A stretch of DNA of 64,000 nucleotides from a virus. The notes beneath the pieces were generated by a model. The model saw only the letters and a program-made list of their open reading frames with translations, was not told where the DNA came from and did no database searches. The stretch is from the IMG/VR virus record IMGVR_UViG_3300045988_182694, positions 5,939 through 69,938 of that record. One strand, 5' to 3'. A program made the translations under genes and the position numbers. Below, piece by piece: positions 1 to 64,000 of this stretch. How positions within the stretch are numbered: position 1 is the stretch's first letter; every line of letters starts with the position of its first letter.

Positions 1-128
1 GACAGCTACCCCAAGATTGGGATAACTGTCTGAATTTATGTGGTGACTTGGAAAACGGAGATAATCTCCTTTATAAAAATAGCTTCGTAATTATAATTCT
101 ATACTACCACAGTTTGATATTTTGTCAA
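1..128 (-). promoter_or_regulatory. Promoter-leader-hairpin module, copy A (cut by window edge); fires leftward out of the window
   Basis: Minus sense: TTGACA (123-128), 17 nt, AGTATAGAATTATAAT; palindrome GGAGATTATCTCC (57-69); hairpin 1-30. Near-identical to 9 other minus-strand copies. Confidence 0.6.
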
Positions 129-176
129 TCATTTTAGGCACCAAATTGCGTTTATTACATTTGCACTGTTTTTTGA

Positions 177-290
177 TTTTAGTCGGGATTTCCGAATTTT
201 CAAATTGCAATTTTAGTCGGGAAATCAGAGTTATAAGAACTAAACTTTAGTCGGGAAAAACCGAATAAAAATTTGAGATTTTAGTCGGGA
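177..290. repeat. Four direct repeats (T/C)TTTAGTCGGGA at an exact 34-bp period (iteron-like)
   Basis: Copies start at 177, 211, 245 and 279. They lie in a non-coding gap between terminator 384-408 and promoter copy A. Confidence 0.8.
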
Positions 291-383
291 GAACAGGAAC
301 AAACATAGTCCATGAAAACCGCATAACCAAGCCATTTTCGAGCGTTTTCTTTCTTTCAAATTCAGCAAAAATTGAGAAAAAAA

Positions 384-408
384 GAAAAGCCCCCGAAGGA
401 GCTTTTCT
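384..408 (-). terminator. Intrinsic terminator after CDS 444-1847
   Basis: Minus sense GAAAAGCTCCTTCGGGGGCTTTTC followed by a T-run. Confidence 0.7.
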
Positions 409-443
409 TAGTGGAAAAATCAGTGCTTTGCTGTGAAAAGTTT

Positions 444-1847
444 TCAGGAAAGATGCTCACCCATGAACTTGGCAAAATCATCCCAGAATCCGAAAAAACG
501 ATTGCGGATAAGAGTGGGGCGATTGCCGGCAGTGATATGTCCATCGGTTTCTTCGGCATTCAAGATGCCCCAGAGCTTAACAAGCAGCAGCTTGTACTCA
601 GCGCTCTTTGGAACGATGTGCTGGTCCTCAACCATATTGTCCCAAAGAGTCCGCAACATCTCACGGTCCTTTGACTTGGCAAAATCAGCCGTTCGGCAGT
701 ACAGCCAAATGGTCTTGAAGTCCCAGAAGGCTTCACTTTCCGATGACTCCTCCTTGGAGGTATTCTTGCCGCCAGTGACTTCCTGCTTCTTGCCATCGAC
801 ATCAATGACAACGCCAGTATCGGAGTTACGTGCAATAGCATGGATACGCAGGTCCTCAATGAGATTGGTCAGCGCCAAATTCAGAAGCACGTTCCAGTAG
901 CCGTTCATGCTCATGGAAGAAAACCGGCTGAAGTCTCTGTCATGGATGATTTCAGGGATGGCTTCGACGAGGCAGTGCAGGTTCCCCAGCCGCGAAGAGA
1001 CACGGTTGAAATCCGCAACGTCCATGGTGAACAGGTCGCCCTTGTAACCGAGTGCCTTCGCCAGACCGTCAGAGACCTCGTAGTGCTTCTCCACGTGGAT
1101 GAGGTTGTCCTCGTCGTCATCCTCACCGGCACTGTCCTCCATGCCTAAATCGGTGAAGAAAGCAACGACTCCCTCAGGAGTCCATGAGTGTGTCGCATCC
1201 TCCCGAAGCGCGTTGAATACCCGAACAGCCAGATTGTTGTTGCCTTCACACACGGCGAGAATTTCGTTCCATGTGTACGAGGCAAACGGCGCCACTCTGC
1301 AATCCTTGCCGGTGATGTAGCAAACCAAATCAGGGAAGGTCGCAGCATTGTAGACATTGATGTAGCCATTCAGCCACTTCCCGTCCTTGCCAAACGGCTT
1401 GCCGTCCTTTATGCTGCAGATGCCCATGACCAGCAGGAGGTGAAGCTCAAGCATAGACAAAGGAATGAGCTTTTCCTTGGTCTGATGCAGCCGTTCACGA
1501 ATATAGCGCTCCGCCAGTTCCGTGGCAGTCACATTCACGACAACGCCCTTCTCAGCCTCGGCAAAGAAAACGTCGCTCGCCTCGGAAGTAGGCAGCACGT
1601 AGCCGCGTTCCTTTACATAGGCCCGAAAAACGTTATCGTATATTCTGATGCCCCTCTTATTTTTTACATCGCCCTCCGGGACGAATCGGCATGATATATG
1701 CCTGAAAACATCACTCTGCATAATGTCTTCGTATGCCTTTGCAGAGTCGATGAGGTCGCCATCCACTACGATACGGTGGTTGTCTTCCATTTTTTTCAGC
1801 TTCTTCTCAGAAAACCCGAATAGAGAGTTGTAGCAAAAATGATTCAT
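444..1847 (-). CDS. Hypothetical protein (467 aa)
   Basis: Long ORF with AGGAGA RBS about 7 nt before the ATG at 1847. Last gene of its operon. No domain recognised. Confidence 0.75.
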   Translation of the reverse strand: MNHFCYNSLFGFSEKKLKKMEDNHRIVVDGDLIDSAKAYEDIMQSDVFRHISCRFVPEGDVKNKRGIRIYDNVFRAYVKERGYVLPTSEASDVFFAEAEKGVVVNVTATELAERYIRERLHQTKEKLIPLSMLELHLLLVMGICSIKDGKPFGKDGKWLNGYINVYNAATFPDLVCYITGKDCRVAPFASYTWNEILAVCEGNNNLAVRVFNALREDATHSWTPEGVVAFFTDLGMEDSAGEDDDEDNLIHVEKHYEVSDGLAKALGYKGDLFTMDVADFNRVSSRLGNLHCLVEAIPEIIHDRDFSRFSSMSMNGYWNVLLNLALTNLIEDLRIHAIARNSDTGVVIDVDGKKQEVTGGKNTSKEESSESEAFWDFKTIWLYCRTADFAKSKDREMLRTLWDNMVEDQHIVPKSAEYKLLLVKLWGILNAEETDGHITAGNRPTLIRNRFFGFWDDFAKFMGEHLS

Positions 1848-1867
1848 TCTTTTTCTCCTTTCCTTTT

Positions 1868-2452
1868 TCAGCGGAACACGCCGACCTTCAGAGCTTCAAT
1901 GGGCAGAGAAAACTCAGGCCCAGTCTCACCGTTGGAGTCAGTGGCATACAACCACGCAGCTTCGACGCCATTTTTATCGACGCCGGTGCGTACCACAGTG
2001 ACGACCTCGCCATCACAGCAGCAAAGCATACCTTCGCTGTTGAATAGCTCATAGTAAGTCGGTTCGCTGCCGTCAGGGAAGGTCTCAACTTCCAGCTTAT
2101 TGGGTGCTACGCTCATATTGCAGTCATTGATGACCTTCAACGAGATACCGATGCGCTCGCCGGCTTCGAGGTTGAACTCTCCGCAGGAAGTGGATTCATC
2201 GGAAAAGGAAAACAGCTTTGTTTTCCCGTTCGTCCGGAAGCTCTTCTCGGCTTCATCCACCTTCTTGCGGATGGCACTGAACATGGCATTGACCTGTTCC
2301 TCAGTGTAGTACCCGCTATAACGGGTAGACAGGCACTCCAGCATATCCAGACCGTCCAGAATACGTCCGACACGCTTTTCGGCGGTTCTGATGAACATAT
2401 CCCGTTTTGCCTTGGCTATTTCTTCGGCGGAACGAGTTGCTTTACGTCCCAT
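1868..2452 (-). CDS. Hypothetical protein (194 aa)
   Basis: ORF with GAAAGGAGAAAGAT RBS. Confidence 0.7.
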   Translation of the reverse strand: MGRKATRSAEEIAKAKRDMFIRTAEKRVGRILDGLDMLECLSTRYSGYYTEEQVNAMFSAIRKKVDEAEKSFRTNGKTKLFSFSDESTSCGEFNLEAGERIGISLKVINDCNMSVAPNKLEVETFPDGSEPTYYELFNSEGMLCCCDGEVVTVVRTGVDKNGVEAAWLYATDSNGETGPEFSLPIEALKVGVFR

Positions 2453-2464
2453 ATCTTTCTCCTT

Positions 2465-2698
2465 TCACCAGTTGTCGCCCGTGCGTTCCCGCAGGATGAC
2501 AAGTTTTGTGTCCACGATTTTGCAATCACAATACACCTTCAGCCTTTCCCCAAGCAGGCCCTTCAGCTCCGGTGTTGCCTGAAGAAGTGTCGGCTGGATG
2601 CAGCCGCACTCGCTCATTGCCAGAAACGGAGCATCGGGAGGAAAGATTGGCCGCTGGATTTTGACTTTGTATACGCGGTCATCAGCCTTCTTACTCAT
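2465..2698 (-). CDS. Hypothetical protein (77 aa)
   Basis: Start refined to ATG 2698, which overlaps the upstream stop (ATGAGTAA). The rest of the track ORF is overlap. Confidence 0.55.
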   Translation of the reverse strand: MSKKADDRVYKVKIQRPIFPPDAPFLAMSECGCIQPTLLQATPELKGLLGERLKVYCDCKIVDTKLVILRERTGDNW

Positions 2699-3497
2699 GG
2701 ACGACCTCCACTTCCGGCGCATCGAAACGACTGTCTTTATACAGTGTGATGTCGTTTTTGACCAGCCGAATCGACGTGACCAGTGAGGTGAGCTCATGCG
2801 CCCCTGCCCACTTCTTCTCGAAATCCATCAGCGTATAATCGCCATTTACATTCGAGAAGGGGATGGACAGAATTTCACTTCCCGCATCGTAAGAAACGGC
2901 GGGTACGGTGGCAGCCAGAGCGTCCCAATCCTCACGCAGCATACGCTGGACGTTCTCGCAGACGGAGTTGAAGAAGTTTGTACCGCAAGAGCCACGGGTT
3001 GTGAAATCGAAATACAGATAGCTTACAAAGCCATCCATCGTATTCAGCCGCACTTCTGTCGTGAATCGCTGCTCGGCATTGCCGGCCCCGATGACAGGAG
3101 TCTCACAGCGAGGCAGCCAGCATCGTGCCTCAGGGTTTTTGTAGATGATATAGAAGCACTCAATATCACCATACGACCCGTCAGGCAGGGAAGACACGCA
3201 GTTTTTCGTCGCCAGATATTTCGCACAAGGTGCAAACAGCAACGCATGGAAAATCTGTTTTTCCTCAGAAACACCCTTGTCGAACTGCAGCGCTGAAACC
3301 AGTTCACCGGTCTCGACGATGCGGTAGCCCACCATGAGTCCCACGGTGGGCAGGCAGTCCATCACATACTCGCGGTCGTCGATGCGAAAACCATGCAGTG
3401 CAAACGACGGAGTTCCCGGCGCAGCCTCATGGATGCGAGGGTCGAGGAACTCCGCGATTTCACGATGCAAAATAGGCATCTCAACAGTCCTTATCAT
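2691..3497 (-). CDS. Hypothetical protein (268 aa)
   Basis: Start refined to ATG 3497 behind an AAAGGAGAAAAAACT RBS. The upstream part of the track ORF runs through hairpin 3529-3554. Confidence 0.7.
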   Translation of the reverse strand: MIRTVEMPILHREIAEFLDPRIHEAAPGTPSFALHGFRIDDREYVMDCLPTVGLMVGYRIVETGELVSALQFDKGVSEEKQIFHALLFAPCAKYLATKNCVSSLPDGSYGDIECFYIIYKNPEARCWLPRCETPVIGAGNAEQRFTTEVRLNTMDGFVSYLYFDFTTRGSCGTNFFNSVCENVQRMLREDWDALAATVPAVSYDAGSEILSIPFSNVNGDYTLMDFEKKWAGAHELTSLVTSIRLVKNDITLYKDSRFDAPEVEVVHE

Positions 3498-3558
3498 AGT
3501 TTTTTCTCCTTTCAGCCCCGCGTCCTCTCCAAAAAGAGAGGACGCAGGGGCTTCTGTG

Positions 3559-3879
3559 TTATTCGTAAAATTCGGCTTCCCGCACGGGAGGCCACACATA
3601 GTTAAAGGGATACATTCCGCGATACTTGTGTGAAAACGCTCGTTTTGCGGCCTCAGCGTTCTTGTACCCGTACCCCTGCGCGTCATCGTAGATAATGCCG
3701 ATGTTCTCCGCATCCACTACGATATAACGATACAGTGCCGCACCATCATAGCGATGCGGGTACAGCCTCGCAGAGACAACACAAGGTTTCGGGTCTACCA
3801 CCGCAATGGGCAGCAACGTGACAGTGCCGCAAATGGCATTCTTGAGATAACGCTTGTCAGGGAATCTCAGAATACTCAT
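3559..3879 (-). CDS. Hypothetical protein (106 aa)
   Basis: ORF; ATGA overlap with the upstream gene. Confidence 0.65.
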   Translation of the reverse strand: MSILRFPDKRYLKNAICGTVTLLPIAVVDPKPCVVSARLYPHRYDGAALYRYIVVDAENIGIIYDDAQGYGYKNAEAAKRAFSHKYRGMYPFNYVWPPVREAEFYE

Positions 3880-4301
3880 GCCTCATCACCGCCGCTGACC
3901 GCCTCGTAGTTGAGACGCGCCTGCAGGATGTTCAGCACTTTCTCGACGGCGTTCTGCCACGTGGAGTTCACGTCATTGTTGCAGTCAGCATCGTGCTCGA
4001 ACTGAGCGACGATATCGTTCAGCACATAGTTCGGAGACTCCTCATCGACCAGAGATGCCGGCTCAGTGTCACCGAACTTTTCCTTGAAGCTCTCCAGCTT
4101 CTCGGCGTCGTCCTCGTTATCGGGGTCGAAGTCACTGACATCGAAACCCAGATATGTGCAGAGCTGGCCTTCCGCATCCATCAGCCGGTAGTATCGCTCC
4201 TGTTCACGATACGCGGTCTCCAGCTCGCTGCGGGTCAGCTCGATTTCGAAAGTGATAGTGGCCTTGGGGTCGGGAATCGGAATATTACGGGTGATAGTCA
4301 T
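3876..4301 (-). CDS. Hypothetical acidic protein (141 aa)
   Basis: Start refined to ATG 4301 behind a GAAAGGAGAAAAAAC RBS. Confidence 0.65.
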   Translation of the reverse strand: MTITRNIPIPDPKATITFEIELTRSELETAYREQERYYRLMDAEGQLCTYLGFDVSDFDPDNEDDAEKLESFKEKFGDTEPASLVDEESPNYVLNDIVAQFEHDADCNNDVNSTWQNAVEKVLNILQARLNYEAVSGGDEA

Positions 4302-4333
4302 GTTTTTTCTCCTTTCTTTCAAAAAGCTGGCGC

Positions 4334-4777
4334 TCAGGCCAGCAGTGACATACCAAGCCGAACAGTCTTCAGAGGAAACTGGTCGGCATCGAGACGGAAT
4401 GTTGTACCGCAGTCGGAGCAACGGGCTTCGGGTCCATAGGCACTTCCGTGCTTCGGGCCGAACTTCAGGCTTCCGCAGATGGGGCAGGTGGCACAGAGCA
4501 GAGTGGCTCCTCGTACCTGAATATCCAGAACGCTGGTGCCGGCAGGTGAGTTCGTCCAGCCCGCCAGATAAGCAGGGGAGACGCCCAGTACCTCGGCGAA
4601 GCGTTCCAAAGTCTTCAGGGGGATATTCTCCACTCGCCCAGACTCATACTTGTAGATGGTCTGTGGAGTCACCTCACACCTTTCTGCAAGCTGACTCTGA
4701 GATAGTTCCAGAGACAGCCGTGCATTTTTAATGCGGACAGCAGCAAGCGGCAGGGAAGTGGTTTGAGAAGTGCTCAC
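4334..4777 (-). CDS. XRE-family helix-turn-helix (HTH) regulator with C-terminal Cys-rich (zinc-ribbon-like) region
   Basis: HTH pattern LSQSQLAERCEVTPQTIYKYESG; C-terminal CATCPICG...CSDCG. Confidence 0.7.
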   Translation of the reverse strand: MSTSQTTSLPLAAVRIKNARLSLELSQSQLAERCEVTPQTIYKYESGRVENIPLKTLERFAEVLGVSPAYLAGWTNSPAGTSVLDIQVRGATLLCATCPICGSLKFGPKHGSAYGPEARCSDCGTTFRLDADQFPLKTVRLGMSLLA

Positions 4778-5397
4778 ACCGCATCTCCTTCCTCAAGGGG
4801 CTGCCAATAAGCAGTCATCTTGTAGAAGGAAATGAACGGCTTCTCCAATCCGTTTGCCTTGGCAAATGCTTTCGCTGCCGCCTCGTCCTTGAATACGATG
4901 GAGTCCTGAATGCACTCGTTGAAACGAATGCTGTAGGAACCCACAGAAGGGACAACGGAGAGGTCGATACCAAGCGTCTTATCCTGCTGGTTCAGCAGAA
5001 AGACGTAGGTACAGAACACGCTTTTGACCTTCTCCAACATACCGGTGTCCTCGATGTTGATGCCACGGGACTCGTACACCTCTGAGATGCGCTCATAGCC
5101 CATTTCTTTGAAAGCCTCGCGGATGCGGGGGTCAAAGCAGAAATGGGTGACACGCAGAATCTCGCCCTCCATCTTCATAATCCGGTCGTCGATGGTAACG
5201 TCCTGATTAAAAGCGGAGCAGGCGTCTTTCACAGCGTGTTCCAGCCAGTTGGAAATGCCATCAATGTTTCCCTCCGCAGCGGAGATAATTTTCTTGATGG
5301 GGATTCTTACAATCTTGTTTACGACAAGATTGCAGAAGGCCAGATAGAAGCCGGTCTCGTTCAGTGCTTCAACGACCGTCTTGAAGTTCTTGGTCAT
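4774..5397 (-). CDS. Hypothetical protein (207 aa)
   Basis: ORF with RBS; ATGA-type overlap with the downstream gene. Confidence 0.7.
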   Translation of the reverse strand: MTKNFKTVVEALNETGFYLAFCNLVVNKIVRIPIKKIISAAEGNIDGISNWLEHAVKDACSAFNQDVTIDDRIMKMEGEILRVTHFCFDPRIREAFKEMGYERISEVYESRGINIEDTGMLEKVKSVFCTYVFLLNQQDKTLGIDLSVVPSVGSYSIRFNECIQDSIVFKDEAAAKAFAKANGLEKPFISFYKMTAYWQPLEEGDAV

Positions 5398-5439
5398 GGT
5401 GCTTTCTCCTTTCTTCTTGAGTATAGCGTGCGGGAATGC

Positions 5440-6003
5440 TCAGACACGGTCGTGTACGCAATCACCATTCCCATCAATCACAGAATCGTGCTGGAGGAAG
5501 GTGTCGTGGTACAGTGCCTTGCCAAACGCCTTGCAGACGGGGCATTCCCAGCTCACCTCCGTACCATCGTTGTAGTCGATTTCACGGTCGCCCTGATATT
5601 CGACCTCGGCGCCACACACGGGGCAGACGTCCTCCTCGTCGCCGTTGGGGTGCAGGAACGGGATGCGCTTGCCCTGAGGGTCAGTGAAGGGGACGACTAT
5701 GCGCTGAATAACGGCCAACAGAACGTCGATGTCGGCGTTTGCCATCATCAGTGCGATACGTCCGACCTCCAGCTTGAAATCCTCGGAAAAGATGTTCCCT
5801 TGGATAGTCGCAGCGATAGCCGCAGGATGCGCCATGGCCGCGACGGTATCACGTCCCAGCGAAATGAGGGCGTTGAGTGCCATAATGAACACGGTATGAC
5901 CGGATTCGGTATAGGCCTTGTCAAGCTCCTCATAGGCGGTGGCATCGTGATTCTTTCGACGCTGTGCGTCTAAACGGGCAATTTCATTAGGATAGTCAGT
6001 CAT
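5440..6003 (-). CDS. Hypothetical protein with CxxC...CxxC motif (187 aa)
   Basis: First gene after module B with GGGAGAAAGGAGAAATTC RBS; CPVCG...CPVCK. Confidence 0.75.
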   Translation of the reverse strand: MTDYPNEIARLDAQRRKNHDATAYEELDKAYTESGHTVFIMALNALISLGRDTVAAMAHPAAIAATIQGNIFSEDFKLEVGRIALMMANADIDVLLAVIQRIVVPFTDPQGKRIPFLHPNGDEEDVCPVCGAEVEYQGDREIDYNDGTEVSWECPVCKAFGKALYHDTFLQHDSVIDGNGDCVHDRV

Positions 6004-6073
6004 GAATTTCTCCTTTCTCCCTGCCTATGATAAGGACTTATGGGAACACAAATGTATGAAAATATATAAAAAA

Positions 6074-6203
6074 GACAGCTATCCCCGAAACGGGATAACT
6101 GTCTGAATTTACGTATGGTGACTTGGAAAACGGAGATAATCTCCTTTATAAAAATAGCTTCGTAATTATAATTCTATACTACCACAGTTTGATATTTTGT
6201 CAA
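6074..6203 (-). promoter_or_regulatory. Promoter-leader-hairpin module, copy B
   Basis: -35 TTGACA at 6198-6203 (minus sense); hairpin 6074-6103 followed by U6 in minus sense. Confidence 0.65.
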
Positions 6204-6215
6204 TCATTACAGAGC

Positions 6216-6244
6216 CAAAAAAAAAGAAGCCCTTTCGGGCCTCT
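6216..6244 (-). terminator. Intrinsic terminator after CDS 6249-6476
   Basis: Minus sense AGAGGCCCGAAAGGGCTTCT plus T9. Confidence 0.75.
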
Positions 6245-6248
6245 TTAA

Positions 6249-6476
6249 TTACTTCTTAGAGCGCTTTTCCATCTTTGCTACAAGTTCAGCAAGCTGCTGC
6301 TTCGTTTCGCCACGGACGATTCCCTCGAAAATCTCCCACACACCATCCTTACGCTTGTAAACTGAAGTCGGTGGAGCCTTCTCTTTACGGGCAGCCGCGA
6401 CTTCATTTTCGATGACGTCCGAAGTGGCGTTCATGAGCCTGTTCCATGCACGGATATAAGGATAATCCATACTCAC
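6249..6476 (-). CDS. Hypothetical protein (75 aa)
   Basis: ORF; overlaps the upstream stop. Confidence 0.6.
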   Translation of the reverse strand: MSMDYPYIRAWNRLMNATSDVIENEVAAARKEKAPPTSVYKRKDGVWEIFEGIVRGETKQQLAELVAKMEKRSKK

Positions 6477-7183
6477 AGATTTCCTTTCATTTTGATTTTC
6501 GGCGCGTACATATCCTTACCTTGTTTCTCATAGAAGAGCGTCTGCGTCTTGTTTGTCCCATCCGGTCTGATGTTCTGATATGATGGATGTTTTGGAAAAG
6601 CCGTCATGAGCTTTCTGAACCGCGCCACCGCCTCTGAAGGCTTGCATTTTGCGGCCACATAGTAGTTCAACGGACTGGCCTGCCCGAATGTCATAACTTC
6701 GGAATGGGGACGCTTCATCATCTCGATGACCTCGTCCGTGAAAGCCCCACGGATTGAATCCGGTGTCTTGGTTCCATCCTCGTTGGCATAGGCTTCCAGA
6801 TTCATCTTATCGAATCGAATGAGAGGGTCGATGATATGCTTGCCATCTACGACGATGAAGCTGTGGTGGGTAGGGACGGCATCGCCTACGAAGAGCCAGC
6901 CGGCATACGGAACGGCGTTCTTCACGCCTGCGGCAACCAGAGCGTCCAGAATGCGCTGGGTGTTCTGATAGCAGTAGCCGACATCGACCTCCGTGGCATC
7001 GAAGGCCTGTCGAATGGTGTCGGTCTCTACACCTGAGGGAAATGGAAGTGTGTTGCCGTAGCTAAACACTTCCATTGTCCCCGTCAGCGGATACATCTGT
7101 GAAGGTATCTTAATAGGCTTTTCGCTGAATGACGGGTTGATGTAGATAGCATGAGAGCGTAATACCTCAAGGCTACTTGTCAT
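6473..7183 (-). CDS. Hypothetical protein (236 aa)
   Basis: ORF in operon context. Confidence 0.7.
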   Translation of the reverse strand: MTSSLEVLRSHAIYINPSFSEKPIKIPSQMYPLTGTMEVFSYGNTLPFPSGVETDTIRQAFDATEVDVGYCYQNTQRILDALVAAGVKNAVPYAGWLFVGDAVPTHHSFIVVDGKHIIDPLIRFDKMNLEAYANEDGTKTPDSIRGAFTDEVIEMMKRPHSEVMTFGQASPLNYYVAAKCKPSEAVARFRKLMTAFPKHPSYQNIRPDGTNKTQTLFYEKQGKDMYAPKIKMKGNL

Positions 7184-7853
7184 TTCTATCTACGTCCTCC
7201 TCAGTCTCAGTAGCACTATTAAGTGAATTACAGAGCTTCTTCTCATAGTCGGAAAGCAGAAGTTCTCCAACATTATTGCTTTTGATGCCTACGAGGTCAC
7301 AGATTTCCTGTTTGCTCCAGAAAGCATTTTCCCTGCATTTATAGGTGTCGCCATGTGCCTTCTTGAATATTCTATCCGTTGAAGAGCCGGAGTTGTCATA
7401 AATATGGCAGATGTCGCATAGGTCAACAAAGGCCTGAACCCTTGCCAAAGACTTTTCGTACCGAGACCGAATCTTTTCTTCAGGTACGTCGTGGCCTCCA
7501 GATTGAACACGTTCCCATACACGAAGTACGTTTACGGATGCGTCTTTCGTAAGAACGAAAAAGCCTTTTATGAAATACCCATGCTCTTTTGCATATTTTA
7601 GAAATTCCAGTTTTTTATTCGTGGACAAAACTGTCTCGAAGGTAAAATCTTCGCCCCATTCTACACACTGTAAGCGCATTGCATCAGCCTTCTGTGCCGC
7701 TTCCAAATCGCTGCATCCAGTTTCTTTTTTGATGTCGTCTGCGTTGATATACGGGGGTAGTATATCTACTCTACTTGTAAGTGAGCTTTTACCTGACCCG
7801 TTAGGCCCAGCGAAAACGATAATGCAAGGTTTCCGCTGTTTCTCATTTGACAT
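7173..7853 (-). CDS. Zeta-toxin-like / P-loop kinase family protein (226 aa)
   Basis: Walker A FAGPNGSGKSS near the N-terminus, then ...FETVLS.... Start refined to ATG 7853 (GGGAGA RBS), overlapping the upstream stop. Confidence 0.6.
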   Translation of the reverse strand: MSNEKQRKPCIIVFAGPNGSGKSSLTSRVDILPPYINADDIKKETGCSDLEAAQKADAMRLQCVEWGEDFTFETVLSTNKKLEFLKYAKEHGYFIKGFFVLTKDASVNVLRVWERVQSGGHDVPEEKIRSRYEKSLARVQAFVDLCDICHIYDNSGSSTDRIFKKAHGDTYKCRENAFWSKQEICDLVGIKSNNVGELLLSDYEKKLCNSLNSATETEEDVDRNDK

Positions 7854-8058
7854 ACTCGATTCTCCCATCCGGATACAGTAAATAGGCACACTTTTTCTCT
7901 GCATCATAGCGAGCAACAGGAATACCTTTCATTTTTGCCCGTTGATAGGCTTCAAAGGCTACCGACGAAATCCGACGGTCCATTTCCGCATCCTCTTCGT
8001 CACAGTGAGGGTCTTCATATAGGCAAGTTTTGGATACGCCCTTTACGAATTCTTCCAT
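7843..8058 (-). CDS. Small acidic protein upstream of the zeta-like kinase (71 aa); candidate antitoxin partner
   Basis: ORF with AAAGGAGGATACAACT RBS, translationally coupled to 7173-7853. Confidence 0.55.
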   Translation of the reverse strand: MEEFVKGVSKTCLYEDPHCDEEDAEMDRRISSVAFEAYQRAKMKGIPVARYDAEKKCAYLLYPDGRIEYVK

Positions 8059-8088
8059 AGTTGTATCCTCCTTTCAATTTTCAACTCT

Positions 8089-8118
8089 ATTATAGCCCAT
8101 TTGTACGCTCTCTGTCAA
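8089..8118 (-). promoter_or_regulatory. Sigma-70-type promoter for the 8058-7173 gene pair
   Basis: Minus sense TTGACA (8113-8118), 18 nt, TATAAT (8089-8094). Confidence 0.6.
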
Positions 8119-8191
8119 ACAGACTATGTATAGAAAGAGAGGACTGCTGCAAACAACAGCCCCCTCCAAGGTTATAAAATCTCCTTTCTGC

Positions 8192-8644
8192 TCAAAATGG
8201 CAAACCAAGAGGCACATCTGTCGAAGGCAGAGATGTGTTCTCAACAGTGGCCTTCTGCTGCATTGCCTTCAGAATAGCGTTCTGTTGCTGCAACAACGCA
8301 TTCTGTTGGGAAATGAGAGAATTCTGTTTTGCCATAAGCTGTAGTGCCGAGTTGTAGAAGGCTCGTGCGGGAACAGCCGGATATGCCGCCTCATCGGGGA
8401 TGTCTTTTATCTGCTGGGTCTCAGATTGACCCAGCAGATAATCAACAGAGACATTGTAAACATCCGCAATTTTAGCGAAGTAATCAATGCTCGGCACGAT
8501 ACGCCCACGCAGCCACGTTGAGACAGCTTCCGGAGCAACACCGATAATCCTCGCAGCTTCCGTCACGGAGTCGCCGTTGTCTTCCATCAAAGACGTAAAA
8601 CGTTCGACAAAAGACTTTTTGAGCTTTTCCAAAAAGGCATCCAT
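8192..8644 (-). CDS. XRE-family HTH regulator with Q-rich C-terminus (150 aa)
   Basis: Pattern VTEAARIIGVAPEAVSTWLRG...DYLLG. Start refined to ATG 8644 (AAGGGAGG RBS). Confidence 0.65.
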   Translation of the reverse strand: MDAFLEKLKKSFVERFTSLMEDNGDSVTEAARIIGVAPEAVSTWLRGRIVPSIDYFAKIADVYNVSVDYLLGQSETQQIKDIPDEAAYPAVPARAFYNSALQLMAKQNSLISQQNALLQQQNAILKAMQQKATVENTSLPSTDVPLGLPF

Positions 8645-8658
8645 TGTGGGCACCTCCC

Positions 8659-9504
8659 TTACAGGCAGACAGTTTCCGCTGAGACCCGAATGGCACGCAG
8701 GGTACAAAGGTCCATGTCGGGATAGAAGTTCATCACCGTTTTCCGCAGCTCATCGAGGGTCTTGAAATCTCTGTCAACGAGCAGAACAGGACCGCTGGTA
8801 TCGTACCAGTTATCCTCGTTTTCCTCGGAATAGATATCTTCGTCGATGGTGCCGCAGTAAATCTGAGCGTCTCTGACGTAGGGACTGTCCGTGAAGACCA
8901 TATACCGTCCAGCCTCAGAAGTCTTGTCTGCGACGCTGGCCGTGCAGCCCGCATCGCACTTACTGCAGAAATCGTCGCAGCCATCCTCGTGGATACGCGG
9001 CGCGGCGCCGGTAATGAACGGAGCACGGCAAATACCGGAAGCATCCGCAAAGGCGCACAACTCAGAGTCGCACTCGCAGCACAGCTCGTTCCGATAAGTC
9101 AGAGTAGCGATGGTAGCTGTGTTGTCCTCGCCACGACCGTAAAGCAGCGCAGCGATGCCCTTGGAATAGCGTTCGTCGAACCAGTGCCAGATGTCTTCAC
9201 GAGGAGTGCCGGCGGGGAAGTGGAGGAACGCATCCTCCATCTTCTCGGTGTCCGGATTCATCGGGACATCCGTGAACTCATCCCACAGTTTTTCCAGCTC
9301 GGCGTCTCGCTGCTTCAGCGGCATGAACTTCACCGTCTCAACCTGTCCCTCCAGCGAAGCGACACGCTTATTCAGCTTATCGTACTTCACGGCATGAGCA
9401 CAGGTGGCATCAGGAACATCCCTATTGTAGCAGACATCGGAGCAAAAACCGGATGCGGGGCAAGCCCTACAACGAGTCTTGTTTGTCTTTTTCTTGGAAT
9501 CCAT
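8659..9504 (-). CDS. Hypothetical Cys-rich protein (281 aa)
   Basis: ORF with RBS; many Cys clusters. Confidence 0.7.
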   Translation of the reverse strand: MDSKKKTNKTRCRACPASGFCSDVCYNRDVPDATCAHAVKYDKLNKRVASLEGQVETVKFMPLKQRDAELEKLWDEFTDVPMNPDTEKMEDAFLHFPAGTPREDIWHWFDERYSKGIAALLYGRGEDNTATIATLTYRNELCCECDSELCAFADASGICRAPFITGAAPRIHEDGCDDFCSKCDAGCTASVADKTSEAGRYMVFTDSPYVRDAQIYCGTIDEDIYSEENEDNWYDTSGPVLLVDRDFKTLDELRKTVMNFYPDMDLCTLRAIRVSAETVCL

Positions 9505-9536
9505 GATTATTTTCTCCTTTCTTTTTTTCAGAGCAT

Positions 9537-9806
9537 TTACGCAAGGTCAGAGTAGTCGTCCGCGCTCTTCACCACACGAACCGACTGCACCGTGTTCGTG
9601 GGGAAATTGTTTTCAGCACAGAAATCGTTGAAAAGCTGCGCCAGCTCTTCAAGACCGGCGGAAGTGTCCACGCGGTATACGTCGAATTCCGTCTCATCGT
9701 CTTTTCCATCGGCGTCGATGAAGCCAATGGTAACAGACTGCCACTGTCTCATCTTGCTAACGCATCTCTCTTTACCGTTTTTTTCAACAAACTCCTTCAG
9801 GGTCAT
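9537..9806 (-). CDS. Hypothetical protein (89 aa)
   Basis: ORF with AAAGGAGAGAC RBS. Confidence 0.65.
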   Translation of the reverse strand: MTLKEFVEKNGKERCVSKMRQWQSVTIGFIDADGKDDETEFDVYRVDTSAGLEELAQLFNDFCAENNFPTNTVQSVRVVKSADDYSDLA

Positions 9807-9831
9807 TTCTGTCTCTCCTTTCTTTCAACTG

Positions 9832-9984
9832 TCAACGAATCATCTCAAACATCTCATCAGGAGAGATATCAAGAAGCTCGGCGCCGACGGACAAAAGCAA
9901 ATTTCTGACATCCTCGTCTTCGGTTTGGAGGTAAGCCGACTGTACCGCGTTGGCGACGTCCTCAGGAAAAATCACTGTGTTCAC
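9832..9984 (-). CDS. Possible small acidic protein (50 aa, GTG start)
   Basis: Not in the ORF track. AAGGAGGTGTCTTCA then GTG at 9984; fills the gap between flanking genes. Confidence 0.4.
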   Translation of the reverse strand: MNTVIFPEDVANAVQSAYLQTEDEDVRNLLLSVGAELLDISPDEMFEMIR

Positions 9985-9997
9985 TGAAGACACCTCC

Positions 9998-11161
9998 TTA
10001 CGCTTGCCGGCTTACGATGCTCTGCTCTTCCGCAGTGAGAAGTACATCATCATCGCTCTCACAATGGCCGGCGTTCCAGCTCACACTGGTTGCCTTGGCG
10101 TGCAGAACATTCTCAATGAGTGTAACCGCATTGTCTGCGAAGCTCTCAAAATCCGCATTGGAGAAAGCGAACGGCACCAACCTCTGAATGATGACGTCGA
10201 AGGAGCCATCATCATAGGTGTGAGTGCCGGCGCCGCTGCCGAAGTTCGCTTTCAGCGCCGTGCGTACCTCAATCATATCGGCGGGACGGGGGAAAGCAGC
10301 TCTCAGCCAAAAACGCATCTTGTTCTGGCCGGAAGCCTTGTCGTAGTAGACATGGCACTGGCACTTATCGCCGCAGATGTCCCGCACGCGGATGTCGGCA
10401 TTGTCGTCAGAGGACGTGTTTTTGGAGGTGGAATCGGTGCTTTTCAGCTCCACAAAGGTGGCATCACTCTCCATATGCTCACTCAGCCAATCGTCGATGT
10501 TATCGACCTCGGCAGAGGGAACCTCGACGATGTAGGCAGGGCCTACATTGGGGTAGACCTTGAAGCGGGTATCATCCGCATTTCGTCCACCAGCAGGTGT
10601 CTGTACGGGCGCCGGCTTACCGTCGATGGTGCCGAACTGTGCCTCGAACATAGAGATATAGCTGCTGATGTGCTGGAACTGATAGCCGATTTCGGCGGTG
10701 TAGTTGGAGGTGAAGCAGTAGAGTGCGTGGCCGATACCCTGACGGGAAATCCACCACGAAATCTTCTTGTTCACCCCGTTACGCACCGGCGTGAAGTTGT
10801 AAAGTCCGTAGACAAAGGGAATGCCGACACGGGCAGTACCACTCTGCGCCTGACCCTTGACGGGCAGCTCGTCCCACGCACCGTTCGCGTTCACGAAACG
10901 CCCCACGAGGACGTCCGCGCTGCACGTTGCGATGAGATTAGCTTCGCAGAATTCGATGCCGACCAGCTTCGCATACACAGCCTCATCAGCGGCGTTCACC
11001 TCATGGAGACCGACAACAGCCGGTACGAATGTGCCATCGCCGTTGGTAGCTGCCATCATTACAGCAAAACCATCCTTAGTGATTTCGCCGTTGACGATGA
11101 CTTCCTCACGGATAGCCTCCATGTTTTTGCCAGTGCGCTCGAAGATAACTTTGGTTTTCAC
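9998..11161 (-). CDS. Hypothetical protein (387 aa, GTG start)
   Basis: First gene after module C. The conserved GGGAGAAAGGAGAAACAA RBS places the start at GTG 11161. Confidence 0.7.
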   Translation of the reverse strand: MKTKVIFERTGKNMEAIREEVIVNGEITKDGFAVMMAATNGDGTFVPAVVGLHEVNAADEAVYAKLVGIEFCEANLIATCSADVLVGRFVNANGAWDELPVKGQAQSGTARVGIPFVYGLYNFTPVRNGVNKKISWWISRQGIGHALYCFTSNYTAEIGYQFQHISSYISMFEAQFGTIDGKPAPVQTPAGGRNADDTRFKVYPNVGPAYIVEVPSAEVDNIDDWLSEHMESDATFVELKSTDSTSKNTSSDDNADIRVRDICGDKCQCHVYYDKASGQNKMRFWLRAAFPRPADMIEVRTALKANFGSGAGTHTYDDGSFDVIIQRLVPFAFSNADFESFADNAVTLIENVLHAKATSVSWNAGHCESDDDVLLTAEEQSIVSRQA

Positions 11162-11231
11162 TTGTTTCTCCTTTCTCCCAGCCTTGAAGGACTTACGGGA
11201 ACACAAAAATGTATGTAGATATATAAAAAAA

Positions 11232-11360
11232 GACAGCCATCCCAAGATTGGGATAACTGTCTTGATTCTTTAAGGTGACTTGGAAAACGGAGATAATCTC
11301 CTTTATAAAAATAGCTTCGTAATTATAATTCTATACTACCACAGTTTGATATTTTGTCAA
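11232..11360 (-). promoter_or_regulatory. Promoter-leader-hairpin module, copy C
   Basis: -35 at 11355-11360; hairpin 11232-11261 plus U7 in minus sense. Confidence 0.65.
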
Positions 11361-11370
11361 TGATTTCAGG

Positions 11371-11403
11371 CAAAAGAAAAAGCTCCCCGAAGGGAGCTTT
11401 TTC
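11371..11403 (-). terminator. Intrinsic terminator after CDS 11409-11753
   Basis: AAAGCTCCC-TTCG-GGGAGCTTT followed by a T-rich run (minus sense). Confidence 0.75.
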
Positions 11404-11408
11404 GCGGG

Positions 11409-11753
11409 TTAAGAACAAGAAAAAATGTTACAGAGGACAGACCGTACCTCAGTGAGAACCTCATCGGGCAGATGACCTACAACATCGTACTTGTTCGCCA
11501 TGATGTTGAAATAGCTTACATACTCACACAGGACGGTTCCGCTACGAGGAGGACACGTCTTCTCATCGAGTATAACATGGTATGGGCCGTACTCAGTTTC
11601 GTAGGACAACGGACACACCCAGACGAAATCTGTTACTCCGTGCAGCGTATCGTTGCTTACGACGAGAAGGGTGCTTGTAACACCAAACTTCATCGCCCCA
11701 TCAGTGGGGTCGAATTTGGCGATAATGATATCGCCTCTTTTCGGTCTACTCAT
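11409..11753 (-). CDS. MazF/PemK-family toxin-like protein (114 aa)
   Basis: RGDIIIAKFDPTDG...LLVVSND...VWVCPLS...GTVLCEYV layout matches the MazF/PemK fold pattern. Confidence 0.65.
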   Translation of the reverse strand: MSRPKRGDIIIAKFDPTDGAMKFGVTSTLLVVSNDTLHGVTDFVWVCPLSYETEYGPYHVILDEKTCPPRSGTVLCEYVSYFNIMANKYDVVGHLPDEVLTEVRSVLCNIFSCS

Positions 11754-12984
11754 CTGAGCCTTCCTCGCTGACGAACTGCTCGCGCAGTTCCTTCACGGTT
11801 TCGTCGATAGCCTCCTGTGCCAGCACATCAATACGGGCAATGGCATTGATATAATCAATAACCATATCACCTTTCTTGGTCAGGAAAACACGGGCAATGA
11901 CCTCGCCTTCAGCGTCATCGTCGGGAGTACGCCAGCCATCAATGGAAACAGCGGTAATAACATCGCCGTAGCCGATGGGAGACTCCTCGTGAAAATCGTG
12001 ACGGATTTCCGTCCAGTATCCCTGCTTCTCGTCGCTGGGTGCCGGCTCGTCTGTGATTGTGACCTCGTAGGTGCCGTTGCCGTAGTTGAACCTGCTGGTA
12101 CACAGCAACAAACGGTCATCATCCATGTTCCAGACGTTGATGCCGTTCGCATCATACAGTGCGAGATTCGCAACAACTTTAGCTTCCCTTCGGATAATCT
12201 GAAGGACGGCGGTGAAGCCGTTGTCAAACTTGTTGGTATATTCAGCGATAACGACATTTGTTGCATAGATGATATTGTTGGGAACATTCTCGCCCTGCAT
12301 ATAGCTGATATACTTCGTTGCGACCACAGCAGGAATTCTGATAGTAGTTGCGTGGAGCGCCGGTGTGGACGTATCTTTGACGACTTCCATGACATACACA
12401 TTGTCGCAGTAATCAAAGGTGTAGATGCCCTCCAGCTCGCTTTCAGAAGCCAGACACATGACATCAGACATTTCCTCATTCCAGAGGACGGGATTGACAT
12501 AGAATCCCTTGTCATCAGAGCAAACAGTGACGGTTGCGGTATAGCCATCAGGGAACGTCAGGCCGAAGCAACGAACACCGGCATACTTGCCAATACCGGA
12601 CTCCACAGCGGGAATATGCTCCTCGCCACAAGGCATATCCAGCAGTTCCTGACACATTTCGGCATCCTTGGAAGGGACAAGAAGGGTAGCCTTATACCGC
12701 GTAGACACGGCAGGCTCATTCTTCTTGAAGCACATCTCAGGATGCTCCTTCAGCCACGCGGTGATTTTCTCACGGTTCTGCGGCGTGTCAATGTACGTCC
12801 AGTCCGGTACGTTGGGCATATCATGGATGATTTTGATACCATCCTTTTCTGCCTTACGCGCCGCCGCACGGTTTGGGAGGTCACTCGAATCACTTCTCCG
12901 AATGTGCTCCACGTTGGGCACAAATGGCAGGTCGCTGCCGGTAGGTGTGACGCAGATAACATAGCCCTTGTCGTTCTTGTTCAT
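11746..12984 (-). CDS. Hypothetical protein (412 aa)
   Basis: Start refined to ATG 12984 (AAAGGAGTATATTTT RBS). Confidence 0.7.
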   Translation of the reverse strand: MNKNDKGYVICVTPTGSDLPFVPNVEHIRRSDSSDLPNRAAARKAEKDGIKIIHDMPNVPDWTYIDTPQNREKITAWLKEHPEMCFKKNEPAVSTRYKATLLVPSKDAEMCQELLDMPCGEEHIPAVESGIGKYAGVRCFGLTFPDGYTATVTVCSDDKGFYVNPVLWNEEMSDVMCLASESELEGIYTFDYCDNVYVMEVVKDTSTPALHATTIRIPAVVATKYISYMQGENVPNNIIYATNVVIAEYTNKFDNGFTAVLQIIRREAKVVANLALYDANGINVWNMDDDRLLLCTSRFNYGNGTYEVTITDEPAPSDEKQGYWTEIRHDFHEESPIGYGDVITAVSIDGWRTPDDDAEGEVIARVFLTKKGDMVIDYINAIARIDVLAQEAIDETVKELREQFVSEEGSDE

Positions 12985-13017
12985 AAAATATACTCCTTTC
13001 ACTTTTTGGAAACTCAC

Positions 13018-13929
13018 TTACTCCGGAATGTCGTCGATATGCAGTACGATGCCAACGCTGGAAACATACCCTTCATCATCGAGAATATCGAACTTCCGAT
13101 GGGGAAGGTTGCAGATGACAGACCACGGGCAGACAGAGTCGCCGGAGTTGTCATCGCACCAACGAAACTCGATGTCCGGCTCGCCAGCGGCTGTCTCAAA
13201 GAAACCTTGAGTCTTACTCGCAGTCAGCTTAACACCGTTAAAGGCGCCGATTTCCTGCGTCATAGCGCCCTCGATTTCCACGAGGTCATCCGACGCAGCA
13301 TAGACTACTACAAGGCCTTTGACGGCCTTCAGAGCTGCAGGAACAACGTTCCGTTCGTTTCTGTTGTTCAGCTCTGTGGCCCAACGTTCCAGAAACTCGC
13401 TGTGGTCTCTTTGGGGCACGTTCGCCTGTTTCTCCTGAGACGCCGCCTTTTCAGCCATCAGCTCCTTCAGCTTCGGGCAATGGGCAGCAGGAACAGCGGT
13501 ACAGAACCCACCTACGGCTGTGCAGTTGAAGTTATCCCTGTGGATGTGCTCACAGTTGACGCAGTTCGGGCGATAAGTGGACTTGAGAACATCCAACTCG
13601 TGCCGAAGCGCGTAGATGGTTTCGCCTGTCTCTCGCATCTTATCGCTGATGGCTCCGACCAGTTCAGGTACAGAGGCGTCTGGGGCGGGTCCGAACCTCT
13701 CGCCCAGAATGCGGCGGAGGGTCTCGTTCTCCTGCCTGAGCGTCAGCAGCTCTTCAGGGTCAAGGAAAGTGTCCTCGAAAGCCGCCAGCCGGTCTTTCAG
13801 CCGGTTGCGGCAATAGAGTGTAGAGCACATCTCCTTTACATCGGTAGACTCTCCCGTGCGCTCAGACTTACAGCGGTTGCAGTCAACACAAGCCTGTCCA
13901 TCAGGAAGGCGGATGGTGAGTCGTTCCAT
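13018..13929 (-). CDS. Hypothetical Cys-rich protein (303 aa)
   Basis: ORF with RBS. Confidence 0.7.
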   Translation of the reverse strand: MERLTIRLPDGQACVDCNRCKSERTGESTDVKEMCSTLYCRNRLKDRLAAFEDTFLDPEELLTLRQENETLRRILGERFGPAPDASVPELVGAISDKMRETGETIYALRHELDVLKSTYRPNCVNCEHIHRDNFNCTAVGGFCTAVPAAHCPKLKELMAEKAASQEKQANVPQRDHSEFLERWATELNNRNERNVVPAALKAVKGLVVVYAASDDLVEIEGAMTQEIGAFNGVKLTASKTQGFFETAAGEPDIEFRWCDDNSGDSVCPWSVICNLPHRKFDILDDEGYVSSVGIVLHIDDIPE

Positions 13930-13931
13930 TT

Positions 13932-14615
13932 TCAGTCTCCTTTCTCGTCGGCGGGTTCCACATGACCAACCTCGTCGTTGTCGGTGATGAACGCCGTCAT
14001 GAACTCAATATTGAGGTCAGTAAACGGCGGCATCCTGTTGAGCGTTTCGGACATCGCACGCTCACCGTGCAGCATCTCCAGAAATTCCTTTGCAGGAATG
14101 AACTCCTTATAGCGTTCTTTCTTGGGATACACGATAGAGGTGGACACAGCCACAACGCTCTCGCTGCGGCAGTAGGACACATAACAGCGGCGCTCGAAGT
14201 CGTCAAACTCCTGTGCCAACATGACACGAAACGTGACAGGCTTTCCTTCCTCTGTCAGTCGGGTTCTGTCAGAATAGATGCGCTGATAGACACCCAGCCG
14301 TGTGTCGAACTTTTCAGGACGATAGGTACAGCCGCGCATGGACTCCATACGCTCAATGAACTGGTCGTGATGATACGGCCAAGAACCCTCGCCCTTTGCG
14401 GCCAGCTTGAAGTGCGACTCGTCGATGAACCGGCAGGTGTAGACTTTGGGTTCAGCACGAGGCCCATCGGTAATCAGCAGTTTCCCGCCATTGGGCAGGG
14501 TGAACACGGGATTACCTCGCCGGTCACGGAAGATGATGGTCTTGTCGTAGTCCACGACCAAACTATTCGGCACAATGCAGTACCGCCCGACAGGTCTGTC
14601 AGACTTAAAGGTCAT
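13932..14615 (-). CDS. Hypothetical protein (227 aa)
   Basis: Start refined to ATG 14615 (AAAGGAGAATACATT RBS). Confidence 0.7.
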   Translation of the reverse strand: MTFKSDRPVGRYCIVPNSLVVDYDKTIIFRDRRGNPVFTLPNGGKLLITDGPRAEPKVYTCRFIDESHFKLAAKGEGSWPYHHDQFIERMESMRGCTYRPEKFDTRLGVYQRIYSDRTRLTEEGKPVTFRVMLAQEFDDFERRCYVSYCRSESVVAVSTSIVYPKKERYKEFIPAKEFLEMLHGERAMSETLNRMPPFTDLNIEFMTAFITDNDEVGHVEPADEKGD

Positions 14616-14676
14616 AATGTATTCTCCTTTCTTCTTCGCAAGAGAGGGCGGGGACTTCCCCGCCCTCATTTGGGCA

Positions 14677-15339
14677 TCAGTAGTCGATGCACTCGTCCAT
14701 CACGTCCGCTACGGCCTTGATGTCCTCAAAGGCGACATTCTCTGTCACGGGGATGGCGACGTACAGCTCCCACTGGCAGAACGGTGTATCCGTGTCCTTG
14801 GGGAACAGCACATCTGCGTGCAGCTCCTTCAGCTTCTCATCCGCATTCAGCTTCTCAGCCAGCTTGCGGCCAGACTCCATCAGCGCCTTGCGGATGCTGA
14901 CGTTCCGTTTTCCGTCCTTTTTGGACATCTCCTCACCGGCCTCTGCGATAATCAGCAAACACGGCTGGCCGTTCACAGTGGCGATGTAGGTGGGGAAGTT
15001 CAGGCTGTCGGTCCAGCAGGTGAAATAACCCCAGCGCAGCAGGGGCGGCACCTTCGTGTACCAGTCCATGTCTTCCACAGGAGGCTGATATTCGCCTTTC
15101 AGGAAGGCTTCGTACTTTGCCTTATCGTATTCGGCGAGCTTGGTGTCGAAGCCGGAGGGGTACAGTCCGGGCACGCCACGATAATCGGGAACGTTGATGC
15201 TGCACAGGGAAGCGGTGTCGTACCGCCCATCCCAGTCCTTAGGGGGTTTCTTGTCGGGGGTGTTAAACTCCCACACGAATACCTCCCCGCAGCCGTTGCA
15301 GAAAAACTGAGTTTCGTTGATGCTGATGATTTTGAACAT
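14677..15339 (-). CDS. Hypothetical protein (220 aa)
   Basis: Start refined to ATG 15339 (AAAGGAGAAAAAGAT RBS). Confidence 0.7.
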   Translation of the reverse strand: MFKIISINETQFFCNGCGEVFVWEFNTPDKKPPKDWDGRYDTASLCSINVPDYRGVPGLYPSGFDTKLAEYDKAKYEAFLKGEYQPPVEDMDWYTKVPPLLRWGYFTCWTDSLNFPTYIATVNGQPCLLIIAEAGEEMSKKDGKRNVSIRKALMESGRKLAEKLNADEKLKELHADVLFPKDTDTPFCQWELYVAIPVTENVAFEDIKAVADVMDECIDY

Positions 15340-15366
15340 ATCTTTTTCTCCTTTCAATTTTTACCC

Positions 15367-15615
15367 TTATAAATCAATGAACGGTCCTTCGACCCGACAT
15401 TGGCTCCATCTGAGGTTGCGCGGCTCGTTGTGACGCATGGCATCGAGGTAGCTTTGCGCCTGTGCCCTATCGTTGAACACGAGGGGATGCACCCCATCAT
15501 GGTTCAGCTTTGACCAATAGTAGGCATAGCCGGATACTTTGGGGGCAGCACAAAGCGTATAGCCATCGCTATCGCGGATAACAAACTTCCATGTTAGCAC
15601 TCGTCCCATGCCCAT
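15367..15615 (-). CDS. Hypothetical protein (82 aa)
   Basis: ORF in operon. Confidence 0.6.
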   Translation of the reverse strand: MGMGRVLTWKFVIRDSDGYTLCAAPKVSGYAYYWSKLNHDGVHPLVFNDRAQAQSYLDAMRHNEPRNLRWSQCRVEGPFIDL

Positions 15616-15624
15616 AGCAGCCTC

Positions 15625-16209
15625 TCAATCCGCCGCAGACTCGCCGTAGACCATCACATCGTGGTCGGCGTAGATAGCCTGCAGCTCGTCCTTGGTGATA
15701 CTCAGGCTGCTGAACAGCCAGTCGTCGGCATCCTTCCAGTCAGAGAACTTGGGGCTGATTTCCTTCCGGAACAGCTCCAGCGTTTCGAACAGGAGGGACT
15801 TGGCGCGAAGGGAGAGGTCTTCCTCAGGGTCAGGTGCGGGTATCTTGATGTCGTTTACCTCGTTGAGTTCAACGTCTTCCAAGGAAGTCTCGTAATCCTT
15901 CCAGAGATGGGCATTGTCCTCGAACCGCTTGACGATTTCGGCGATGGCGATGTCGGTCGTCGGCTTATGCGTGGTCTCCTCAAAGTAGCAAAACTCAAAG
16001 AAGGGATGGTCGGCCTCCGTCTCACTGCCGAAACGCTCGTCGTTCAGACCGAGAGGGCCGGGGATGAAGTATTCGCCGTCATCGAGACTGGCGATAATAC
16101 GCATCTTTTCTTCCTCCGACATCTGGCCGGCGAAAACGACCTCATGCCGGACCTTGTAGTTGTCCGCGTCACGATAGAGGTATGCGAGACGTGTGTTGGT
16201 GATACTCAT
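15625..16209 (-). CDS. Hypothetical acidic protein (194 aa)
   Basis: First gene after module D. Start at ATG 16209 behind GGGAGAAAGGAGAAAACA. Confidence 0.75.
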   Translation of the reverse strand: MSITNTRLAYLYRDADNYKVRHEVVFAGQMSEEEKMRIIASLDDGEYFIPGPLGLNDERFGSETEADHPFFEFCYFEETTHKPTTDIAIAEIVKRFEDNAHLWKDYETSLEDVELNEVNDIKIPAPDPEEDLSLRAKSLLFETLELFRKEISPKFSDWKDADDWLFSSLSITKDELQAIYADHDVMVYGESAAD

Positions 16210-16280
16210 TGTTTTCTCCTTTCTCCCTGCCTGTGATAAGGACTTACGGGAACTCAAAATGTATGAAAATATATAAAAAA

Positions 16281-16410
16281 GACAGCTACCCCAAGATTGG
16301 GATAACTGTCTGAATTTACGTATGGTGACTTGGAAAACGGAGATAATCTCCTTTATAAAAATAGCTTCGTGATTATAATTCTATACTACCACAGTTTGAT
16401 ATTTTGTCAA
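16281..16410 (-). promoter_or_regulatory. Promoter-leader-hairpin module, copy D
   Basis: -35 at 16405-16410; hairpin 16281-16310 plus U6. Confidence 0.65.
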
Positions 16411-16423
16411 TCGTTTTAGTCGA

Positions 16424-16455
16424 AAAGAAAAGCGCCCCGTCAGGGACGCTTTTCG
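16424..16455 (-). terminator. Intrinsic terminator after CDS 16480-18501
   Basis: GC hairpin GCGTCCC-TGAC-GGGGCGC flanked by A/T runs. Confidence 0.7.
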
Positions 16456-16479
16456 CAGTAGATGATTCTCCTTTCACAA

Positions 16480-18501
16480 TTAACGCACTTCAAACAGCTT
16501 CTCAATGTCGAAATCCTTGATGATGTACTCATCAGGATTTGCAACGACTGCATCATACTCTTCACGGCTTTGGAAGCTGTCAATGACTTTCTTTTCAGCG
16601 TTACTCAAAGCATCATACGGCTTGGTGCCGTAGTCAGCAGGCAGCCAGCCGCGCTTCATACCGACGAAAATGTTCAGCCGGTCGATGAGCAGTTTGGCGG
16701 AGTCCTTGAACTTCAACTTCAGAATGCCTTTCTTATAGAAAGAACCGGTAAAGAACGTGAATGCGATACTTTTACCGACGCTTTTCCCGTTTGTGACATT
16801 ATCGTTGACAGCAGTCATCGGGTCGATAGCGTTAGGTATATTCTTGCCACCGTTGAGAAGATGCAGAGCGCTTTCCATATCATGCACCACATATGCGGCT
16901 TTACCTTGATTGAAAGCATTTCTGTAACAGTCGAAGACGTAGGAATACATGGAGAGGTTCGGGAACACCAAACGGAACCCAGCGGTCTGTTTCTTGTCGA
17001 AAGAGCAATATTTCTGGGTGTTCTCACTTGATAGCGTGTCCGCATCGTAATCGTACACATCATACCATTGCCTACTTCCCATGCTCCCCAGCCTATCGAA
17101 CAGGTTCAGCAGGGAAGTGGTGCAACCCCTACGCAGCTTCCTGTGGATGTCCTCCAGTACCCGCTTCACCGTGTAGTCGTTGAGGTCATAGTCCTTCAGC
17201 TCCGTAAAAAGCCGCTCATAATCGGACTTCAGTCCATCAGGCATACAGTCGGTGTTCGCAACTCTGCTCATGAAAACGTTCCAAAAGTGTGCTCGAATCT
17301 TCTCCAAGCACGCCATTCGAAGTTCAACGCCGGAATCCCTCCAAGGATGGTCGTCCACGGCCAGTTTGACATAGGGCTGGTCGTAACACTCGGAGCCGCT
17401 CATTATAAAGGGCTTAACCTCTTCGTAGGAGCCAATGAAGGAATTGCAAATGCGAGCCTTGAGCTCAAACTCCTCAATGATGTCCTGCGGAAACTTCTTC
17501 CGCCAATCGGGAAGGAACGGCTTCTGAACCTCGTAGTCACGCAAAGTCGTAAGATTCTCGCTCAATACATCCGCTTCGTTCCGGCTATATGCGTTCGCCG
17601 GCTTGACGTTGACATGGATAATTACCCACTCAGGAGCCGTCCGTCTCGTTCTGTCACGCTTGAACTCCTTCTCCACATAGAACATAGAGGCATTGATTCT
17701 CTTCGTTTCCAGCATATAAGACAGCGAAGTGTCTGCAGCCAGTGTGGAGTAGGGAAGGATGGCGAGAAGCTGACCGCCACATTTTCGCAGCATGGTCAAA
17801 GATTTGCCAATCCACCGTGCAGCGAAAGCAGGGGAGACCGCCGATGTGTGGGCGAACATGATGAGGGGATAGGGTTTCAGTGTGTTGAACTTTGCAAAGT
17901 CGTCGTAGACGACACGAATGCCTTCTTCCTTCAGCGTTTCCGCCACACAAACATCTTCTACCACGGTATCCAAATACTTTTCACCGTAATATGCGCTTTC
18001 GTGCTGCCAGACCTTGTTTTTGTTTCTGTACCAGCCAGCAAAGCGACGGAAGCACTCGTGAAGCTGCAGCTCACTCATGTCCCCGCAAATGGGGTTCAGA
18101 ATGTCGCCATCGCGCACGGCAGACCAGTCCACCATGCGGAGTGCCTTACCGCAGACGTAAGAGGTGAGAGTTTCAGGTGCGGTGGCGTGCCGCTGCCTGA
18201 CCTTGGGCGCGGACTTCTCGTAAGTGCCCACGCCGTCGCGTTCGAACCAAGCTCTGAACTTCTCCTTTGCCCCTGCGATGGTAGAAGATTGGCTGCCATA
18301 GATGTACTCGCCGCGAGCCCAATAATCAGTGCCGCAATGGGCGAACCGATATGCCATATAGTTCTTGGCGTCATCGCGGAGGTTATTTTTGTCCTCAATG
18401 ATGTACCCCACATTCATACCCTTGTAGTAGATGTCCGTTACGGTATCTTTGTATCCGGAATTCTTTCCGGGGGCTAAAAAGGACAGATGAATTCTGCTCA
18501 T
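16480..18501 (-). CDS. Large protein (673 aa): methyltransferase-fold-like middle region and DUF4942-like C-terminus (tentative)
   Basis: Start at ATG 18501 behind the conserved GGGAGAAAGGAGAAAATA RBS. ...LIMFAHTS...LRKCGGQLLAILPYSTL resembles the motif IV/post-motif layout of N6-MTases, but NPPF is replaced. C-terminal ...FYKKGILKLKFKD...GWLP recalled as DUF4942-like. Confidence 0.35.
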   Translation of the reverse strand: MSRIHLSFLAPGKNSGYKDTVTDIYYKGMNVGYIIEDKNNLRDDAKNYMAYRFAHCGTDYWARGEYIYGSQSSTIAGAKEKFRAWFERDGVGTYEKSAPKVRQRHATAPETLTSYVCGKALRMVDWSAVRDGDILNPICGDMSELQLHECFRRFAGWYRNKNKVWQHESAYYGEKYLDTVVEDVCVAETLKEEGIRVVYDDFAKFNTLKPYPLIMFAHTSAVSPAFAARWIGKSLTMLRKCGGQLLAILPYSTLAADTSLSYMLETKRINASMFYVEKEFKRDRTRRTAPEWVIIHVNVKPANAYSRNEADVLSENLTTLRDYEVQKPFLPDWRKKFPQDIIEEFELKARICNSFIGSYEEVKPFIMSGSECYDQPYVKLAVDDHPWRDSGVELRMACLEKIRAHFWNVFMSRVANTDCMPDGLKSDYERLFTELKDYDLNDYTVKRVLEDIHRKLRRGCTTSLLNLFDRLGSMGSRQWYDVYDYDADTLSSENTQKYCSFDKKQTAGFRLVFPNLSMYSYVFDCYRNAFNQGKAAYVVHDMESALHLLNGGKNIPNAIDPMTAVNDNVTNGKSVGKSIAFTFFTGSFYKKGILKLKFKDSAKLLIDRLNIFVGMKRGWLPADYGTKPYDALSNAEKKVIDSFQSREEYDAVVANPDEYIIKDFDIEKLFEVR

Positions 18502-18554
18502 TATTTTCTCCTTTCTCCCAGCCTTAAAGGTCTTACGGGAAACAAAATGTATTC

Positions 18555-18788
18555 CTACTGATGAAGCGGGCTGATAGGACACTGGATGGAGATAATGACC
18601 GCCAATGCCAGCCCGCCGCCAAAGATGATGATGAGTGCAAGGTAGGCCAGCAAGCTGCCGGTACGTCCCTTGAACTTTTCGCCGATGAAAGTGACGTGAT
18701 GAAGGCCGAGCCACAACGAGCCGACCAGCAGGAACGCCACAAACAGCATCACACCAACACCTCTGACAGCGCCTAAGAATGTCTGCAT
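18555..18788 (-). CDS. Small membrane protein (77 aa, 2 predicted TM helices)
   Basis: Start refined to ATG 18788 (AAAGGAGAATACCC RBS); two hydrophobic stretches. Confidence 0.6.
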   Translation of the reverse strand: MQTFLGAVRGVGVMLFVAFLLVGSLWLGLHHVTFIGEKFKGRTGSLLAYLALIIIFGGGLALAVIISIQCPISPLHQ

Positions 18789-18802
18789 GGGTATTCTCCT
18801 TT

Positions 18803-19834
18803 CTATTGATTTTTGCGTTCCGCAGCAATCACGTCCAAAACGTTCCATAACCGCTGCTTGCTCACCTTACCGGACATCGGACCGTCCTCATCCACACAAC
18901 GCACCACGAAGGGGTAGGTATGGGCTTTCGGCTGGATGCCGATGATGATAAAGTCATGTCCGTCATACGAGTACATCTCACGGTAGGAAATGTCGATGCC
19001 AAAGCGTTCAAGTCGATGCTGGATATACTCTTTGTTGCGGTAGAATGCGGCTTCTTCGTCCTTGGCATTTTCCAAGGCCAGAGCATCCTTGTCTGTGCAT
19101 TGCAGCTCGTAGCAAATCTGCTCCATCTCCTCACGGGGAATGAGGATTTCCTTGCCAGTAGAGACTTCGCCGATTCGCTTTCCAACAACGTACTTCCACG
19201 GACGGTACTTGTAGACACCAACAAGTTCGTACTCATATCGTCCCTTCTTGAAGGTGATGCCGAAATCGTTCGGATTCAGCAAACGTTTTGGCGGAACGTC
19301 CCGTGGCAAAGTCGCACAGTGAGCGCAGTAGGCATCCCACTCGATTTTTTCGGTCGGAACTTGCGCTTCGTCATGGAATACTGTGCGGTAAAATCTGCAC
19401 TCAAACAGATTGATGAGAACATTTCGCCTGATTGTTTTGTCCTCCAACTCCGCATCGAAGAGTTGCGAATTCCGTTCCACAACGGTTGCCCTTACGCCGA
19501 ACTGTGCTGCCACACGCTGCACAGCAGGAAGCATATCCTGACGAATAATCTCGCGGGACACGTCTGAATCGTAATTCGTATCCATCACAATGCGGATACC
19601 AATACCGACGATGTAGCTGCCATTTTTCTGAATGTAGCCACAGTTATGGCGCTTGATGCCGAAGCGTTCTGCCCCGAAAGGGTCGTAGCCGCAGTTGGCG
19701 TTGCCTTTCAGTTCTTCCGCCACGGCATCCATCAGCTTGTCACGAATCTTTCTATCCATGCCGGTATCAAATGGTACGGCCAGACTAATATCGCTCCATC
19801 TTCCGGATGAGCCGTTGAGAGATTTCACATCCAT
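18803..19834 (-). CDS. Paralog family member 1 (343 aa), function unknown
   Basis: N-terminal MDxxxL..., C(G/K)xDPFGxxRxG motif, C-terminal AKDEEAxFYxNK...GIDIxYREM. First gene after module E. Confidence 0.75.
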   Translation of the reverse strand: MDVKSLNGSSGRWSDISLAVPFDTGMDRKIRDKLMDAVAEELKGNANCGYDPFGAERFGIKRHNCGYIQKNGSYIVGIGIRIVMDTNYDSDVSREIIRQDMLPAVQRVAAQFGVRATVVERNSQLFDAELEDKTIRRNVLINLFECRFYRTVFHDEAQVPTEKIEWDAYCAHCATLPRDVPPKRLLNPNDFGITFKKGRYEYELVGVYKYRPWKYVVGKRIGEVSTGKEILIPREEMEQICYELQCTDKDALALENAKDEEAAFYRNKEYIQHRLERFGIDISYREMYSYDGHDFIIIGIQPKAHTYPFVVRCVDEDGPMSGKVSKQRLWNVLDVIAAERKNQ

Positions 19835-19906
19835 GTTTTTCTCCTTTCTCCCTGCCTATTAAAAGGACTTATGGGCATATAAAATGTATAAAAATATATA
19901 AAAAAA

Positions 19907-20035
19907 GACAGCCACCCAAGATTGGGATAACTGTCTGAATTTACGTATGGTGACTTGAAAACGGAGATAAATCTCCTTTATAAAAATAGCTTCGTAATTA
20001 TAATTCTATACTACCACAGTTTGATATTTTGTCAA
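19907..20035 (-). promoter_or_regulatory. Promoter-leader-hairpin module, copy E
   Basis: -35 at 20030-20035; hairpin 19907-19935. Small palindrome variant GGAGATTTATCTCC. Confidence 0.65.
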
Positions 20036-20045
20036 TGATTTCAGG

Positions 20046-20075
20046 CAAAAGAAAAGCGCCCGTAGGGGCGCTTTT
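20046..20075 (-). terminator. Intrinsic terminator after CDS 20096-21184
   Basis: AAAAGCGCCC-CTAC-GGGCGCTTTT (minus sense). Confidence 0.75.
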
Positions 20076-20095
20076 CGGTCGTAAGGTCTCTCCTT

Positions 20096-21184
20096 TCAGG
20101 CGGGAAATCTGTGTGTGCTGATAATGCGGAGCAGCTCCCAGCCAAAGGTCTTTTTGTGAGCCTTCTCCTTCCCCTCATCGTCGCCAAGGCAAATAGCTGT
20201 GAAGACGTGCTTTCGTGCCTTGGGGTGGATGGCAGTAAGAACATAACTGCATCCGCAGAAGTCAAACATTTCACGGTAGACGATGTCGATGCCCTCCTCG
20301 TCGAGTCGGCGTTGGATGACCTGCTTGTTCTTGTAGAACATAGCTTCTTCCTCCTTGCCTGACTCAATATGCTGGTCAGCAGCCATGCTGTCCTCAATAT
20401 CACGTAGAATCTCTTCCACGCGGTTGAAAGGCCATTCAACAGTCTTGCCGGGTTCCCTGCCGTCCATCTGGCGGAGGGATACTCCGATGGGGAGGCTGTT
20501 TTTGTCGATGCCCTCGATACAGTAGGTCGTTTCAATATAAGAGAACAACCTGCCGTAATCGGAATACTTCAGTTTATAGACTGGCTGCATGATAGTTTTA
20601 TCCGCTTTGTGAAGCCTGAAGTGTTCCTCCCTCTGCCGGCAGAAGGCATCCCAGATGATTTTGGAATCAGGAATATCCTTGTCGGCATAGTAGGACGTCC
20701 GATAGAAGACAAAGGAAAACTTTGCAACATAGGTTTTCTCGACTCGCGGCAAAGAAACAGGCTTCTCATTTGAGTAGACGCTCTTCGACATACTGGCCCA
20801 GTCCGTCTGAATACGTGGTACAGTGCCCAGCACCTGTTTCGGTGCAAACACACGCGCACTGTGCTTCGCCGCAGCCTGCTTCGCAGCAGCCATAACATCA
20901 TCATACATATCCGTCCAGCAGAGCTTCATCCCCCGCTTATTATCTGCGAAGAGCATATTGTTGAGGCAGATTGCAAGCGATATATGGGTGATAGTCGCAG
21001 CTCCGCCGGAAACGTAGCAGATGTTGATGCGACGGTTGCCGCAGCGAACCTCACCAAAGGGGTCCTTACAGCAGTAATCCTTGTCTTTCAGCGCATCATA
21101 GACGTGGTTGCACAGTGTCGTGCAGAGGGATGAACCCTCTGCACGTCCTATGTCGGCTGCGGTGTCAATGGTTTTCAAATCCAT
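20096..21184 (-). CDS. Paralog family member 2 (362 aa)
   Basis: Same N- and C-terminal motifs as 18803-19834. Confidence 0.75.
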   Translation of the reverse strand: MDLKTIDTAADIGRAEGSSLCTTLCNHVYDALKDKDYCCKDPFGEVRCGNRRINICYVSGGAATITHISLAICLNNMLFADNKRGMKLCWTDMYDDVMAAAKQAAAKHSARVFAPKQVLGTVPRIQTDWASMSKSVYSNEKPVSLPRVEKTYVAKFSFVFYRTSYYADKDIPDSKIIWDAFCRQREEHFRLHKADKTIMQPVYKLKYSDYGRLFSYIETTYCIEGIDKNSLPIGVSLRQMDGREPGKTVEWPFNRVEEILRDIEDSMAADQHIESGKEEEAMFYKNKQVIQRRLDEEGIDIVYREMFDFCGCSYVLTAIHPKARKHVFTAICLGDDEGKEKAHKKTFGWELLRIISTHRFPA

Positions 21185-21205
21185 GGCGTTCTCCTTTCTT
21201 TGTTT

Positions 21206-22246
21206 TTAAGCTCCCTGCCCTCTGCGGTCGGCGATGATTCGCTCGATGACCTCCTTATACATGAACATAACCTTTTCACCGACAGCCTTTCCTTCTTCAA
21301 TATCCTCAATGCAAGTCGCAGTAAAGATGTAGAGGCTTTGTGCATTCGGCGTGATAGCAGTCAAGGCGTAGGTGCGTTTGCCGTATTGGAACATCTCACG
21401 ATACATGAGGTCCACACCATCACGAGCGAGGGCAGCTTTGATGCAGTCCTTGCCTTCGTAAAAATCAGCTTCCTCGTCCTTCGCAGCTTTCAGATTTCGT
21501 GCGGGGATATCGGCGTCATCATCCAAAAGAGGTCGCCGAAGATTTGCCAACGGAACCACGATGATACCTTCGTCTCCCGTACTTCCCGCAGGCTGCAGTC
21601 GCACGTCCAAATAACTGAACTCGTCCGCAAAGTCAACGATACGATACATGGCACCCTCATAGAGAAACTCACGCTCATAATCGGTTGCTTTTAACGGATA
21701 GAGAGGCATATGAGGAGGGCCGTTGGTGCGTCCTTTTTCATCCTCAATATCCTCTTGCAATCGCAGGCATCGGGCATCCCAGATGATTTTCGCATCAGTC
21801 ACGTTGGGGTTGTTGTGGTACGGCGTCCGGATGAACTCGATACCGAACACGGCAAACCGGAATCTCCGTCCAGCACTATTGCGCTTTGTCCCGAACGATG
21901 GCCTTTGTACGAAAATTCGCGCCTTATAAGTGTCCGCCACATACCACAAAGCCGCTTTAATATCATCGCGCATCTCACCAACGCATGACTCAACGTACTT
22001 GGGATTGTCTGCGTCTACGATAAGGTTGAGTGTGACTTCTGTGATATTAGCTTTTTCGTACGAAACCTTGCACGGACGGGGAAGGTCGGGGTCATTTCCG
22101 TAGCGTTCTTTTCCGAAGGGGTCTTTACAGCAATAGGCCTGTCCCTTCACATTGAACTCAACAACCTGCTTGATGAACTCACAGAGCCCATTCTTGTTGG
22201 TGATTGCTCCCGCACCAACGGTAGTATCGAGTGTGTGCAGGTTCAT
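21206..22246 (-). CDS. Paralog family member 3 (346 aa)
   Basis: Same family motifs. Its ATG overlaps the IscB stop (ATGA). Confidence 0.75.
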   Translation of the reverse strand: MNLHTLDTTVGAGAITNKNGLCEFIKQVVEFNVKGQAYCCKDPFGKERYGNDPDLPRPCKVSYEKANITEVTLNLIVDADNPKYVESCVGEMRDDIKAALWYVADTYKARIFVQRPSFGTKRNSAGRRFRFAVFGIEFIRTPYHNNPNVTDAKIIWDARCLRLQEDIEDEKGRTNGPPHMPLYPLKATDYEREFLYEGAMYRIVDFADEFSYLDVRLQPAGSTGDEGIIVVPLANLRRPLLDDDADIPARNLKAAKDEEADFYEGKDCIKAALARDGVDLMYREMFQYGKRTYALTAITPNAQSLYIFTATCIEDIEEGKAVGEKVMFMYKEVIERIIADRRGQGA

Positions 22247-23520
22247 GTTGTTTCTCCTCTCCTTTCAATTAAGTAACTTGTAGATGACTCAACAATCGTT
22301 AGTGCCGTGTAAGGAGCACCTGTATGAACTTTCTTACCATCGAAATTCTTCAATGCAAAATATCCTCTTACTCTTCTCCCTGTGATAAAGCACTCTTGTC
22401 CGTTGAACAGGACTTTATCCCAGAGCCGGAAACCAAACACCTCATAGGGAGCTTGATTCCGTTTACGGATACCACCCTTAATGGGATTGACCTTATGCAA
22501 CTGCCGGTTATGATGCCGAACGGCTCGGATACGATAGAGCGTATCGCTGGGCTGTGCGTCCGGCACACGAGCGATGCAACGGGCATCGTTCACATGGGAT
22601 TTCTGGATGGCGTGAGTCTCGCGCAACAGCTTTGTGATATAGCCGTAAGTCTCCTTCACAGGAATACTGAGCTCATTGCGAAGCCTCCGCATCAGAGTTT
22701 TACGCATGATACCCATGAATGCCGCATCGCGGAAACTCTTACCCCGTTTCCTCTTACCCTCCTCCAGAGTAACAACTCCTGCGTGTAAGAGCCTATGGCA
22801 CTTCTCACAGAGGGTGATAAGGTTATTGGGGGCATTGCCTCCGACATGGCGGCTTTCCTTGTGGTGGACTGCAAACTTCACTGGAGCCTTATCTGTGGAC
22901 TGGATTCCGCAGCACTGGCAGGTGTAGGTATCCCTCTTGAGAACGTACTGGCGAACGTTATATTCGTCGTACATCTCTCCGAGCTGATAATCCGTACCGA
23001 CCGGTAGGGGCTTACCCTCCAGCATAGCCTTGAGCCGCTGCACATCAAACTCCGCTGTCTCCACGATGACCACGGAGATAGGGAGGATGGCACACGTTCT
23101 CTTGATGGCTGTGATATGCTCTTGGATTTTTACCTCTACCGAAGGTGCCAGCCAACCCTTATGTTTACTGTGGACGCGGTTGTTAAACCGTACAGCACGG
23201 TAACGAGTCTTGCGGTTCCTCCGGCTGCGGCGCAGCTCCCGCCTCGTAGAGAGCAACTCAACCACATCGTTGCGAGGCTTTACCTCCGCAGCGAAGAGTT
23301 CCTTGCTCTCGGTACAAGCGGACAATCCGATGAACTTGCTTCCGGCATCTACGCCCAGCGTGATATCCTGTTTATATTCGCTGCTGCGGTGCAGCAGGCG
23401 AATGGTAAACGGGGTACGCCGGACCACTGTTGCCTTGTGGTCTCTCAACATGATGCGAGCCTTCCGTGGGGAGCACGGCATCAAAGGCTCGCCGTGCTGG
23501 TTGAGTACATACACATACAT
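22243..23520 (-). CDS. iscB: IscB RNA-guided nuclease (OMEGA family), 425 aa, catalytic motifs intact
   Basis: PLMP domain GEPLMPCSPRKARIMLR; RuvC-I LGVDAGSKFIG; Arg-rich bridge RRELRRSRRNRKTRYRAVRFNNR; RuvC-II VIVETAEFD; HNH CQCCG...HHKESRHVGGN...LCEKCHRLLH; RuvC-III KSHVNDARCIA. Start refined to ATG 23520 (AAAGGAGACGACATCA RBS). Confidence 0.85.
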   Translation of the reverse strand: MYVYVLNQHGEPLMPCSPRKARIMLRDHKATVVRRTPFTIRLLHRSSEYKQDITLGVDAGSKFIGLSACTESKELFAAEVKPRNDVVELLSTRRELRRSRRNRKTRYRAVRFNNRVHSKHKGWLAPSVEVKIQEHITAIKRTCAILPISVVIVETAEFDVQRLKAMLEGKPLPVGTDYQLGEMYDEYNVRQYVLKRDTYTCQCCGIQSTDKAPVKFAVHHKESRHVGGNAPNNLITLCEKCHRLLHAGVVTLEEGKRKRGKSFRDAAFMGIMRKTLMRRLRNELSIPVKETYGYITKLLRETHAIQKSHVNDARCIARVPDAQPSDTLYRIRAVRHHNRQLHKVNPIKGGIRKRNQAPYEVFGFRLWDKVLFNGQECFITGRRVRGYFALKNFDGKKVHTGAPYTALTIVESSTSYLIERRGETT

Positions 23521-23810
23521 TGATGTCGTCTCCTTTCTTGTCGTTGTGACAGTTAAACTTAGACAAAACTGTCCTCTCTGTAGAGAGTGAGAATCCTTCC
23601 CCAAGGTTTTTCCGAGGTTTCCATGTATGCAGCACTGTTCCTTACCCTCAGAACTGTTTAACCACATACCGCAGAGCGTGGGATTAGGATTTACGTCCCA
23701 CGGTGCCTATACATTCTCGGATAACGTAGTGCTCGAAGCACTTAGGGTAGTCAATCAGGGCTTGCAGCTATTCACCACAAGCCCGTGGTTTTAACCACGG
23801 GTTATTGACA
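23521..23810 (-). ncRNA. Candidate omega-RNA of IscB-1
   Basis: About 290 nt, ORF-free, hairpin-rich (for example ACCCGTGG-TTAAAA-CCACGGGC and GACAGTT...AACTGTC), directly upstream of iscB on the same strand. 5' boundary uncertain. Confidence 0.55.
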
Positions 23811-23816
23811 CTGTTT

Positions 23817-23996
23817 TCACCCATTCCAATGATGCGATACAGAATCAGCACCGTAGCGTTTCTTACCGAACGGGTCTCGTCCGCAATAGGTCTCGTTCCG
23901 AAGGGTATATTCAAGCCGGCTTCTGATGTCCGTCTCCAGCAAATCGGTGTCAATTTGCTCGGCACCGTATGCGGTATCCAAAGCATCTAAATCCAT
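23817..23996 (-). pseudogene. Truncated paralog family member (N-terminal fragment only)
   Basis: MDLDALDT...CGRDPFGKKRYGA matches the family N-terminus, then diverges into the omega-RNA region and stops. RBS retained. Confidence 0.65.
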
Positions 23997-24107
23997 GGTA
24001 TTCTCCTTTCTTTTGCCTTCGGGCAGCTCAGGCGGCGACGCACGCTGCACCGCTGCCCGAACCGCGCAGAGCAGGGGAGAGGCGAACCTCTCCCGTGCCT
24101 GCCTGAG

Positions 24108-25292
24108 TCAATCAGAATTTCTGCATTCCGCCATGCGCTCGATGAGGTCCCACCCGAAAAGAACACGGTGTCCATATTCGGGGGAGTCTGCATCACAGCA
24201 GACAGCACCAAAGATGTTTGTCCGTGCATCCGGAAAGATTTCGGTAAGCACAAAACTCGTACCGAGCGTATCGAAAATCTCTCTGTAGGTTACATCGAGC
24301 TCTTTCCACGCTTCAAGCATTTCAGCCCAAGACGACATACTCGTCTGCCGTGAGTGGGCCATGCGTTTTGTGAGACTTATTTTGTTCTTGTAAAACAACG
24401 CCTCCTCATCTTTAGCCTTCAGCACGGACAACGCAGTTTTGTCCTCGAAGTCATCCTCGTAAAGTGCAAGTTCAATGTCCTTAGCCCTCACATCTACCTT
24501 TTTGCCAGCGTTTTTCCCCTTGACGTATTCGAGTACGACGGAGGAATTGGGCTTCTCATGGTTGATGCTGAGAATACGGACAATGGGGCTGCGAGGTTTC
24601 CCCGGCTTGAGGGGGAATTCACGACCGAAGTCCGCTGCACACAGCTCGTGCTTCGGAAGCGACTCTTTGCTTACTCTCCGGTCAACCATTGCCTTTCGAC
24701 AGTAGGCATCCCAAAAGATTTTCTCGTCTGGAATCTCCGGATTGTCGAAATACGTCGAGTGGGCGAAGGTGAAATCAAAGTGAAAGAGGGGAAATGCAGC
24801 TCCATTAAGGGAGAACCGTCGTTTCTCTATGCCTTTCACAAAGCAACGTGCTGACCACTGTTCAGCGGCTACCTTTACGGCCCGTTCCAACTTTTCCTGC
24901 AGTTCGTCTATAAACGTCGGCTGCGGGGCCCCCATCTGTGATAGCTTTTCGAGAAGCAGTGATAGCTTTTCGAGAAGCAAGATGTTCACAGAATAGTGTG
25001 TGAGATAGAAGCATTCATCGTCATCGGAGACTTTGATGTCTGCCAGCGCATCAGGAAAATCACTTCCGTAGGATACATAAGTCTCTGTTGTCCGGCAGAA
25101 TGTAGTTGGGTCAATACCCAAACGCTTCACTCCAAAGGGGTCTCCCTCACAGTCAGGTTCATTGCTGAACGCCTTTTGGACGACATCAATGATTGTGTCA
25201 CGGATATTCTCCATGATGATAGCATTGGCGTGATACTTTTCGTGCTTGAGGATAGGTCTTGGAACCATCGTGTCAATGGCACGCAAATCCAT
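24108..25292 (-). CDS. Paralog family member 5 (394 aa)
   Basis: Family motifs; contains a 21-bp tandem duplication (24939-24980). First gene after module F. Confidence 0.75.
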   Translation of the reverse strand: MDLRAIDTMVPRPILKHEKYHANAIIMENIRDTIIDVVQKAFSNEPDCEGDPFGVKRLGIDPTTFCRTTETYVSYGSDFPDALADIKVSDDDECFYLTHYSVNILLLEKLSLLLEKLSQMGAPQPTFIDELQEKLERAVKVAAEQWSARCFVKGIEKRRFSLNGAAFPLFHFDFTFAHSTYFDNPEIPDEKIFWDAYCRKAMVDRRVSKESLPKHELCAADFGREFPLKPGKPRSPIVRILSINHEKPNSSVVLEYVKGKNAGKKVDVRAKDIELALYEDDFEDKTALSVLKAKDEEALFYKNKISLTKRMAHSRQTSMSSWAEMLEAWKELDVTYREIFDTLGTSFVLTEIFPDARTNIFGAVCCDADSPEYGHRVLFGWDLIERMAECRNSD

Positions 25293-25365
25293 GTTTTTCT
25301 CCTTTCTCCCCGCCTACAAAGAGGACTTATGGGAATCCCAAATGTATGATAATATATAAAAAAAA

Positions 25366-25492
25366 GACAGCCATCCCAAGATTGGGATAACTGTCTGAAT
25401 TTATGTGGTGACTTGAAAACGGAGATAATCTCCTTTATAAAAATAGCTTCGTAATTATACTTCTATACTACCACAAACAGATACTTTGTCAA
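25366..25492 (-). promoter_or_regulatory. Promoter-leader-hairpin module, copy F (slightly diverged promoter half)
   Basis: -35 at 25487-25492; hairpin 25366-25395. Confidence 0.6.
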
Positions 25493-25505
25493 TGAATTTA
25501 AGGCG

Positions 25506-25535
25506 AAAAAAAGAAGCTCCCGAAGGAGCTTCTTT
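25506..25535 (-). terminator. Intrinsic terminator after CDS 25550-26071
   Basis: GAAGCTCC-TTCG-GGAGCTTC flanked by A/T runs. Confidence 0.75.
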
Positions 25536-25549
25536 CAAAATTGTTGTAA

Positions 25550-26071
25550 TTATTCGGTTTTCACAGCCGGCGTGGTGACACCATCGAAGATATTGCCGAT
25601 GACACGGTATTTAGTGCCGAGCAGCTTGCAGAACGGTACGAAATGGCCGTTATCATAGGCTTCATCCATCAGCTCTGCCGCTGTCTTCGTCTTCAGAGAC
25701 TCATTCACCAGCAGGCCAAAGGAACCGTTGCGGAACACGACTGTGTGCTCGTTAAAACGAGCCGTGGGGTGGAAGCCCTCAAAAGTCTCTACAATGTCTC
25801 CCTCGAATACCTTGGTTCCATCCTTGTCGTCGATACCGGTATACTGCGTAACGGTATCCGCGTAGACACCGCAAACGTCGCGGCTTTCAGCCGTGTCGGA
25901 CAAGTACGTGTAGATGATGGCGAAGTCCTTCGGGCTATTATGGGGACGTGCGGCGCCCCCGTAAACCCAAATTCCCGGCAGGGGTGCTCCGGTTGCCATG
26001 CGAACTTTCTCGCCATGCCGCCGAATCTGGCCGCGAAACAGAATTTCTTTCACTGCTTTTTCTCCTTTCAT
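25550..26071 (-). CDS. YopX-family protein
   Basis: ...EILFRGQ...TVTQYTGIDDKDGTKVFEGDIV...RVIGNIFD pattern. True start may be GTG 26053 (AAAGGAGAAAAAGCA RBS) rather than ATG 26071. Confidence 0.65.
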   Translation of the reverse strand: MKGEKAVKEILFRGQIRRHGEKVRMATGAPLPGIWVYGGAARPHNSPKDFAIIYTYLSDTAESRDVCGVYADTVTQYTGIDDKDGTKVFEGDIVETFEGFHPTARFNEHTVVFRNGSFGLLVNESLKTKTAAELMDEAYDNGHFVPFCKLLGTKYRVIGNIFDGVTTPAVKTE

Positions 26072-26074
26072 TTT

Positions 26075-26374
26075 TCAATGCAGTCCGTGTAGTTTTTTCC
26101 ACTGGGCTTTATCCATCCAAGGACCGTCGAAGCTGTCGTCCACACATTCAGTACGGAGACAGTTGGGGCAAACGAGACAGTCCACAGCCCGCCGGACACG
26201 ACCGGTCTTGAACCGCACACCATGTTGGATGATTTCTTCCTCCTCCACGAAGTAGCTCGGTTCAAGCTCGCAGCCACAGGTGCCGCAGATGCCGAATGGG
26301 TTCGTATCGCCCTTGTAGGTGCCGTTCTGTTTTTGGATATTCTCCTGAATCACTGCATGGTAATCCGTCGCCAT
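26075..26374 (-). CDS. Zinc-ribbon protein (99 aa)
   Basis: CGTCGC...CLVCPNC. Confidence 0.6.
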   Translation of the reverse strand: MATDYHAVIQENIQKQNGTYKGDTNPFGICGTCGCELEPSYFVEEEEIIQHGVRFKTGRVRRAVDCLVCPNCLRTECVDDSFDGPWMDKAQWKKLHGLH

Positions 26375-27108
26375 CAGAACTGCACCTCCTCAAATTCAAT
26401 GACCCATACCCACGGGTTTTCGGCCCACTTTGACAGGGCCTTGTGTTCGGGAATCGTGCTGTCCCACAGCTCGATAAACTTCTCCTGAAGGGACATGGTG
26501 TTCTCGCCGGAGGTACTGTCACAGGTGATGCCCTCCTTAGTGAAGTCCTCGTCCTTCATGTCATTCAAATGTTCCAACCGCACATCCGTCACACGCAGGA
26601 AAATGCGTGCCGCCTCTTTGGGCATATGAATGGACGGTGTCCAGTGAATGAGGGAACTCACCTCAGGGGAGTTTTTCAAATCCTCATCCGAATAATCGGC
26701 CTTGTAGAGCCAGCGGTTGAAATCGCAGGCACAAGTTGTCTCACGGACATACAGGATATCGCCCTTATCAAACGGGGCGCGAAAGCTGCGGATGACAGCA
26801 TCCGTATCAGCAAAGGCTGCCACGAGACGCCCATCACCGTCACGGTACAGACCTTCCGCTCGTTTGCCGGCGAAGTGAAACGCACCACGGCGTGTTACCG
26901 TCTTGCGCCCCTCGCGGATGGCACGTACCATCTCGCCGTTGAACAGGATAGGCTTCAGCTTCTTGTCCTTGAAGATGTCGGGGTCATAGTGGACACCGGC
27001 TTTCTCGCGCAGCTCCTTACAGCGGGAACCTCTGTAGATGCTGGTATCGCACTCCCTGACCGGACAATTCGTGAAACAGGCACTTCTGTCCTCGGTAGGC
27101 TTTGTCAT
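26374..27108 (-). CDS. ASCH/PUA-like domain protein (tentative, 244 aa)
   Basis: KPILFNGEMVRAIREGRKTVTRR motif, recalled from phage ASCH-like proteins. Start refined to ATG 27108. Confidence 0.4.
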   Translation of the reverse strand: MTKPTEDRSACFTNCPVRECDTSIYRGSRCKELREKAGVHYDPDIFKDKKLKPILFNGEMVRAIREGRKTVTRRGAFHFAGKRAEGLYRDGDGRLVAAFADTDAVIRSFRAPFDKGDILYVRETTCACDFNRWLYKADYSDEDLKNSPEVSSLIHWTPSIHMPKEAARIFLRVTDVRLEHLNDMKDEDFTKEGITCDSTSGENTMSLQEKFIELWDSTIPEHKALSKWAENPWVWVIEFEEVQF

Positions 27109-27128
27109 GTTTTTTTCTCCTTTCTTAT

Positions 27129-27707
27129 TTAACTGCTCCAGCGCATCCATTCAGGTACAGGTCCGTAGCCGCGCTGCGCTTGCGGGGAAGCAGGGTAGGG
27201 GTACGGTCTCGCTCCTGCTACATGAGCCACAGCAACCGTTCTGCAGCCGCCGGACGGTGTCCTGTACTGCCGAATCGCCGGCGCGTACAGGAACCCGTCT
27301 ACAGCTTGCCTTACGGTCATAGCCGAAAACTTCGGCGCTCTCCAGCGATGCTCCTTCGAGTAATAGATTTCACGCACTCTGCACGTTGCGACCGTGACAG
27401 GGATACGTGGGTCATCTACTGTGTGCTCACAGACAATAGCAATAGATGTCTTGCCAACTCTGGCCGCATCTTCAACCATTCTCTGCAATGCAAGGCGCTG
27501 GCCGTAGGGCATAGCAGCATCACGGTGCTTTACTTCGAAAAACACATATCCCTTATCATGATATTCGATTAGTCCGTCGATATCGGTAGGGTAGAGGTTG
27601 TGCTTGTTTTCGATGGTCATGCCCGTGAAGCTGATGAGCTGTTTCATCCTCGTGGGAAATTTAATGTAGTCCTTCCTCACGGGTGTTTCCTCCTTTCTTT
27701 GAGGCAT
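27129..27707 (-). CDS. Hypothetical protein with possible PD-(D/E)XK nuclease motif (192 aa)
   Basis: PTDIDGLIEY...YVFFEVK resembles a D...ExK core; weak. Confidence 0.3.
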   Translation of the reverse strand: MPQRKEETPVRKDYIKFPTRMKQLISFTGMTIENKHNLYPTDIDGLIEYHDKGYVFFEVKHRDAAMPYGQRLALQRMVEDAARVGKTSIAIVCEHTVDDPRIPVTVATCRVREIYYSKEHRWRAPKFSAMTVRQAVDGFLYAPAIRQYRTPSGGCRTVAVAHVAGARPYPYPASPQAQRGYGPVPEWMRWSS

Positions 27708-27712
27708 CCCCC

Positions 27713-28045
27713 TTAGCGGGGGATGCCCTTGCCGTTTTTCAGCATCGAAATGACCTTCGCAGCAACGGCATCGTCGGCTACAAACTGGTTATAGCCGTTC
27801 TTCAGACTGTTGCTGGAAAAGTCCTTTGTGTCCTTGGCGTAGCGGCACATAGACTGGCTGGAAATCGGGCCGTAGATGGAGTGCTCGGTGTTTACGTAGA
27901 CACAGCTATCGCCGCAGGTCACGAAACCGGAGCATCCGCGCCGCTGCCCATTGACAGCGATATTCTTCAGTTCGACCTTGATTTCCATACCGTGCTGCTC
28001 CGCCAGTGTGGTGAGACTGTTCTTCAGCTTCGTTGCAAACAACAT
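27713..28045 (-). CDS. Hypothetical protein (110 aa)
   Basis: Start refined to ATG 28045 (AAAGGTGGTG RBS). Confidence 0.6.
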   Translation of the reverse strand: MLFATKLKNSLTTLAEQHGMEIKVELKNIAVNGQRRGCSGFVTCGDSCVYVNTEHSIYGPISSQSMCRYAKDTKDFSSNSLKNGYNQFVADDAVAAKVISMLKNGKGIPR

Positions 28046-28049
28046 AATC

Positions 28050-28679
28050 TCACACCACCTTTCGTTCCACCCAGACATCTCCCAGCTTTGCACACTCGTA
28101 GTGGTAGGGGCAGTCGTAGTGGGAATCGCAGCCTTCGTCAACGAAGGTCTGGCAGGTGGCGCAGTCCAGATTGTGATGCAGCAGCCGCCGGATAACATCC
28201 CGTGCATTTGCAGTTTCGACTGCAAGGTAGGAAAAGGCTCTCGCCTTGACGCTTGCGTCGTGTTCGTCCGTGTAGTAGAGGGAAGACGCACAGAGGACCT
28301 TTGCGCCGAACACGCGGCGGCACTCCTCATCGGAGAGCATCTCGCCGACGAACGGAAAAAGCCCACGTCTGGCTCTGAGCTGATTGCTGACGAAAGCGTG
28401 TGTGTTCTTCGCCAGCTCCACGCCCTCATGTGCCTCCTCCGGTGTGTCGAAGGACAACGCACACACATCCACCAGAGAGCTTTCGCCGACGGGGGAGTGG
28501 TTCACATAGAGCATCACGTACTTCTTGCTGGGCAAGGTCGCAGTTCTTGTTGCATCCTCGCCCTTGAGACACACGTAACGCGCCACGTTGTCGTTCCACA
28601 CAAACTGCTTACAAGAAGCGCAGGTGTTCTCCGGCTTATCGCATCCGACTTTCGTCTCAACGACCTTGATGTTTGCCAT
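28050..28679 (-). CDS. Hypothetical Cys-rich protein (209 aa)
   Basis: First gene after module G. ATG 28679 behind GGGAGAAAGGAGAAAATT. Confidence 0.7.
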   Translation of the reverse strand: MANIKVVETKVGCDKPENTCASCKQFVWNDNVARYVCLKGEDATRTATLPSKKYVMLYVNHSPVGESSLVDVCALSFDTPEEAHEGVELAKNTHAFVSNQLRARRGLFPFVGEMLSDEECRRVFGAKVLCASSLYYTDEHDASVKARAFSYLAVETANARDVIRRLLHHNLDCATCQTFVDEGCDSHYDCPYHYECAKLGDVWVERKVV

Positions 28680-28752
28680 AATTTTCTCCTTTCTCCCAGC
28701 CTGTTGTGAGGCCTTACGGGAATACAAAACGTATGTAAATATATAAAAAAAA

Positions 28753-28881
28753 GACAGCCACCCCATGAATGGGATAACTGTCTGAATTTATTGCGGTGAC
28801 TTGGAAAACGGAGATAATCTCCTTTATAAAAATAGCTTCGTAATTATAATTCTATACTACCACAACCTGATATTTTGTCAA
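28753..28881 (-). promoter_or_regulatory. Promoter-leader-hairpin module, copy G
   Basis: -35 at 28876-28881; hairpin 28753-28782 plus U8. Confidence 0.65.
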
Positions 28882-28902
28882 CTACCTCCGTGTCCTGAAA
28901 AT

Positions 28903-28931
28903 GAAAAAAGAGCCGCCGAAGCGACTCTTTT
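28903..28931 (-). terminator. Intrinsic terminator after CDS 28945-29910
   Basis: AGAGTCGC-TTCG-GCGGCTCT plus T-run (minus sense). Confidence 0.7.
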
Positions 28932-28944
28932 TCCGTTATGAGGT

Positions 28945-29910
28945 TTAATTTTCAATAAAAATGGGAGTCATATCCTGCACGCAGGTATAGCGGCCACGAA
29001 GAGCGTCGATTTTTGCCTGAGCATCCTCGAAGGTAGCAAACTTCTGTGCGGAAGAGGCAAAAGAGGTTATGTGCATCCTGCTGCGGCTGATTTTCTCCAG
29101 ATACTTGCCGGAAAAACCGCCTTTGGCGAACATCACCGCATAGGGTTTCGGCGCCATCAGCTTGTCTGTGGCGGGCTTCACTTCCAGATTGAATCTCTGA
29201 AGCAGGTCTCCAAGCTGTTCGGACGCATCCTCATCACTGGCAAACAGCAGCGCATCGCACGCTTCCTTCACATAGTGAACCGTTCTTGAACATCCGAACT
29301 TCTCGAACCCGCTTACGTAGCCATAGCTACGATGCTTCAGCACGACAGGCCCATCCACAGCCTTTGTATTCTTCGGGACGGGGCGCAGGCGTTCACCGCG
29401 CCGCGTTCCGCTGAACGACATGAAGATATAGTGGGCCTCGTGGTCTTTCAGCATCTCACGCGCCTCATCCAGCCAGACCTCCAGCTCGTCCGTCGTTCTG
29501 ACGTACTTCCACAGAAGGTGCTCGCCGGACGTGTAGGGCATCAGCGTTACGTTCAGGTCGTTGACACCGGGGTTGGCAGCGAGGATGTCCTCCAGAGAGG
29601 CGGCATCCTTCACCGCACGGGCGAACCACTTCCGTGTCTGAGCCCCGTTGAGCCACTTGCTGCCGTACACCATGCACTCGGTATCGTTCTCAGCGAAGGT
29701 GTCATTTATCTTCGCCATGAACTCTTCTTCCGGCAGCTCCAGAGCGTTACGGCCCATCATAATGAACCAGTGACGCTCACGCACTTCACGGCGTTTGGAG
29801 TTTTTATCGTAGATAACCTCGGTGCAGTTGTTGCTGCCGCCCAGTGCCAAAGGAATGATGCCGCGAGTCGTCTTGATGAACGTGCGAGAATCAATGATAG
29901 TGTATCCCAT
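28945..29910 (-). CDS. Hypothetical protein (321 aa)
   Basis: ORF with AAAGGAGAAAAATC RBS. Confidence 0.7.
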   Translation of the reverse strand: MGYTIIDSRTFIKTTRGIIPLALGGSNNCTEVIYDKNSKRREVRERHWFIMMGRNALELPEEEFMAKINDTFAENDTECMVYGSKWLNGAQTRKWFARAVKDAASLEDILAANPGVNDLNVTLMPYTSGEHLLWKYVRTTDELEVWLDEAREMLKDHEAHYIFMSFSGTRRGERLRPVPKNTKAVDGPVVLKHRSYGYVSGFEKFGCSRTVHYVKEACDALLFASDEDASEQLGDLLQRFNLEVKPATDKLMAPKPYAVMFAKGGFSGKYLEKISRSRMHITSFASSAQKFATFEDAQAKIDALRGRYTCVQDMTPIFIEN

Positions 29911-29941
29911 GATTTTTCTCCTTTCTTTGCATGAAGCAGCC

Positions 29942-30211
29942 TCACATCACACCATCGTCAACGACATCAATAAAACCGTATTTCAGGCTGTCGTTAATAC
30001 CGTGAACGCTGTGCCCGTTATCGAAATCCTTGCGGAGCTGAGAAGCAGAGGTCTTGGCATCGCCTTCGCCATACTCGAACATCTCAGTCTCGACGCAATT
30101 CGACACGATTTTCTTCAGCTTTGTGTGAGAGGTCGTTGCAGCGACCAAGCGCATGGAGTCTCTTGACTTCCATGCATCGCAGGAAAACACGATGTAAATT
30201 GGCTTATTCAC
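29942..30211 (-). CDS. Hypothetical protein (89 aa)
   Basis: ORF; overlaps the upstream stop. Confidence 0.6.
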   Translation of the reverse strand: MNKPIYIVFSCDAWKSRDSMRLVAATTSHTKLKKIVSNCVETEMFEYGEGDAKTSASQLRKDFDNGHSVHGINDSLKYGFIDVVDDGVM

Positions 30212-30791
30212 AGTCCTTGCTCCTTTCTTTCCGGCCTTTACGGTCGATTTCAGCCACAGGATAGGGCGATGCCTTTCTCATGTTGCTGTCCATGATTCTC
30301 ATTACATGAATGAGCATCTCGGAATAAGCACGATGCATCGTCTCATAGCGGGCACGCCATGTATTATCATCATTGTCGTTGACGCGGGAACTCAACCCCA
30401 TGCTGTAATACAGCGCAGAGTCGATATCCACCATCTCCGCATCTGTCAGATGGCAGATGTATGCGCCAAGCTCGTTCGTGGAGACTGCCATCGGCTGCTC
30501 ACACAACGCCGTGCTGGGGCGGCTTGTGCTGGTGATGAGTACATGAGAGGGAAGCTGCATCTTCGGGGAAGACGTGGTAAACACGACCTCCACGACACTG
30601 CTGTACCGATTCAGGTCATCAGCGGATACGACGATAGCGGGACGGTGGCCCCTGATGACAGAGCTGTTAGAGGGCTGGCCGTCCTTGTCTCTGAACTGAC
30701 TTCCTTCCGGTGCCCAAGGAGAATAAATCTCAATCTCCTTGGCATTGACCCAGAACACATCACCCCTGCGGATGATGCCTTTTCTACCCAT
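30204..30791 (-). CDS. MazF/PemK-like domain protein with ~75-aa C-terminal extension (195 aa)
   Basis: RRGDVFWV...GHRPAIVVSADDLN...VVEVVFTTS...LPSHVLI...ALCEQPMAVS pattern. Confidence 0.5.
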   Translation of the reverse strand: MGRKGIIRRGDVFWVNAKEIEIYSPWAPEGSQFRDKDGQPSNSSVIRGHRPAIVVSADDLNRYSSVVEVVFTTSSPKMQLPSHVLITSTSRPSTALCEQPMAVSTNELGAYICHLTDAEMVDIDSALYYSMGLSSRVNDNDDNTWRARYETMHRAYSEMLIHVMRIMDSNMRKASPYPVAEIDRKGRKERSKDCE

Positions 30792-30999
30792 AGATATGGA
30801 CCTCCTTTCCGTCAGAATTGGTCACGCACATGGGAACGCCGAAAAAAGACAGAACCGACTCAATCGGCTCTGTCTCCATGCAGCCAAGGTGACAACGCTT
30901 GTTTTCGTAGGTCGCCTCGACATATTTCTCGTTCACCATGATGGGCTCGTGGCAAACGCAGCATTCGCCACAGGTGTGAACCTTCTTCTTTACTTTCAT
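30784..30999 (-). CDS. Small zinc-ribbon protein (71 aa), coupled upstream of the MazF-like gene
   Basis: CGECCVCH...CHLGC; 8-nt overlap with 30204-30791. Confidence 0.55.
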   Translation of the reverse strand: MKVKKKVHTCGECCVCHEPIMVNEKYVEATYENKRCHLGCMETEPIESVLSFFGVPMCVTNSDGKEVHIYG

Positions 31000-31208
31000 T
31001 TTTTAACTCCTTTCTTAAATAATTCGCGGATAGCCTGCTGACGCTTCGCTTCGCAGGTCTGCTGCTGCTTCTCGATGGCGGCACGGACTTCGGCAATGCA
31101 GCGCTTCGCACGGTTATCCTGTTCAGGCGTGAACGCTTCGCGGCGCATGGCGTAGACGATGTCCATACGTTCGGACTGCTCCTGCAGCACATAGAGAGGT
31201 ACGCTCAT
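30996..31208 (-). CDS. Hypothetical protein (70 aa)
   Basis: ORF with ATGA-type overlaps on both sides. Confidence 0.55.
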   Translation of the reverse strand: MSVPLYVLQEQSERMDIVYAMRREAFTPEQDNRAKRCIAEVRAAIEKQQQTCEAKRQQAIRELFKKGVKK

Positions 31209-31510
31209 ACGCCCACCTCGACTTTCTTTGCATGAGGGCCGGCCTCACTCCAGACCTTCTTCGTCCAGTCGTAGCTGATGACGCTGTCCTCAGGCGACTT
31301 TTCAGGGTAGCGGGGCTGATAGGCAGCCATGAACGTATCCCTCGTGTGAGCGAAGTAGACGTTCTCTTTGTCGGTCCAAACCCCGCCGAGTTCCTTGATG
31401 ACGCGCTTGAAGCTATACATGGAAGAGGGCTGAACGACCCGCAGAAGGGGATGGCTCAACCCGCAATCGTTGAAGCGGTCGTCCTTTTTGGCAATTTTCA
31501 GTTCCATCAC
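31205..31510 (-). CDS. Hypothetical protein (101 aa)
   Basis: ORF in operon. Confidence 0.6.
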   Translation of the reverse strand: MMELKIAKKDDRFNDCGLSHPLLRVVQPSSMYSFKRVIKELGGVWTDKENVYFAHTRDTFMAAYQPRYPEKSPEDSVISYDWTKKVWSEAGPHAKKVEVGV

Positions 31511-31770
31511 AGCTCACCTCCCTGATAAGGGCGGCTGCGTCTGTTACGGAACGGAGGCATCACCGGTGCGGTGTAGCTGGTCAGCTCACCAGTCAGCTTC
31601 ACAGGTACGCAGGCGAGCAGACCTCGCTGCTGTCTGTACTGATGTGCCAGATTGTTGCGGGCCTGACGCTCCGATACGGCCATGGTCGTACCGCCCCACT
31701 TATTCGTGGAGATGTCGTCATACACACGGATAGGGCCGAGGTAGCGATAAACCTTTTTGGGCTGTGCCAT
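31507..31770 (-). CDS. Hypothetical basic protein (87 aa)
   Basis: First gene after module H with GAAAGGAGAAATGAACT RBS. Confidence 0.65.
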   Translation of the reverse strand: MAQPKKVYRYLGPIRVYDDISTNKWGGTTMAVSERQARNNLAHQYRQQRGLLACVPVKLTGELTSYTAPVMPPFRNRRSRPYQGGEL

Positions 31771-31825
31771 AGTTCATTTCTCCTTTCGTTTTTCTTGCAA
31801 AATGTATAAAAATATATAAAAAAAA

Positions 31826-31953
31826 GACAGCCACCCCACGAATGGGATAACTGTCTTGATTACTTATGGTGACTTGGAAACGGAGATAATCTCCTTTATA
31901 AAAATAGCTTCGTAATTATAATTCTATACTACCACAGTTTGATATTTTGTCAA
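31826..31953 (-). promoter_or_regulatory. Promoter-leader-hairpin module, copy H (short 5' UTR variant)
   Basis: -35 at 31948-31953; hairpin 31826-31855 plus U8. Confidence 0.65.
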
Positions 31954-31963
31954 TTCCTTTTGG

Positions 31964-31999
31964 CTTAAAAAAAGAGATGGGTGCTTTGCATCCATCTCT
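31964..31999 (-). terminator. Intrinsic terminator after CDS 32006-33187
   Basis: AGAGATGG...CCATCTCT plus T7 (minus sense). Confidence 0.7.
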
Positions 32000-32005
32000 T
32001 TCAAT

Positions 32006-33187
32006 TTAGCTATTTTGCAATTCGTAATTGTACTGTGCTACCCAGCAATCGCAAAGTGCATCAGAAATGATTTCACTTCTTGCCTCGTCGTCATCGACAA
32101 TGAGAAGCGCAGACAAGGTTTTCTTTTCAGCGTCATCAAGTTCGAATTCTTTTGCGTTTTTATCTTGGTCAGGCATATTTGTGCGAGCCAGAAGGGTTGA
32201 GTATTTAGTATAGTCGGGTGCAACAAAGTAGTCAACTGCCATATCCAGTCCAATACTGAGTATCATCAGATTGCCCATTGTTCCGTTAGGCTCTTGCTTC
32301 TTTTTCTTGGATTCAGGCTTTAAGCATTTTCCGTTTCTGTCGTAAATGATGGCTCTATCTGCTGCCTCAATCGCATCATTTGTAACATTATAGCATCTTT
32401 CCGAATAGTTGCGAAGCTGTGAATTTGCTTCTGTTCCAAATAGTGTCGGTGCAATGGAACAGTCGTCTTCCATTTTTTCTTTCAGCCTTTTTACATACAA
32501 TTCTTGGAAATCAATGGGCCCACTCTTTTTGCCTTCATAAATAAAATTATCTTGCTTAAACCCACTTGCCGTTCCCTGCATCATGTATTTGTCACGCTGC
32601 TTGCACTCTGTCCGAATTTTCTTTTGAATCGCCAACGAGTCTGCATATGGTGTGGCCGCTATTTGAGTAAACAGGCAGGAATATCTGTTAGGCAGGTGGA
32701 TAGGGGCACATTCATCACCAAATAGAATTCTTTCGCAAGACTTGTTCAAGAAATAATATGCCAGCTTATATAGCCCACCAATAGGTACAAAAAAGCCTTC
32801 CGGTCTTTTTCGACTTGTCTGAATTCCGGAATCTATTCCTTCAATAAACAACTCATATGGGCCGACAGTAGTAGCAACTCCTGTATCCGGCTCCTTGAGT
32901 CGTGCCATTTTCGATTCATTTATTCCGATTGCTGCGGAGAGACTTCTCATGTTCCATTCCCCGTACATACGAGGTGCTTTGGTAATGAGATACATTTCTT
33001 CATAGACCTTCGCGGACACAAGTCTTCTTACATTATTCAGCTCTATTCCGAACGCAGTGTATATATCGTTTGAGGCCTTGCGGTTAGAGGTGCTTAACTC
33101 ACTATTATAAGAAACGCGGGTGTTCAGTGCTTCGGCCCACTTTTTGCAGTCCATGAAGGCTTCAATTCCATCAATTCTTTTTCTCAT
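32006..33187 (-). CDS. Hypothetical protein (393 aa) in an AT-richer island; possible degenerate HTH
   Basis: Long ORF, visibly AT-richer than its neighbours; SLSAAIGINESKMARLKE segment. Confidence 0.65.
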   Translation of the reverse strand: MRKRIDGIEAFMDCKKWAEALNTRVSYNSELSTSNRKASNDIYTAFGIELNNVRRLVSAKVYEEMYLITKAPRMYGEWNMRSLSAAIGINESKMARLKEPDTGVATTVGPYELFIEGIDSGIQTSRKRPEGFFVPIGGLYKLAYYFLNKSCERILFGDECAPIHLPNRYSCLFTQIAATPYADSLAIQKKIRTECKQRDKYMMQGTASGFKQDNFIYEGKKSGPIDFQELYVKRLKEKMEDDCSIAPTLFGTEANSQLRNYSERCYNVTNDAIEAADRAIIYDRNGKCLKPESKKKKQEPNGTMGNLMILSIGLDMAVDYFVAPDYTKYSTLLARTNMPDQDKNAKEFELDDAEKKTLSALLIVDDDEARSEIISDALCDCWVAQYNYELQNS

Positions 33188-34140
33188 TCTTTTTCAGCCT
33201 CCATTTCTGCGAGTTTTGCTACGAACTTTTTCACGGCTCTCTTAAATTCCGTCTTATTGGCAGCGGGCATGAAATAGTACGCATCTATAATATCTTCCGT
33301 CGTTGAGTGTTTCGCATATAGACGCAATGTGCTTGGCATTCCCATTAACCAATGTAGAGACACTCCAAATGCAGCCGCTATATGAGGTAGTTGCTTTTCG
33401 TTGCAGGTAGTGAGCGACGCTCTTACGAACATGATTCGAGCTAATTCGTGGATAATTTCTTTTTGCTTATCGTCGATATCGAAAGGTTCTTCGTTTTTCT
33501 GTATGCGTTCGTCTAAATTTAAGATTTCTTTTCGCTTTATAGAGCAATGCCGAGCAAATACATATTGAACTCTCGTCGCTGGACGCAGCATTGCCGTTTT
33601 TGTTTGGTCACTCCAGAACCTATGTCTCCACATCGTACTTATCATACTTTGTGCAGATTCTCTTATAAAGCCATCTCTGGCGATTTCCGGAAGACTATCT
33701 ATCAGTTCATACATCTCTTGGATGTCTTCTGGTAAATCTTGCAGCTTTGGGAAATCTTTATCCGTAAAGGATATCATGTCTGCGTAGGAGGCATCCAGCT
33801 CAGTCAGTATACGAAAAGCGCATTGCCAATTTATTCCTTGCCAACCTATCAGTCTTTGGGTTTCGCCATTTGTAATTGGGAGTCTGTCGAAAAGCACACT
33901 GTCCAATTCTTCTTCTGGGCAGATAAGTTGCTCAACGAACCTTTTCTTTTTCATTTCAGCACGATATGGAGTGGCATCACCAACAATGCTCTTCACCTTG
34001 TTGAGAACTCCTTCGTCCTCCGCCACGTGTAAATAGCGGAGGAGAAGGATGAGTGACTTATATGCAGTTGCTGATAGATTCTCTTCATACTGTTGTACGT
34101 TGCTTGTGCTGTTAGCATCTCTTCTGAAAATTGCGCTCAT
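33184..34140 (-). CDS. Hypothetical protein (318 aa) in the AT-richer island; possible C-terminal HTH
   Basis: ATGA overlap with 32006-33187; LPHIAAAFGVSLHWLMG segment; AAGGGGGAG RBS. Confidence 0.65.
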   Translation of the reverse strand: MSAIFRRDANSTSNVQQYEENLSATAYKSLILLLRYLHVAEDEGVLNKVKSIVGDATPYRAEMKKKRFVEQLICPEEELDSVLFDRLPITNGETQRLIGWQGINWQCAFRILTELDASYADMISFTDKDFPKLQDLPEDIQEMYELIDSLPEIARDGFIRESAQSMISTMWRHRFWSDQTKTAMLRPATRVQYVFARHCSIKRKEILNLDERIQKNEEPFDIDDKQKEIIHELARIMFVRASLTTCNEKQLPHIAAAFGVSLHWLMGMPSTLRLYAKHSTTEDIIDAYYFMPAANKTEFKRAVKKFVAKLAEMEAEKE

Positions 34141-34188
34141 GTCTGAGCTCCCCCTTTTGTAAAAATGCGGTCGTTACGGTTTCTTATT

Positions 34189-36246
34189 TCAGTTGCCTCC
34201 CGCGCCGATGATGGAGTCCACCATCTTACATGAACCTTTTCCTCGGTTCAACAGCTCTTTTGCATCCTTTTTAGCTTCTTCATATTCCGCCGGATACGCC
34301 ATCATAAGTGTCATGTACCGATTCCAGCCAGACTGTTCTGTGCCGAGGAAGTCTCCGGCTCCTCGAATGCGGAGGTCTGCCTCTGCGATTTCGAAGCCAT
34401 TGTTGGTCTGAACCATAGCGTTCAGGCGCTCCATGGCCGCCGGTGTGGGCGACGGGCCCGCATCCAACACGCAGTAGGACTGCACGTTGCTGCGTCCCAC
34501 ACGCCCCCGAAGCTGGTGCAGGCTGGAAAGCCCGAACCTGTCCGCGTTGACAATGACCATCATGGTAGCCGTCGGAACATTCACGCCAACCTCAACGACC
34601 GTTGTGCTGACAAGCACATCCACTTTACCGTTCTTAAAACGAGACAGAATCCCGTCCGCCTCGTCCTTCGGTGTTTTGCCGGTAATCGTTTCGATACGGA
34701 CTCCATACGGCTCCAGTACGGAACGGTATTCCTCGCTGACTTCTTCAACGGATTGCACGCCCTCCAGTTTCTCGCTCTTATCAATAAGAGGGCAGACAAC
34801 GTAGGTCTGATAGCCTTTACGCTTCTGAAGCAGGATAAATCGGAAGATTTTTTCCTTACTCGTTGCGATACCGGTAATCACCGGCAGGCGTCCATTTGGC
34901 ATCGTCTTGATGGTGTGGAGCTGTACGGTGTCTCCGTACAAGACCTGCGCCAGACTGCGAGGAATAGGCGTCGCCGACATGGTGATGGCGTGTACGCCTC
35001 CAGAGGCTTTTTCCACTAACGCAGCACGCTGGTCAACTCCGAACTTATGCTCCTCGTCCGTTACCGTAAGTGCGAGATTCTTGTATTCCACACTTTCTCC
35101 GATGATAGACTGAGTTCCAACAATGAGACTTGCATCTCCGTCCTTGATAGCGGCGAGGACTTTCTTCTTCTCGCTGGCCTTCAGGTCACTGCCGAGCCAT
35201 GCGACGTTCACGCCGAACGGCGCGGCCAACGCAGAGAGCTCCTCGTAATGCTGACGCGCCAGCACAAGCGTAGGCGCCATCACCGCTGCCTGATACCCGT
35301 TCTCGGCCATGACCATCATCATACAGAACGCCACAATGCTCTTTCCACAGCCCACGTCTCCTTGGACAAGCGCATTGATGCGATGTCCGTCTGCAGCAAA
35401 CTGTATCATGCTTTCTATGGCATCCATCTGGTCTTGCGTGAGAGAGTAGGGAAGTGAAGCCTTTATTTTCTCATACCAACCATGTGTCCGTATTGAGAAC
35501 TGGCTTCCTTTGGATATCTTTCTCGCTGCCCATTCATTTGCCATCGCAAAATAGACGAGGTCTTCCTGCAGCAGTCGGGCTTGTCCTGCTTTAATATCCT
35601 GTTCGGAAGAAGGAAAGTGTAGCATTTTGAGGGAAGTCCAGAAGCTCTGTAATCCCTTTTTGTCAAGGTAATCAATAGGAAGCGTTTCAATCATCCCGAT
35701 AGTCCGGTCAGATGCTTCTTGAATCTTTTCTCTCAGGTAGGCATCGCTCATCCCGCCGATTTGTGCGTAGATGGGCCGGATGCCCGGTGCTTGTCCGTAT
35801 GACGGCTCGAATATCTCCGGACCTGTCATGGTGAAGTTGTTATATTTACTATTGTATCCGACCTTGCCGGCTACATATACGGTTTCTCCAACGCAACTGG
35901 ACACCTTTCGGAACAGGTAGTTCTGTCGGAACCATGTGATGACCAGCTTTTGCCCACTCTGTGGCATCGTGCAGTAGGCAATGAGCATGGGCGTCTTGGA
36001 TGAAGTCTGAACGTATGAGCCTTTGTAGCGGAGTTCCTGTCCGAAGGACTTTACCTCATCCACTGTGACAAGGCAGGCCTGTTCAGCGCCGTCTATTAAA
36101 TAAGGAGCAAGCTGTCTGTAGTCCTTGTAGCTTTTCGGTATATACCTCAGCAGGTCTTCTGCAGAGTAGATGCCCTTTTTCTCGAATTGCTTTGCTTTCT
36201 GTGGCGTGACGCCCAGTGTTGATAGCTTGATTGTAATAATCCTCAC
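34189..36246 (-). CDS. recG: RecG-like SF2 DNA helicase (about 685 aa)
   Basis: GDVGCGKS (Walker A), DEEHKFG, MSATPIPRS, HQLRGRVGR. N-terminal LSTLGVTPQKAKQFEKKGIYSAEDLLRYIPKSYKDY is typical of RecG. The start codon is uncertain because GTG 36246 abuts GGAGG. Confidence 0.8.
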   Translation of the reverse strand: MRIITIKLSTLGVTPQKAKQFEKKGIYSAEDLLRYIPKSYKDYRQLAPYLIDGAEQACLVTVDEVKSFGQELRYKGSYVQTSSKTPMLIAYCTMPQSGQKLVITWFRQNYLFRKVSSCVGETVYVAGKVGYNSKYNNFTMTGPEIFEPSYGQAPGIRPIYAQIGGMSDAYLREKIQEASDRTIGMIETLPIDYLDKKGLQSFWTSLKMLHFPSSEQDIKAGQARLLQEDLVYFAMANEWAARKISKGSQFSIRTHGWYEKIKASLPYSLTQDQMDAIESMIQFAADGHRINALVQGDVGCGKSIVAFCMMMVMAENGYQAAVMAPTLVLARQHYEELSALAAPFGVNVAWLGSDLKASEKKKVLAAIKDGDASLIVGTQSIIGESVEYKNLALTVTDEEHKFGVDQRAALVEKASGGVHAITMSATPIPRSLAQVLYGDTVQLHTIKTMPNGRLPVITGIATSKEKIFRFILLQKRKGYQTYVVCPLIDKSEKLEGVQSVEEVSEEYRSVLEPYGVRIETITGKTPKDEADGILSRFKNGKVDVLVSTTVVEVGVNVPTATMMVIVNADRFGLSSLHQLRGRVGRSNVQSYCVLDAGPSPTPAAMERLNAMVQTNNGFEIAEADLRIRGAGDFLGTEQSGWNRYMTLMMAYPAEYEEAKKDAKELLNRGKGSCKMVDSIIGAGGN

Positions 36247-36456
36247 CTCCGTAGATGGTGAACACTTGTGCTCGGTTGGACTATTCCAGAATATTCCAAC
36301 TTGAAAATGATAACAAAAAAGTCGCTCTCTTTTATTCTGATGTCTAAAAGGAGCGGGAATTTATTTGTTTTGACCAACAATGGCTCCTTTTGGGGAAAGC
36401 GTTTTCATCTATGGGAAAACGTGGGGAAATCATTCTTGTTTGTGGGGCCATGTCCC

Positions 36457-36486
36457 ATTATAAACACGAACATAAAATTTTGTCAA
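36457..36486 (-). promoter_or_regulatory. Consensus sigma-70 promoter driving the recG operon
   Basis: Minus sense TTGACA (36481-36486), 18 nt, TATAAT (36457-36462). Two more TTGACAA boxes at 36515-36520 and 36549-36554. Confidence 0.65.
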
Positions 36487-36648
36487 GTCAAAATCGCTAC
36501 AAAATCAAAAAAATTGTCAAGTTGTTTTTATTCTCCTTCTAAATATTTTGTCAAGTCTCAAACCCAGCACCACAACTATGCTTTTTGTAGAAACGGCTGA
36601 TTTAGGCGTATGTCCTGCCGGTTAGATTTTTTGTCTTTATAATTCGAC

Positions 36649-36677
36649 TTGACATTTTCCTACGTTCGTGTTAGTAT
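36649..36677 (+). promoter_or_regulatory. Plus-strand promoter towards the tRNA cluster
   Basis: TTGACA (36649-36654), 17 nt, TAGTAT (36672-36677) preceded by TGT. A second weaker TTGACA sits at 36727-36732. Confidence 0.5.
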
Positions 36678-36865
36678 TGAACCGTGGACAGGGCAAGGAA
36701 ATCGAAGCCGCAAAGCTCGATTAGAATTGACATTTTTCTCTTTTAGGGAAGTATAAACGTCAAGATTCCTAAACCCTCTCCGGTTTTCTTCTTTCTTTTA
36801 TCAAACTCGTAAGCGCAACATAAAACCAGCCTCCTGAGGGAAGTGCGCGGAGGCTGCTTTGATAC

Positions 36866-36917
36866 CGTGCCGGCTCCGGTAGGGGAGCTTTGAATGGTTC
36901 GACTCCGTTCGGTGCGC
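36866..36917 (+). other. tRNA-like mini-element (acceptor stem, one hairpin, T-arm) or tRNA 3' remnant
   Basis: T-arm AATGG-TTCGACT-CCGTT; CGTGCCG pairs with CGGTGCG; no D or anticodon arm can be drawn. Confidence 0.3.
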
Positions 36918-37075
36918 CAACTGTTTTCACCGCTGTTGTCTTCACCTTCATCTTTTCCAATCATCAGCGGACGTGAGAACCTCTTTCTTCATCATGCAGC
37001 ACCGATTCCCCCCCCCACGGTGATGCAACACGGAGGGGTTGCGGCCATCTTAGCAGCTCCTCCGTCACCCCAAAC

Positions 37076-37169
37076 GGCGACAAGTAGCACAATAGATGGT
37101 AGTGCATCCCGCCTAAGAGAGCTCCTTGAGGGCTGTGGGATTGTGCCGGTTCGAGTCCGGTCGTCGCCC
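37076..37169 (+). other. tRNA-like element, 94 nt, no clean anticodon arm
   Basis: GGCGACA/CGTCGCC acceptor; T-arm GCCGG-TTCGAGT-CCGGT; GCAC/GTGC D-like stem. The rest does not fold as a canonical tRNA by hand. Confidence 0.25.
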
Positions 37170-37266
37170 TTACCATCCTCAACCGAGGATGTGCCTTAAC
37201 GGGGAGAATTTGGGCTTGGGCGACGTTGGTAAGGCCGCCGCCCAGCCTTAATTCTTCAAACCACAT

Positions 37267-37344
37267 GATGGCGTAGCATAATGGTAATGCCGTGCCTCTC
37301 TCACAGACAACGTTATGCTGGTTCGACCCCAGCCGCCATTGCCA
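37267..37344 (+). tRNA. Non-canonical tRNA-like gene (best hand fold gives anticodon CUC, Glu?)
   Basis: Acceptor GATGGCG/CGCCATT, D-arm GCAT-AATGGTA-ATGC, T-arm GCTGG-TTCGACC-CCAGC, CCA encoded. The anticodon stem has a C.A mismatch and extra nucleotides. Confidence 0.35.
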
Positions 37345-37447
37345 ACCGGCGTTCCACCCACCCCGCCGGTATTCATCTCTCTTCGTTTCTCTTTCGAGAG
37401 AAGGCGGTGGCCTCCTGTACGGAGGCCGCCGCCAACTACCAAAACTT

Positions 37448-37523
37448 GCTGGTGTAGCTCAGTAGGCAGAGCGGCGCACTCGTAACGCGCAGGTCGTGGG
37501 TTCGACCCCCACCGTCAGCTCCA
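37448..37523 (+). tRNA. tRNA-Thr (anticodon CGU)
   Basis: 76-nt cloverleaf drawn by hand; anticodon loop CTCGTAA; T-loop TTCGACC; CCA encoded; A31.C39 mismatch. Confidence 0.8.
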
Positions 37524-37649
37524 ATCCACACTTTTTCTCTTTCTTTTCATTTTTATCCCCCCACTGTACGAAGCCCTCACAGACAACGCAGTTGAAAATT
37601 AAATTTCAGCCGCACCGCCTGTGGGGGCTTCACCCCATCTATCACCTAT

Positions 37650-37725
37650 GCTGCTGTAGCTCAGTAGGTAGAGCGGCGGATTTGTAACCCGCAGGTCGGG
37701 AGTTCGAGCCTCCCCAGCAGCTCCA
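37650..37725 (+). tRNA. tRNA-Thr (anticodon UGU)
   Basis: 76-nt cloverleaf; anticodon loop TTTGTAA; CCA encoded. Confidence 0.8.
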
Positions 37726-37764
37726 TTTTAATTCAACTCTACGGAGTCCAACTTCTTTACATAT

Positions 37765-37840
37765 GCGGATGTCGTCTAATTGGTGAGGCACCGGCCCTCC
37801 AAGCCGGTCATTGCGGGTTCGAGTCCCGTCATCCGCTCCA
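37765..37840 (+). tRNA. tRNA-Gly (anticodon UCC) with C at position 33
   Basis: Perfect acceptor GCGGATG/CATCCGC; all arms canonical; anticodon loop CCTCCAA (C32 C33 U34 C35 C36 A37 A38); CCA encoded. Confidence 0.7.
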
Positions 37841-37869
37841 AGGACGCCGTCGAGTGGCGTCCTTTCTTC
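37841..37869 (+). terminator. Terminator after the tRNA cluster
   Basis: AGGACGCC-GTCGAGT-GGCGTCCT followed by TTCTTC. Confidence 0.6.
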
Positions 37870-38389
37870 ATACCTGCTCGCTGTCCGTCCATTGATTCGT
37901 TGCGGAAATCGGCGTCTCTTGGACACATTCTGTTCGCCGCAAGGCCTCGCTCTTTCGCTTGAGGCTACTGCGCCGAACCGCCTCGGACAGTATCGGCGAA
38001 ATGCGAAAGTCTCCTGAAGCGTGAGAAGCGAACCGCCTGCGCCTATATGTAGGCGGTGGCGTGATAAGGGAGATACTCCGTGTTGTTTCAGCCGCCGTGA
38101 GCGGGCATCAATGACCTGTGGGCACCTGCATTGCCCATGGGCACTGGGAAGCTGGGCAAATCTTAGGCACAGAAGCTCGTAGTCAAAGCCGACCCGCCGG
38201 ACGCGGTGCGTCAGCTTTCAAATTGGGCTTTGTGGGGTCCAGTGCTCTTGCGGTTGGGTTGCCGCAGGGCCGGCAAGAAATCATTATCAGATACGGCTTG
38301 GCGAGCCGGAATTTACGCCTGTGGAGACGAAATCCGTCGGTGAAACAGGAATTTTGGGGACACCAATACTTTGAAAGGACAAAAGACTT

Positions 38390-39442
38390 ATGGCGACGAC
38401 ATTCCAAGCGTTTAAGTATCGCATTTATCCTACGGATGAACAAATCGAGGTCATCGAACGCACCTTCAAGTGCTGCCGCTTCGTGTGGAATCACTTTTTG
38501 GAGCGTACCAGCAAAATCTACGACCGCCGGCAGGAAAGTATGTCAAAGTTCGACTGCATGAAGGTTCTGACCGAGATGCGTGAGCGCTGGCCGTGGCTGG
38601 AAGATTGCGGGTGTTCCGCAGAGCGATATGCTATCGTGAATCTGTTCGAGGCGCGTAAGGCCTTCTTCCGCCGTATAAAGGCAGGGGAGAAGCCCGGTTA
38701 TCCCAAGTTTAAGAGCGCCCGTTGTCCGTCTCAGAGCTTTACTACCGCCGGAACCATCTATGTGACGGACGAGTGCATCCAAATCCCTTTCGGCAGTCAG
38801 TATCAGAAAATCAATAAGGTCAAGCGCGGCAGTGGCCGCCCCGCTGTGGGTATCCCCCGTGAGGTTACGATATCCCGTTCCTCTACCGGTAAATACTGGG
38901 CATCCGTCTGTTGCATGGTGGAGCGCGAGGAACTGCCTGTCGCCGAGGGCGAAGTCGGTATCAGCCTCGGTCTGAAGGAGCTGGCTATCGACAGCAACGG
39001 CGTACACTATGAGAACCCGAAGCATCTGAGCAAGTCCGCAAAGCGTCTTGCTCGTGAGCAGCGTCGTCTGTCCCGCAAGCAGAAGGGTTCTGCCAACTAT
39101 GAGAAGAACCGTAAGCTGGTGGCTGAAATCCATGAGCATATTGCCAACCAGCGGCGTGACTATCGACATAAAATCAGCCGCGAACTCGTCAACAGCAACC
39201 AGCTCATCGCTGTTGAAAAGGTGGCTGTCAAGTCTCTGGTTGAGGGCAACGAGCAGGCCAAGAGCATCCTCGATGCCGGCTGGTCTGAGCTGACCAGCAT
39301 GATTAAGTATAAGGCTGAGTGGGCTGGACGCACTCTGGTGGACGTAGACACAGCCACCGTAGCGCCGGAAGCCAAGCATGACGAGGCGCTGGCACAGGTC
39401 GTGCTGTCCGAAGGTCAGCGCATGGCTTCCGAGGGCTATTGA
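38390..39442 (+). CDS. tnpB: TnpB-like protein, predicted nuclease-dead and C-terminally truncated (350 aa)
   Basis: Classic N-terminus FKYRIYPTDEQ. RuvC-I reads GISLGLKELA (Ser where Asp is expected); RuvC-II Glu retained (IAVEKVAVKSL). Homology ends after AGWSELTSMIKYKAEWAGRTLVDVD. No Zn-finger or RuvC-III. Confidence 0.8.
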   Translation: MATTFQAFKYRIYPTDEQIEVIERTFKCCRFVWNHFLERTSKIYDRRQESMSKFDCMKVLTEMRERWPWLEDCGCSAERYAIVNLFEARKAFFRRIKAGEKPGYPKFKSARCPSQSFTTAGTIYVTDECIQIPFGSQYQKINKVKRGSGRPAVGIPREVTISRSSTGKYWASVCCMVEREELPVAEGEVGISLGLKELAIDSNGVHYENPKHLSKSAKRLAREQRRLSRKQKGSANYEKNRKLVAEIHEHIANQRRDYRHKISRELVNSNQLIAVEKVAVKSLVEGNEQAKSILDAGWSELTSMIKYKAEWAGRTLVDVDTATVAPEAKHDEALAQVVLSEGQRMASEGY

Positions 39443-39648
39443 AGATTTGAAGTGGGAAACCCGCAAAAAGTCTAATAGCCACAGCCACAGCGACGTATGT
39501 AAGTTTTCTCTCAGGTAGAGGCGACGGATGCACCTGCGGGTTTTCCCAGCTCGCAGCAACTGCCAAGCATACGCCAAGGCAAGGGAAACACTACCACCCC
39601 ATTGGGGTGTGCCTTAACGGAAAAAACTATGAAAGGAGATAACGTTAT
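39443..39648 (+). ncRNA. Structured non-coding region: candidate omega-RNA of IscB-2 and/or guide-RNA scaffold of the TnpB-like gene
   Basis: ORF-free 206 nt. Long-range pairing GGGAAACCCGCA...TGCGGGTTTTCCC; hairpin CACCCC-ATT-GGGGTG. Position fits both families. Confidence 0.45.
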
Positions 39649-41133
39649 ATGGACATGGTATATGTGCTTAACAAAGATGGTAAGCCTTTGATGGCAACGA
39701 CTCGTGGTGGACGTGTGCGTTATCTTCTCAAGGAGAAGAAAGCACGAGTCGTAAGTTCTACCCCGTTTACCATCCAGTTGAACTATGATACCCCTGATGC
39801 TACCCAAGACTTGATTCTTGGCATCGACCCCGGCAGGACGAACATCGGCGTAGCTGTCGTCAAGGAGGACGGCTCCTGTGTGTTCTCCGCACATCTGGAG
39901 ACTCGCAACAAGGATGTACCCCTCCTGATGAAGAAGCGTGCTGCGTTTCGGAGAAACCATCGCACGTTGGACCGGCGCAGGAAGCGCCAGCGTCGTGCGA
40001 AGGCTGCGGGAACCACCATCGCCGAGGGTTCTGTCGAGAGATTGCTCCCCGGCTATGAGAAGCCCATTATGTGCCACCATATCCGCAATAAGGAGGCGCG
40101 GTTCAATAACCGCAGCCGCCCTGCGGGTTGGTTGACACCCACGGCGAACCATCTACTGCAGACCCACATCAACTTGATTGCGAAGGTTGCAAAGTTCCTG
40201 CCTATCACAAAAGTGGTGGTGGAACTGAACCGCTTCGCTTTCATGGCGATGGATAATCCCAATATCCGTCGGTGGGAATACCAGCAGGGTCCGTTGTGCG
40301 GACTGGGCTCCGTGGAGGATGCGGTGTACGCACAGCAGGACGGACATTGCCTGTTCTGCAAGAAGCCCATTGACCATTACCATCATGTTATCCCTCGCCA
40401 TAAAAGAGGGAGTGAGACGTTGGCAAATCGGTGTGGACTTTGTGCGAAGCACCATGACCTCGTCCATACGGACAAGGCGTGGGCGGATAAGCTGGTCACA
40501 CGGAAGGAAGGTATGAATAAAAAGTACCACGCCTTGAGTGTGCTGAACCAGATTATCCCGCACCTCATGGAGTACATCGGGAGCGAGACGCTCTACGATG
40601 CCTACGCCACGGATGGTCGCTCTACCAAGGGCTTCCGAATCGCCAAGAACGTGCCGAAGGAACATTACACGGATGCCTACTGTATCGCCTGTTCCATCTT
40701 GGACACCGATATTGAGGTCTCCGCTCCTGTCGAACCCTTTGAGATGAAGCAGTTCCGCCGGCACGACCGGCAGGCTTGTATCCGCCAAATGGTTGACCGG
40801 AAGTACATTCTGGACGGCAAGGTCGTTGCAACAAACCGGCATAAGACCATTGAGCAAAAGTCCGATAGTCTTGAGGAGTTCCGCGAGGCTCACGGCAATG
40901 CTGCGGTATCGCAGCTTACCGTGAAGCCCCACCATCCCCAATGCAAGGATATGGCTCGTATCATGCCGGGGGCGGTGATGGTTTTTGATGGGGCTGTTGG
41001 CGTCTTTCAGGGCTCATCAGGACGGAACAATGGTACACCGAACTATTACAATTCTACGAAAGGAGAAAGGTTTTTAACGAGGAGCTGTGTGCTTCTCGCG
41101 CAGAACGCAGGTATGGTTTTTATCCCCGCCTGA
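39649..41133 (+). CDS. iscB: IscB RNA-guided nuclease (494 aa), catalytic motifs intact
   Basis: PLMP-like [19 protein letters not shown]; Ruv[13 protein letters not shown]; Arg-rich [16 protein letters not shown]; Ruv[11 protein letters not shown]; [19 protein letters not shown]...[14 protein letters not shown]; Ruv[24 protein letters not shown]. Confidence 0.85.
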
Positions 41134-41270
41134 AAACTAAGTTTTGTGGAAAAAACACATCAAATCTTAAATGCCCGCCTCCGAGCAGAAGCCTGCCTAA
41201 AGCCCTATACCAAGTAAATAAAGTGTGCAATGATTGCACACATTGCCAAGGAAATAAAAACGAGTACGGA

Positions 41271-41394
41271 TGGTATAACCGGAATTTACGCCTGTGGAGA
41301 TGCATGGTCATCGTGGAAGCAGGAAGACTCTGTTTGCTGGATTTCACGTGAGAGGTGATGGCAGCACTTTAGGGAACTGAATATGCCTGTGTCG
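41271..41394 (+). ncRNA. Conserved structured leader L1 (extended -10 TGGTATAAC at 41271-41279) fused to array 1
   Basis: Near-identical to L2 and L3. Hairpin 41291-41323 and stem GCTGG.../...CAGC show compensatory or G.U changes between copies. Confidence 0.6.
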
Positions 41395-41815
41395 GGTGTA
41401 TAAAGCCCTGAAATAACAGGGTTGTATACCCTTCACCCCAAACACTGTCAAAGAGGCCATGGTGTATGATACCCTGAAACGACAGGGTTGTATACCATCT
41501 CCGTCAGCTTCTCGCAGCGGGCCTGCGGTGTATGATACCCTGAAACGACAGGGTTGTATACCCTATCTTAATATGAGGCGCAAAAGTGCCGTGGTGTATG
41601 ATACCCTGAAACGACAGGGTTGTATACCCCGGATGGGACGCGAGTAAGCCTCTATGTGGTGTATAAGGCCCTGAACTAACAGGGGTGTATACCAGAATAT
41701 CCCGTCCTCATCGACCGACACAAGGCGTATAAGACCCCGAAATAGCAGGGTTGTATACCAATGGCTCGTTCGGAATTTGGCATATACGGTTCTAAAATAA
41801 CGGGGGGTGTATACC
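41395..41815 (+). CRISPR. CRISPR-like array 1: 7 repeats (36 nt) and 6 spacers
   Basis: Repeat GGTGTATGATACCCTGAAACGACAGGGTTGTATACC. Repeat starts 41395, 41461, 41527, 41593, 41658, 41724 and ~41780. Spacers 30, 30, 30, 29, 30 and ~20 nt, all unique. Repeats degenerate towards the right. Confidence 0.8.
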
Positions 41816-41870
41816 GTTTGCAAATGAGTCTACATAACTATTGAAATCAAAAAGAAAGGAATATAAAAAC

Positions 41871-42449
41871 ATGGAACCTTCTATCAACCGAACCCTTACC
41901 GTCAGTGTCGTCAGCTATGGCGTCGTATCCGTCGTCAACGGAGTCATCAACGTTGACAATCAGGCTCCCATCGAGTTTCCCGCCGTGCTGGACGAGGCAT
42001 CCGCTGCCAAGCTGCTGAAGAGCAGATACGGCGGCAAGCTGTTCCCCGTGGATGCGAATATCGTCGTGTCTTCCATCCGGCACGAGAAGTGGAAGTTCTC
42101 TATGGACCTGAGCCAGTTCGTCGCTACCGCTGCCCGCAGCCGCGTGGACGGCACCGCATCCGAGGCCGACGATGCCCCCGCAGAGGACATCCCCGCCACC
42201 GAGCCTGCTGCTCCTGCGCCTGAGACGGCACCCGCTGCTTCTCCTGCTATCCCCATGCCTTTGGTCTCTGAACCTGAGGAGGATTTTGCGCCTGTAGCTC
42301 CCGAAGCGCCTGCTCCCGCCGGTGGTTTCGCTCCTGAGACCCCCGTTTCTGCGCCCGCTGCTCCCGCAAAGGAAGTCCCCTATGGCGGCAACTTCGATTT
42401 TCCCTCTGGCTTCGGTGGCGACTTCGGTTCCGGCTTCTTCGGCGGTTAA
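41871..42449 (+). CDS. Hypothetical protein with P/A-rich and FG-rich C-terminal tail (192 aa)
   Basis: ATG 41871 behind an AAAGGAA RBS. Confidence 0.65.
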   Translation: MEPSINRTLTVSVVSYGVVSVVNGVINVDNQAPIEFPAVLDEASAAKLLKSRYGGKLFPVDANIVVSSIRHEKWKFSMDLSQFVATAARSRVDGTASEADDAPAEDIPATEPAAPAPETAPAASPAIPMPLVSEPEEDFAPVAPEAPAPAGGFAPETPVSAPAAPAKEVPYGGNFDFPSGFGGDFGSGFFGG

Positions 42450-42455
42450 TAACCG

Positions 42456-42623
42456 ATGGATGTCGTGAACGTTGGACGTGGATGTCTTGATTGCATCAAT
42501 AAGGAAACTCCGACGAATAAAGAACCCTGTAAGAGCTGTTCCCGCTGGAATAGGTGGGAACCTGACGAAAAGTGTAAGGAAAAGATGGCGGTCAAAGCCG
42601 CCCGTGAAAGGACAAAGAAATGA
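42456..42623 (+). CDS. Possible small CxxC protein (55 aa)
   Basis: Not in the ORF track. CLDC...CKSC. Its stop overlaps the next ATG (ATGA); weak RBS. Confidence 0.4.
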   Translation: MDVVNVGRGCLDCINKETPTNKEPCKSCSRWNRWEPDEKCKEKMAVKAARERTKK

Positions 42624-42937
42624 GTAATACCAAGGCATCTGAAAAGCCCGTCGTCGTATTCATCAGTAATGACAACGATACCGTCATTGGTGTGATGGTC
42701 ATTAAGAACGACGATGAAAACCTGCAGAACAATCTCGAAATCATTGAGAAAAACTGGGTTGCTGCTCGTAACGAGTTGCTCCAGCGGGCTCGTGAGGACG
42801 ATAGCATTGAAGCAGACGAGGACGAGCTTCACATCGCATTCATCGCACACGAGTTGGAGATGTTCGACGAGCCCTATGAGACTATCGACATCTCCGGCGT
42901 TTACTCCGTCTCCAATGGGAATGTGGACCGCATCTAA
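42620..42937 (+). CDS. Hypothetical acidic protein (105 aa)
   Basis: ORF, translationally coupled. Confidence 0.6.
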   Translation: MSNTKASEKPVVVFISNDNDTVIGVMVIKNDDENLQNNLEIIEKNWVAARNELLQRAREDDSIEADEDELHIAFIAHELEMFDEPYETIDISGVYSVSNGNVDRI

Positions 42938-42960
42938 GTTGGTCTTGGAGACACCCACAC

Positions 42961-42999
42961 AGCGGCGCAGGCCCTACTCCGGCGCCTGCGCCGCTTTCC
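42961..42999 (+). terminator. GC-rich hairpin after CDS 42620-42937 (weak T-tract)
   Basis: AGCGGCGCAGGC...GCCTGCGCCGCT followed by TTCC. Confidence 0.4.
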
Positions 43000-43027
43000 A
43001 CTAAAAATCTTAAAAGTTAGGTACGGA

Positions 43028-43152
43028 CGGTATAACCGGAATTAACGCCTGTGGAGATGCTTGGTCGTCGTGGAAGCAGGAAGACTCTGTTGGCTGGTAA
43101 TTACGTGAGAGGTGATACCAGCACCTTTAGGGAACTGAATATGCCTGTGTTG
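43028..43152 (+). ncRNA. Conserved structured leader L2
   Basis: Aligns with L1 and L3 over its whole length; stem GCTGGTA/TACCAGC. Confidence 0.55.
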
Positions 43153-43255
43153 GGTGTATGGGGCCCTGAAATAACAGGGTTGTGTACCCGCACTTACCGT
43201 GATATCGAGCATTGTTTTAGGTGTATGGGGCCCTGAAATAACAGGGTTGTGTACC
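43153..43255 (+). CRISPR. CRISPR-like mini-array 2: 2 repeats, 1 spacer (31 nt)
   Basis: Repeat variant GGTGTATGGGGCCCTGAAATAACAGGGTTGTGTACC at 43153 and 43220. Confidence 0.5.
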
Positions 43256-43321
43256 AGATTATATATGATATGTGTGTAGGTATTCGTTTAGGACAACTTG
43301 AAGTTGAAAGGAGGTCTCTGG

Positions 43322-43843
43322 ATGGCCTCAAAAAAAATATATAGTTCCCCTGAACTCTATGAGGACAAGTTGGTGCGCGTAATGGCGCGGCTTGGTATCG
43401 AAGAAGGCGACTACAACTACGACTGGAGTCGTCAGGAGTGTTGGGTTGAGTTCAGGTACAAGGGTGAGCTTTACCGCTTCTCCCATAGCGTGAAGAACGC
43501 CCAAGAGCACGGCATCTCCCTGCAGTACGGCTCCGATGCCTTCGCACAGGTCGTGCTCTCCTTGGAAGACCTCGCCCGTATGGTCGAACGTGGTATCTAC
43601 GACCTGTCCACATGGGTGGCCGGCATGAAAGCCCTGCCGGAGCGCTCCAAGCCTTTAGATGCCTGCTTTATTGCTCTCGGTTTCGTAGAGCCTCCCACAT
43701 CCAAGGAAGAAATCACACTCCACTACCGCCGGTTGGCGAAGGTGTATCACCCTGATGCCGGCGGCGATAGCTCCTCATTTGATGCGCTGTCTAACAACTA
43801 TGCGAAATGTATGAAGATTTTCGAGGAGGTTGCCGACAAATAA
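43322..43843 (+). CDS. J-domain (DnaJ-like) protein (173 aa)
   Basis: C-terminal ...ITLHYRRLAKVYHPDAGGD... with the HPD motif. GAAAGGAGG RBS. Confidence 0.65.
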   Translation: MASKKIYSSPELYEDKLVRVMARLGIEEGDYNYDWSRQECWVEFRYKGELYRFSHSVKNAQEHGISLQYGSDAFAQVVLSLEDLARMVERGIYDLSTWVAGMKALPERSKPLDACFIALGFVEPPTSKEEITLHYRRLAKVYHPDAGGDSSSFDALSNNYAKCMKIFEEVADK

Positions 43844-44352
43844 TGTATATGTCTCAGAAAGAGTTCAACGCTATGATGAAGAAAAATCCCCGCCTCCGTG
43901 TTCACGGTGCAAACAATAACACCCGCGAGCATCGCTCTAAGGCAAATAAGGCGGCAAAATATAGAAATGTAAAGGTATACGAGTATGCCGACGGTCTGGC
44001 CTTTTTCGGTAAGCCCCGCAATAACGGTGAAATCCCTACCGCTGTCTATGACAGCAAGAAGGAATATCACCGCTGGAAAGAGCTTCAGATTTTGGAGCGT
44101 GGCGGCCACATTCACGACCTCCGCCGGCAGGTTCCTTTGACAATCATTACCGAGTTCGAGTATCGTGGTCAGAAGGTCTCCGGCATTACCTACAAGGCCG
44201 ATGCGGTCTATGTGCGTGATGGAAAGCGTGTGGTGGAGGACGTAAAGCCCTTCGATACCACAACGCAGAAGTATCGGACCACAAAGGATTTCAACCTCAA
44301 GTGGAAGCTGCTGAAAGCTGAATATCCTACTTGGTCTTTTGAAATCTATTAA
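43843..44352 (+). CDS. DUF1064-family protein (169 aa)
   Basis: KYRNVKV...DSKKEYHRWKELQILERGGHIHDLRRQ...ITYKADAVY...VVEDVKP...FNLKWKLLKAEYP matches the remembered DUF1064 pattern. Confidence 0.7.
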   Translation: MYMSQKEFNAMMKKNPRLRVHGANNNTREHRSKANKAAKYRNVKVYEYADGLAFFGKPRNNGEIPTAVYDSKKEYHRWKELQILERGGHIHDLRRQVPLTIITEFEYRGQKVSGITYKADAVYVRDGKRVVEDVKPFDTTTQKYRTTKDFNLKWKLLKAEYPTWSFEIY

Positions 44353-44365
44353 AAACGAGTACGGA

Positions 44366-44490
44366 TGGTATAACCGGAATTAACGCCTGTGGAGATGCAT
44401 GGTCGTCGTGGAAGCAGGAATACTCTGTTGGCTGGTAATCATGTGAGAGATGATACTGGCACCTTTGGGGAACTGAATATGCCTGTGTCG
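44366..44490 (+). ncRNA. Conserved structured leader L3 (TGGTATAAC at 44366-44374)
   Basis: Aligns with L1 and L2; stem GCTGGTA/TACTGGC keeps pairing through two G.U pairs in plus sense. Confidence 0.55.
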
Positions 44491-44633
44491 GGTATATAGA
44501 ACCCTGAAACGACAGGGTTGTGTATCACAGAATAACTGCGGCAGCGGCATATATGGCTCTGAAACAACAGGGTTGTATACCGCATAAAAAAGGCTATGGT
44601 GTGTAATACCCTGAAATAACAAGGTTGTGTACC
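44491..44633 (+). CRISPR. CRISPR-like array 3: 3 diverged repeats with short spacers (19 and 16 nt)
   Basis: Repeats at 44491, 44546 and 44598 share CCCTGAAA(C/T)(G/A)ACA(G/A)GGTTGT(A/G)TA(C/T)C. Confidence 0.4.
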
Positions 44634-44817
44634 CCATAACATATTGTTTCTGAAAGGGGTGGACGGCAAGTGGAAAATCTGAGCAACATCCGGTGGCGAG
44701 TTCATCTGTACCCCTGCTACGGTGGAGGGGATGGTATTTTCCTCGCTTACTTCGGCCTCGTGCAGTGAGTGATTGCAGGGCTTTCGACGGTTCCGCAAAT
44801 TTGTTCGTTCCAAGAAC

Positions 44818-44896
44818 TTGACAAAATATCGAAATATAGTAGTATAGAATTATAAGGAAGGACAGTCTAACACAGACTGTCCTTCCGCTTTTTTAT
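44818..44896 (+). promoter_or_regulatory. Plus-strand variant of the promoter-hairpin module (copy I)
   Basis: TTGACA (44818-44823), 17 nt, AGTATAGAATTATAA, then a 13-bp hairpin GGAAGGACAGTCT-AACAC-AGACTGTCCTTCC and T6. Confidence 0.6.
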
Positions 44897-44919
44897 GCTC
44901 TGAAAGGGGATGACAATTT

Positions 44920-45717
44920 TTGGAAAGCACAAGCAAAAAACAAGTAAAATGGGGGGTTTTCAAAATTGCACTCTTTACGTTCCTGTTCGCCGCAGTATCC
45001 GTTTTCTACTTTCTCTCCGCCAACATGACACTCGCACAGGCCGAAGAGCGCTCAAACCACGAAGCGCCTCCTGCTGGAGCAGCGGTTGCCACCCAGATGG
45101 ACGGCACCAAGCTGTCGGAAAAAGCGCAGCAAGATGTTCTGGAACTGAAGGAAGGAGTTCTCGACCCTCTTTCCGACATCACAGAAGTAGAGAACTCTGA
45201 AGATGACCCCGACGCCGTGGAGGAAGTACAGGAAGTCGTTCCGACAGTCTGTTCCTACTGCGGCTCTGAGAACCATAGTTCCTCAATCTGTGCAAAGAGG
45301 TCTATCGCCAATGGTGCCTATGGGCGCTGGGTGATTCCGTCTGTTGGCTGTAATGTAGCGGCCTACTCGTGTAACTGGGATGCAGACCAATCCTATGTTC
45401 AGGAAATTACTGACCGTTCCGACAGTGCAGCTTTCTTGACCTGCGGCGGCGTTGGCGTTCTTGCGGACCACAATAACCAAGGTTTTTGGGGACTTTCCAA
45501 TGTTTCTGTTGGCACGAAAGCCTACATGGATTTTGGTGATGGCGCGACTTACTACGAGTGCTATCAGGTTGAATATGGACACAATACCGGCGAAAAGATG
45601 CTCGATGGAAACGGAAACATAATGAGCTACAGCAACTATTCTTCCGGCACTGTGATTTGTTACACCTGCCTTGACCACTGGACAAACATTTACGTCACTT
45701 ACTGGACTCCGTCGTAA
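44920..45717 (+). CDS. Secreted or membrane-anchored protein 1 with CCHC zinc knuckle and His/Cys (sortase-like layout) domain
   Basis: N-terminal hydrophobic anchor, acidic linker, CSYCGSENHSSSIC, ...LADHNNQGF...ICYTC.... Probable TTG start. Confidence 0.6.
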   Translation: MESTSKKQVKWGVFKIALFTFLFAAVSVFYFLSANMTLAQAEERSNHEAPPAGAAVATQMDGTKLSEKAQQDVLELKEGVLDPLSDITEVENSEDDPDAVEEVQEVVPTVCSYCGSENHSSSICAKRSIANGAYGRWVIPSVGCNVAAYSCNWDADQSYVQEITDRSDSAAFLTCGGVGVLADHNNQGFWGLSNVSVGTKAYMDFGDGATYYECYQVEYGHNTGEKMLDGNGNIMSYSNYSSGTVICYTCLDHWTNIYVTYWTPS

Positions 45718-45740
45718 TCGAAAAGAAAGGACAAAAGAAC

Positions 45741-46541
45741 ATGAAAACGAAATTCAAAATTCCTCGGTGGGCTCTCTTCACCGTTATCATTCTGGCCTTC
45801 ATTGGCGGTCTTTTCGCAATCTCTACGCTGCCCGTCTTTGCAGCCCGCGAAAGCTCTCCGCCTTTGGCAGTAGCAGAAGCCGCGCAGAACGAGGAAAAGG
45901 ACGCAAATTCTGATGCTCAGACTCCCGAAGCAGACAAGACGACCGATGAACAGGGAAGTGCTGAAGCCCCCGTAGAGGCCGAGTCTCAGGCAGACGACGC
46001 CGACGTTGTCGAAGAGACTCCCGCCGAAGAGCCTGTTCAGGAAACCCCGACTACCTGTTCCTACTGCGGCAGTGCAGAACACACCAGAGACTACTGCGCC
46101 GTTCGTGCCGTTGACAATGGTGCCGTTGGCCGGCTCCGGATTCCCTCTGTCGGTGTTGACGTGGCTGTCTACGACGTTACTTGGTACTCTCTGCAGCATA
46201 CCACCGAGAGTGACAACTACACGCAGGCCGTTACAGATGCATGGGACAGCGCAGCACAAATCGTCTATCTCGGCCAGACCGTTATTGGCGACCATAATAA
46301 TCAGGGCTTCTCCGCCATCAACAACTGCTCCGAAGGCACCTACGCTTACATCGACATGGGCGACTCTGTCCTGACCTATGTTTGCACCGGCATCCAGCAT
46401 GGTCGTAACCCCGGTGGCTATCTCACCGGGGCCGATGGCGATAGCATCTATACCTCTTACTTCAATCCCAACGGTCTGACGCTGTATACCTGTCTCGACC
46501 ACAACTTCAATGTTGCCCTCGTGACATTCCAGCTTGCATAA
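45741..46541 (+). CDS. Secreted or membrane-anchored zinc-knuckle protein 2 (paralog)
   Basis: Signal/TM segment, acidic linker, CSYCGSAEHTRDYC, ...IGDHNNQGF...LTLYTC.... Confidence 0.7.
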   Translation: MKTKFKIPRWALFTVIILAFIGGLFAISTLPVFAARESSPPLAVAEAAQNEEKDANSDAQTPEADKTTDEQGSAEAPVEAESQADDADVVEETPAEEPVQETPTTCSYCGSAEHTRDYCAVRAVDNGAVGRLRIPSVGVDVAVYDVTWYSLQHTTESDNYTQAVTDAWDSAAQIVYLGQTVIGDHNNQGFSAINNCSEGTYAYIDMGDSVLTYVCTGIQHGRNPGGYLTGADGDSIYTSYFNPNGLTLYTCLDHNFNVALVTFQLA

Positions 46542-46557
46542 AGGGGGTGCAGCTTTA

Positions 46558-47331
46558 ATGAAAACAAAGAAGATTTCCCGCCGCGCTGTTACGCTGGCTG
46601 CCTTTTTGCTGGTAAGTGCAACATCTTTACATATGGCCTGTGCAGAGGCTTCGGTGCCGTTCGATTACTTTACTGATGACCTCTCTGTGTCCGCTGCCGC
46701 CGTTGTGGAGGAAGATAAATACCTGCCTCCTGAGTGGTTCACAAAAGAAAATGCTGTAAGTGAAGTGGACTCAGACACGCCTCCGGTGGAGACTCCTACC
46801 CCTGCGGGCGAATTCTCTGTAGCGACCCCCGTGTCTGAGCCCGCACTGGAAACCGCAGCAGCCTGCAGCTATTGCGGCAGCGCAGGGCACTCGCAGAATA
46901 GGTGTGCCGTTTACGCTGTCGAACAGCGAGGTGCCGTTGGGCGTTGGTCTGTCCCTTCTATTGGAATAGATGTCGCTTGCTTCACCTATGTGCTTGGAAG
47001 CGATTCTTTCGAGTACGGACAGGCAATTTGTGACGCTGCCGATAGTGCCGGCTACAGTGCGTATGGGAGCCAGTATCTCATTGCAGACCACAACTATCAG
47101 GGCTTTTCTGCCATAGCCAACTGCGCGGTTGGTGCGGTGGGATATATGGATTACGGAAACAGTCGAACAGAATATGTTTGTACTGGGGTGGAGTATGGGC
47201 ACAATGAAGGCACGGAACTGACTGATAATGACGGAAACGATGTTGCGTACAACAACAGTGGAGGAATTACCCTTTACACCTGTTACAACGGTTGGCAAAA
47301 CGTCGTTATCGTTTACTTTACTCCGACTTAA
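46558..47331 (+). CDS. Secreted or membrane-anchored zinc-knuckle protein 3 (paralog)
   Basis: ATG 46558 behind a GGGGG RBS; CSYCGSAGHSQNRC; ...IADHNYQGF...ITLYTC.... Confidence 0.7.
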   Translation: MKTKKISRRAVTLAAFLLVSATSLHMACAEASVPFDYFTDDLSVSAAAVVEEDKYLPPEWFTKENAVSEVDSDTPPVETPTPAGEFSVATPVSEPALETAAACSYCGSAGHSQNRCAVYAVEQRGAVGRWSVPSIGIDVACFTYVLGSDSFEYGQAICDAADSAGYSAYGSQYLIADHNYQGFSAIANCAVGAVGYMDYGNSRTEYVCTGVEYGHNEGTELTDNDGNDVAYNNSGGITLYTCYNGWQNVVIVYFTPT

Positions 47332-47368
47332 CTGTCGGTATCCAAAACGCCGAGAGGAGGCATATAAA

Positions 47369-47557
47369 ATGGCACGTCCCGTAAAGAATAAGGCCCCCAA
47401 ACTGAAAGCAATTTACTATCGGAACGGGGTGCGCGAAGATGATGATGTTTCCTACGATGGAATGGAGATAACCAGTCCGACACTGGCAACGCTCATTATT
47501 GAAGTCAGGAGACGTCTTGAAAAGCAAAACACCACCCCTCAGGAAGTTGTTTCCTGA
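47369..47557 (+). CDS. Small basic protein (62 aa)
   Basis: GAGAGGAGG RBS then ATG 47369. Confidence 0.55.
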   Translation: MARPVKNKAPKLKAIYYRNGVREDDDVSYDGMEITSPTLATLIIEVRRRLEKQNTTPQEVVS

Positions 47558-47570
47558 GGGGCCCTTTTTC
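47535..47570 (+). terminator. Intrinsic terminator
   Basis: CCCCTCAGGAA-GTTGT-TTCCTGAGGGG followed by CCCTTTTT. Confidence 0.7.
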
Positions 47571-47581
47571 GGGATGGAGAC

Positions 47582-47610
47582 TTGTCATTTTTTTATGTTT
47601 ACTTTATAAT
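47582..47610 (+). promoter_or_regulatory. Promoter of the serine recombinase gene
   Basis: TTGTCA (47582-47587), 17 nt, TATAAT (47605-47610). Confidence 0.6.
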
Positions 47611-47657
47611 AGATGCGAGCGTCTGTGCAGAGGACGTACCATAAAGAAAGGAGAAAT

Positions 47658-49256
47658 ATGACTACTGAAAGAAAGAAGAAAACAACAGAAGAAAAAGTAA
47701 AGAGAAACACAACAAAGAAAGCGAGTAACACAACACGAAACACACAACCCAAGAAGAATAGCAAGAAGAAAACCAACAATTTACCCTTAGCACTTCCTGA
47801 TTTTCAGACTTTCCTTGAGAGTGATAAACCCCTTGATGAATTCTTAAAAATCACAGCCTGTTATGTCCGAGTCTCGACGGATGCACAGGCGGAACAAGGA
47901 TATTCAATTCCCGACCAGACCGCAAAGCTACAGGCGTTTTGCACTGTGAAGGGATGGGAGAACGTGAAGTTCTACACCGACCCCGGCTTCAGTGGCAGCA
48001 ACCTCAACAGACCGGCAATGCAGGAGTTAATAGCTGATGCTATGGCAGGGCGCCTGAAGGCAGTCATCGTATTTAAGCTGGACCGATTATCACGAAGTCA
48101 AAAGGATACACTCTACCTGATTGAAGATGTGTTCCTTCCAAATGAAGTGGATTTCGTCAGTATCTCTGAATCCCTCGACACAAGTACCCCCTTTGGCCGA
48201 GCTATGATAGGTATTTTGAGCGTTTTCGCGCAGTTGGAGCGTGAGAACATCTACTTACGTACCCGTATTGGCATGAAGGGACGTATAAGTTCCGGATTTT
48301 GGAGAGGTGGCGGCAATATTCCGTTCGGCTACGATTACGACAAAGATAAGAAAACGCTTGTCCCTAACGCCGACGCGCCTAAAGTGCAGCAGATATTCGA
48401 CCTCTATATCAAAGGCTATAGTTGCCAGAAGATTGCAGATATGTTAGGTCTCTGCAACGATATGATGGTACGGAATATTCTGAAACGACGTACTTACTGT
48501 GGGTATGTCAACTACAAGGAAGAAGAATATCCGGGCGTCCATGAGCCATTGATTTCCGAGGAAACCTTCGATATTGCTGCGGCTGAGTATGACCGCAGGA
48601 GTCGTGCTGGCCTTAATGCGTGTGGCGCAAACACGTATTATCTTTTGGCAGGACTTGTCTATTGCGGCGATTGCGAAGCGCGGATGCGTTATATGAAGTG
48701 GGGTAAATACTTCAAAATCATATGCTATTCTCATACCAGCAAAGCCTCGATGGTTAAGAACCCTGATTGTCCCAACATGGGCTTTCTTGCTTCTGATATA
48801 GAAGAGCTTGTTATCAATAAGCTCTTTGGAATTGGTTCCGGTGTTCCCCTCGAAGAATTTGAGGTAAAGTGGCATTCACCCAATACTCGTGAGATTATTG
48901 AGAAGCGCATCTCGGATGCGACTACAAAACTCAAGCGGCTGTACGGGCTTTATTCTGAGTCCGGTGACAGCGTCATCCACGAACGCATCTTTGCCGTCCG
49001 TAACCAAATTCGCACGTTACAGCAAGAACTCGACAACGAGGACAAGCATAGCATTAGGGACAGCCATGTGAGCTATGTTCGAGACCGTATTAAAAACGTG
49101 GGTGACATCTGGCCGCATTTAACACCTATGGAACGGCAGACTCTCATTCGTGATTGTGTTGATAAGATTATTATTCATCACGATGGAAGCGTCGAGATTT
49201 TCTTTTCTTTCTCTACTTTCGATGAGGACAAGCAGTGTATCGAAGACGAAAATTGA
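47658..49256 (+). CDS. Large serine recombinase/integrase (532 aa) with Lys-rich N-terminal extension
   Basis: Resolvase core YVRVSTDAQ...LDRLSRS...; recombinase and zinc-ribbon region CGDCEARMRY...; coiled-coil C-terminus. ATG 47658 behind AAAGGAGAAAT. Confidence 0.85.
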   Translation: MTTERKKKTTEEKVKRNTTKKASNTTRNTQPKKNSKKKTNNLPLALPDFQTFLESDKPLDEFLKITACYVRVSTDAQAEQGYSIPDQTAKLQAFCTVKGWENVKFYTDPGFSGSNLNRPAMQELIADAMAGRLKAVIVFKLDRLSRSQKDTLYLIEDVFLPNEVDFVSISESLDTSTPFGRAMIGILSVFAQLERENIYLRTRIGMKGRISSGFWRGGGNIPFGYDYDKDKKTLVPNADAPKVQQIFDLYIKGYSCQKIADMLGLCNDMMVRNILKRRTYCGYVNYKEEEYPGVHEPLISEETFDIAAAEYDRRSRAGLNACGANTYYLLAGLVYCGDCEARMRYMKWGKYFKIICYSHTSKASMVKNPDCPNMGFLASDIEELVINKLFGIGSGVPLEEFEVKWHSPNTREIIEKRISDATTKLKRLYGLYSESGDSVIHERIFAVRNQIRTLQQELDNEDKHSIRDSHVSYVRDRIKNVGDIWPHLTPMERQTLIRDCVDKIIIHHDGSVEIFFSFSTFDEDKQCIEDEN

Positions 49257-49291
49257 TGTTAGAGGTGCCGTTAAGATTTTAATTTCTTGCA

Positions 49292-49326
49292 ACAAACGCG
49301 CCTCGCAAGAGGCGCGTTTGTTTGTG
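49292..49326 (+). terminator. Intrinsic terminator after the recombinase gene
   Basis: CAAACGCGCCTC-GCAA-GAGGCGCGTTTG followed by TTTGTG. Confidence 0.7.
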
Positions 49327-49442
49327 CTTCGACAAATTTTCAAAACTTTTGAGAAATATTTTTTTCTCCGTCCATATATCATCGGGACTATTGAGACAGG
49401 GTGAAATAACTCAAAAGTTAATTTTTTAGAGGATTTCCATAC

Positions 49443-50087
49443 ATGAAAAACAAAACTAATATGTTGCAAAACGAAGCAATTACCGTCATTTTGAACTATT
49501 TTGAAAACAAATCAGAAGAAGATGGACAATGTGACGAACTCTGCACAGCGCTTCGCGTTTTGGAAAAAATTAGGAGAAATAATGAAACTTTAGGGTGGAA
49601 ACAGCTTGGAGCCATTGCAGCCGTCGAGCGATACATTGAAAAAACGGGGGGTAATTCTCCAAGAATGTACGAGATTCCGGAAGATAAGCAGCTTCCGGGT
49701 GCGAGGGCTTTTCGTGCAATTTTTGGGATGCCGGTACATAAGTGGCTTCTTGAAAATTATCCAGAATATACAAAAACTTCCTCAAATCAATATTTTTACG
49801 GAGGAACTCGCTATAGTAGCGTCGAAGAAGTTCAAAATATATTCGTGGAAGAGTACCTTAAATTGAAGCCGCTTGGTCAAGATGACTTCAATCGAAGGAA
49901 GGCAAAAACTGTTCCTACGTGGAATTCAATGTCGGCTCTGCTTAATCTGACTTCTTGGAATACCTTGATTGATAAGCTGGGCTTGCCCCGCTATGGACAG
50001 AAACCAAAGATAAAACCGAGGGTCACATATATGAATATCTCCGTCTCTGATGAAGAGAGTACATCTTCCGATGGTGTCGATGTATGA
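49443..50087 (+). CDS. Hypothetical protein with homing-endonuclease-associated-repeat-like motif (214 aa)
   Basis: AT-rich ORF; ...VPTWNSMSALLNLTSWNTLIDKLGLP... resembles the HNH-associated repeat. Confidence 0.45.
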   Translation: MKNKTNMLQNEAITVILNYFENKSEEDGQCDELCTALRVLEKIRRNNETLGWKQLGAIAAVERYIEKTGGNSPRMYEIPEDKQLPGARAFRAIFGMPVHKWLLENYPEYTKTSSNQYFYGGTRYSSVEEVQNIFVEEYLKLKPLGQDDFNRRKAKTVPTWNSMSALLNLTSWNTLIDKLGLPRYGQKPKIKPRVTYMNISVSDEESTSSDGVDV

Positions 50088-50572
50088 GCAAAAAGAAAAC
50101 AAGATGGAACACAAGGCTCATGCATAAGCGGCTTGATGCATTCGTAGCTAAGAATCATCGTATTCCGACCAGACGGGAATTAAAAGCGCACAATGGATTA
50201 CCTGCACCATATATAATTGAGAAGTTCGGTAAGAAGAACTATCGGCTGTGGCTTCAGGCGAGGTATCCTGAGTACGTTTGTGAAAACTGGCAGCTCGACC
50301 TTTTGGCAAAGCGTCAGGTATCACGGCGGCGTTGGATTGCACTTTTCCAAAAAGAGTACATGAGAATAAAGCCCACTTCTGGACGTCAGTACAATGAGAA
50401 TCGCACTCAAGGGACTCCTACATGGGGAACGATTGCCAAGTATATTGGAGAGGACCACAATAAATGGAATAATCTCAAAACCGTTGCTGGTGTAGAAGGT
50501 ATTTCCATTCCCCCTAAAGAGAAGCCGACGACTGAATTCAAGGTATCTGTGTTCGTCGAATTCATTCATTAG
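50084..50572 (+). CDS. Hypothetical protein with two homing-endonuclease-associated-repeat-like motifs (162 aa)
   Basis: RIPTRRELKAHNGLPAPYIIEKFGKKNY and GTPTWGTIAKYIGEDHNKWNNLKTVAGV. Confidence 0.45.
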   Translation: MSKKKTRWNTRLMHKRLDAFVAKNHRIPTRRELKAHNGLPAPYIIEKFGKKNYRLWLQARYPEYVCENWQLDLLAKRQVSRRRWIALFQKEYMRIKPTSGRQYNENRTQGTPTWGTIAKYIGEDHNKWNNLKTVAGVEGISIPPKEKPTTEFKVSVFVEFIH

Positions 50573-50574
50573 CG

Positions 50575-50612
50575 CAAAAAAAAAGACCACCATATGGTGG
50601 TCTTTTTTTTAA
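50575..50612. terminator. Bidirectional terminator between convergent gene blocks
   Basis: A9-AGACCACC-ATAT-GGTGGTCT-T8. Confidence 0.8.
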
Positions 50613-50842
50613 TTATTCTGAGCTTCTTCCAAAATAGGTGAGACACGTTCAAAGTTTACAGTGCAGCGCTCAGGATTGATGCCGTGTTCAGAGAGACCAC
50701 GCCGAATGATGTTCAGCATGATTTCCTTTGCGGCACCATAGGAGGGCGCTCTCACAGTAAACGTATCCGAGTTCGAAACAGTGTAGCTGAACTCCACCTT
50801 GTAGTCCTGCCAGTCACTACGCTTTTCCGCCATCGTCATCAC
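50609..50842 (-). CDS. Hypothetical protein (77 aa)
   Basis: ORF; overlaps the upstream stop. Confidence 0.55.
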   Translation of the reverse strand: MMTMAEKRSDWQDYKVEFSYTVSNSDTFTVRAPSYGAAKEIMLNIIRRGLSEHGINPERCTVNFERVSPILEEAQNN

Positions 50843-51765
50843 TCCTTCACAGGGATTCCCTGTCGGAGAAGGTTTTCGTCGAGATACGTGGCCGTCTCAT
50901 CTGCGCGATGCAGAAGAAAGGCCAGAGGATAGCGCGTAAAGGCAAGAGAGGTATTCTTGTCCGTGCTGTACTCGCCCATGTGGAAGCGAATCGCAAAGGC
51001 CTCCGTAATCGTCAGCCGAATATACCGTTCGATGAGGAACACGGACTTATCGCCGTGGTTGCCGTAAGGCATCTTCTCATCATAGGTAATCCAAGGCACA
51101 GCCTTCCACTGACCGGTCTGGGGGTCTTTCACATTGCGGCTGCCCCACACATAGAAGTTTGCCTTGCAAACATCATGCAGCAGCGCAGAGATAACGATGC
51201 TATCTTCGATAGCCCGTTTCTGCTGGTCATCCAGCGGTGTGCTGTTCCGTTCGACTTCAGAGAAATATGTGTCCTTGAGACGCATATACACGTTGAGAGA
51301 GTGGTCCAGCAGACCGCCGCAATAGCTGGAATGATACTTGGCACTGGCAGGAGCCGTAAAAAAGTCCGTTTCCTTAACCAGATAGTTAATCAGACTTCTC
51401 ATGCCGGGACGTTCCGTGCTGATGAGAGCGCCGATGAACACGATGGCCTTGGACTCGTACTGCTCGTCGGGCTTCGTGCCGGCGGGGTCAGCGACGGTAG
51501 GACGGTAGTCCCTGCCGTGCGCCATGTACTGCTTGACCGCTTCTGCCGCTGCCCACCTGATGAAATCTTCCAACTTGTCGGGGTCGCCATTGTTGGCCTG
51601 CTCGACAGCACGGGAGAAGGCGTCATAGTCATCGAGAGCAGCTTGGCAGATATCATCATGGCAGGCGCCCTTTTCAAACTGTCCGGAAATAGCCAGCAAC
51701 GCAGCGTCAGCACGCTCATAGAGCTTCTGCATCCGCTCGATTTCGGGAGGATAGTTACAGCCCAT
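50839..51765 (-). CDS. HD-domain phosphohydrolase-like protein (308 aa)
   Basis: ...YHSSYCGGLLDHSLNV...ALLHDVCK...GNHGDKS... pattern. Confidence 0.55.
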   Translation of the reverse strand: MGCNYPPEIERMQKLYERADAALLAISGQFEKGACHDDICQAALDDYDAFSRAVEQANNGDPDKLEDFIRWAAAEAVKQYMAHGRDYRPTVADPAGTKPDEQYESKAIVFIGALISTERPGMRSLINYLVKETDFFTAPASAKYHSSYCGGLLDHSLNVYMRLKDTYFSEVERNSTPLDDQQKRAIEDSIVISALLHDVCKANFYVWGSRNVKDPQTGQWKAVPWITYDEKMPYGNHGDKSVFLIERYIRLTITEAFAIRFHMGEYSTDKNTSLAFTRYPLAFLLHRADETATYLDENLLRQGIPVKE

Positions 51766-51788
51766 AATATTTTCTCCTTTCTTTCTTT

Positions 51789-52319
51789 TTACTTAGCGAT
51801 GTCTTCAGCACGGATGGTGCCGGAAGTCCATGCGCTTGTCGGGAATGTAATCTCCGGTACTCGCTCCAACATGGCGGCCTTCAGCGCTTCTTTGTAGCGT
51901 TTGAAATGCCGCTTTTGGAAGCCGAGCAGCCTATCATCGTACTGGACTTCTTTCTGCAGCAGCTCAACAGCGAGAGATGTCTCGTTGTCCTCAACTGCGA
52001 TGGTGAACAGTTCGTTTTCCATAATCGCACGTCGCGTTCTGGAAATCCACTTCTCTCCCAGCACAGGAGTCATACTCTGAAAGCGGCGGCTCAAGGCGTC
52101 AACGATGCACTCCAGCACATCTTCCTCCTCGTTGGCCGAACCTTCTTCGTCGAACAGCCACCGGCAGGTGTCCAGTTCGGAGTAGGGGATGTCCTTCAGC
52201 AAACGAACCTCAGGCTCTTCCTTATCAGGCTCGTCCTCACGGTACACGTGAAGGAAGCTGTTAGGAATGCAAAACACAGCCTCGTAGGGACCGCGTACAG
52301 ATACGTTGCCTTTACCCAT
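51789..52319 (-). CDS. Hypothetical protein (176 aa)
   Basis: ORF with AAAGGAGAAAAGAACT RBS. Confidence 0.65.
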   Translation of the reverse strand: MGKGNVSVRGPYEAVFCIPNSFLHVYREDEPDKEEPEVRLLKDIPYSELDTCRWLFDEEGSANEEEDVLECIVDALSRRFQSMTPVLGEKWISRTRRAIMENELFTIAVEDNETSLAVELLQKEVQYDDRLLGFQKRHFKRYKEALKAAMLERVPEITFPTSAWTSGTIRAEDIAK

Positions 52320-52352
52320 AGTTCTTTTCTCCTTTCTTTTTACCTGAATGAC

Positions 52353-52544
52353 TCAGGCGTGGCAGGCAGTGCGGAGCTGGATTTCCAGCTTCTCCGCGTA
52401 CTCCCGACTGGCGCCGCAAACGCACATCTGCGGGCAGACCAATGGGTCGTAGTAGTCGCCGCCATCCTTCGGCAGAATCGCCTCACGTCCCTCATCAACG
52501 CGAATCACGTTGGGACGAGGGCAGTTGTAGCAGGGATTATACAT
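52353..52544 (-). CDS. Small Cys-rich protein (63 aa)
   Basis: ORF with AAAGGAGAAACACT RBS. Confidence 0.55.
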   Translation of the reverse strand: MYNPCYNCPRPNVIRVDEGREAILPKDGGDYYDPLVCPQMCVCGASREYAEKLEIQLRTACHA

Positions 52545-52570
52545 AGTGTTTCTCCTTTCTTTAAGAGGCG

Positions 52571-52825
52571 CTATTTGTGGCGCCCTGTTTCCTTTCGGAA
52601 GCGAAGAATACTGAAATAGGCATCAGCAGGTCGCTGTGGCAGATGCGCTACGGCATTGAATACTTCGTCGATACAGTGAACAGCAAGTTCACGTTCCCGT
52701 AAGAGCGATGAGAGCATCTCCGCTGCGGCCAGCAGCTCAGTGTCACCGGTGGTGGCACCAAGCTGCTGAATGCGGACGACCATCATTTCAGCGTCTTCTT
52801 TTTGAATGTGTGAATGTTTCTCCAT
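52571..52825 (-). CDS. Hypothetical protein (84 aa)
   Basis: Start refined to ATG 52825 (GGAAGGA RBS). Confidence 0.5.
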   Translation of the reverse strand: MEKHSHIQKEDAEMMVVRIQQLGATTGDTELLAAAEMLSSLLRERELAVHCIDEVFNAVAHLPQRPADAYFSILRFRKETGRHK

Positions 52826-52848
52826 GAATCGTCCTTCCGCAGTTTTGT

Positions 52849-53100
52849 TCAAGGTCTCCACGGCGTAGCGCGAAGCTCGTCGTTGATTTGCTTGACCGTT
52901 TTCTCCTGCCACCGATTGACACGCTTCATCTTGGTAAGCTCGTAATCGCCGGCCTGATGCAGCGTGACACCGTGGGTGCCGAAGTGCAGCCACTTACCCT
53001 GCGAAAGCGTCACAGTATGACCTTTTCCGGTCTCCTGCAGCCGTTTTTTCGCCGACGTGACCATTGCCTGCGTGACAATGCCCTTAGGCCGCCCTGCCAT
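52849..53100 (-). CDS. Hypothetical protein (83 aa)
   Basis: ORF; start overlaps the upstream stop. Confidence 0.55.
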   Translation of the reverse strand: MAGRPKGIVTQAMVTSAKKRLQETGKGHTVTLSQGKWLHFGTHGVTLHQAGDYELTKMKRVNRWQEKTVKQINDELRATPWRP

Positions 53101-53657
53101 TACTGATACCTCTGAGAACGGTACTCACAGAGTCCCTGTTCAGGGTCCCATTTGCTGGGAGGTAATTCCTCATAGCGGATACCGTTCTTCTTGCTGGTAA
53201 TCTTGATGGGATAGGGGAGAGAGGCGTTATCCTCGTCATAGCACGCAATGTCAATGCCGATATTGCGGACTTCCGTCCTGTAGGGCGCAAACTTGTTGCC
53301 AAGCTCCTTCTTGAGATGTGCAACAAGCGCATCATGGAGGTCCTCGAAGGGAATCGACAGGTCGGCGACGACAGGATACCACGGGAAGTCCTTCAGCCGA
53401 TAGGTCGTTCTTACCAAAGCACCATCTTTCGTCCAGCAGTGGACGTGGGGCAGCAGGTGGTCAGGATTTTCGGCGATAAACTTCCGGTTCCACTCTACGA
53501 CCAAGTCGTAGACATCCTTGCCGTCGAAGATACCGTAGGTTTCATAGCACGGCTCACAGATGAACGTCCCATCGGGGCAGGCAACATAGCCCTTGCGGTC
53601 GGCGCGGAGGTTCTTGGTGTTGTTTGTATCGGCAAACAGCCAAGAGAAGCTACCCAT
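53100..53657 (-). CDS. Hypothetical protein (185 aa)
   Basis: ORF in operon. Confidence 0.65.
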   Translation of the reverse strand: MGSFSWLFADTNNTKNLRADRKGYVACPDGTFICEPCYETYGIFDGKDVYDLVVEWNRKFIAENPDHLLPHVHCWTKDGALVRTTYRLKDFPWYPVVADLSIPFEDLHDALVAHLKKELGNKFAPYRTEVRNIGIDIACYDEDNASLPYPIKITSKKNGIRYEELPPSKWDPEQGLCEYRSQRYQ

Positions 53658-53660
53658 ACC

Positions 53661-54107
53661 TCACACCCCCTCCATCTCAATGCAGGGGACAGGGTACATC
53701 ACCGCTGTACCGCAGTTGGGGCAGCAATCGGGCATATCGCCGGTATCGCTGCACACCAGTTCTTCACCGCAGATACCGCAGCGGAAAACACCGTCATCGC
53801 TGCGGTCAGCGACGGAAGGCCCCTTGAAGAAGTAGCTTGCCAGAGCTTCCATCAGCTCCTCAAAGGTCAGCTCGATGTCTTCCACCAGATAAACCTTACC
53901 GTCAGGCGTACCGATGGTGACGCCGTGGACGTACTCTCCGTTCTCAGGACACATCCTGCAGTCGGAGAACCAGTCCTTATACAGCGCCTTAGCATCCGCC
54001 GTGACAGTGGCGTAAGAGTTGTCCATGCGTTCAAAAGTGAAGCGCACGTCAACGGACTCGGCAGACCAGTGGGTCTTAACCGTAGCGAGAGCAAGTTTCA
54101 ATTCCAT
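53661..54107 (-). CDS. Hypothetical protein with C-terminal CxxC pairs (148 aa)
   Basis: Start refined to ATG 54107; CGICGE...CCPNCG. Confidence 0.6.
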   Translation of the reverse strand: MELKLALATVKTHWSAESVDVRFTFERMDNSYATVTADAKALYKDWFSDCRMCPENGEYVHGVTIGTPDGKVYLVEDIELTFEELMEALASYFFKGPSVADRSDDGVFRCGICGEELVCSDTGDMPDCCPNCGTAVMYPVPCIEMEGV

Positions 54108-54130
54108 GTTGATTTCTCCTTCCAAAAAAA

Positions 54131-54532
54131 TCAGACTTCGAAAGTGTCGAGCAGCTTTTCACTGGAGACAATGTCGAGAACCTGCTTCTGCAGCTTCTGC
54201 TTGATAGCAGGCCAGTGGCGCAGCAAAGCGACGCCGGCGGACGTATAGGTATCGAAACTACAGGTCCTGCCGAACTCATCCGATGAGGTACTCAGCAGAC
54301 TCAGACCGAGATTACCGGTGCGACCGCTGATGTGGTCGCCGATGTGGTCTTTGTAAACCGACAGATGGTATTCCGCCTCACGATAAGGAGGCGTAGGATA
54401 CTGCCGTTCTTCACCGAAATCCACAGTGATGCTGCTGCCGTGCAGATACGGGCAAATCTCAGATTTGATGTAGGCATCAATTTTCTCGATGTTTGCCCGC
54501 AGCTTTTTCTTCTCTTCCTGATTGAGAGTCAT
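54131..54532 (-). CDS. Hypothetical protein (133 aa)
   Basis: ORF with AAAGGAGTACAAC RBS. Confidence 0.65.
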   Translation of the reverse strand: MTLNQEEKKKLRANIEKIDAYIKSEICPYLHGSSITVDFGEERQYPTPPYREAEYHLSVYKDHIGDHISGRTGNLGLSLLSTSSDEFGRTCSFDTYTSAGVALLRHWPAIKQKLQKQVLDIVSSEKLLDTFEV

Positions 54533-54632
54533 GTTGTACTCCTTTCTTTTTTTTGCTGGAAAAGCGGGGTCTCGAAATGTATCGAGACCCCGCCTTTCGC
54601 TTGCCTTACAGATTTGCGGGGGAGTGGCGGAA

Positions 54633-55586
54633 TCAGAACGGCAGGTCGCTGTCGTCGATACCGTTCAGCTCATAGAAGCCGTTGGGGGCGGGCTGACCGT
54701 AGTTCATCGGCTGCTGACCCTGCTGCTGAGGCGCAGGAGCGGGCTGACCCTGCTGAGGCATAGCCTGCTGCTGGGGAGCGTAACCGCCCTGAGGAGCCTG
54801 CTGAGGTGCGGGCTGCTGGTAGCCATTGGCAGCGGGAGCGCCGAAGGAAGACTGGTAGCCCTGAGAAGCCTGCTGCTGGGCATTGGGGTCCATGCAGGAG
54901 CCGCTGTTGCGGTCACGGAGCAGAGTGAAGTCACTGACCGTGATGTTCAGGCTCTTGGCAGGCGTTCCGTCATTGCGCTTGTACTCCTGAATCTTGGCAG
55001 AGCCGGAAATAATCAGCACAGGGTTGCTGTGCCGACCGGTAGCGACCATGTTCAGGAAGCGCTCGGCGACCTTCTCCCACATAGAGCAGTTTGCCCACAC
55101 CACACCCTTGTCATTGGGAACCAGCGTTCCCTGACCGAAGACACGGTCCAGAGTGTTCTGGCGGCCCTGAATGGGCATAGAGAAGTTGATGTAGGGCTTG
55201 CCCTCGCTGGTGTACTTCATCTGGGAGCAGCGGGTGACAGCACACTCGAAGTCCACATAGATGAAGGGCTTACCGTCGGAGGTCACAGCATTGGTGAAAT
55301 GACCGTAGGTGATGAACTGACGGCCCTGCTGCTGACCCTGCGCGGGAGCACCCTGCTGCGGATAGCCGCCCTGCTGGGGCGCAGGCTGGCCCTGAGGCAT
55401 ACCCTGCTGAGGATACCCACCCTGAGCATAGCCCTGAGGGGCCGGCTGCTGGGGAGGATAGCCGTAGGCGGGCTGGCCCTGCGGAGCGCCGTACTGAGGC
55501 TGTGCGGGATACTGGCCCTGTGCCTGAGGATAGCCGTACTGGTTGGGAGCCTGCTGCATACCACCGTTGTTGTTCTGATAAGACAT
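54633..55586 (-). CDS. ssb: Single-stranded DNA-binding protein with Q/P/G/Y-rich N-terminal extension and linker (317 aa)
   Basis: Central OB-like core (...[14 protein letters not shown]...), Q/P/G-rich tail ending in the canonical acidic tip DDSDLPF. ATG 55586 behind AAAGGAGAAAATT. Confidence 0.75.
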
Positions 55587-55689
55587 AATTTTCTCCTTTC
55601 TTCCGCACGAAGGCGGACCAAATCCTGACAAATGTTGATTTTTGGGGTGTCAGAAAATGGCATATTTGATGTATTTATATATTAAAAAA

Positions 55690-55818
55690 GACAGCTATCC
55701 CGTAATTGGGATAACTGTCTTTAATAATTAGGGTGACTTGAAAACGGAGATAAATCTCCTTTATAAAAATAGCTTCGTAATTATAATTCTATACTACCAC
55801 AGTTTGATATTTTGTCAA
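55690..55818 (-). promoter_or_regulatory. Promoter-leader-hairpin module, copy J (different downstream 5' UTR)
   Basis: -35 at 55813-55818; hairpin 55690-55719. Confidence 0.65.
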
Positions 55819-55860
55819 GTTTTCCAAGCGAACAAATTTGAGGAGAATTTCCGCTGGTTC

Positions 55861-55889
55861 TTGCACTGGTGAAATTTCTTTGATATACT
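55861..55889 (+). promoter_or_regulatory. Plus-strand promoter for CDS 55920-56474
   Basis: TTGCAC (55861-55866), 17 nt, TATACT (55884-55889). Confidence 0.5.
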
Positions 55890-55919
55890 TTATGTTATAC
55901 TGAAGGGGGAGGTATTCAC

Positions 55920-56474
55920 ATGGGGGCTATGTATGAAAGACTATCAGTGGGGGATAGGGTTCCGGAATACCTCACAAATGACATTTTGATTCGAATGGAT
56001 TATGATAGTGTTACTGGGTGGAAACTTATAATTGGCTTTCCCGAAATGAGAAAGGATGAAAATGATTCATTCATCAAGGGGAGTTTGATGACAACTTTAG
56101 CTGTTATCAAAGATACACCTTTCTTCTTGTTCTCATTTGATGCTGGTCCGTGGATGGACACTCCCTTTGACCCTCGCATCAACCCGACTCTTCCGCCATT
56201 TGAAGAAATAGAAGAGGAGGGAGTTGGATGCAGCCTCATCATTGTGTCTGTGGACACGAAATACGGCGAAATCTTGGGCTTCAGGCAGGTCGGCCTAAGC
56301 CACACCCTGAGCAACAAAATACTCCGAACAATGCGTGAGTTCCAGCTTCGCCCGCCTATCTCGCGGGAACAGTACAGACGAAACATAGATGCAGCATACA
56401 GCGTGTATGCAAGCTCTGAGGAAATGCTCCGGACGGTACATCCTAATGATGTGTTTGCCGTTGTAAGGACTTAA
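55920..56474 (+). CDS. Hypothetical protein (184 aa), lone plus-strand gene between leftward operons
   Basis: ORF with GGGGGAGG RBS, its own promoter and a terminator. Confidence 0.65.
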   Translation: MGAMYERLSVGDRVPEYLTNDILIRMDYDSVTGWKLIIGFPEMRKDENDSFIKGSLMTTLAVIKDTPFFLFSFDAGPWMDTPFDPRINPTLPPFEEIEEEGVGCSLIIVSVDTKYGEILGFRQVGLSHTLSNKILRTMREFQLRPPISREQYRRNIDAAYSVYASSEEMLRTVHPNDVFAVVRT

Positions 56475-56484
56475 ATGATTTCAT

Positions 56485-56518
56485 GAAAAAAAGCAGGGTG
56501 CTATGCACCCTGCTTTTC
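56485..56518. terminator. Bidirectional terminator
   Basis: A7-GCAGGGTGC-TAT-GCACCCTGC-TTTTC. Confidence 0.75.
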
Positions 56519-58822
56519 TGTTGCGTCAGCAGCAAATTCATGGAGTTCGGTGTAGAGCCAGTCACCCAGCATCGTATACCGTTTGTCCGTTTTGTTGTTC
56601 AGAATAGCCTTTGTCAAGGCTTCGACACGACCGACCATGATAACACAGTCCTTTGCACGGGTAATGCCGGTATAGACCAGATTGCGCCGCAGCATAGCCT
56701 TGTGCTCAGGTGATACGACCATGATAACGATGGAATACTCAGAACCTTGACTCTTATGCACCGTGGTACAGTAAGCCAAGTCAACATTTTCCATCTGTTC
56801 AGCATCGTACCGAACCAGATTACCGTCGTCATTGAACTCAATGGTAACGATATCTGTCTTCTTGTTCGGGTCGTCCTTGTCAGCTTCAAAAGAGATGGAG
56901 TGAATCACACCGATGTCGCCATTCTTGGCGAAGTCGGTGTTTTTCGTCTGCATCACTCTGTCGCCTTCACGGAACAGCTTGCTGTTGAAGATAGCGAAGT
57001 TCTTTGTGGGAGATGCGGGGTTGATGCGCTCCTGCAGCAGCTTATTGAAGCGGTTCACATTCAGTGCGCTCTTGTGCCGATAGGGGCAGAGGAGAGCGAC
57101 GTTGGAAGCGCCCTTTGCGCGGATAGACTTCTCGTAGAGTTCGCATACAGCTTCCTCAATGCGGGCAGGGTCTCCGGTACGGTCTTCCATAAACATGAAC
57201 TGCTTTTTAGCATAATGCAGGTTTACGTCACCGTGACGCATCTTCTGCGCGTTTTCCACGATGGGATTTCCCTGAGCCTGTCGGTAGATGACATTCAGCT
57301 TGGTGACAGGCACCATACCGCTGCGAATCATCTCATACAGCACGTTGCCGGCACCGACAGAAGGGAGCTGTTCAGGGTCTCCAACGAACACGACTCTGGT
57401 GCGCCCCGGAATCTTCTGCAGCAGGTTGTATGCTACGAAAGAGTCCATCATGGAGCATTCGTCGATGATGAAGATATTGCCGAACAGGGGCCCATCACAA
57501 TCACAGCCGCCCACACAGTCATCACCACGCAGTCCGATGGCGGAATGGATGGTAGACGCCTCCACACCGGTCTGCTCCGTCATACGACGGGCGGCACGGC
57601 CAGTGGGAGCCAGTAGGCAGGGGAGTGAGTTATCCTCACCGAAAAGCTCCTTATGGACGTACAGAACGGCCTTTGTGACGGTCGTCTTTCCCGTGCCCGG
57701 ACCGCCGGTGATGATAGTGACGGGGTTCTGGAAGCAACTGATAACAGCCTCTTTTTGCTTTTCAGCGAGGGTGATGTCGTTGTCTTCCTGATATGCCTGT
57801 AATGCTCGGTTAATCTTCTCTGTAGAGACAGGCTTATTGCTTTTCATGAGCCGCTTGATATGGCGGCTAATACCGTATTCCTGCTCAAATCGGCTGGCAG
57901 AATACAGCATGGGACCGGCCAAACGAAGGTCCTTACGCAGACAGGCGGCGTTGATAGCGCCCTTACAGATTTCTTCTGTAACGCCCTTGGTCCGGACATT
58001 CTTGTTGGCTACTCTCGCCATCATAGCAGGCAGTTCAATAGCAGGGACACACATATGACCGGCGGATGCCGCCAAGTCCATAGTGTACCGCAGCGCCTCA
58101 CGGAGACGTGCAGGATTGTCGATAGCAACGCCCTGTTCCAAAGCGAAGCTGTCCACCATATCAAAGGAGAACCCCTTGACCTCGCAGACACGGTACGTGT
58201 CGTGCTTGAGGATATCCACCACGTCTTCATCGGGAAAAGCCTTCAGCAGTGTTTGTACCTTCCGAAGAGAGAGGTTTGCATTGCGGAGAAGTCTGGTGAC
58301 TTCACGCTCTTTCTTCGTCTCGCTCAGTGCGACCTTCAGTTTATCGACCATTTTCTTGGAAACGTAACGGCGTCCGTACTTGACACCAATCAACCGTTCA
58401 GGCTGATTGTCCAGCACGTCCCACGTAATGTCTCCAAACGTCTTCCAAACTGCTTCCGCAGCGGCGGGGCCGAACCCGCAGCGCAGGCTCGACAGGTACG
58501 ATATTGTGGCGTCCTTGGTTTTCTTGAGCTGGTACTCAAAAGACTCGACCTTGAAAGATGTGCCGTATTTACTACCCACAGACCAGTAACCAGTCATAGT
58601 GATGACTGTGTTCCGGTTGATGTTACGGTCTTCCGCATAGGGGAGGCCGTCGCCAGTGGCAACAAACGTCACATCATTCTGGGTATTCTGGCACTTAATG
58701 ACCTTCCAACCGTCTTTCTCATACAGCCGATAGATAGGAACGCAGGTGATTGTTTCAAGATTCTTGCTCATCACGCACGCGCTCCTTTCAGGGGAGGCGG
58801 CGAATGGGATTACAACGGCCAT
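56501..58822 (-). CDS. RecD-like SF1 helicase (773 aa)
   Basis: GGPGTGKTT (Walker A), IFIIDECSM, VFVGDPEQLPSVGAG, TVHKSQGSEY, YTGITRAKD. AAAGGAGG RBS before ATG 58822. Confidence 0.8.
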   Translation of the reverse strand: MAVVIPFAASPERSACVMSKNLETITCVPIYRLYEKDGWKVIKCQNTQNDVTFVATGDGLPYAEDRNINRNTVITMTGYWSVGSKYGTSFKVESFEYQLKKTKDATISYLSSLRCGFGPAAAEAVWKTFGDITWDVLDNQPERLIGVKYGRRYVSKKMVDKLKVALSETKKEREVTRLLRNANLSLRKVQTLLKAFPDEDVVDILKHDTYRVCEVKGFSFDMVDSFALEQGVAIDNPARLREALRYTMDLAASAGHMCVPAIELPAMMARVANKNVRTKGVTEEICKGAINAACLRKDLRLAGPMLYSASRFEQEYGISRHIKRLMKSNKPVSTEKINRALQAYQEDNDITLAEKQKEAVISCFQNPVTIITGGPGTGKTTVTKAVLYVHKELFGEDNSLPCLLAPTGRAARRMTEQTGVEASTIHSAIGLRGDDCVGGCDCDGPLFGNIFIIDECSMMDSFVAYNLLQKIPGRTRVVFVGDPEQLPSVGAGNVLYEMIRSGMVPVTKLNVIYRQAQGNPIVENAQKMRHGDVNLHYAKKQFMFMEDRTGDPARIEEAVCELYEKSIRAKGASNVALLCPYRHKSALNVNRFNKLLQERINPASPTKNFAIFNSKLFREGDRVMQTKNTDFAKNGDIGVIHSISFEADKDDPNKKTDIVTIEFNDDGNLVRYDAEQMENVDLAYCTTVHKSQGSEYSIVIMVVSPEHKAMLRRNLVYTGITRAKDCVIMVGRVEALTKAILNNKTDKRYTMLGDWLYTELHEFAADATEKQGA

Positions 58823-58879
58823 GTCGCCGGCCTCCTTTATAATTTATTTCTGATGATAAACTACTTTTTCCTGAAAGGG

Positions 58880-60289
58880 TTATGCGGTCTTATTCTTGCT
58901 CTTCTTAATGGAGAACGTCCGAGTTTTGCAGGGGATATCCACGATGCAATCACGGAACTTGTTCGCCAAATCGGGACTCAGCCCGTCGAGCGTGTCGATG
59001 AGCAACTCCATCACATCACGCTTATACTCCGTGCCCTTACGAGGGCTGTTTTTGACCTCGTAAGTGTCGTCACCAATGGTGATGATACCTACATCCATGT
59101 CAGGCCCCAGCGCCTCGATAAGAGGCAGGGAGAGCGCCTTACGCTGGTCGTCGAGCGCCTTCTTCTGCTTATCCAGCTTGGAGGACTGCTCGGACAGCTC
59201 CAACCATTTGGAGACCTTGTCCGCCAAATCGGAAGGCAGGTCACGGGTCACGGTCGGAGCGCCGACCTTCTGAGAAGCCATGTTGTTCAGGACCTGAAGC
59301 TCGTCCTCCATCTCACCGACGTGAGGAGGGGGATTATTGTTCTCGACATGGGTCTCCCACCAATCCGCCTCGACCTCAAGCTGGTCATGCTCCGCCTCGG
59401 TATCACGAGGCATGAACCGCCGCTTAAAGCCGGACAGGTCGAAGGTAGAACCCATATACATCCCACCGGTCTCATAGTCGTGGGTCAGGATGGCGCCGAT
59501 GTACGTACCCTTGATACGGTCATCGTTCAGTACCGCAGGGTACTGCCGCATCTGAGGGAGATAGTGGGGCGGGACCTTGTTGTTAATCCACGCCGCAAAG
59601 TTTTTCTCAATGGTGGTCTTGGCCTCAAAGACGTACAGCTCGCCATTCAACTCCACGATGGCGTCGATGTTCGCCGTGACACACGGAAACTCCTTGCTCC
59701 GGAACATACGGTGTTCAGGGATACGCTTTGCGCCGGAGAGGGCACAGAACGTGTTGACGACCGTATCTTCCAGAAAATGACCACGCACGAAAACGGCATT
59801 GCTGCCGGACTTCTGTGCTGCGTCAGGATTTCCGATTTTGTCATAGTACAGCTCCGTCTGCGTGCGATAATGGGACTGGCCCGTAATCACAGCAGCATCA
59901 GAACCACCGATACCGAGGTGACGGATAGCCTCCCATTCATGGGTGGAAACGAAGCGGCAATCCACGACAGTCTCAGCGTTGGGCCACTCCATACGAGGAG
60001 GAATGGCCGGCTTGTGCTTGCCGTAGAAGTTGTATTCATAGTAAACAGCATCCTTCAGCTCTTCCGGCGTCAAAACGTCGAAAACACTGCCAGTGTTCTG
60101 CATCTTCTTGAATACCTCCGCAGCGTTGTCCGCGAAGACCTCAGGCGGCATCAGATAGCACAGGTCCTTTGCCGCTTCCAGCACGTCCATGCGCCGACGA
60201 ATCGCATCCATCGTATTGATGAACGGAATGGCAGCTCGCGGGTCCATCCACATGGGAACAGACGTAGGCAGGTTACACTCGAAGTACAT
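58880..60289 (-). CDS. YqaJ-like (lambda Exo-type) exonuclease domain protein with C-terminal extension (469 aa)
   Basis: WEAIRHLGIGGSDAAVITGQSHYRTQTELYYDK is the typical YqaJ N-terminal signature. Confidence 0.65.
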   Translation of the reverse strand: MYFECNLPTSVPMWMDPRAAIPFINTMDAIRRRMDVLEAAKDLCYLMPPEVFADNAAEVFKKMQNTGSVFDVLTPEELKDAVYYEYNFYGKHKPAIPPRMEWPNAETVVDCRFVSTHEWEAIRHLGIGGSDAAVITGQSHYRTQTELYYDKIGNPDAAQKSGSNAVFVRGHFLEDTVVNTFCALSGAKRIPEHRMFRSKEFPCVTANIDAIVELNGELYVFEAKTTIEKNFAAWINNKVPPHYLPQMRQYPAVLNDDRIKGTYIGAILTHDYETGGMYMGSTFDLSGFKRRFMPRDTEAEHDQLEVEADWWETHVENNNPPPHVGEMEDELQVLNNMASQKVGAPTVTRDLPSDLADKVSKWLELSEQSSKLDKQKKALDDQRKALSLPLIEALGPDMDVGIITIGDDTYEVKNSPRKGTEYKRDVMELLIDTLDGLSPDLANKFRDCIVDIPCKTRTFSIKKSKNKTA

Positions 60290-60327
60290 ATTGTTTCTCC
60301 TTTCTGGTGGTGAGAGTTCTGTGCGGC

Positions 60328-60585
60328 CTAACGCCGCACAGAGCCCTCCACGTATGCTTCAATGCTCCATTTATTCCGCAGTCTCTTATTGACAGAGGTA
60401 ATGGGGTCGGCATTCATAAAATCATCACGCAGGCATCGAATCTGTGTGGCTTTGGAGCCGTCACAATATTCCAGAGAGCCTGTGCGAATCATCTTAGTGA
60501 TATGCCGCTTCATACCATTTGCCGTAAAAGACACAACAGAAGGGCGCTTACCGTCCTTGTGGAACAGCAGATATACGACTTTCAC
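60328..60585 (-). CDS. Hypothetical protein (85 aa)
   Basis: ORF in operon. Confidence 0.55.
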   Translation of the reverse strand: MKVVYLLFHKDGKRPSVVSFTANGMKRHITKMIRTGSLEYCDGSKATQIRCLRDDFMNADPITSVNKRLRNKWSIEAYVEGSVRR

Positions 60586-61196
60586 TGGCCGTCACCGTCC
60601 TCATCGTCCTCGTCGGCGTCATAGACGTCGTCGGAAAAGACCAACGTGGTATTGAAGTCAACGACTTCAGACACGCCATACGTGAAGCTCATCAGCTCGA
60701 AGCCGTGCCTCGTGCAGATTTCGTCGGGGACGTTGAGGAAATCGCCGTAGTTGAATTCTCCACAGTTGTGCTCGTACATATCCAAGCCGTCCTTCGTGTG
60801 GCAGAATTCGACAGCGGCGTCACGAATGGCCCTTTCGAGGTCGAAATCCTCGTAGGGGATGGAAAACACCATTGTGGTGATATCCACATTCAGCCCATCT
60901 CGGTCCACCGCGTTGATGACCTTCGTGACTCTCGTAATCATATCCGCATAGTATCCATCACCATTTTCGTCATAGACAACATACAGCTCCTCGCCATTGT
61001 CAGTATCGTCGCAGAGATGTGCGTCACCATCTACATCAACAGTGAAAGACATCTCGCGCTTATCGGGAAGACGGTGGCAAACCTTGTCACCGCCCCTCAG
61101 CTCGCGGAACGGAACGTAAAGCATAACACCATCGCGCTCGACACGGACGGGTGTGTTCCCGTTCCCGAACACTTCAAAAATCGAAGCCATACTCAT
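60582..61196 (-). CDS. Hypothetical acidic protein (204 aa)
   Basis: ORF; ATGA-type overlaps. Confidence 0.65.
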   Translation of the reverse strand: MSMASIFEVFGNGNTPVRVERDGVMLYVPFRELRGGDKVCHRLPDKREMSFTVDVDGDAHLCDDTDNGEELYVVYDENGDGYYADMITRVTKVINAVDRDGLNVDITTMVFSIPYEDFDLERAIRDAAVEFCHTKDGLDMYEHNCGEFNYGDFLNVPDEICTRHGFELMSFTYGVSEVVDFNTTLVFSDDVYDADEDDEDGDGQ

Positions 61197-61702
61197 TTTT
61201 CTCCTTTCTTTATTTTTGTATTGAAGTTCAGGGGCGTGAACAGTTTAGAAATCTCGTCCGGTTCGTCGGGCAAGGGTTCTGTAACACGGTTCAGCTCGTT
61301 ATAAGCGCCGAGAGAACCTTCCGGGTAGGTGGTGTCCACCTCACCGGTTTCATAGCGGAAATGCAGCGCGATGGAGCCGCCCTCAGTGGTCTCGAAGCAC
61401 GGCTCGACCGTGAGTGATTCCGCGTCGGTGAAGTCTACCAGTCGGCAGCCATCCTCGTCGAAGGGGCTGTGTAGGGTAATACTCACCTTAGAACCAATAC
61501 CATAAGGGCCTAAGATGTAAGGCTTCTTGCCCTTTCTGTTGGAGATATACTCCGCTAAGGGGACGATAACCTCATCATACCAGAACGGCATTTTGATGTT
61601 GTCTGCTTCCTTTTTGCTGCCCTCAGCGAGAAACTGCTTACGTTCGGCATCAGCCGCCGCGTACTTCTCGTCAAATGCGGCGATAAGCTCGCTTACCTTC
61701 AT
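61193..61702 (-). CDS. Hypothetical protein (169 aa)
   Basis: ORF with AAAGGAGAAAAAAC RBS. Confidence 0.65.
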   Translation of the reverse strand: MKVSELIAAFDEKYAAADAERKQFLAEGSKKEADNIKMPFWYDEVIVPLAEYISNRKGKKPYILGPYGIGSKVSITLHSPFDEDGCRLVDFTDAESLTVEPCFETTEGGSIALHFRYETGEVDTTYPEGSLGAYNELNRVTEPLPDEPDEISKLFTPLNFNTKIKKGEK

Positions 61703-61730
61703 GTTTTTTCTCCTTTCTCAGAATGGCAGC

Positions 61731-62093
61731 TCAGGCAATTTGAACCGCCCTGTCGTCCCAGTATTCGTCAGCACCGATTTTACGTCCGTCGCCGCCAAAG
61801 AAGGCGACTCGGAGAGGCTCTGCCTCGTTGACGTAATCGAAACTGAGGCCTACTTCCGCGCAGGCGCGGAGAGCATCCTCAAGATGCTCTCCGTGCCGGC
61901 AGGTCCACAGAATGAGGACAGTACCCTTAGCCTGCTCTGCCTTGGCGCGGTTGATGACGTCCCACTTCGGCTCGACGATGTGAGGGAAGTCCGTGACGAA
62001 CAACGTACCATCAAAATCGACGGCGATGCAGCGGGGGTAGGGTGGAGTGGCTGCTGCCTGAGCCACATTGCTTGTGGTCAGGTCAAACGCCAT
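61731..62093 (-). CDS. HAD-superfamily phosphatase-like protein (120 aa)
   Basis: Motif I IAVDFDGTL (DxDxT). Confidence 0.5.
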   Translation of the reverse strand: MAFDLTTSNVAQAAATPPYPRCIAVDFDGTLFVTDFPHIVEPKWDVINRAKAEQAKGTVLILWTCRHGEHLEDALRACAEVGLSFDYVNEAEPLRVAFFGGDGRKIGADEYWDDRAVQIA

Positions 62094-62314
62094 ATGTTAT
62101 CTCCTCCGTTGCTGCTGCAGCGTTCCATGGTGCCTCTCGTGCAGGGGCGGGTAATCTTACCGTCGGGCCATCGAACGGTGGCGCAGCGGCTTATACGCCC
62201 ACAGGCGGCACAGTATCGAGTACCGATACGGGACACGATACCCTGCTGCTTACCGTCTCTGCTCAGGAGGAAATCGCCGACCTCAATGTCGGGCATGGTC
62301 TTGATGTCACTCAT
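62078..62314 (-). CDS. Hypothetical protein (78 aa)
   Basis: Start refined to ATG 62314 (AAGGAGGAAGCAAGCG RBS). Confidence 0.5.
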   Translation of the reverse strand: MSDIKTMPDIEVGDFLLSRDGKQQGIVSRIGTRYCAACGRISRCATVRWPDGKITRPCTRGTMERCSSNGGDNIWRLT

Positions 62315-62501
62315 CGCTTGCTTCCTCCTTGTTCTCGTCGAAAATCTTGTCATATGCCGCGCTGACGCAGCAGGTGACGCAGTCATCGTCCGTGCAGTTC
62401 TCCTTATTTATCTGCTGGCGGCAGAACTTAGAGAAAAGGCACTTGAAGGTGGAAGTCTCATCGGGAGTGAAATGATTGGGATTCTCAGGATTCTTACTCA
62501 T
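62307..62501 (-). CDS. Small Cys-rich acidic protein (64 aa)
   Basis: Start refined to ATG 62501 (AAAGGAGAAAAAC RBS). Confidence 0.5.
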   Translation of the reverse strand: MSKNPENPNHFTPDETSTFKCLFSKFCRQQINKENCTDDDCVTCCVSAAYDKIFDENKEEASDE

Positions 62502-62521
62502 GTTTTTCTCCTTTCTCTTTT

Positions 62522-63766
62522 TCAGAATGTCTGGTTGGGAATATAGCTCTGCCGACCCCACTCGACCGTGCCGCCGATGTCATAGCGACTCCATTCCTTA
62601 TCCATGTGAAGGATTTTCGCCACCTGCTCTTCCAGATTCGTGATGGTCGTCTGGGAGGCACCGGCTTCCTTGGCATAGAAGGGAATGTCGGACATGGACA
62701 GATACACGTCGTGCATGGGGACGAAAGGCATACCCGCAGTCAGTCTGGCGAGGTCCTTACGGGCTTCATCAGCGTACTTCTTGGGCAGCCCCAGCTTGTT
62801 GGAAAGACCAATGAGCACATTCTCAGGGTGCTCAATCTGCACGCTGGTCAGCTTATCCAGAGCCTCGGTCATGTCTGTGAACTGTGCGTACAGGCCGTCC
62901 AGCGCCTCCTCAAAGGCGGGGACTCCGTCCTTGCCGCTGCTGTTTCTGGTATGCTTTACAGCGATACCGTCAGTGAAGCGGACACAGTTTCCGGCGGGTT
63001 TCTGGAAGTAGGGAACAGCGGTAGCGCAGCTATTGCCGGTATCAGAGGAGAAGAACTTGACCACAGGCATCATGTTCATGGAATGAACAGAAGTGATACC
63101 ATGTGCATCCAGCGCATCTTCATAGATAGTCAGCATCTCGTCCTGCTTGTCAGGCAGAGCCCACATACAGGCCGTTGCGCTGTGGCTGTTCTCGCCGCCG
63201 AGAAACTCCACCGTGCCGAAACGGTCGTTCAGCTTCCGGATGGTCGCAGACAGCAGCTCGGAAATCGGCATGACGCGATAGCCGCCGCCGTTGTCAGAAT
63301 GCAGTGCCGCAATACGGCCATAACGCTCCAGCAGGAGGGTCAGACTCTTATCCGGCGCCGCACGCAGACCATTGTTCAGCACTTCTGCGGAGCAGTAGGG
63401 TGTCATGCGGGAGAACGCAGACCCGAACAGCTTCGCAGTGTTGTGCAGGGAACTGATGGCGGTGTCACGCAGCACCCATGCGTTGGGTTCATTGGTCATG
63501 ATGAAGTGAGAGCCGACAGCAGGGTCTGCGGCTTCCATCGCTGCGTCCAGAGACACCTTGCGGGTCAGCATGGGGTCGTCAGCGATTTTCTGTACCACGA
63601 TGGGGACCTCGATGGGCTCCAGCGGCAGCACATGGATTTTCTTGGAGGGGACACCCGGCAGCCAACGGCTGTTCTGTTCCATCTCCTGAACTTCCTGCAG
63701 CAGTTCAGTCTCGCTGTCAGTGACAAAACGATAGTTGTCCTGCTCTCTGTTGATGGCTTTTTCCAT
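62522..63766 (-). CDS. Hypothetical protein, DUF932-like (tentative, 414 aa)
   Basis: First gene after module K. ATG 63766 behind GAAAGGAGAAAAATC. GRIAALHSDNGGGYRVMPISELL resembles DUF932/DUF945. Confidence 0.35.
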   Translation of the reverse strand: MEKAINREQDNYRFVTDSETELLQEVQEMEQNSRWLPGVPSKKIHVLPLEPIEVPIVVQKIADDPMLTRKVSLDAAMEAADPAVGSHFIMTNEPNAWVLRDTAISSLHNTAKLFGSAFSRMTPYCSAEVLNNGLRAAPDKSLTLLLERYGRIAALHSDNGGGYRVMPISELLSATIRKLNDRFGTVEFLGGENSHSATACMWALPDKQDEMLTIYEDALDAHGITSVHSMNMMPVVKFFSSDTGNSCATAVPYFQKPAGNCVRFTDGIAVKHTRNSSGKDGVPAFEEALDGLYAQFTDMTEALDKLTSVQIEHPENVLIGLSNKLGLPKKYADEARKDLARLTAGMPFVPMHDVYLSMSDIPFYAKEAGASQTTITNLEEQVAKILHMDKEWSRYDIGGTVEWGRQSYIPNQTF

Positions 63767-63860
63767 GATTTTTCTCCTTTCTCGGACAGCCCTCCGCTTT
63801 GAAGCGGTCGGGAAACTTATGTCCATTACGAAATTTAGAGGTGACTTATATATACAAAAA

Positions 63861-63988
63861 GACAGCTATCCCGTTGTTGGGATAACTGTCTTAATTACTT
63901 ATGGTGACTTGAAAACGGAGATAATCTCCTTTATAAAAATAGCTTCGTAATTATAATTCTATACTACCACAGTTTGATATTTTGTCAA
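63861..63988 (-). promoter_or_regulatory. Promoter-leader-hairpin module, copy K
   Basis: -35 at 63983-63988; hairpin 63861-63890. Confidence 0.65.
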
Positions 63989-64000
63989 TTCCTTTTGGCG

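Follow-up and report, generated by a model that had tools for sequence, protein, structure and literature searches.

A repeated cassette of promoter, conserved leader RNA and terminator-like hairpin heads at least 11 operons of a plasmid-like metagenomic element

The window analysed here, a 64,000-nucleotide stretch of an IMG/VR contig (IMGVR_UViG_3300045988_182694:5939-69938), encodes RecG-like and RecD2-like proteins, YqaJ, DUF4942, a large serine recombinase and two IscB-like proteins. TnpB, DnaJ-like, DUF1064, two sortase-like, SSB-like and TraI_2-like proteins are also encoded, together with XRE helix-turn-helix regulators, a zeta-toxin-like protein, PemK toxins and YopX. At least 11 operons of the window are headed by a cassette of about 135 bases, composed of a strong promoter, a near-unchanging leader RNA and a terminator hairpin. 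Ten copies are found on the minus strand: A (1-128, with the U-tract cut off by the window start), B (6068-6203), C (11225-11360), D (16275-16410), E (19900-20035), F (25358-25492), G (28745-28881), H (31818-31953, with a short 5' UTR), I (55684-55818, heading the operon of the SSB-like protein) and J (63856-63988), where the spans of B-J run from the -35 hexamer through the end of the U-tract. All ten had been placed here by an initial annotation of the sequence, and all are recovered by alignment and pattern searches, with 0 matches expected by chance. When the ten regions are aligned, the mean column identity is 83%, with long invariant blocks. Patterns for the hairpin, the promoter core and the leader, each searched alone, return the same ten minus-strand sites, with 0.00 expected in shuffled sequences.

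The module is also present and conserved in related genomes, where the initial annotation had suggested looking for it. An exact 25-mer of the leader occurs in six IMG/VR contigs with 4-12 copies each (9-12 in the four contigs longer than 100 kb), and all copies within a contig lie on one strand. A hairpin-based scan revealed a second lineage with a diverged module, and the pooled lineages yielded 59 distinct module sequences and 34 distinct hairpins. The module is confined to these two close lineages of 100-190 kb metagenomic contigs. Since the protein encoded behind copy J is 94% identical between them, conservation across the lineages is weak evidence, and our argument rests on the divergence of paralogous copies. 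No match was found among INPHARED phages and PLSDB plasmids in either near or distant search mode, and a search for distant relatives through the protein behind copy J returned only the same two lineages and one unrelated context without the module. The sole match in GTDB representative genomes (L042) was a chance one, also without the module.

The order of parts reported by the initial annotation holds both in the sequence and in the alignment of the copies; we describe it for copy D, all coordinates being on the minus strand. The -35 hexamer TTGACA (16405-16410), located by the promoter scan, is invariant in all 59 distinct modules. It is followed, 16 bp away, by the extended -10 TGTGg-TAGTAT (16383-16393), in which the TG is kept in all variants, and then by a second -10-like hexamer, TATAAT (16372-16377), invariant as well and forming the core of the palindrome AATTATAAT(T). 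The next segment (16339-16371) comprises the invariant 5' leader CACGAAGCUAUUUUUAUAAA, present in ten exact copies in the window, and the small stem-loop SL1 (GGAGA-UUA-UCUCC; 16339-16351; -5.7 kcal/mol), where a Shine-Dalgarno-like sequence is paired with an anti-Shine-Dalgarno-like one. Behind SL1, the alignment reveals a conserved single-stranded CCAAGUCACC (16324-16333) and an A/U-rich linker (16311-16323), which differs among copies in sequence and length. The terminator-like element (16275-16310) was delineated by folding and by its variants; it comprises a hairpin of 12-13 bp with a dG of about -19.7 (16281-16310) and a U6 tract (16275-16280). A conserved 5' UTR of 65 nt (16210-16274) begins with AUAUAU..., continues with UUCCCGUAAGUCCU-loop-AGGCAGGGAG and ends with the ribosome-binding site AAAGGAG in front of the ATG start codon (16207-16209). 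This type of 5' UTR is common to copies B-G and to many related copies, among which we saw no covariation. Two candidate features of this region were dismissed. A second AAGUC motif after the terminator, considered as a paired protein site, is not constant in sequence and appears as AAGUC, AAGAC, AAGCC or AAGGC, and a second promoter overlapping the hairpin and AUAUAU scores in copy F only and is not conserved.

The orientation of the module is always that of the downstream genes, and its place is always between a terminator and a ribosome-binding site. According to the initial annotation, every copy lies just after the terminator of the preceding operon; this is the case for copies B-H (within about 15-50 nt), while no terminator immediately precedes copy I, and a 250-nt spacer precedes copy A. 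The related statement that the module stands at the head of every leftward operon was too broad. The operon of the RecG-like protein (36.2 to 32.0 kb) has another consensus promoter and no module, and the promoter scan detected a further consensus promoter inside operon C, at 8089-8118. A high copy number and an exclusively intergenic location would also be expected of a dispersed repeat that is selfish or neutral (MITE-like, or the scar of a recombination event) and regulates nothing, and the mosaic sharing of linker and loop types among copies does suggest recombination. Still, the constant orientation and placement just described speak against such a repeat, as do the consensus promoter, the site-by-site conservation, the compensatory changes in the hairpin (see below) and the lack of terminal inverted repeats; we consider this explanation very improbable. 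The cassette is a real, non-chance, selected regulatory unit.

The promoter scan supports the view that the promoter is a strong one of the sigma-A type (TTGACA-16-TGnTAGTAT). The -10 hexamer had been misassigned, for the -35 pairs with TGTGg-TAGTAT at a distance of 16 bp, and the best parse of the promoter is TTGACA, 16 bp, TGTGg-TAGTAT, that is, an extended -10 promoter. The TATAAT hexamer lies 27 bp from the -35 and 5 bp downstream of TAGTAT, and such a distance from the -35 excludes it as the partner -10. A '-16 region' (TRTG) consensus for extended -10 promoters of Gram-positive bacteria was reportedly described by Voskuil and Chambliss in 1998, and we take TGTGg-TAGTAT of the cassette to match it. 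If TAGTAT is the -10, then, judging from the spacing, the invariant TATAAT would be found at about -1 to +5. In lambdoid late promoters, this is about where sigma-dependent pause elements, likewise -10-like, are located. A sigma-dependent pausing role for TATAAT is hypothetical, and a Q-like loading site at the same hexamer, suggested by its position, is plausible but unproven. Other readings of this region were discarded. For an ops/RfaH-like reading of GGTAGTATAG, the motif falls within the -10 region, ahead of the start of transcription, and we saw no paralogue of NusG; a plus-strand antisense promoter (TTTATA-16-TATAAT) has a weak -35, is degraded in the second lineage and would give a transcript without overlap with the leader; in the case of a single-stranded-DNA promoter (Frpo-like), the -35 and -10 have no complementary partner.

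The region around the start site is also where a DNA-level explanation finds its footing. A 10-bp palindrome, AATTATAATT, overlaps with the start site, and a distance of 20 bp separates two TTATAA palindromes. In this view, the invariance would mainly concern the DNA, the cassette being a repeated promoter-operator unit bound by a global repressor of the element, and a burst of expression would follow entry into a new host, with the hairpin only damping leaky transcription; such a scheme is compatible with an attenuator. Two XRE-type helix-turn-helix regulators encoded at 4334-4777 and 8192-8644, both in module-headed operons, are candidate repressors, and the genes behind modules (SSB-like, YqaJ with RecD2, DUF4942, toxin-antitoxin pairs) belong to a type that serves establishment or anti-defence. 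Precedents are CUP/ArdK, found in the leading region of IncN plasmids (PMC6289460, which cites Delver and Belogurov 1997), and SPBRE/MrpR, found in SPbeta (PMC10516654); both are 13-15 bp protein-binding DNA sites. A conserved promoter-linked repeat there heads about 6-10 operons of one mobile element, much as the cassette promoter occurs in 11 copies in the window; a conserved leader RNA or a promoter-proximal terminator, as in the cassette, is not mentioned for CUP or SPBRE in the passages cited (PMC6289460, PMC10516654). The conservation of the cassette, however, extends to about +55, well past usual operators, and the half-sites of SL1 accept G.U-type changes and spacing shifts of 1-3 nt, as would be expected of an RNA hairpin rather than a DNA palindrome. 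The operator also leaves the compensatory upkeep of a 12-14 bp hairpin and U-tract unexplained, and we regard it as an unlikely account of the cassette.

Turning to the leader, positions of about -17 to +55 form an essentially invariant block, and the varying stretches are five positions of the promoter spacer, the linker of 11-13 nt and the hairpin loop (indels included). Blanket gene conversion would not leave such variable islands beside an invariant leader, so selection acting site by site is the simpler explanation; as judged from the aligned copies, the leader sequence is under purifying selection. A four-nucleotide loop in SL1, which the initial annotation had ascribed to copies E and J, is actually found in E and I; in copy E, the 3' arm is also 1 base short, leaving an unpaired base in the 5' arm. 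Among related variants, the SL1 loop ranges from 3 to 6 nt, and the longest (GGAG-CUUUGU-CUCC) comes with the loss of one stem pair. The GGAG/CUCC stem is kept throughout, with two variants pairing via G.U. Such changes in loop length, together with the G.U pairs, are more easily reconciled with an RNA hairpin than with a DNA palindrome.

Without the 3' arm of the terminator, the leader folds only into SL1 (-6.3 kcal/mol, z = -0.12), and folding of the leader did not reveal any aptamer or alternative fold of the riboswitch or T-box type. Rfam gave no match at the gathering threshold for the whole window, nor at E <= 10 for copy D. A leader peptide was ruled out, as indels among the copies break every reading frame. 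The Shine-Dalgarno-like AAAGGAG in the leader is followed by no conserved ORF and is itself paired in SL1.

This last motif deserves attention in connection with a possible role of the cassette in mRNA stability or processing. AAAGGAG near the 5' end would then act as a STAB-SD, and the hairpin would be protective after cleavage in the A/U-rich linker, its likeness to a terminator being incidental or only partly functional. The motif indeed lacks a usable start codon and is found at a distance of about 20 nt from the predicted 5' end, the linker is situated just 5' of the hairpin, and in the plus-strand variant described below, only about 5 nt separate the start of the hairpin from the predicted 5' end, the arrangement expected of a 5' stabiliser. 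On the other hand, a U5-8 tract, not needed by a stabiliser, universally follows the stem, the decoy Shine-Dalgarno sequence is paired in SL1, and the main hairpin is as far as about 65 nt away from the 5' end. Overall, we find a stability module distinctly improbable.

The initial annotation argued that the hairpin is selected as an RNA of mRNA sense, and compensatory and wobble-only changes now bear this out. Its observation that changes in the 3' arm are limited to A/G opposite a fixed U holds for the window copies, and the loops do vary freely. Our test set included 34 distinct hairpins, with pairing statistics calculated on the 28 ungapped variants. Folding energies of the 34 variants in mRNA sense range from -14.8 to -24.2 kcal/mol, with stems of 12-14 bp, and in 33 of them the reverse complement folds weaker, because 1-4 G.U pairs turn into C.A mismatches. 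Paired cells account for 99.7% in the ungapped variants, as opposed to 31-53% when the partners are slid by 1-3 columns. Pairs 8, 10 and 12 change on both sides (A-U to G-C, C-G to U-A), while four pairs vary by wobble only. The hairpin is thus an RNA structure under strand-specific selection. Hairpin and leader come together: each of the 57 copies retrieved by the leader alone has the hairpin with T5-8 right after the stem (57/57), and no family member retrieved by the hairpin lacks the leader. The hairpins of the cassette received the top scores in the terminator scan, and, as read from the sequence, they have the full anatomy of an intrinsic terminator, placed after a promoter.

A variant of the cassette was found on the plus strand (44818-44894) and is conserved in two related contigs (L120 and L132). 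Its promoter, detected by pattern search at 44818-44845, reads TTGACA-16-TAGTAT...TATAAG. Directly after it comes a hairpin that differs from the minus-strand family, a 13-bp GGAAGGACAGUCU-AACAC-AGACUGUCCUUCC followed by the U-tract GCUUUUUU (44856-44894; dG -23.5, z -8.4). If transcription starts inside TATAAG, the whole hairpin would be present in the RNA; with a start after TATAAG, it would be truncated. The variant heads membrane-protein and sortase-like genes. The same promoter joined to an unrelated hairpin on the opposite strand indicates that a promoter followed by a terminator-like hairpin is a recurring design of the element, which goes beyond a single repeat family.

The plus-strand variant also bears on the possibility that the main product of the cassette is a small RNA. 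In such a case, the hairpin would be a leaky constitutive attenuator, 11-14 strong promoters would produce a multi-copy small RNA of about 100 nt, and a fixed fraction of read-through would express the operons. The invariant single-stranded ACGAAGCUAUUUUUAUAAA, the anti-Shine-Dalgarno-like UCUCC and CAAGUCACC might then act in trans by pairing or as a protein decoy. A conserved unpaired sequence, a variable linker, a terminator with compensatory or wobble changes and a U-tail are the classic signature of small RNAs, and the module is never found without its terminator. Yet no complements of the single-stranded segments of the leader, and hence no complementary target, were found elsewhere in the window, and the absence of an Rfam match (see above) weighs in the same direction. 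Known multi-copy small RNAs are stand-alone genes, not operon leaders, and a plus-strand variant with a different RNA and the same logic fits the control of read-through better. We therefore consider the small RNA an unlikely main purpose of the cassette.

By prediction, transcription starts about 95-102 nt before the end of the hairpin. From the U-tract to the first gene, the scan showed no promoter-like site, save for one weak, unconserved match in copy F, which argues that the operons depend on read-through. The preceding operons, for their part, end in their own terminators (copies B-H). Tentatively, and at somewhat short of even confidence, we interpret the cassette as a regulon-wide attenuator in which a common factor sets the level of read-through. 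The strong sigma-A promoter would start a transcript of about 95-102 nt. Its first 55 nt or so would be a near-invariant, mostly unstructured leader with an A/U-rich 5' end, the 5-bp SL1 and CAAGUCAC, and it would end in an intrinsic terminator with a hairpin of 12-14 bp and U5-8, where RNA polymerase would stop by default. The operon behind the cassette would then be made only through read-through. Because no antiterminator fold of the leader competes with the terminator, a single, shared trans-acting factor most likely governs read-through, and it might recognise either the invariant leader RNA or the DNA of the promoter and initial transcribed region. The -10-like TATAAT could hold a sigma-bound polymerase in a promoter-proximal pause. 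All the modules, at least 11 in the window, would form one regulon that is switched together. Actual termination, its regulated read-through and the existence of the factor are what we infer from this arrangement. It is also possible, if doubtful, that a distributed antitermination regulon is at work, with a factor of the element or of the host reading the unstructured leader of about 55 nt or the sigma-paused TATAAT complex and licensing read-through at a dozen operons or more over about 100 kb. Such a regulon would follow the logic of lambda Q or N on the scale of a whole replicon, yet lack the proteins and RNA folds of these systems.

For a candidate antiterminator, which the initial annotation had suggested looking for, we scanned about 120 proteins of the window and related loci, amounting to about half of the element, with Pfam and PHROGs; none belonged to the Q, N, NusG/LoaP, ANTAR or BglG-type families. 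A scan for small arginine-rich ORFs returned mostly spurious frames, and no N-like protein was identified among them. The Zn-ribbon protein encoded at 5440-6003 attracted our attention, as its CxxC...CxxC spacing recalls lambda Q. It has 9 clusters of homologues and an AlphaFold2 model with a mean pLDDT of 70.7. As a candidate antiterminator it was rejected, with no fold match (Foldseek, nothing better than E = 0.7) and no sequence match in the PDB. Fully processive antitermination would, moreover, override the ordinary 10-12 bp terminators at operon ends too, making the many promoters redundant. It fits poorly for this reason, and a factor would have to act locally or at short range.

The comparison with lambda Q, suggested by the initial annotation, is worth spelling out. 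At PR'-tR', a strong promoter is combined with a -10-like sequence among the first transcribed bases and, about 100-200 nt downstream, with an intrinsic terminator; the genes beyond are not expressed until RNA polymerase has been modified while at the promoter. The cassette likewise has a promoter, a -10-like TATAAT and a promoter-proximal hairpin with terminator anatomy. The predicted position of TATAAT at about -1 to +5 agrees with Q-like logic, whereas the lack of an antiterminator family among the 120 or so proteins and the negative structure test of the Zn-ribbon protein do not. Lambda, besides, has one late promoter per genome, in contrast to at least 11 cassettes here, which are not accompanied by a Q homologue among the proteins scanned and belong to a plasmid-like element of a probable Firmicute host. 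The leader is reminiscent of lambda N/nut and of the leaders of rRNA operons, where a conserved linear RNA with a small hairpin is repeated at several operons and serves a common factor. However, GCUAUUUUUAUAAA and SL1 resemble boxA and boxB only loosely, and the cassette contains the terminator itself. T-boxes, S-boxes, other riboswitches, PyrR and TRAP place one conserved leader with a terminator before many operons, and their regulons were historically recognised in this way. They use mutually exclusive folds or repeated protein-binding triplets, whereas the leader of the cassette has neither. T4-type PeSL cassettes, finally, have a stem-loop upstream of an early promoter; the hairpin of our cassette is downstream of the promoter, which sets it apart from that group.

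Several leader RNAs, mostly from Gram-positive mobile elements, let RNA polymerase pass terminators, namely HK022 put, EAR, Tn916 canT (PMC11658703) and conAn2 of pLS20, which works with ConAn1 (PMC8191782). In such systems, terminators insulate the genes of the element; all four RNAs are structured, put and EAR consisting of several stem-loops and conAn2 measuring 260-600 bp, and all occur once per element (PMC11658703, PMC8191782). The leader of the cassette does not belong with them, being about 55 nt long, nearly unstructured (one 5-bp hairpin) and present in more than 10 copies. An RNA in cis that always overrode the adjacent terminator would also make that terminator pointless. In the cATT zipper attenuator of conjugation operons in the pLS20 family of Gram-positive plasmids, found once per plasmid, a long central stem-loop is extended by pairing between an upstream stem-loop and the terminator (PMC13401043). 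The leaders of cATT and the cassette have in common that a weak stem-loop comes first and an intrinsic terminator further downstream. In contrast to cATT, the cassette has no predicted central stem, SL1 and the terminator are complementary over no more than about 5 nt, and the copies are many, so that it falls outside this family as well. Overall, the cassette is best seen as a case of promoter-proximal attenuation or antitermination in a form that does not match the RNA-based families compared.

The element carrying the cassette also invites comment. The initial annotation treated it as a phage and thought in terms of infection, which the gene content makes doubtful, since plasmid-type genes (ParA/ParB, RepL, sortase-pilus, toxin-antitoxin, SSB) are present and no capsid or terminase family was seen. 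In the related contigs, within about 14 kb of modules, there are genes for a GBS104-like tip pilin with a VWA domain, a CobT/VWA protein, a CHC2 primase with DUF3854, Fic, ParA, ParB and RepL, as well as RelB, MazE, VbhA and YpsA. No capsid, portal, tail or terminase families were detected among the genes sampled, which represent about half of the element. Provisionally, a large plasmid or phage-plasmid of gut Clostridia appears more likely than a lytic phage; the host is probably a Firmicute, and complete copies of the element are probably 191-193 kb long. Dozens of blocks of public assemblies list the encoded proteins in their index. As a separate observation, a Vescimonas plasmid region with the same YqaJ-RecD2 pair carries genes of the AcrIIA9 and PcfJ families.

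Our results bear on an abundant uncultured family, for which the cassette of about 135 bp offers a sequence tag suitable for tracking as well as a ready-made part that can be tested; the IMG/VR 'viral' contigs carrying the module look plasmid-like. Should read-through prove constitutive, the design would be an unusual one, with every operon co-producing the same abundant small RNA. If read-through is regulated, the cassette would be a compact modular gate through which one signal controls about a dozen operons, and gut Firmicutes would be expected to have a new factor or mechanism of antitermination.

Behind the module, the promoter-leader-terminator cassette present in ten minus-strand copies (A to J), lies a second conserved 5' UTR element, also on the minus strand, found at 16210-16274 in copy D and in the equivalent stretch of copies B, C, E, F and G. 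It spans the gap from the U-tract, the run of U directly 3' of the module hairpin, to the ribosome-binding site, and its parts follow the order AUAUAU..CAUACAUUU..UUCCC(G/A)UAAG-N-CCU-loop-AGGC-N-GGGAG-AAAGGAG, in which the loop is variable; no covariation was found among the copies in the stems. Four UTR types were distinguished, and every one of them starts with (N)AUAUAU directly after the U-tract.

Because AATTATAATT is palindromic, the module copies also match a promoter on the plus strand (TTTATA-16-TATAAT; 16352-16379 in copy D, with a counterpart in each of the others), directed away from the leader. This antisense promoter is probably not functional, since its -35 box is weak and since lineage 2, the second contig lineage, which carries a diverged module, has a broken version of the palindrome.

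Other promoters were found outside the module. A perfect consensus promoter, TTGACA-18-TATAAT, is located on the minus strand inside operon C, the gene group headed by copy C (8089-8118). It directly follows an XRE helix-turn-helix gene (8192-8644) and precedes an ORF of 71 aa and a gene for a zeta-toxin-like protein; together with these neighbouring genes, it may form an autonomous toxin-antitoxin or immunity unit. Where the minus-strand and plus-strand gene blocks diverge, a control region (36450-36690) contains a minus-strand consensus promoter, TTGACA-18-TATAAT (36486-36457), and three CTTGACAA(A/T)(A/T)T boxes (~36.47-36.56 kb). On the plus strand, a TTGACA-17-TGnTAGTAT promoter (36649-36677) lies upstream of a cluster of four plus-strand tRNA genes (37267-37837) carried on the mobile element.

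The stretch that separates module A from the operon B terminator holds four direct minus-strand copies of TCCCGACTAAA(A/G)T, recurring exactly every 34 bp (176-290); they look like iterons, a centromere-type array or a regulator-binding array. Behind copy I, an SSB-like protein is encoded on the minus strand (54633-55586), with long Q/P/G/Y-rich low-complexity regions flanking its OB fold on both sides.

Operon F includes a minus-strand IscB gene (RRXRR + HNH) with its HEARO/omega RNA (22243-23809), the latter matching Rfam RF02033 at 138 bits. The plus-strand block encodes TnpB (OrfB_IS605; 38390-39442) and a second IscB-like protein with RRXRR only (39649-41133), whose gene is adjoined on the downstream side by 2.5 copies of a 66-bp tandem repeat with 83% matches (41461-41628); this repeat could represent an iteron array or the end of a transposon. 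In related contigs, IscB copies occupy different positions; thus, IscB/TnpB-type guide-RNA nucleases are mobile within this element family.

Finally, we would like to comment on the nature of the element. Module-bearing IMG/VR 'viral' contigs encode ParA, ParB and RepL, sortases with a GBS104-like tip pilin, and likewise primase, Fic and toxin-antitoxin pairs, taking together related loci (e.g., L146, L012 and L167) and 45741-47331 on the plus strand of the window. No virion genes were seen in the sampled parts of these contigs. Overall, the module-bearing contigs may be misfiled plasmids or phage-plasmids.

Follow-up and report, generated by a model that had tools for sequence, protein, structure and literature searches.

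Loss of catalytic residues in a transposon-derived gene can mark either recruitment to a new function or decay, and this is the question raised by a TnpB-like gene, here called dTnpB, found in a viral DNA stretch of 64,000 nt (the window). The gene lacks the first catalytic Asp of its RuvC nuclease domain, a mobile IscB element (IscB-2) begins at its very end and three scaffold-first arrays of repeats lie further downstream (Table 1). An earlier note on this DNA had offered two readings: exaptation as an RNA-guided DNA binder, or truncation by IscB-2 followed by decay.

Table 1. Coordinates of dTnpB, the inserted IscB element and the scaffold-array units in the window
Feature	Position	Strand	Remarks
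Truncated L 5' part, directly upstream of dTnpB	38292..38350	+	Window-like clade only
dTnpB coding sequence	38390..39442	+	TnpB-derived, WED/REC/RuvC fold; 350 aa (uninterrupted allele: 352 aa)
Ser192 codon AGC	38963..38965	+	At the RuvC-I Asp position (ISDra2 D191); GISLG in 27/27 copies
Zn-finger deletion junction (..VDVDTATVAPEAKHD..) and RuvC-III Asp codon (D331, 39380-39382)	39350..39382	+	28-aa internal deletion
IscB-2 mobile element	39434..41185	+	Terminal inverted repeats, 215-nt upstream RNA region, iscB 39649-41133
Displaced native dTnpB 3' end	41186..41200	+	15 nt, CAGAAGCCTGCCTAA = QKPA*
L1 scaffold	41264..41394	+	Homologous to the omega-RNA of active relatives; in every related locus ~75 nt past the native stop
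Array 1	41395..41815	+	Seven 36-37-nt hairpin repeats (last degenerate), five 29-30-nt spacers, one of 19 nt
L2 scaffold	43021..43152	+	~130 nt
Array 2	43153..43255	+	Two repeats, one 31-nt spacer
L3 scaffold	44359..44490	+	~130 nt
Array 3	44491..44633	+	Three repeats, two short spacers (19 and 16 nt)

The reading frame is intact from ATG to TGA and its product begins with MATTFQAFKYRIYPTDEQ, in agreement with the 350-aa ORF and TnpB-type N-terminus described previously. The suggested verification of TnpB family membership by profile and structure alignment gave a positive answer at both levels. The protein carries the Pfam families HTH_OrfB_IS605 and OrfB_IS605, scores 303 bits against NCBIfam IS200_TnpB (model positions 2-311 of 360) and matches ISDra2 TnpB (8h1j/8exa) with an E-value of about 1e-50 in a phmmer search of the PDB. 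The same ISDra2 TnpB (8exa) is the top PDB structure for an AlphaFold2 model of dTnpB (pLDDT 88.6, pTM 0.80), with a TM-score of 0.86-0.88, and this predicted model shows the RNA- and DNA-binding fold of TnpB fully kept.

In the phmmer alignment, the GISLG of dTnpB pairs with the GVDVG of ISDra2 TnpB, which places Ser192 at the position of the RuvC-I Asp. An alignment of 66 sequences holds Asp in at least 90% of them in this column and confines Ser to the dTnpB family, so that the Asp-to-Ser replacement reported earlier does fall on the catalytic column. The RuvC-I Asp is a ligand of the catalytic metals, and its change to Ala is the standard way of obtaining a dead mutant. The other two members of the triad are retained in invariant columns of the same alignment: the RuvC-II Glu, recognized from the start, is E276 (codon 39215-39217), and the RuvC-III Asp, which had been believed absent, is D331. 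The RuvC-III motif is nonetheless altered in its NAA part, DENAAKNIL having become DEALAQVVL. With one residue of the triad lost and two kept, dTnpB is probably nuclease-dead; because E276 and D331 are strictly conserved, it may retain some residual or altered catalysis, RNA processing for example.

The CxxC...CxxC Zn-finger is missing from dTnpB, as the earlier note had claimed. The 33-aa tail that the note considered unrelated to TnpB turned out to be a normal TnpB C-terminus when compared by MAFFT and BLASTP with P0005, the closest full-length homologue. The dTnpB segment VAP----EAKHDEALAQVVLSEGQRMAS pairs with a 28-letter stretch of P0005; the internal deletion amounts to 24+4 residues and removes the whole Zn-finger/TNB module, after which comes the usual TnpB C-terminal helix. 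The Zn-finger was therefore lost from within the protein. The TldR-type signature invoked for this gene thus stands as regards the lost active-site Asp and the missing Zn-finger and falls as regards C-terminal truncation, the deletion being internal and RuvC-III present.

The same protein, of 348-352 aa, is encoded in the same synteny in 26 related phage loci in which no IscB follows the gene. GISLG, the Zn-finger loss and E276/D331 are identical in 27 copies (19 distinct proteins), and the order RecG, tRNA cluster, dTnpB, L scaffold, array is the same in 27 loci, with a single dTnpB in each. A dN/dS ratio, one of the checks proposed at the outset, was calculated between the window copy and that of locus L001 (88% identical) and came to 0.078 (dS 1.14), indicating strong purifying selection. 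The intact DED triad with Zn-finger, the transposon ends and the guide drawn from flanking DNA by which IS200/IS605 mobile elements are recognized are not features of dTnpB, and TnpA (Y1_Tnp) was absent from the 25 of 31 Pfam families listed for the window's 150 longest ORFs (at least 99 aa). An active, bona fide IS200/IS605 TnpB element occupies positions 7587-8965 of one related locus, L009, and the dTnpB allele P0003 arose by recombination with such an active gene. The carriers are large gut phages, represented by viral contigs of up to 190 kb; no close relatives were found among GenBank phages, and a protein search of 185,579 species genomes returned no close relative. Judged from its sequences, dTnpB is a conserved, domesticated and immobile TnpB derivative of large gut phages.

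dTnpB is always followed by L, the L1 copy adjoining it in every locus, and L aligns collinearly with the omega-RNA found in active relatives of dTnpB. In a comparison with the omega-RNAs of the active TnpBs P0005, P0008 and the IS in L009, the cores CGG..GG..A.CCG, GCCTGTGGA and GAAGCAGGAA form invariant columns, and by eye one can also recognize a motif resembling GTGAGAG and an end resembling GGTGTATAC...ATACC; outside these short cores L and the active omega-RNAs are different. The structure of L is conserved, with compensatory pairs among 39 distinct copies. Rfam gave no match at E <=1 over positions 37900-45000, a span that takes in the L scaffolds and arrays as well as the upstream RNA of the IscB-2 gene; a match to Rfam HEARO was obtained for IscB-1 only, at 23587-23809. 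The truncated L copy upstream of dTnpB is probably a remnant.

L ends in a 36-nt hairpin, and the same hairpin (GGTGTATACCACCCTGAAATAACAGGGTTGTATACC) is then serially repeated with spacers of ~30 nt, the scaffold standing first; the repeat is similar to the final ~36 nt, that is the 3' end, of the omega-RNA. Three such L+array units are present in the window and at least eight in related genomes, where they also occur far from dTnpB. Over 107 distinct repeats, 84% of the cells of the hairpin are paired against 32-48% in shifted controls, and the pattern of R-U/Y-G wobbles points specifically to RNA from the + strand. The distinct spacers number 81-87; in the set of 87, exactly 30 nt is the length of 50, and 64 measure 29-31 nt. 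In most homologous arrays of close relatives, two exceptions apart, the spacers next to L vary and those at the distal end are shared, and the 19-nt and 16-nt spacers of array 3 recur in 14/27 and 11/27, respectively, of the first 27 loci scanned. As in type V CRISPR-Cas arrays, a TnpB/RuvC-family effector adjoins direct repeats separated by unique spacers of uniform length, and spacer variation is polarized, new units lying at one end. The proposed link between the gene and the three downstream arrays is upheld and strengthened. One feature speaks against taking all units as dTnpB guides: spacers that stand behind the second repeat or a later one have no ~130-nt scaffold in their unit, and an anti-repeat was not identified. 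The closest active relatives examined possess the same scaffold and no array.

Two other readings of the arrays were rejected. They are not guides of IscB, because most array-bearing loci have no IscB and because the scaffold, which lies 5' of the guide, is of the omega-RNA(TnpB) type. Nor are they clusters of REP sequences or transposon ends, because they combine a regular 66-nt period with unique spacers and polarized turnover.

No protospacer was found for 42 concatenated spacers in GenBank phages or PLSDB plasmids, and some 950 kb of DNA from related phages likewise yielded none for the ~30-nt spacers. Exact scans of IMG/VR with five spacers recovered solely other arrays belonging to this phage family; L064, considered as an off-array match, was rejected as another L+array unit. 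One IMG/VR scan with the repeat reached the same phage family only, and one scan of JGI metagenomes reached another array (L100) and no protospacer. Matches to foreign elements, which are a mark of type V CRISPR-Cas spacers, were encountered in none of these searches. Within the ~950 kb from related phages, the candidate self-targets are limited to two sequences with weak matches, 15/16 in a scan of 16-nt windows, to the phage's own repeated promoter-leader cassette, present in 10 copies; shuffled controls reached at most 13/16. The first candidate, s66, agrees with the cassette at 18/20 positions over its full length, and the second is TCGTAATTATAGTTCT; no common TAM is derivable from the two cassette sites. 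For the window's 150 longest ORFs (at least 99 aa), cas1, cas2 and cas4 were absent from the 25 of 49 PADLOC and 25 of 31 Pfam families listed, among which no integrase was identified that would account for the constant 30-nt spacer length.

The explanation that we favor, with a probability of roughly 0.6, is that dTnpB is a predicted TldR/Cas12m-like RNA-guided DNA binder equipped with multi-guide arrays. TldRs with one to three mutated RuvC residues and without ZnF retain RNA-guided DNA binding (PMC10705468), and Cas12m silences without cleavage (PMC10691335, PMC11013384). Each transcript composed of L, repeat and spacer would be a guide RNA, which dTnpB would load to bind complementary DNA without cutting it, acting like TldR and Cas12m as a programmable roadblock or repressor. 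Its targets would be set by the arrays and could be genes of the host or mobile elements in competition with the phage; a few short guides would address the promoter-leader cassette of the phage itself. The exaptation reading of the earlier note is in this respect supported by conservation, fixed synteny, purifying selection and the cognate omega-RNA-like scaffold, DNA binding and repression being its predicted part.

More tentatively, and with some doubt, the whole system may be seen as a surviving intermediate stage at which omega-RNA gives rise to CRISPR arrays, with spacer gain and multiplexed silencing. Guide RNA genes would have become spacer-acquiring arrays through duplication of the 36-nt 3' hairpin, the full scaffold being still fused. 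Spacers of 30 nt would be gained at the scaffold-proximal side without linked Cas1-Cas2, by means of a host integrase or an unknown mechanism, and the phage would silence host or rival elements together with its own 10-copy promoter-leader cassettes.

The loss of the RuvC-I Asp, which normally coordinates the catalytic metals, the complete deletion of the Zn-finger/TNB module, by which RuvC is supplied with substrate DNA, and the altered NAA of the RuvC-III motif make it unlikely that dTnpB is still a nuclease, that is, a miniature type V-like interference effector using a non-canonical Ser-Glu-Asp site to cut array-chosen targets, for instance competing phages or plasmids. Such an activity would nevertheless suit the invariance of E276 and D331, the strong constraint on the whole protein and a polarized spacer turnover that resembles immunity, and Altae-Tran et al. 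2023 (PMC10691335) argue that activity may persist in many TnpB groups whose catalytic site is rearranged.

The L+array RNAs might instead serve another effector, such as an active TnpB of the same subfamily from the host or from IS copies in the phage, with dTnpB as a regulator, competitor or decoy for those RNAs. An active TnpB IS, ~53% identical to dTnpB and with a related omega-RNA core, does exist in some of these phages (for example L009, L016, L011), the allele P0003 is recombinant with an active gene and L+array units also lie at a distance from dTnpB; we consider this arrangement quite improbable, given that dTnpB adjoins L1 in every locus, the active IS is found in few, and L is unlike active omega-RNAs outside the short cores. 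There is also a slim chance that dTnpB is an RNA-guided recruiter of a partner protein to guide-specified sites, in the manner of Cas12k for transposition or dCas12f for sigma-E, which provide natural precedents (PMC13472631, PMC10691335). The neighbourhood of dTnpB showed no known partner family, whether sigma factor, transposase, TniQ/TnsC or another; such a partner might be encoded elsewhere or by one of the small conserved genes of unknown function between the arrays (41841-42449, 42456-42623, 42620-42937, a J-domain protein at 43298-43843 and DUF1064 at 43807-44352), the tie of the interleaved small genes to dTnpB resting on synteny.

As for IscB-2, its left end lies at 39434 rather than near 39345 as first thought, 9 nt upstream of the present dTnpB stop codon and four codons short of the native one, and at its right end 13 nt (41173-41185) imperfectly repeat the left flank. 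The uninterrupted allele of the 26 related loci reads ...ATGGCTTCCGAG|CAGAAGCCTGCCTAA, and the bar marks the exact position of the 1.75-kb IscB element in the window, where it changed only the last four codons of dTnpB, from QKPA to GY. A larger lost 3' part of tnpB beyond the element was considered and rejected, the sequence there amounting to merely 15 nt (QKPA*). IscB-2 is a recent insertion, unrelated to the dTnpB system. That it truncated a tnpB now decaying as a pseudogene, a reading suggested by the interruption itself and by the mobility of IscB elements in these phages, is refuted and hardly credible: instead of the full-length, intact tnpB expected in IscB-free relatives, the 26 loci carry at this site the same Ser192, Zn-finger-less protein, the window protein is 100% identical to the uninterrupted allele over 348 residues, dN/dS is 0.078 and the dTnpB tail is homologous to the TnpB C-terminus.

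If the RNA-guided binder reading is correct, natural RNA-guided transcription factors of the TldR kind would extend from single fixed guides to multi-guide arrays with turnover, and such a system would reside in a large gut phage. Because the repeat resembles the end of the omega-RNA and the active relatives are array-less, the TnpB-to-Cas12 transition would be directly testable in one compact system. In practical terms, dTnpB would represent a 350-aa DNA binder, predicted to be naturally dead and array-programmable. The gain of ~30-nt spacers without linked Cas1-Cas2 raises the question of the acquisition route.

Among known systems, the TldR clades associated with fliC, csrA and oppF (Wiegand et al. 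2024, PMC10705468; PMC13622181), compared here by their descriptions, resemble dTnpB in its TnpB size, intact WED/REC/RuvC fold, deteriorated RuvC triad and lost Zn-finger, as well as in its immobility, fixed context and omega-RNA-type scaffold beside the gene; one TldR clade is phage-borne too. Unlike TldRs, which have essentially a single guide RNA, dTnpB is accompanied by three to at least eight scaffold+array units per genome, with ~30-nt spacers and turnover. It shows an internal deletion with RuvC-III retained where many, not all, TldRs are truncated at the C-terminus, and it has no fliC, csrA or oppF association.

With Cas12m (V-M), Cas12k (V-K) and V-U* groups with altered RuvC such as V-U24 (Altae-Tran et al. 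2023, PMC10691335), the latter compared by description, dTnpB shares a TnpB-derived effector with an array downstream, an impaired RuvC, carriage by mobile elements and the absence of cas1/2/4 among the families listed. A serially duplicated segment of omega-RNA is the probable origin of its arrays, in line with the proposal of that study (PMC10691335). With 350 aa and about 50-55% identity to ordinary IS605-type TnpBs, dTnpB is much nearer to TnpB than Cas12m and Cas12k are; each of its arrays is headed by a complete fused scaffold in place of one serving tracrRNA, and its units are dispersed over the phage genome.

TranC proteins are active nucleases, unlike the RuvC-impaired, Zn-finger-less dTnpB. 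Both would be intermediates on the way from TnpB/omega-RNA to Cas12/CRISPR, with a guide derived from split or duplicated omega-RNA; LaTranC (PDB 9jfo) is larger (chains of 478-575 aa) and matches dTnpB only distantly, with an E-value of about 1e-13 over 86 residues and a TM-score of 0.73. dCas12f-sigmaE (PMC13472631; PDB 9n9c) is likewise a natural nuclease-dead protein of the TnpB/Cas12f family with guide RNAs or omega-RNA-like arrays, and its role is the control of transcription, which for dTnpB is predicted; unlike it, dTnpB has no associated sigma factor gene, reaches a TM-score of 0.58 and belongs to a phage, not to a Bacteroidota chromosome. The best match is ISDra2 TnpB (8exa/8h1j; 34% identity, TM-score 0.86), in which the scaffold occupies the same place with respect to the gene and likewise comes before the guide. 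In dTnpB, unlike in ISDra2 TnpB, the DED triad is broken, the Zn-finger is gone, a single copy stays at a fixed locus and the guide region has expanded into arrays.

The flagged TnpB-like protein, here called dTnpB, is encoded by an intact open reading frame of 350 aa, as the earlier note had stated, with the N-terminus MATTFQAFKYRIYPTDEQ. Pfam assigns residues 6-48 to HTH_OrfB_IS605 and 173-284 to OrfB_IS605 and matches the Cas12f1-like TNB domain over the first 24 positions only; NCBIfam IS200_TnpB is matched over model positions 2-311 of 360, and the PADLOC Cas12f and Cas12u models match the protein itself. In a phmmer search against PDB sequences, ISDra2 TnpB (8h1j, 8exa) aligned at E ~1e-50, with 'evGISLGlk' of dTnpB opposite 'aaGVDVGik', which places Ser192 at the position of the RuvC-I Asp. 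When the closest homologues were aligned (66 sequences), at least 90% had Asp in this column, and E276 (RuvC-II) and D331 were invariant; the substituted serine and the retained glutamate reported earlier are thus both borne out. The 33-aa tail following ...VDVD, previously taken as unrelated, is on the contrary a normal TnpB C-terminus: in MAFFT and in pairwise BLASTP against P0005, the nearest full-length homologue (51% identity), 'TATVAP----EAKHDEALAQVVLSEGQRMAS' aligns past a 24-residue gap to the C-terminus of the full-length protein. The Zn-finger was therefore lost through an internal deletion of 24+4 residues, and the C-terminal helix was kept with its RuvC-III Asp, D331, so that the earlier observation holds in part, for the Zn-finger and not for RuvC-III. 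With the alignment as input, AlphaFold2 gave a confident model (pLDDT 88.6, pTM 0.80) that superposes on ISDra2 TnpB with a TM of 0.86-0.88; all of the TnpB fold except the Zn-finger module is predicted to be preserved.

The rival explanation, a tnpB truncated by the 1.75-kb iscB element IscB-2 and now decaying, is refuted. Identity with the uninterrupted allele does cease after 39433, directly followed by IscB-2 with its terminal inverted repeats ATTTAAGATTTGATGTG / CACATCAAATCTTAAAT (17 nt, perfect). The uninterrupted gene ends ...ATGGCTTCCGAGCAGAA(G/T)CCTGCCTAA in related loci, and the displaced CAGAAGCCTGCCTAA is found again past the element; the insertion therefore swapped QKPA* for GY* and nothing else. 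None of 26 related loci (two metagenome contigs and 24 IMG/VR viral contigs of up to 190 kb) carries an IscB behind the dTnpB gene, the window protein is 100% identical to uninterrupted alleles over 348 residues, and instead of a full-length intact tnpB at this site all copies share the same deletion. The same element occupies three other positions in related contigs; judging from sequence, it is mobile and its insertion in the window private and recent. In each of four independent insertions its right end bears 8-13 nt that imperfectly copy the left flank, which is unusual among IS200/IS605-type 'peel and paste' elements. The 215-nt RNA region upstream in IscB-2 has no HEARO/Rfam match at E ≤1; upstream of a second, divergent IscB of the window (474 aa, ~28% identical to IscB-2) lies a genuine match to HEARO/omega-RNA (RF02033, 138 bits).

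dTnpB derives from TnpB; it is under selection, no longer mobile, damaged in RuvC-I and devoid of the Zn-finger. In all related loci a RecG-like helicase and a tRNA cluster precede its gene, and the metagenome homologues P0002 and P0003 are 88% and 74% identical to the window protein. GISLG, IAVEK, AKHDEAL and the deletion are kept in 27 of 27 copies (19 distinct proteins). Against relaxed selection, dN/dS between the window copy and that of contig L001 is 0.078 (Nei-Gojobori; dS 1.14, dN 0.088), and 0.10 for the C-terminal half alone. A search of bacterial and archaeal genomes (one for each of 185,579 species) retrieved no close relative; all members found come from these viral and metagenome contigs. 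Among full-length proteins the nearest ones, ~50-55% identical, are ordinary TnpBs of 370 aa that have both the Asp and the Zn-finger. The N-terminal half of P0003 (contig L002) is near-identical to the active TnpB P0009, which indicates that this dTnpB allele recombined with such an active gene. A complete active TnpB-only IS (372 aa, GIDVG, Zn-finger, DRD, own omega-RNA) is present in L009, where its boundaries were set against an empty site in L010, and also in L016 and L011; in some related phages its insertion point is GGTTCTGG, in tRNA-like sequence upstream of dTnpB.

Four tRNA genes, a clustering typical of large phages, lie immediately upstream of the dTnpB module. Between them and dTnpB, a G+C-rich segment (GCGAAAGTCTCCTGAAGCGTGAGAAGCGA..CTGC....GCGGTGGCGTGATAAGGG) without Rfam match is common to both phage clades, the following sequence being different; it may be a structured RNA. 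The mobile-element genes of the window (a large serine recombinase with Resolvase/Recombinase/Zn_ribbon_recom, two PemK/MazF-like toxins, two Cro/CI-type HTH proteins, YqaJ and YopX) suggest a temperate phage or phage-plasmid lifestyle. The PADLOC 'Csx1' model matches one window ORF (E 3e-28).

Coordinates of the features discussed (window unless another contig is named)
Feature	Position	Strand	Remark
dTnpB gene	38390-39442	+	
D331 codon	39380-39382		RuvC-III Asp
IscB-2 element	39434-41185		
Same element, L005	15941-17668		
Same element, L011	3933-5653		
Same element, L023	13628-15350		
Displaced dTnpB 3' end	41186-41200		
L scaffolds (3)	41264, 43021, 44359		starts
Array 1	41395-41815		7 repeats
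Array 2	43153-43255		2 repeats
Array 3	44491-44633		3 repeats
Cassettes (10)	85, 6160, 11317, 16367, 19992, 25449, 28838, 31910, 55775, 63945		plus-strand coordinates, each ~-115 to +60
Promoter-like cassette copy	44818-44886	+	
Cassette segment matched by s66	25403-25422		
Second IscB	22243-23809	-	
RF02033 match	23587-23809		
tRNA genes (4)	37267-37837	+	
G+C-rich segment	38000-38100		
G+C-rich segment, L001	9680-9760		
Mobile-element genes	47613-49256	+	also elsewhere
Active TnpB IS, L009	7587-8965		
Inverted L copy, L001	12957-13038		contig end

A cognate omega-RNA-derived scaffold of ~130 nt, L, accompanies dTnpB and starts ~75 nt past the native stop in every locus. It runs collinear with the omega-RNAs that lie behind the genes of active relatives (P0005 in L102, P0008 in L104 and the IS of L009), sharing invariant columns in three blocks, CGG..GG..A.CCG, GCCTGTGGA and GAAGCAGGAA; two further likenesses, a GTGAGAG-like loop motif and the terminal segment GGTGTATAC...ATACC, were judged by eye, the MAFFT alignment of the 3' half being poor. 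One consensus structure accommodates 39 distinct L copies, with compensatory changes in several pairs, such as C-G/U-A/U-G and A-U/G-C in the GUGAGAG stem-loop. A hairpin makes up the final 36 nt of L and recurs, with spacers, in the arrays. Watson-Crick or wobble pairs fill 84% of the proposed pair cells in 107 distinct repeats against 32-48% in shifted controls, and the repeats vary in the R-U / Y-G manner, which preserves pairing only in RNA read from the plus strand. P0005 and P0008, the closest of the active relatives examined, each have only one hairpin at the end and lack an array. Arrays are therefore new to the probably nuclease-dead lineage, in agreement with the suggestion that they can form 'de novo by serial duplication of omega-RNA segments' (PMC10691335). 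At the end of L001 the preceding scaffold recurs in inverted orientation, most likely through an artefact of metagenome assembly.

An IMG/VR repeat scan found more L+array units elsewhere in the same genomes, at least eight on one 172-kb contig and one adjoining a methyltransferase gene. There are 81-87 distinct spacers; 64 of 87 measure 29-31 nt, 50 exactly 30 nt. Spacer turnover is polarised: with two exceptions, homologous arrays vary near L and have distal spacers in common (s1-s2-s3-s4-s5-s17 in the window, new-s1-s4-s5 in L100, x-s16-s4-s5-s17 in L003, (s4)-s5-s17 in L024 and s17 only in L026; s47-s48-s13-s14 in L019 vs s13-s14 in L002; s53-s54-s55-s56 in L067 vs s78-s79-s55-s56 in L089). 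No cas1, cas2 or cas4 appears among the best 25 of 49 PADLOC and best 25 of 31 Pfam families for the 150 longest ORFs of the window (≥99 aa).

The ~30-nt spacers have no protospacer in GenBank phages, PLSDB plasmids, one JGI metagenome scan or ~950 kb of related phage DNA, nor did exact IMG/VR scans with five spacers return one. Two array-associated sequences match one element, a ~170-nt intergenic cassette. Its minus strand carries TTGACA-N16-TAGTAT, a ~110-nt leader with a small GGAGATTATCTCC hairpin, then a hairpin and T-run, which would read as a strong sigma-70-like promoter and a terminator; the cassettes look like promoter-leader-terminator (antitermination-type) units ahead of leftward operons. 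Spacer s66 (TCGTTTTCAAGTAACCACAT; 20 nt, in first position in L074, L089 and L067) matches one copy at 18/20, and the 16 nt past the last degenerate repeat of array 1 (TCGTAATTATAGTTCT, at least 18 arrays) match the cassette core at 15/16, the maximum for shuffled spacers being 13/16. Because some similarity runs on downstream, the latter may be a mere diverged cassette copy beside the array; both matches are leads rather than proof of targeting.

Exaptation, the other reading of the earlier note, is supported by conservation, selection and linked guide-RNA arrays; the biochemical function is inferred. dTnpB would load scaffold and guide RNAs and, acting as a roadblock or repressor that can be programmed, bind DNA without cutting it. 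RNA-guided DNA binding and transcription repression persist in TldRs that have one to three RuvC residues mutated and no ZnF (PMC10705468, PMC13622181), and Cas12m silences plasmids but does not cleave them (PMC10691335, PMC11013384).

In sequence features and context the dTnpB family largely corresponds to TldR, from which its arrays and many scaffold copies distinguish it. It also fits the 'type V-like, adaptation-less, nuclease-impaired' kind represented by Cas12m and by those V-U* groups in which RuvC is altered. Unlike these, dTnpB is far closer to plain TnpB, the scaffold stays fused to each array and the units are dispersed in the phage genome. The family could be one of the unnamed V-U* groups of Altae-Tran et al. 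2023.

Follow-up and report, generated by a model that had tools for sequence, protein, structure and literature searches.

The TldR, TranC and dCas12f systems, described in 2024-2026, are among the closest known counterparts of the phage locus reported here. TldR are dead TnpB repressors, some of them phage-borne (Wiegand et al.; bioRxiv 10.1101/2023.11.30.569447). They are domesticated TnpB with an inactivated RuvC and a lost zinc-finger region, use a gene-adjacent omega-RNA-type guide in which the scaffold precedes a 3' guide, and on some temperate phages are aimed at a host gene. A similar arrangement is found on a human-gut phage contig that carries a TnpB-like gene and three CRISPR-like arrays, each headed by a scaffold copy. 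The TldR guides are single, fixed and promoter-aimed, whereas here three scaffolds are extended into arrays with spacer turnover and the only target found lies within an ORF. The TnpB lineage and the hosts (gut Oscillospiraceae phages) also differ.

TranC are TnpB-like proteins that occur with CRISPR arrays but without adaptation genes, and one is phage-encoded (Jin et al. 2025, Cell 188:6283, as cited in PMC13565253 and PMC13639567). They share with the phage module a TnpB-sized protein beside short arrays, repeats of 32-38 bp, the lack of nearby adaptation genes and a guide RNA derived from a transposon right-end RNA. TranC clade 3 is ISDra2-like and occurs in Oscillospiraceae (bioRxiv 10.64898/2026.03.27.714800), and CauTranC9 is phage-borne. 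On the other hand, TranCs are active nucleases, whereas the phage protein is predicted dead. The phage scaffold is complete, remains physically joined to the first repeat and occurs in three copies. The phage protein resembles LaTranC, whose structure is solved, only weakly (E 1.8e-13 over 86 aa, TM 0.69/0.57) by comparison with ISDra2 TnpB (E 1e-50, TM 0.82), and the PAM of OsTranC3 (TTC/TTTN) is not found beside the protospacer in the host gene gltX.

The dCas12f (PMC13472631), Cas12c and Cas12m proteins are nuclease-deficient TnpB/Cas12 members with RNA-guided DNA binding that controls transcription, and Cas12c and Cas12m are naturally DNase-free; the phage module is read here in the same way. 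Some dCas12f adjoin CRISPR arrays, and dCas12f loci can mix arrays and full-length guide RNAs, as in Sphingobacterium, where the arrays are discontinuous and the repeats resemble the scaffold (PMC13472631). Unlike the phage protein, these are other, larger and chromosomal lineages. dCas12f recruits a sigma-E factor, whereas no sigma factor gene was seen here, and its structure aligns with the phage protein with a TM of only 0.59. The IS605 TnpB with its omega/reRNA (ISDra2; PMC10097598, PMC8612924) has the same fold as that modelled for the phage protein and the same scaffold layout (stem 1, stems 2/3, stem 4, pseudoknot and 3' guide), with homologous motifs. The phage locus differs from it by the absence of TnpA adjoining the dead tnpB, of identified transposon ends and, by prediction, of nuclease activity, as well as by a stem-4 region ~50 nt larger and a 3' module multiplied into arrays.

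A preliminary description, made from the sequence alone, knew of no described system with this layout. This overstates the novelty, as TldR, TranC and dCas12f had been described. The exact combination of features was not found in the literature searched. Among its three candidate readings, that of a TnpB-derived DNA binder served by a phage-borne set of guides is favoured: with a probability of roughly 60%, the locus encodes a phage-borne TldR/TranC-like system, predicted to bind DNA without cutting and built on a domesticated ISDra2-type TnpB.

The arrays and their spacers

The three leader-headed arrays of the preliminary description were borne out. The same leader-array module is present on about 25 related phage contigs of IMG/VR, where the leader motif was located in 26 loci. 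The arrays contain 7, 2 and 3 repeats of 36 nt and alternate with two gene cassettes.

41395-41815, plus strand: array 1, 7 repeats and 6 spacers, first repeat (rep0) fused to leader 1, last repeat decayed
41871-42937, plus strand: cassette 1, three small ORFs flanked by array 1 and leader 2, synteny in relatives (tblastn)
43153-43255, plus strand: array 2, 2 repeats (43153, 43220) and one 31-nt spacer
43322-44352, plus strand: cassette 2, a J-domain-like protein and a DUF1064 protein (Pfam)
44491-44633, plus strand: array 3, 3 repeats (44491, 44546, 44598) and fixed spacers of 19 and 16 nt

The repeats of array 1 start at 41395, 41461, 41527, 41593, 41658, 41724 and 41779. The first six have 5, 0, 0, 0, 7 and 7 mismatches to the consensus and the last one, of 37 nt, is badly decayed, in agreement with the decay towards the right end noted earlier. 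The spacers measure 30, 30, 30, 29, 30 and 19 nt, so that the sixth does not have the ~30 nt previously attributed to all of them. The intra-repeat pairs 3/34 and 15/24 are not maintained. The Pfam search of the cassette 1 ORFs gave no informative match, and the position of cassette 2 between array 2 and leader 3 is conserved across the relatives.

The leader-proximal spacers are unique and 29-32 nt long, and the far ends hold shared spacers and decayed repeats. The array 2 spacer recurs with one mismatch in two other loci (L009, L022), and the 19-nt and 16-nt spacers of array 3 are common to 15 and 10 related loci, respectively. This comparison of loci shows that the arrays gain and lose spacers in CRISPR fashion. 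The spacer length of ~30 nt implies a ruler-type integrase; none was found within the window (the whole stretch of 64,000 nucleotides analysed), and neither were Cas1, Cas2 or Cas4, as the preliminary description had stated.

The leaders as a probable scaffold RNA

The leaders precede the arrays as three nearly identical copies (mean column identity 88%). The conserved block begins at GTACGG, 7 nt upstream of the start given before, and each copy is ~130 rather than ~120 nt long. As had been observed, every leader passes directly into its first repeat (rep0), which is diverged and differs from the consensus at 5-6 positions. The covariance model R1, built from leaders only, scores all leader copies at 185-203 bits.

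41264-41394, plus strand: leader 1, omega-RNA-like scaffold (alignments, pair counts; R1 195.9 bits)
41267-41281, plus strand: leader 1 stem 1, loop GGTATA at 41272-41277
41291-41323, plus strand: leader 1 hairpin A (stems 2/3)
41336-41365, plus strand: leader 1 hairpin B
from 41378, plus strand: leader 1 hairpin C, 5' strand
43021-43152, plus strand: leader 2, scaffold copy (alignment; R1 197.8 bits)
44359-44490, plus strand: leader 3, scaffold copy (R1 196.2 bits)
38291-38394, plus strand: compact fourth scaffold copy, the mini-scaffold (R1 42.2 bits, E 1e-11)

The mini-scaffold is devoid of hairpins B and C, adjoins the dead tnpB at its start codon and is also present in two related loci (L003, L022).

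Among 33 distinct leader copies, 97.0% of the helix cells pair in plus sense, against 82.9% for the same helices on the minus strand, and 180 cells are G.U pairs. The compensatory and G.U changes cited in the preliminary description are real. The pairs vary between U.G and U-A at columns 38/47 and from U-A to U.G at columns 76/103, and hairpin B holds true compensatory changes at two pairs (A-U to G-C five times, U-A to C-G four times). The predicted fold energy is -49.7 kcal/mol for the plus strand versus -33 for the minus strand. Together, the pairing data indicate that the leader is a structured plus-strand RNA, as proposed before.

R1 also matches the region directly 3' of the stop codon of active paralogous TnpBs in L006, L029 and L014 (27.6 bits, E 5e-7), and L032 remains below its threshold. 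The motifs ACGCCTGTGGAG and GAAGCAGGAAT, together with a GT(A/G)TACC end, are common to the leaders, L032, L035 and the L006 paralogue. The covariance search suggested earlier recovered every leader copy as well as sites behind active TnpB genes, and by model and motifs the leader, taken together with its first repeat, shares homology with the omega-RNAs of active TnpB relatives. The order of scaffold, hairpin and guide is that of TnpB reRNA and type V systems and not that of IscB, as had been argued.

In 7 homologous scaffolds, the 4-6 nt that immediately precede the guide are complementary to the stem-1 loop, the complements of the non-array homologues having been picked by eye without an independent 3' boundary. 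This matches the pseudoknot geometry of ISDra2 (PMC10097598), and the loop, previously taken for an extended -10 box, is probably a pseudoknot strand. The element TGGTATAAC is indeed present. Its reading as a promoter was rejected: there is no -35 box, the promoter scan was blank upstream of all leaders, and the same motif, as GGTATAGCC, is part of the omega-RNA that belongs to an active TnpB relative.

The arrays may instead be orphan CRISPR arrays served by a host effector and host adaptation. The leader would then only provide the promoter and the integration signals of a CRISPR array, and the presence of a dead TnpB would be incidental. Phages are known to carry arrays that lack cas genes, Cas1-Cas2 activity typically gives this geometry (36-nt repeats, 30-nt spacers) and leader-end spacer gain, and the missing adaptation genes of the window fit as well. 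However, when the repeat core was searched against 185,579 species genomes, only two isolated matches appeared, and the one that was inspected (L033) is no array. The leader shares homology with TnpB omega-RNA scaffolds and is found immediately 3' of the dead tnpB gene, and the G.U-preserving changes of a conserved structure point to RNA rather than to a DNA signal. Orphan arrays are thus an unlikely explanation.

The TnpB-like protein and the IscB element

The genes upstream of leader 1 are a TnpB-like gene and an IscB insertion element.

38390-39442, plus strand: TnpB-like gene, predicted nuclease-dead, 350 aa as present (Pfam, phmmer, AlphaFold)
39433-41172, plus strand: IscB insertion element, 1.74 kb (Pfam RRXRR; comparison with relatives)
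41177-41200, plus strand: displaced original tnpB 3' end (...cctccgagcagaagcctgcctaa), matching the ...ASEQKPA* terminus that the intact gene has in L031 and other loci

The native tnpB coding sequence extends to ~39433 and its final codons come from the inserted element. In Pfam, the protein contains OrfB_IS605 and HTH_OrfB_IS605, and TNB is reduced to a stub. It aligns with ISDra2 TnpB over residues 6-322 (phmmer, E ~1e-50), and its AlphaFold model (pLDDT 80) superimposes on 8exa with TM 0.82/0.84. In the model, the ISDra2-TnpB fold is kept (TM 0.82). Compared with ISDra2 TnpB, the RuvC-I aspartate D191 is replaced by serine (GISLG) and E278 is retained; compared with active relatives, the zinc ribbon is lost in a 28-aa deletion and DRDENAA becomes KHDEALA. 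From these changes the protein is predicted to be nuclease-dead, in line with the preliminary description. The retained RuvC glutamate and one Asp-like position make residual nuclease activity formally possible. The dead clade is narrow, as PF07282 (the TNB zinc-ribbon domain) is missing only in P0001-P0003. The dN/dS of the dead tnpB is 0.04-0.14 at a dS of ~1.1, which indicates strong purifying selection.

The IscB element consists of the IscB ORF (39649-41133) and a conserved 216-nt 5' region. It is inserted in the last codons of the dead tnpB in this phage only, and copies with 83-86% identity lie at other sites in L010, L012 and L014. Its flanks rejoin, with a 9-nt overlap, into the uninterrupted tnpB-leader junction of ~20 relatives, in which the dead tnpB stops 75-80 bp upstream of leader 1 with no IscB between (among them L003, L006, L007, L017, L019, L022, L024-L026 and L029-L031). 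These junctions indicate that the array partner is the 350-aa TnpB-like protein and not IscB, which by the same comparison is a mobile bystander unrelated to the array system.

A CRISPR-associated IscB, suggested in the preliminary description, would use arrays and leaders from the minus strand as guide, repeat and scaffold. In the window, IscB immediately precedes leader 1, and the minus-strand order of guide followed by scaffold resembles that of IscB and Cas9. Besides its mobility, the element has its own 5' region, and the pairing favours the plus strand. The Rfam HEARO model matches the other IscB of the window and gives no match to the leaders, even at E up to 10. This reading conflicts with the comparison of relatives and is extremely improbable.

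Proposed mechanism and targets

In the favoured reading, a DNA-binding TnpB-derived protein with several guides, each leader with its first repeat would be a copy of the omega/reRNA scaffold, with stem 1, stems 2/3, an expanded stem-4 region and the pseudoknot. The 36-nt repeat would be the 3'-terminal, crRNA-like part of this scaffold, and the sequence after each repeat the guide. A long plus-strand transcript may cover the module; no plus-strand terminator was predicted between 38390 and 44855. The unit of leader, rep0 and spacer 1 would act as a natural single-guide RNA. For the downstream repeat-spacer units, a leader may serve in trans as a tracrRNA-like partner, or each repeat's own hairpin may take this role. 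Action in trans would involve pairing of GGUAUA in the stem-1 loop with UAUACC at the end of the repeat, and of the 3' end of the leader with the 5' arm of the repeat. The complex would subsequently bind matching DNA beside a short 5' motif and block transcription or other processes without cleavage.

At least one guide matches a host gene. Spacer 2 of array 1 (41497-41526) matches gltX of gut Oscillospiraceae over 30/30 positions. The spacer searches proposed earlier have yielded a host target, with 37 human-gut metagenome contigs matched, all inside Oscillospiraceae gltX and three of them at 30/30. No viral protospacers were found for the array spacers, and most spacers searched had no identified target. 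Since a single protospacer family was found, the target-adjacent motif (5' flank ...CGGGG) rests on one site. The protospacer lies inside the ORF, whereas the promoter is the target site in the described TldRs. The gltX gene encodes the glutamyl-tRNA synthetase of the likely host.

Alternatively, the dead TnpB and the array RNAs could form an anti-defence decoy that mimics a host TranC or type V system and sequesters its guide RNAs or effector. Anti-CRISPR RNAs that mimic repeats are known. The active ISDra2-like TranC clade 3, with repeats of 32 or 36 bp, occurs in the same host family, Oscillospiraceae (bioRxiv 10.64898/2026.03.27.714800). A decoy, however, would need neither the turnover of unique 30-nt spacers nor an exact match to a host gene; host arrays with the same repeat were not found among the species genomes searched, and the similarity to LaTranC is weak, so that this role is quite unlikely.

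The guided DNA binder also has to be weighed against a decaying or selfish remnant, in which the repeats would be duplicated IS605 right-end hairpins without guide function and the spacers recombination junk. The repeat equals the 3' terminus of the right-end RNA of a transposon, decayed repeats and truncated spacers occur in several arrays, and the majority of the spacers lack an identified target. A mere remnant is nevertheless rather improbable: the protein is under strong purifying selection, the unique spacers are uniform in length and one of them matches a host gene exactly, and the leaders remain 84-90% identical despite a synonymous divergence of ~1.1.

The TnpB-like protein and its leader RNA

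The locus holds a TnpB-like gene and a block of ~130 nt in three copies (leaders 1 to 3), found by reading 40900-44900 and with a repeat finder, with a mean column identity of 88%. Every copy runs on into 36-nt repeats, which were located by a Hamming scan with the consensus GGTGTATGATACCCTGAAACGACAGGGTTGTATACC. The best explanation, a dead TnpB served by several guides, is given a probability of about 0.6 for all its claims jointly. The elements are the following:

38390-39442 (+), TnpB-like ORF, 350 aa, predicted to be nuclease-dead
39433-41172, IscB with its flanks, 1.74 kb
41264-41394, leader 1
41395, 41461, 41527, 41593, 41658, 41724, 41779, repeat starts of array 1 (spacers of 30, 30, 30, 29, 30 and 19 nt)
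43021-43152, leader 2
43153, 43220, repeat starts of array 2 (spacer of 31 nt)
44359-44490, leader 3
44491, 44546, 44598, repeat starts of array 3 (spacers of 19 and 16 nt)

The 350-aa product matches the Pfam families OrfB_IS605 and HTH_OrfB_IS605, with the TNB zinc-ribbon domain reduced to a stub, and aligns with ISDra2 TnpB at E ~1e-50 (residues 6-322 against 5-324). The best match of its AlphaFold model (pLDDT 80, pTM 0.66) among solved relatives is ISDra2 TnpB (8exa, TM-score 0.82/0.84); the scores are 0.69/0.57 for LaTranC and 0.59 for dCas12f. TnpB nuclease activity requires all three RuvC acidic residues. In this protein the RuvC-I aspartate (D191, GVDVG) is replaced by serine (GISLG) and the RuvC-II glutamate is retained. 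The dead clade has lost a stretch of 28 residues, both CxxC pairs included, and has KHDEALA where active relatives (41-54% identity) have DRDENAA. Among 4,464 homologues only three clusters (P0001-P0003, 74-100% identity) are in the dead state, all three without PF07282, the TNB zinc-ribbon domain. From the lost aspartate and the deleted zinc ribbon the protein is predicted to be nuclease-dead, as the preliminary description had supposed. The gene is not a pseudogene, since dN/dS between phage clades is 0.04-0.14 (dS ~1.1).

Sister phages (loci L006 2451-3750, L029 7642-8941, L014 and L010) carry an intact full-length TnpB paralogue that is absent from the window. It is 53% identical to the dead one, possesses the zinc ribbon, the DRD motif and its own ~107-nt omega-RNA, and lies 5' of the tRNA cluster. 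A perfect palindrome (GTGTGCAATGATTGCACAC, 41223-41241, +), kept in the related locus L031, stands between the dead tnpB ORF and leader 1; it could serve as a binding site for a protein or form a hairpin in the RNA.

The structure of the leader, consisting of four local hairpins and one long-range helix, was scored in 33 distinct sequences of leader plus rep0 (the first, diverged repeat fused to each leader). Plus-sense pairing holds in 97.0% of cells, against 32-50% in slid controls. Hairpin B shows true compensatory pairs (A-U to G-C in five cases, U-A to C-G in four), and many one-sided changes yield G.U pairs; with 180 cells being G.U, pairing of the same helices on the minus strand falls to 82.9% of cells. 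The folding energy is -49.7 kcal/mol for the plus strand and -33 for the minus strand. The earlier claim of a plus-strand RNA is thereby borne out. R1, a covariance model built from the leaders only (a model of leaders plus repeat had been proposed beforehand), recovers every leader at 185-203 bits and also matches the stretch right after the stop of the active TnpB paralogue (L006 3574-3750; also L029 and L014) with 27.6 bits and E 5e-7. The motifs ACGCCTGTGGAG and GAAGCAGGAAT and the scaffold end GT(A/G)TAC(C) recur, by eye, 3' of active TnpBs (L032, L035 and the L006 paralogue). On these sequence comparisons the leader is regarded as a plus-strand omega-RNA scaffold. It is highly probable that the dead TnpB is the partner, that the leader is an omega-RNA homologue and that the protein cannot cut DNA.

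The ISDra2 omega-RNA contains stem 1, stem 2 enclosing stem 3, and stem 4, with a pseudoknot of the stem-1 loop with the 3-5 nt just before the guide (PMC10097598). The leaders fit this plan, with CGG...CCG as stem 1, hairpin A (CCUGU...GCAGG around GAUG/CAUC) as stems 2/3, hairpins B and C together with the repeat hairpin as an expanded stem-4 region, and UAUACC as the scaffold 3' end. Seven homologous scaffolds have a stem-1 loop whose sequence is the complement of their final nucleotides. This moderately supports the putative pseudoknot, the 3' boundaries of the non-array scaffolds not being independently known. RNAalifold proposes, as an alternative, a pairing of the leader CUCUGUU with the repeat AACAGGG; this pairing is compatible with the data, and its columns, being invariant, speak neither for nor against it.

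Stem-1 loop and 3' end of seven homologous scaffolds
Leader: GGUAUA / UAUACC
L035, active TnpB element: GGUAU / AUACC
Mini-scaffold of the window: UUGG / CCAA
L006 paralogue: CAGG / CCUG
L032: GGGUA / UACCC
L036: GACAC / GUGUC
L037: GGGU / ACCC

The mini-scaffold (38291-38394, +) is a compact 104-nt copy without hairpins B and C that ends at the dead tnpB start codon, so placed that the ribosome-binding site and first codons of the gene itself would act as its 'guide'. Loci L003 and L022 have this copy too; it is absent from L006-type phages and could be a transposon right-end relic or an autoregulatory guide.

An extended -10 promoter element (TGGTATAAC) had been proposed at the start of leaders 1 and 3. 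The promoter scan found none upstream of any leader, and from the fit of the leaders to the ISDra2 omega-RNA plan the motif is the stem-1 loop; GGTATAGCC stands at the same place in the active TnpB element L035. The promoter reading was rejected. Plus-strand terminators are likewise missing within 38390-44855, and with neither leader promoter nor terminator a long read-through transcript is the simplest assumption.

Arrays, IscB elements and phage relatives

The array description given beforehand is accurate overall; the block starts 7 nt earlier (GTACGG), and spacer 6 of array 1 is 19 nt and not ~30. Repeats 1-6 of array 1 have 5, 0, 0, 0, 7 and 7 mismatches to the consensus, and the final one is 37 nt long and badly decayed. 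Comparison of 55 distinct repeats shows almost no variation in the 3' 14 nt (CAGGGTTGTATACC) and in CCCnGAAA, and a variable 5' third; the repeat makes up the 3', crRNA-like portion of the scaffold. When the arrays of relatives are ordered, leader-proximal spacers are unique and of 29-32 nt, and the far end holds shared spacers and decayed repeats. The arrays thus behave like CRISPR arrays. In L006-type arrays the repeats near the leader are rep0 copies and the older repeats are of a different type, as expected if each insertion duplicates the first repeat.

Array 1 spacers in the window and in related phage loci, from the leader end
Window: CTTCACC / ATCTCCG / CTATCTT / CCGGATG / AGAATAT / AATGGCT
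L022: CAAATCG / TGTGGGG / CCGGATG / AGAATAT / AATGGCT
L009: CCGGATG / AGAATAT / AATGGCT
L008 and L003: AATGGCT

Adaptation genes had been described as absent from view, and indeed no Cas1, Cas2 or Cas4 stands among the PADLOC matches listed for the 149 window ORFs of at least 100 aa (weakest listed E 2e-11). One ORF of this set gave Cas12f/Cas12u matches. Host CRISPR arrays with the same repeat were sought in 185,579 species genomes; two isolated matches were obtained, and the one inspected (L033) showed no array. PADLOC also assigned one window ORF to a Csx1 model (E 2.9e-28, 'found elsewhere'), an ORF not among the ten large unknown ORFs checked, and others to RecD-like models. In L018 (393-422), L021 (118-147) and L030 (array 1), a spacer CTTCGTCAATGA[T/G]GGCATTTCCACAGGCGT is present, whose 3' 16 nt are the reverse complement, with one mismatch, of the leader's ACGCCTGTGGAGATGC.

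The neighbouring IscB had been considered as a partner of the arrays, and this linkage is broken in relatives. In ~20 of them the TnpB-like stop lies 75-80 bp 5' of leader 1 with no IscB between, and copies of the window IscB and its flanks, 83-86% identical, occupy other positions, namely between cassette genes in L012 and L014 and elsewhere in L010. When the window sequences on the two sides of the element are joined, with an overlap of 9 nt, they give the intact gene-leader junction seen in the relatives. The element entered the TnpB-like ORF within its last codons, and the displaced tail of the ORF (...cctccgagcagaagcctgcctaa) is found at 41177-41200. Nor do the leaders resemble an IscB-type RNA: they have no HEARO match, and strand and order are wrong for IscB. 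No Rfam family covers them at gathering thresholds (whole window) or at E up to 10 (38000-45200). The IscB is a bystander. The adjacency of the dead TnpB to leader 1 in the same ~20 relatives and the homology of the leader to TnpB omega-RNA uphold the TnpB-type multi-guide reading offered earlier.

At the element junctions (~39424-39433 and 41173-41182) stand near-identical stretches of 9-10 nt, GGCTTCCGAG on the left and GCCTCCGAG on the right. Its 5' region of 216 nt, kept in all copies and without Rfam HEARO match, is probably a variant omega-RNA. A second IscB of 474 aa (22243-23809, -), with RRXRR and HNH domains, is accompanied by a canonical HEARO omega-RNA at 23587-23809 (-; Rfam, 138 bits), so the phage carries two different IscB elements.

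INPHARED phages contain no DNA similar to window 38000-45000. In IMG/VR the invariant leader 21-mer was found at 26 loci, and more loci have the repeat core. By tblastn of the window proteins against related IMG/VR loci, the relatives keep a fixed order: the TnpB-like gene, leader 1 with array 1, three small ORFs, leader 2 with array 2, J-domain-like and DUF1064 ORFs, leader 3 with array 3, three sortase-like paralogues and a serine recombinase. This phage family has kept the locus as a module. On one 113-kb contig the leader-arrays number at least five and are spread over two separate loci, L022 and L010, so the leader-array RNAs are not always beside the protein gene.

Spacer matches and guide loading

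The metagenome scan was made with spacer 2 of array 1 (41497-41526), which matches 37 human-gut contigs of up to 229 kb, none of them an array. All the sites lie in one gene, with 30/30 identity in three contigs (L054, L057 and L062), 28-29/30 in the others, and a 5' flank ...CGGGG, once ...CCGGG. The gene encodes glutamate-tRNA ligase (gltX; HIGH and KMSKS motifs, Pfam PF00749/PF19269), and one cluster is named as an Oscillospiraceae MAG. This sole target found is inside the gltX ORF, with the spacer antisense to the mRNA. The spacer search proposed beforehand gave this host match and no viral one: 34 long spacers had no match in INPHARED, and 22-mers of six spacers found only arrays, or nothing, in IMG/VR. 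Comparison of all spacers with the window and all phage loci returned no self-match, only array copies and chance seeds. For an L022 spacer (TGTGGGGCC...), a partial match near gltX was rejected as chance (20/30 identity).

Because the effector is predicted to be nuclease-dead, a guide against an essential host gene would be tolerable, and spacer 2 on gltX could serve as a transcription roadblock. At least one guide matching an essential host gene, together with an effector predicted not to cut, points to programmable host-gene interference by the phage and not to defence; the system could then be a host-directed phage weapon or regulator. Repression of host genes as the biological role is proposed tentatively, at somewhat less than even odds.

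Just 5' of the module, a tRNA cluster (Glu-CTC, Thr-CGT, Thr-TGT, Gly-TCC) occupies 37267-37840 (+). The phage therefore brings a tRNA-Glu while one guide matches the host glutamyl-tRNA synthetase gene, a pairing that may be coincidence.

In hairpin C the leader's 3' end forms a helix with the 5' arm of rep0, and both strands change together from one leader type to the other, AUAUGCC facing GGUGUAU in one and AUA--CC facing GGUAUAC in the other. With the scaffold fused to the first repeat, the leader-rep0 unit is unsplit. The downstream repeats would need a trans-acting or a self-contained solution, for which complementarity is present without covariation proof. Given the hairpin C pairing, any downstream repeat could pair with the leader in trans, via hairpin C and the pseudoknot. 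Alternatively the repeats would fold on themselves (GGUGUA with UAUACC); the intra-repeat positions 3/34 and 15/24 are not kept as pairs among the 55 distinct repeats.

Relation to known systems

Dead TnpBs reportedly act as RNA-guided repressors (the TldR work), and TnpBs are said to gain CRISPR arrays through guide-RNA splitting (the TranC work). The window locus would work like the former and is built like the latter, and a single natural locus brings these two recent discoveries together. In TldR systems a dead TnpB acts as a repressor with a single guide encoded beside it; some are carried by phages and target host fliC (bioRxiv 10.1101/2023.11.30.569447). The window locus shares with them a TnpB homologue (Pfam match, E 1e-50 and TM 0.82 with ISDra2 TnpB), a degraded RuvC and lost zinc finger with the glutamate retained, and an adjacent omega-RNA-like guide, leader 1 being homologous to active omega-RNAs. 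TldR guides target promoters, whereas the only target found here is inside an ORF.

TranC are described as TnpB-like nucleases with short arrays, no adaptation genes and a reRNA split into tracrRNA and crRNA (PMC13565253, PMC13639567). Clade 3 is ISDra2-like and from Oscillospiraceae, with one TranC member on a phage (bioRxiv 10.64898/2026.03.27.714800). The window locus likewise has a TnpB-like gene beside a CRISPR array; its protein departs from the TranC nucleases in the lost RuvC-I aspartate and zinc ribbon, which predict no cleavage, and LaTranC, the only solved member, is distant from it. The adaptation module of a full type V CRISPR-Cas system is missing among the PADLOC matches listed for window ORFs of at least 100 aa. 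Some dCas12f also stand beside arrays, and one such locus mixes full-length guide RNAs with arrays of scaffold-like repeats (PMC13472631). The locus departs from the TranC nucleases and from the single-guide, promoter-targeting picture of TldR.

An intermediate state appears to be preserved, with the full omega-RNA scaffold still fused to the first repeat. Since sister phages also hold active TnpB paralogues with homologous omega-RNAs, how a transposon guide RNA turns into a CRISPR array becomes directly testable. Uniform 30-nt spacers are added to these arrays with no Cas1-Cas2 among the PADLOC matches listed for the window ORFs of at least 100 aa, and the same gap in the account of spacer addition is reported for TranC systems. 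A bolder reading, considered unlikely, is that gut Oscillospiraceae phages run an adaptive natural 'CRISPRi': the dead TnpB and arrays still acquiring 30-nt host-chromosome spacers (e.g., gltX) would throttle host genes in infection or lysogeny, spacers would be added without a dedicated Cas1-Cas2 in the element, and the locus would be a living snapshot of an unsplit transposon guide RNA sprouting a CRISPR array. In practical terms, a naturally multi-guide predicted DNA binder of 350 aa is an attractive compact CRISPRi scaffold.

The three tandem sortase-like paralogues (44920-47331, +; 265-266 aa, 35-45% identical) match Sortase weakly, carry hydrophobic segments at the N terminus and are kept 3' of array 3 in all relatives. 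Nine copies of a ~165-nt module lie on the minus strand of the window (plus coordinates ~85, 6160, 11317, 19992, 25449, 28838, 31910, 55775 and 63945), and a promoter-only copy at 44818-44895 (+). The module comprises a sigma-70-like promoter (TTGACA...TATAGAATTATAA), a conserved ~100-nt transcribed leader with a small hairpin (GGAGATTATCTCC) and a strong intrinsic terminator, and looks like a promoter-proximal terminator cassette of antitermination-controlled operons or a multicopy small RNA.
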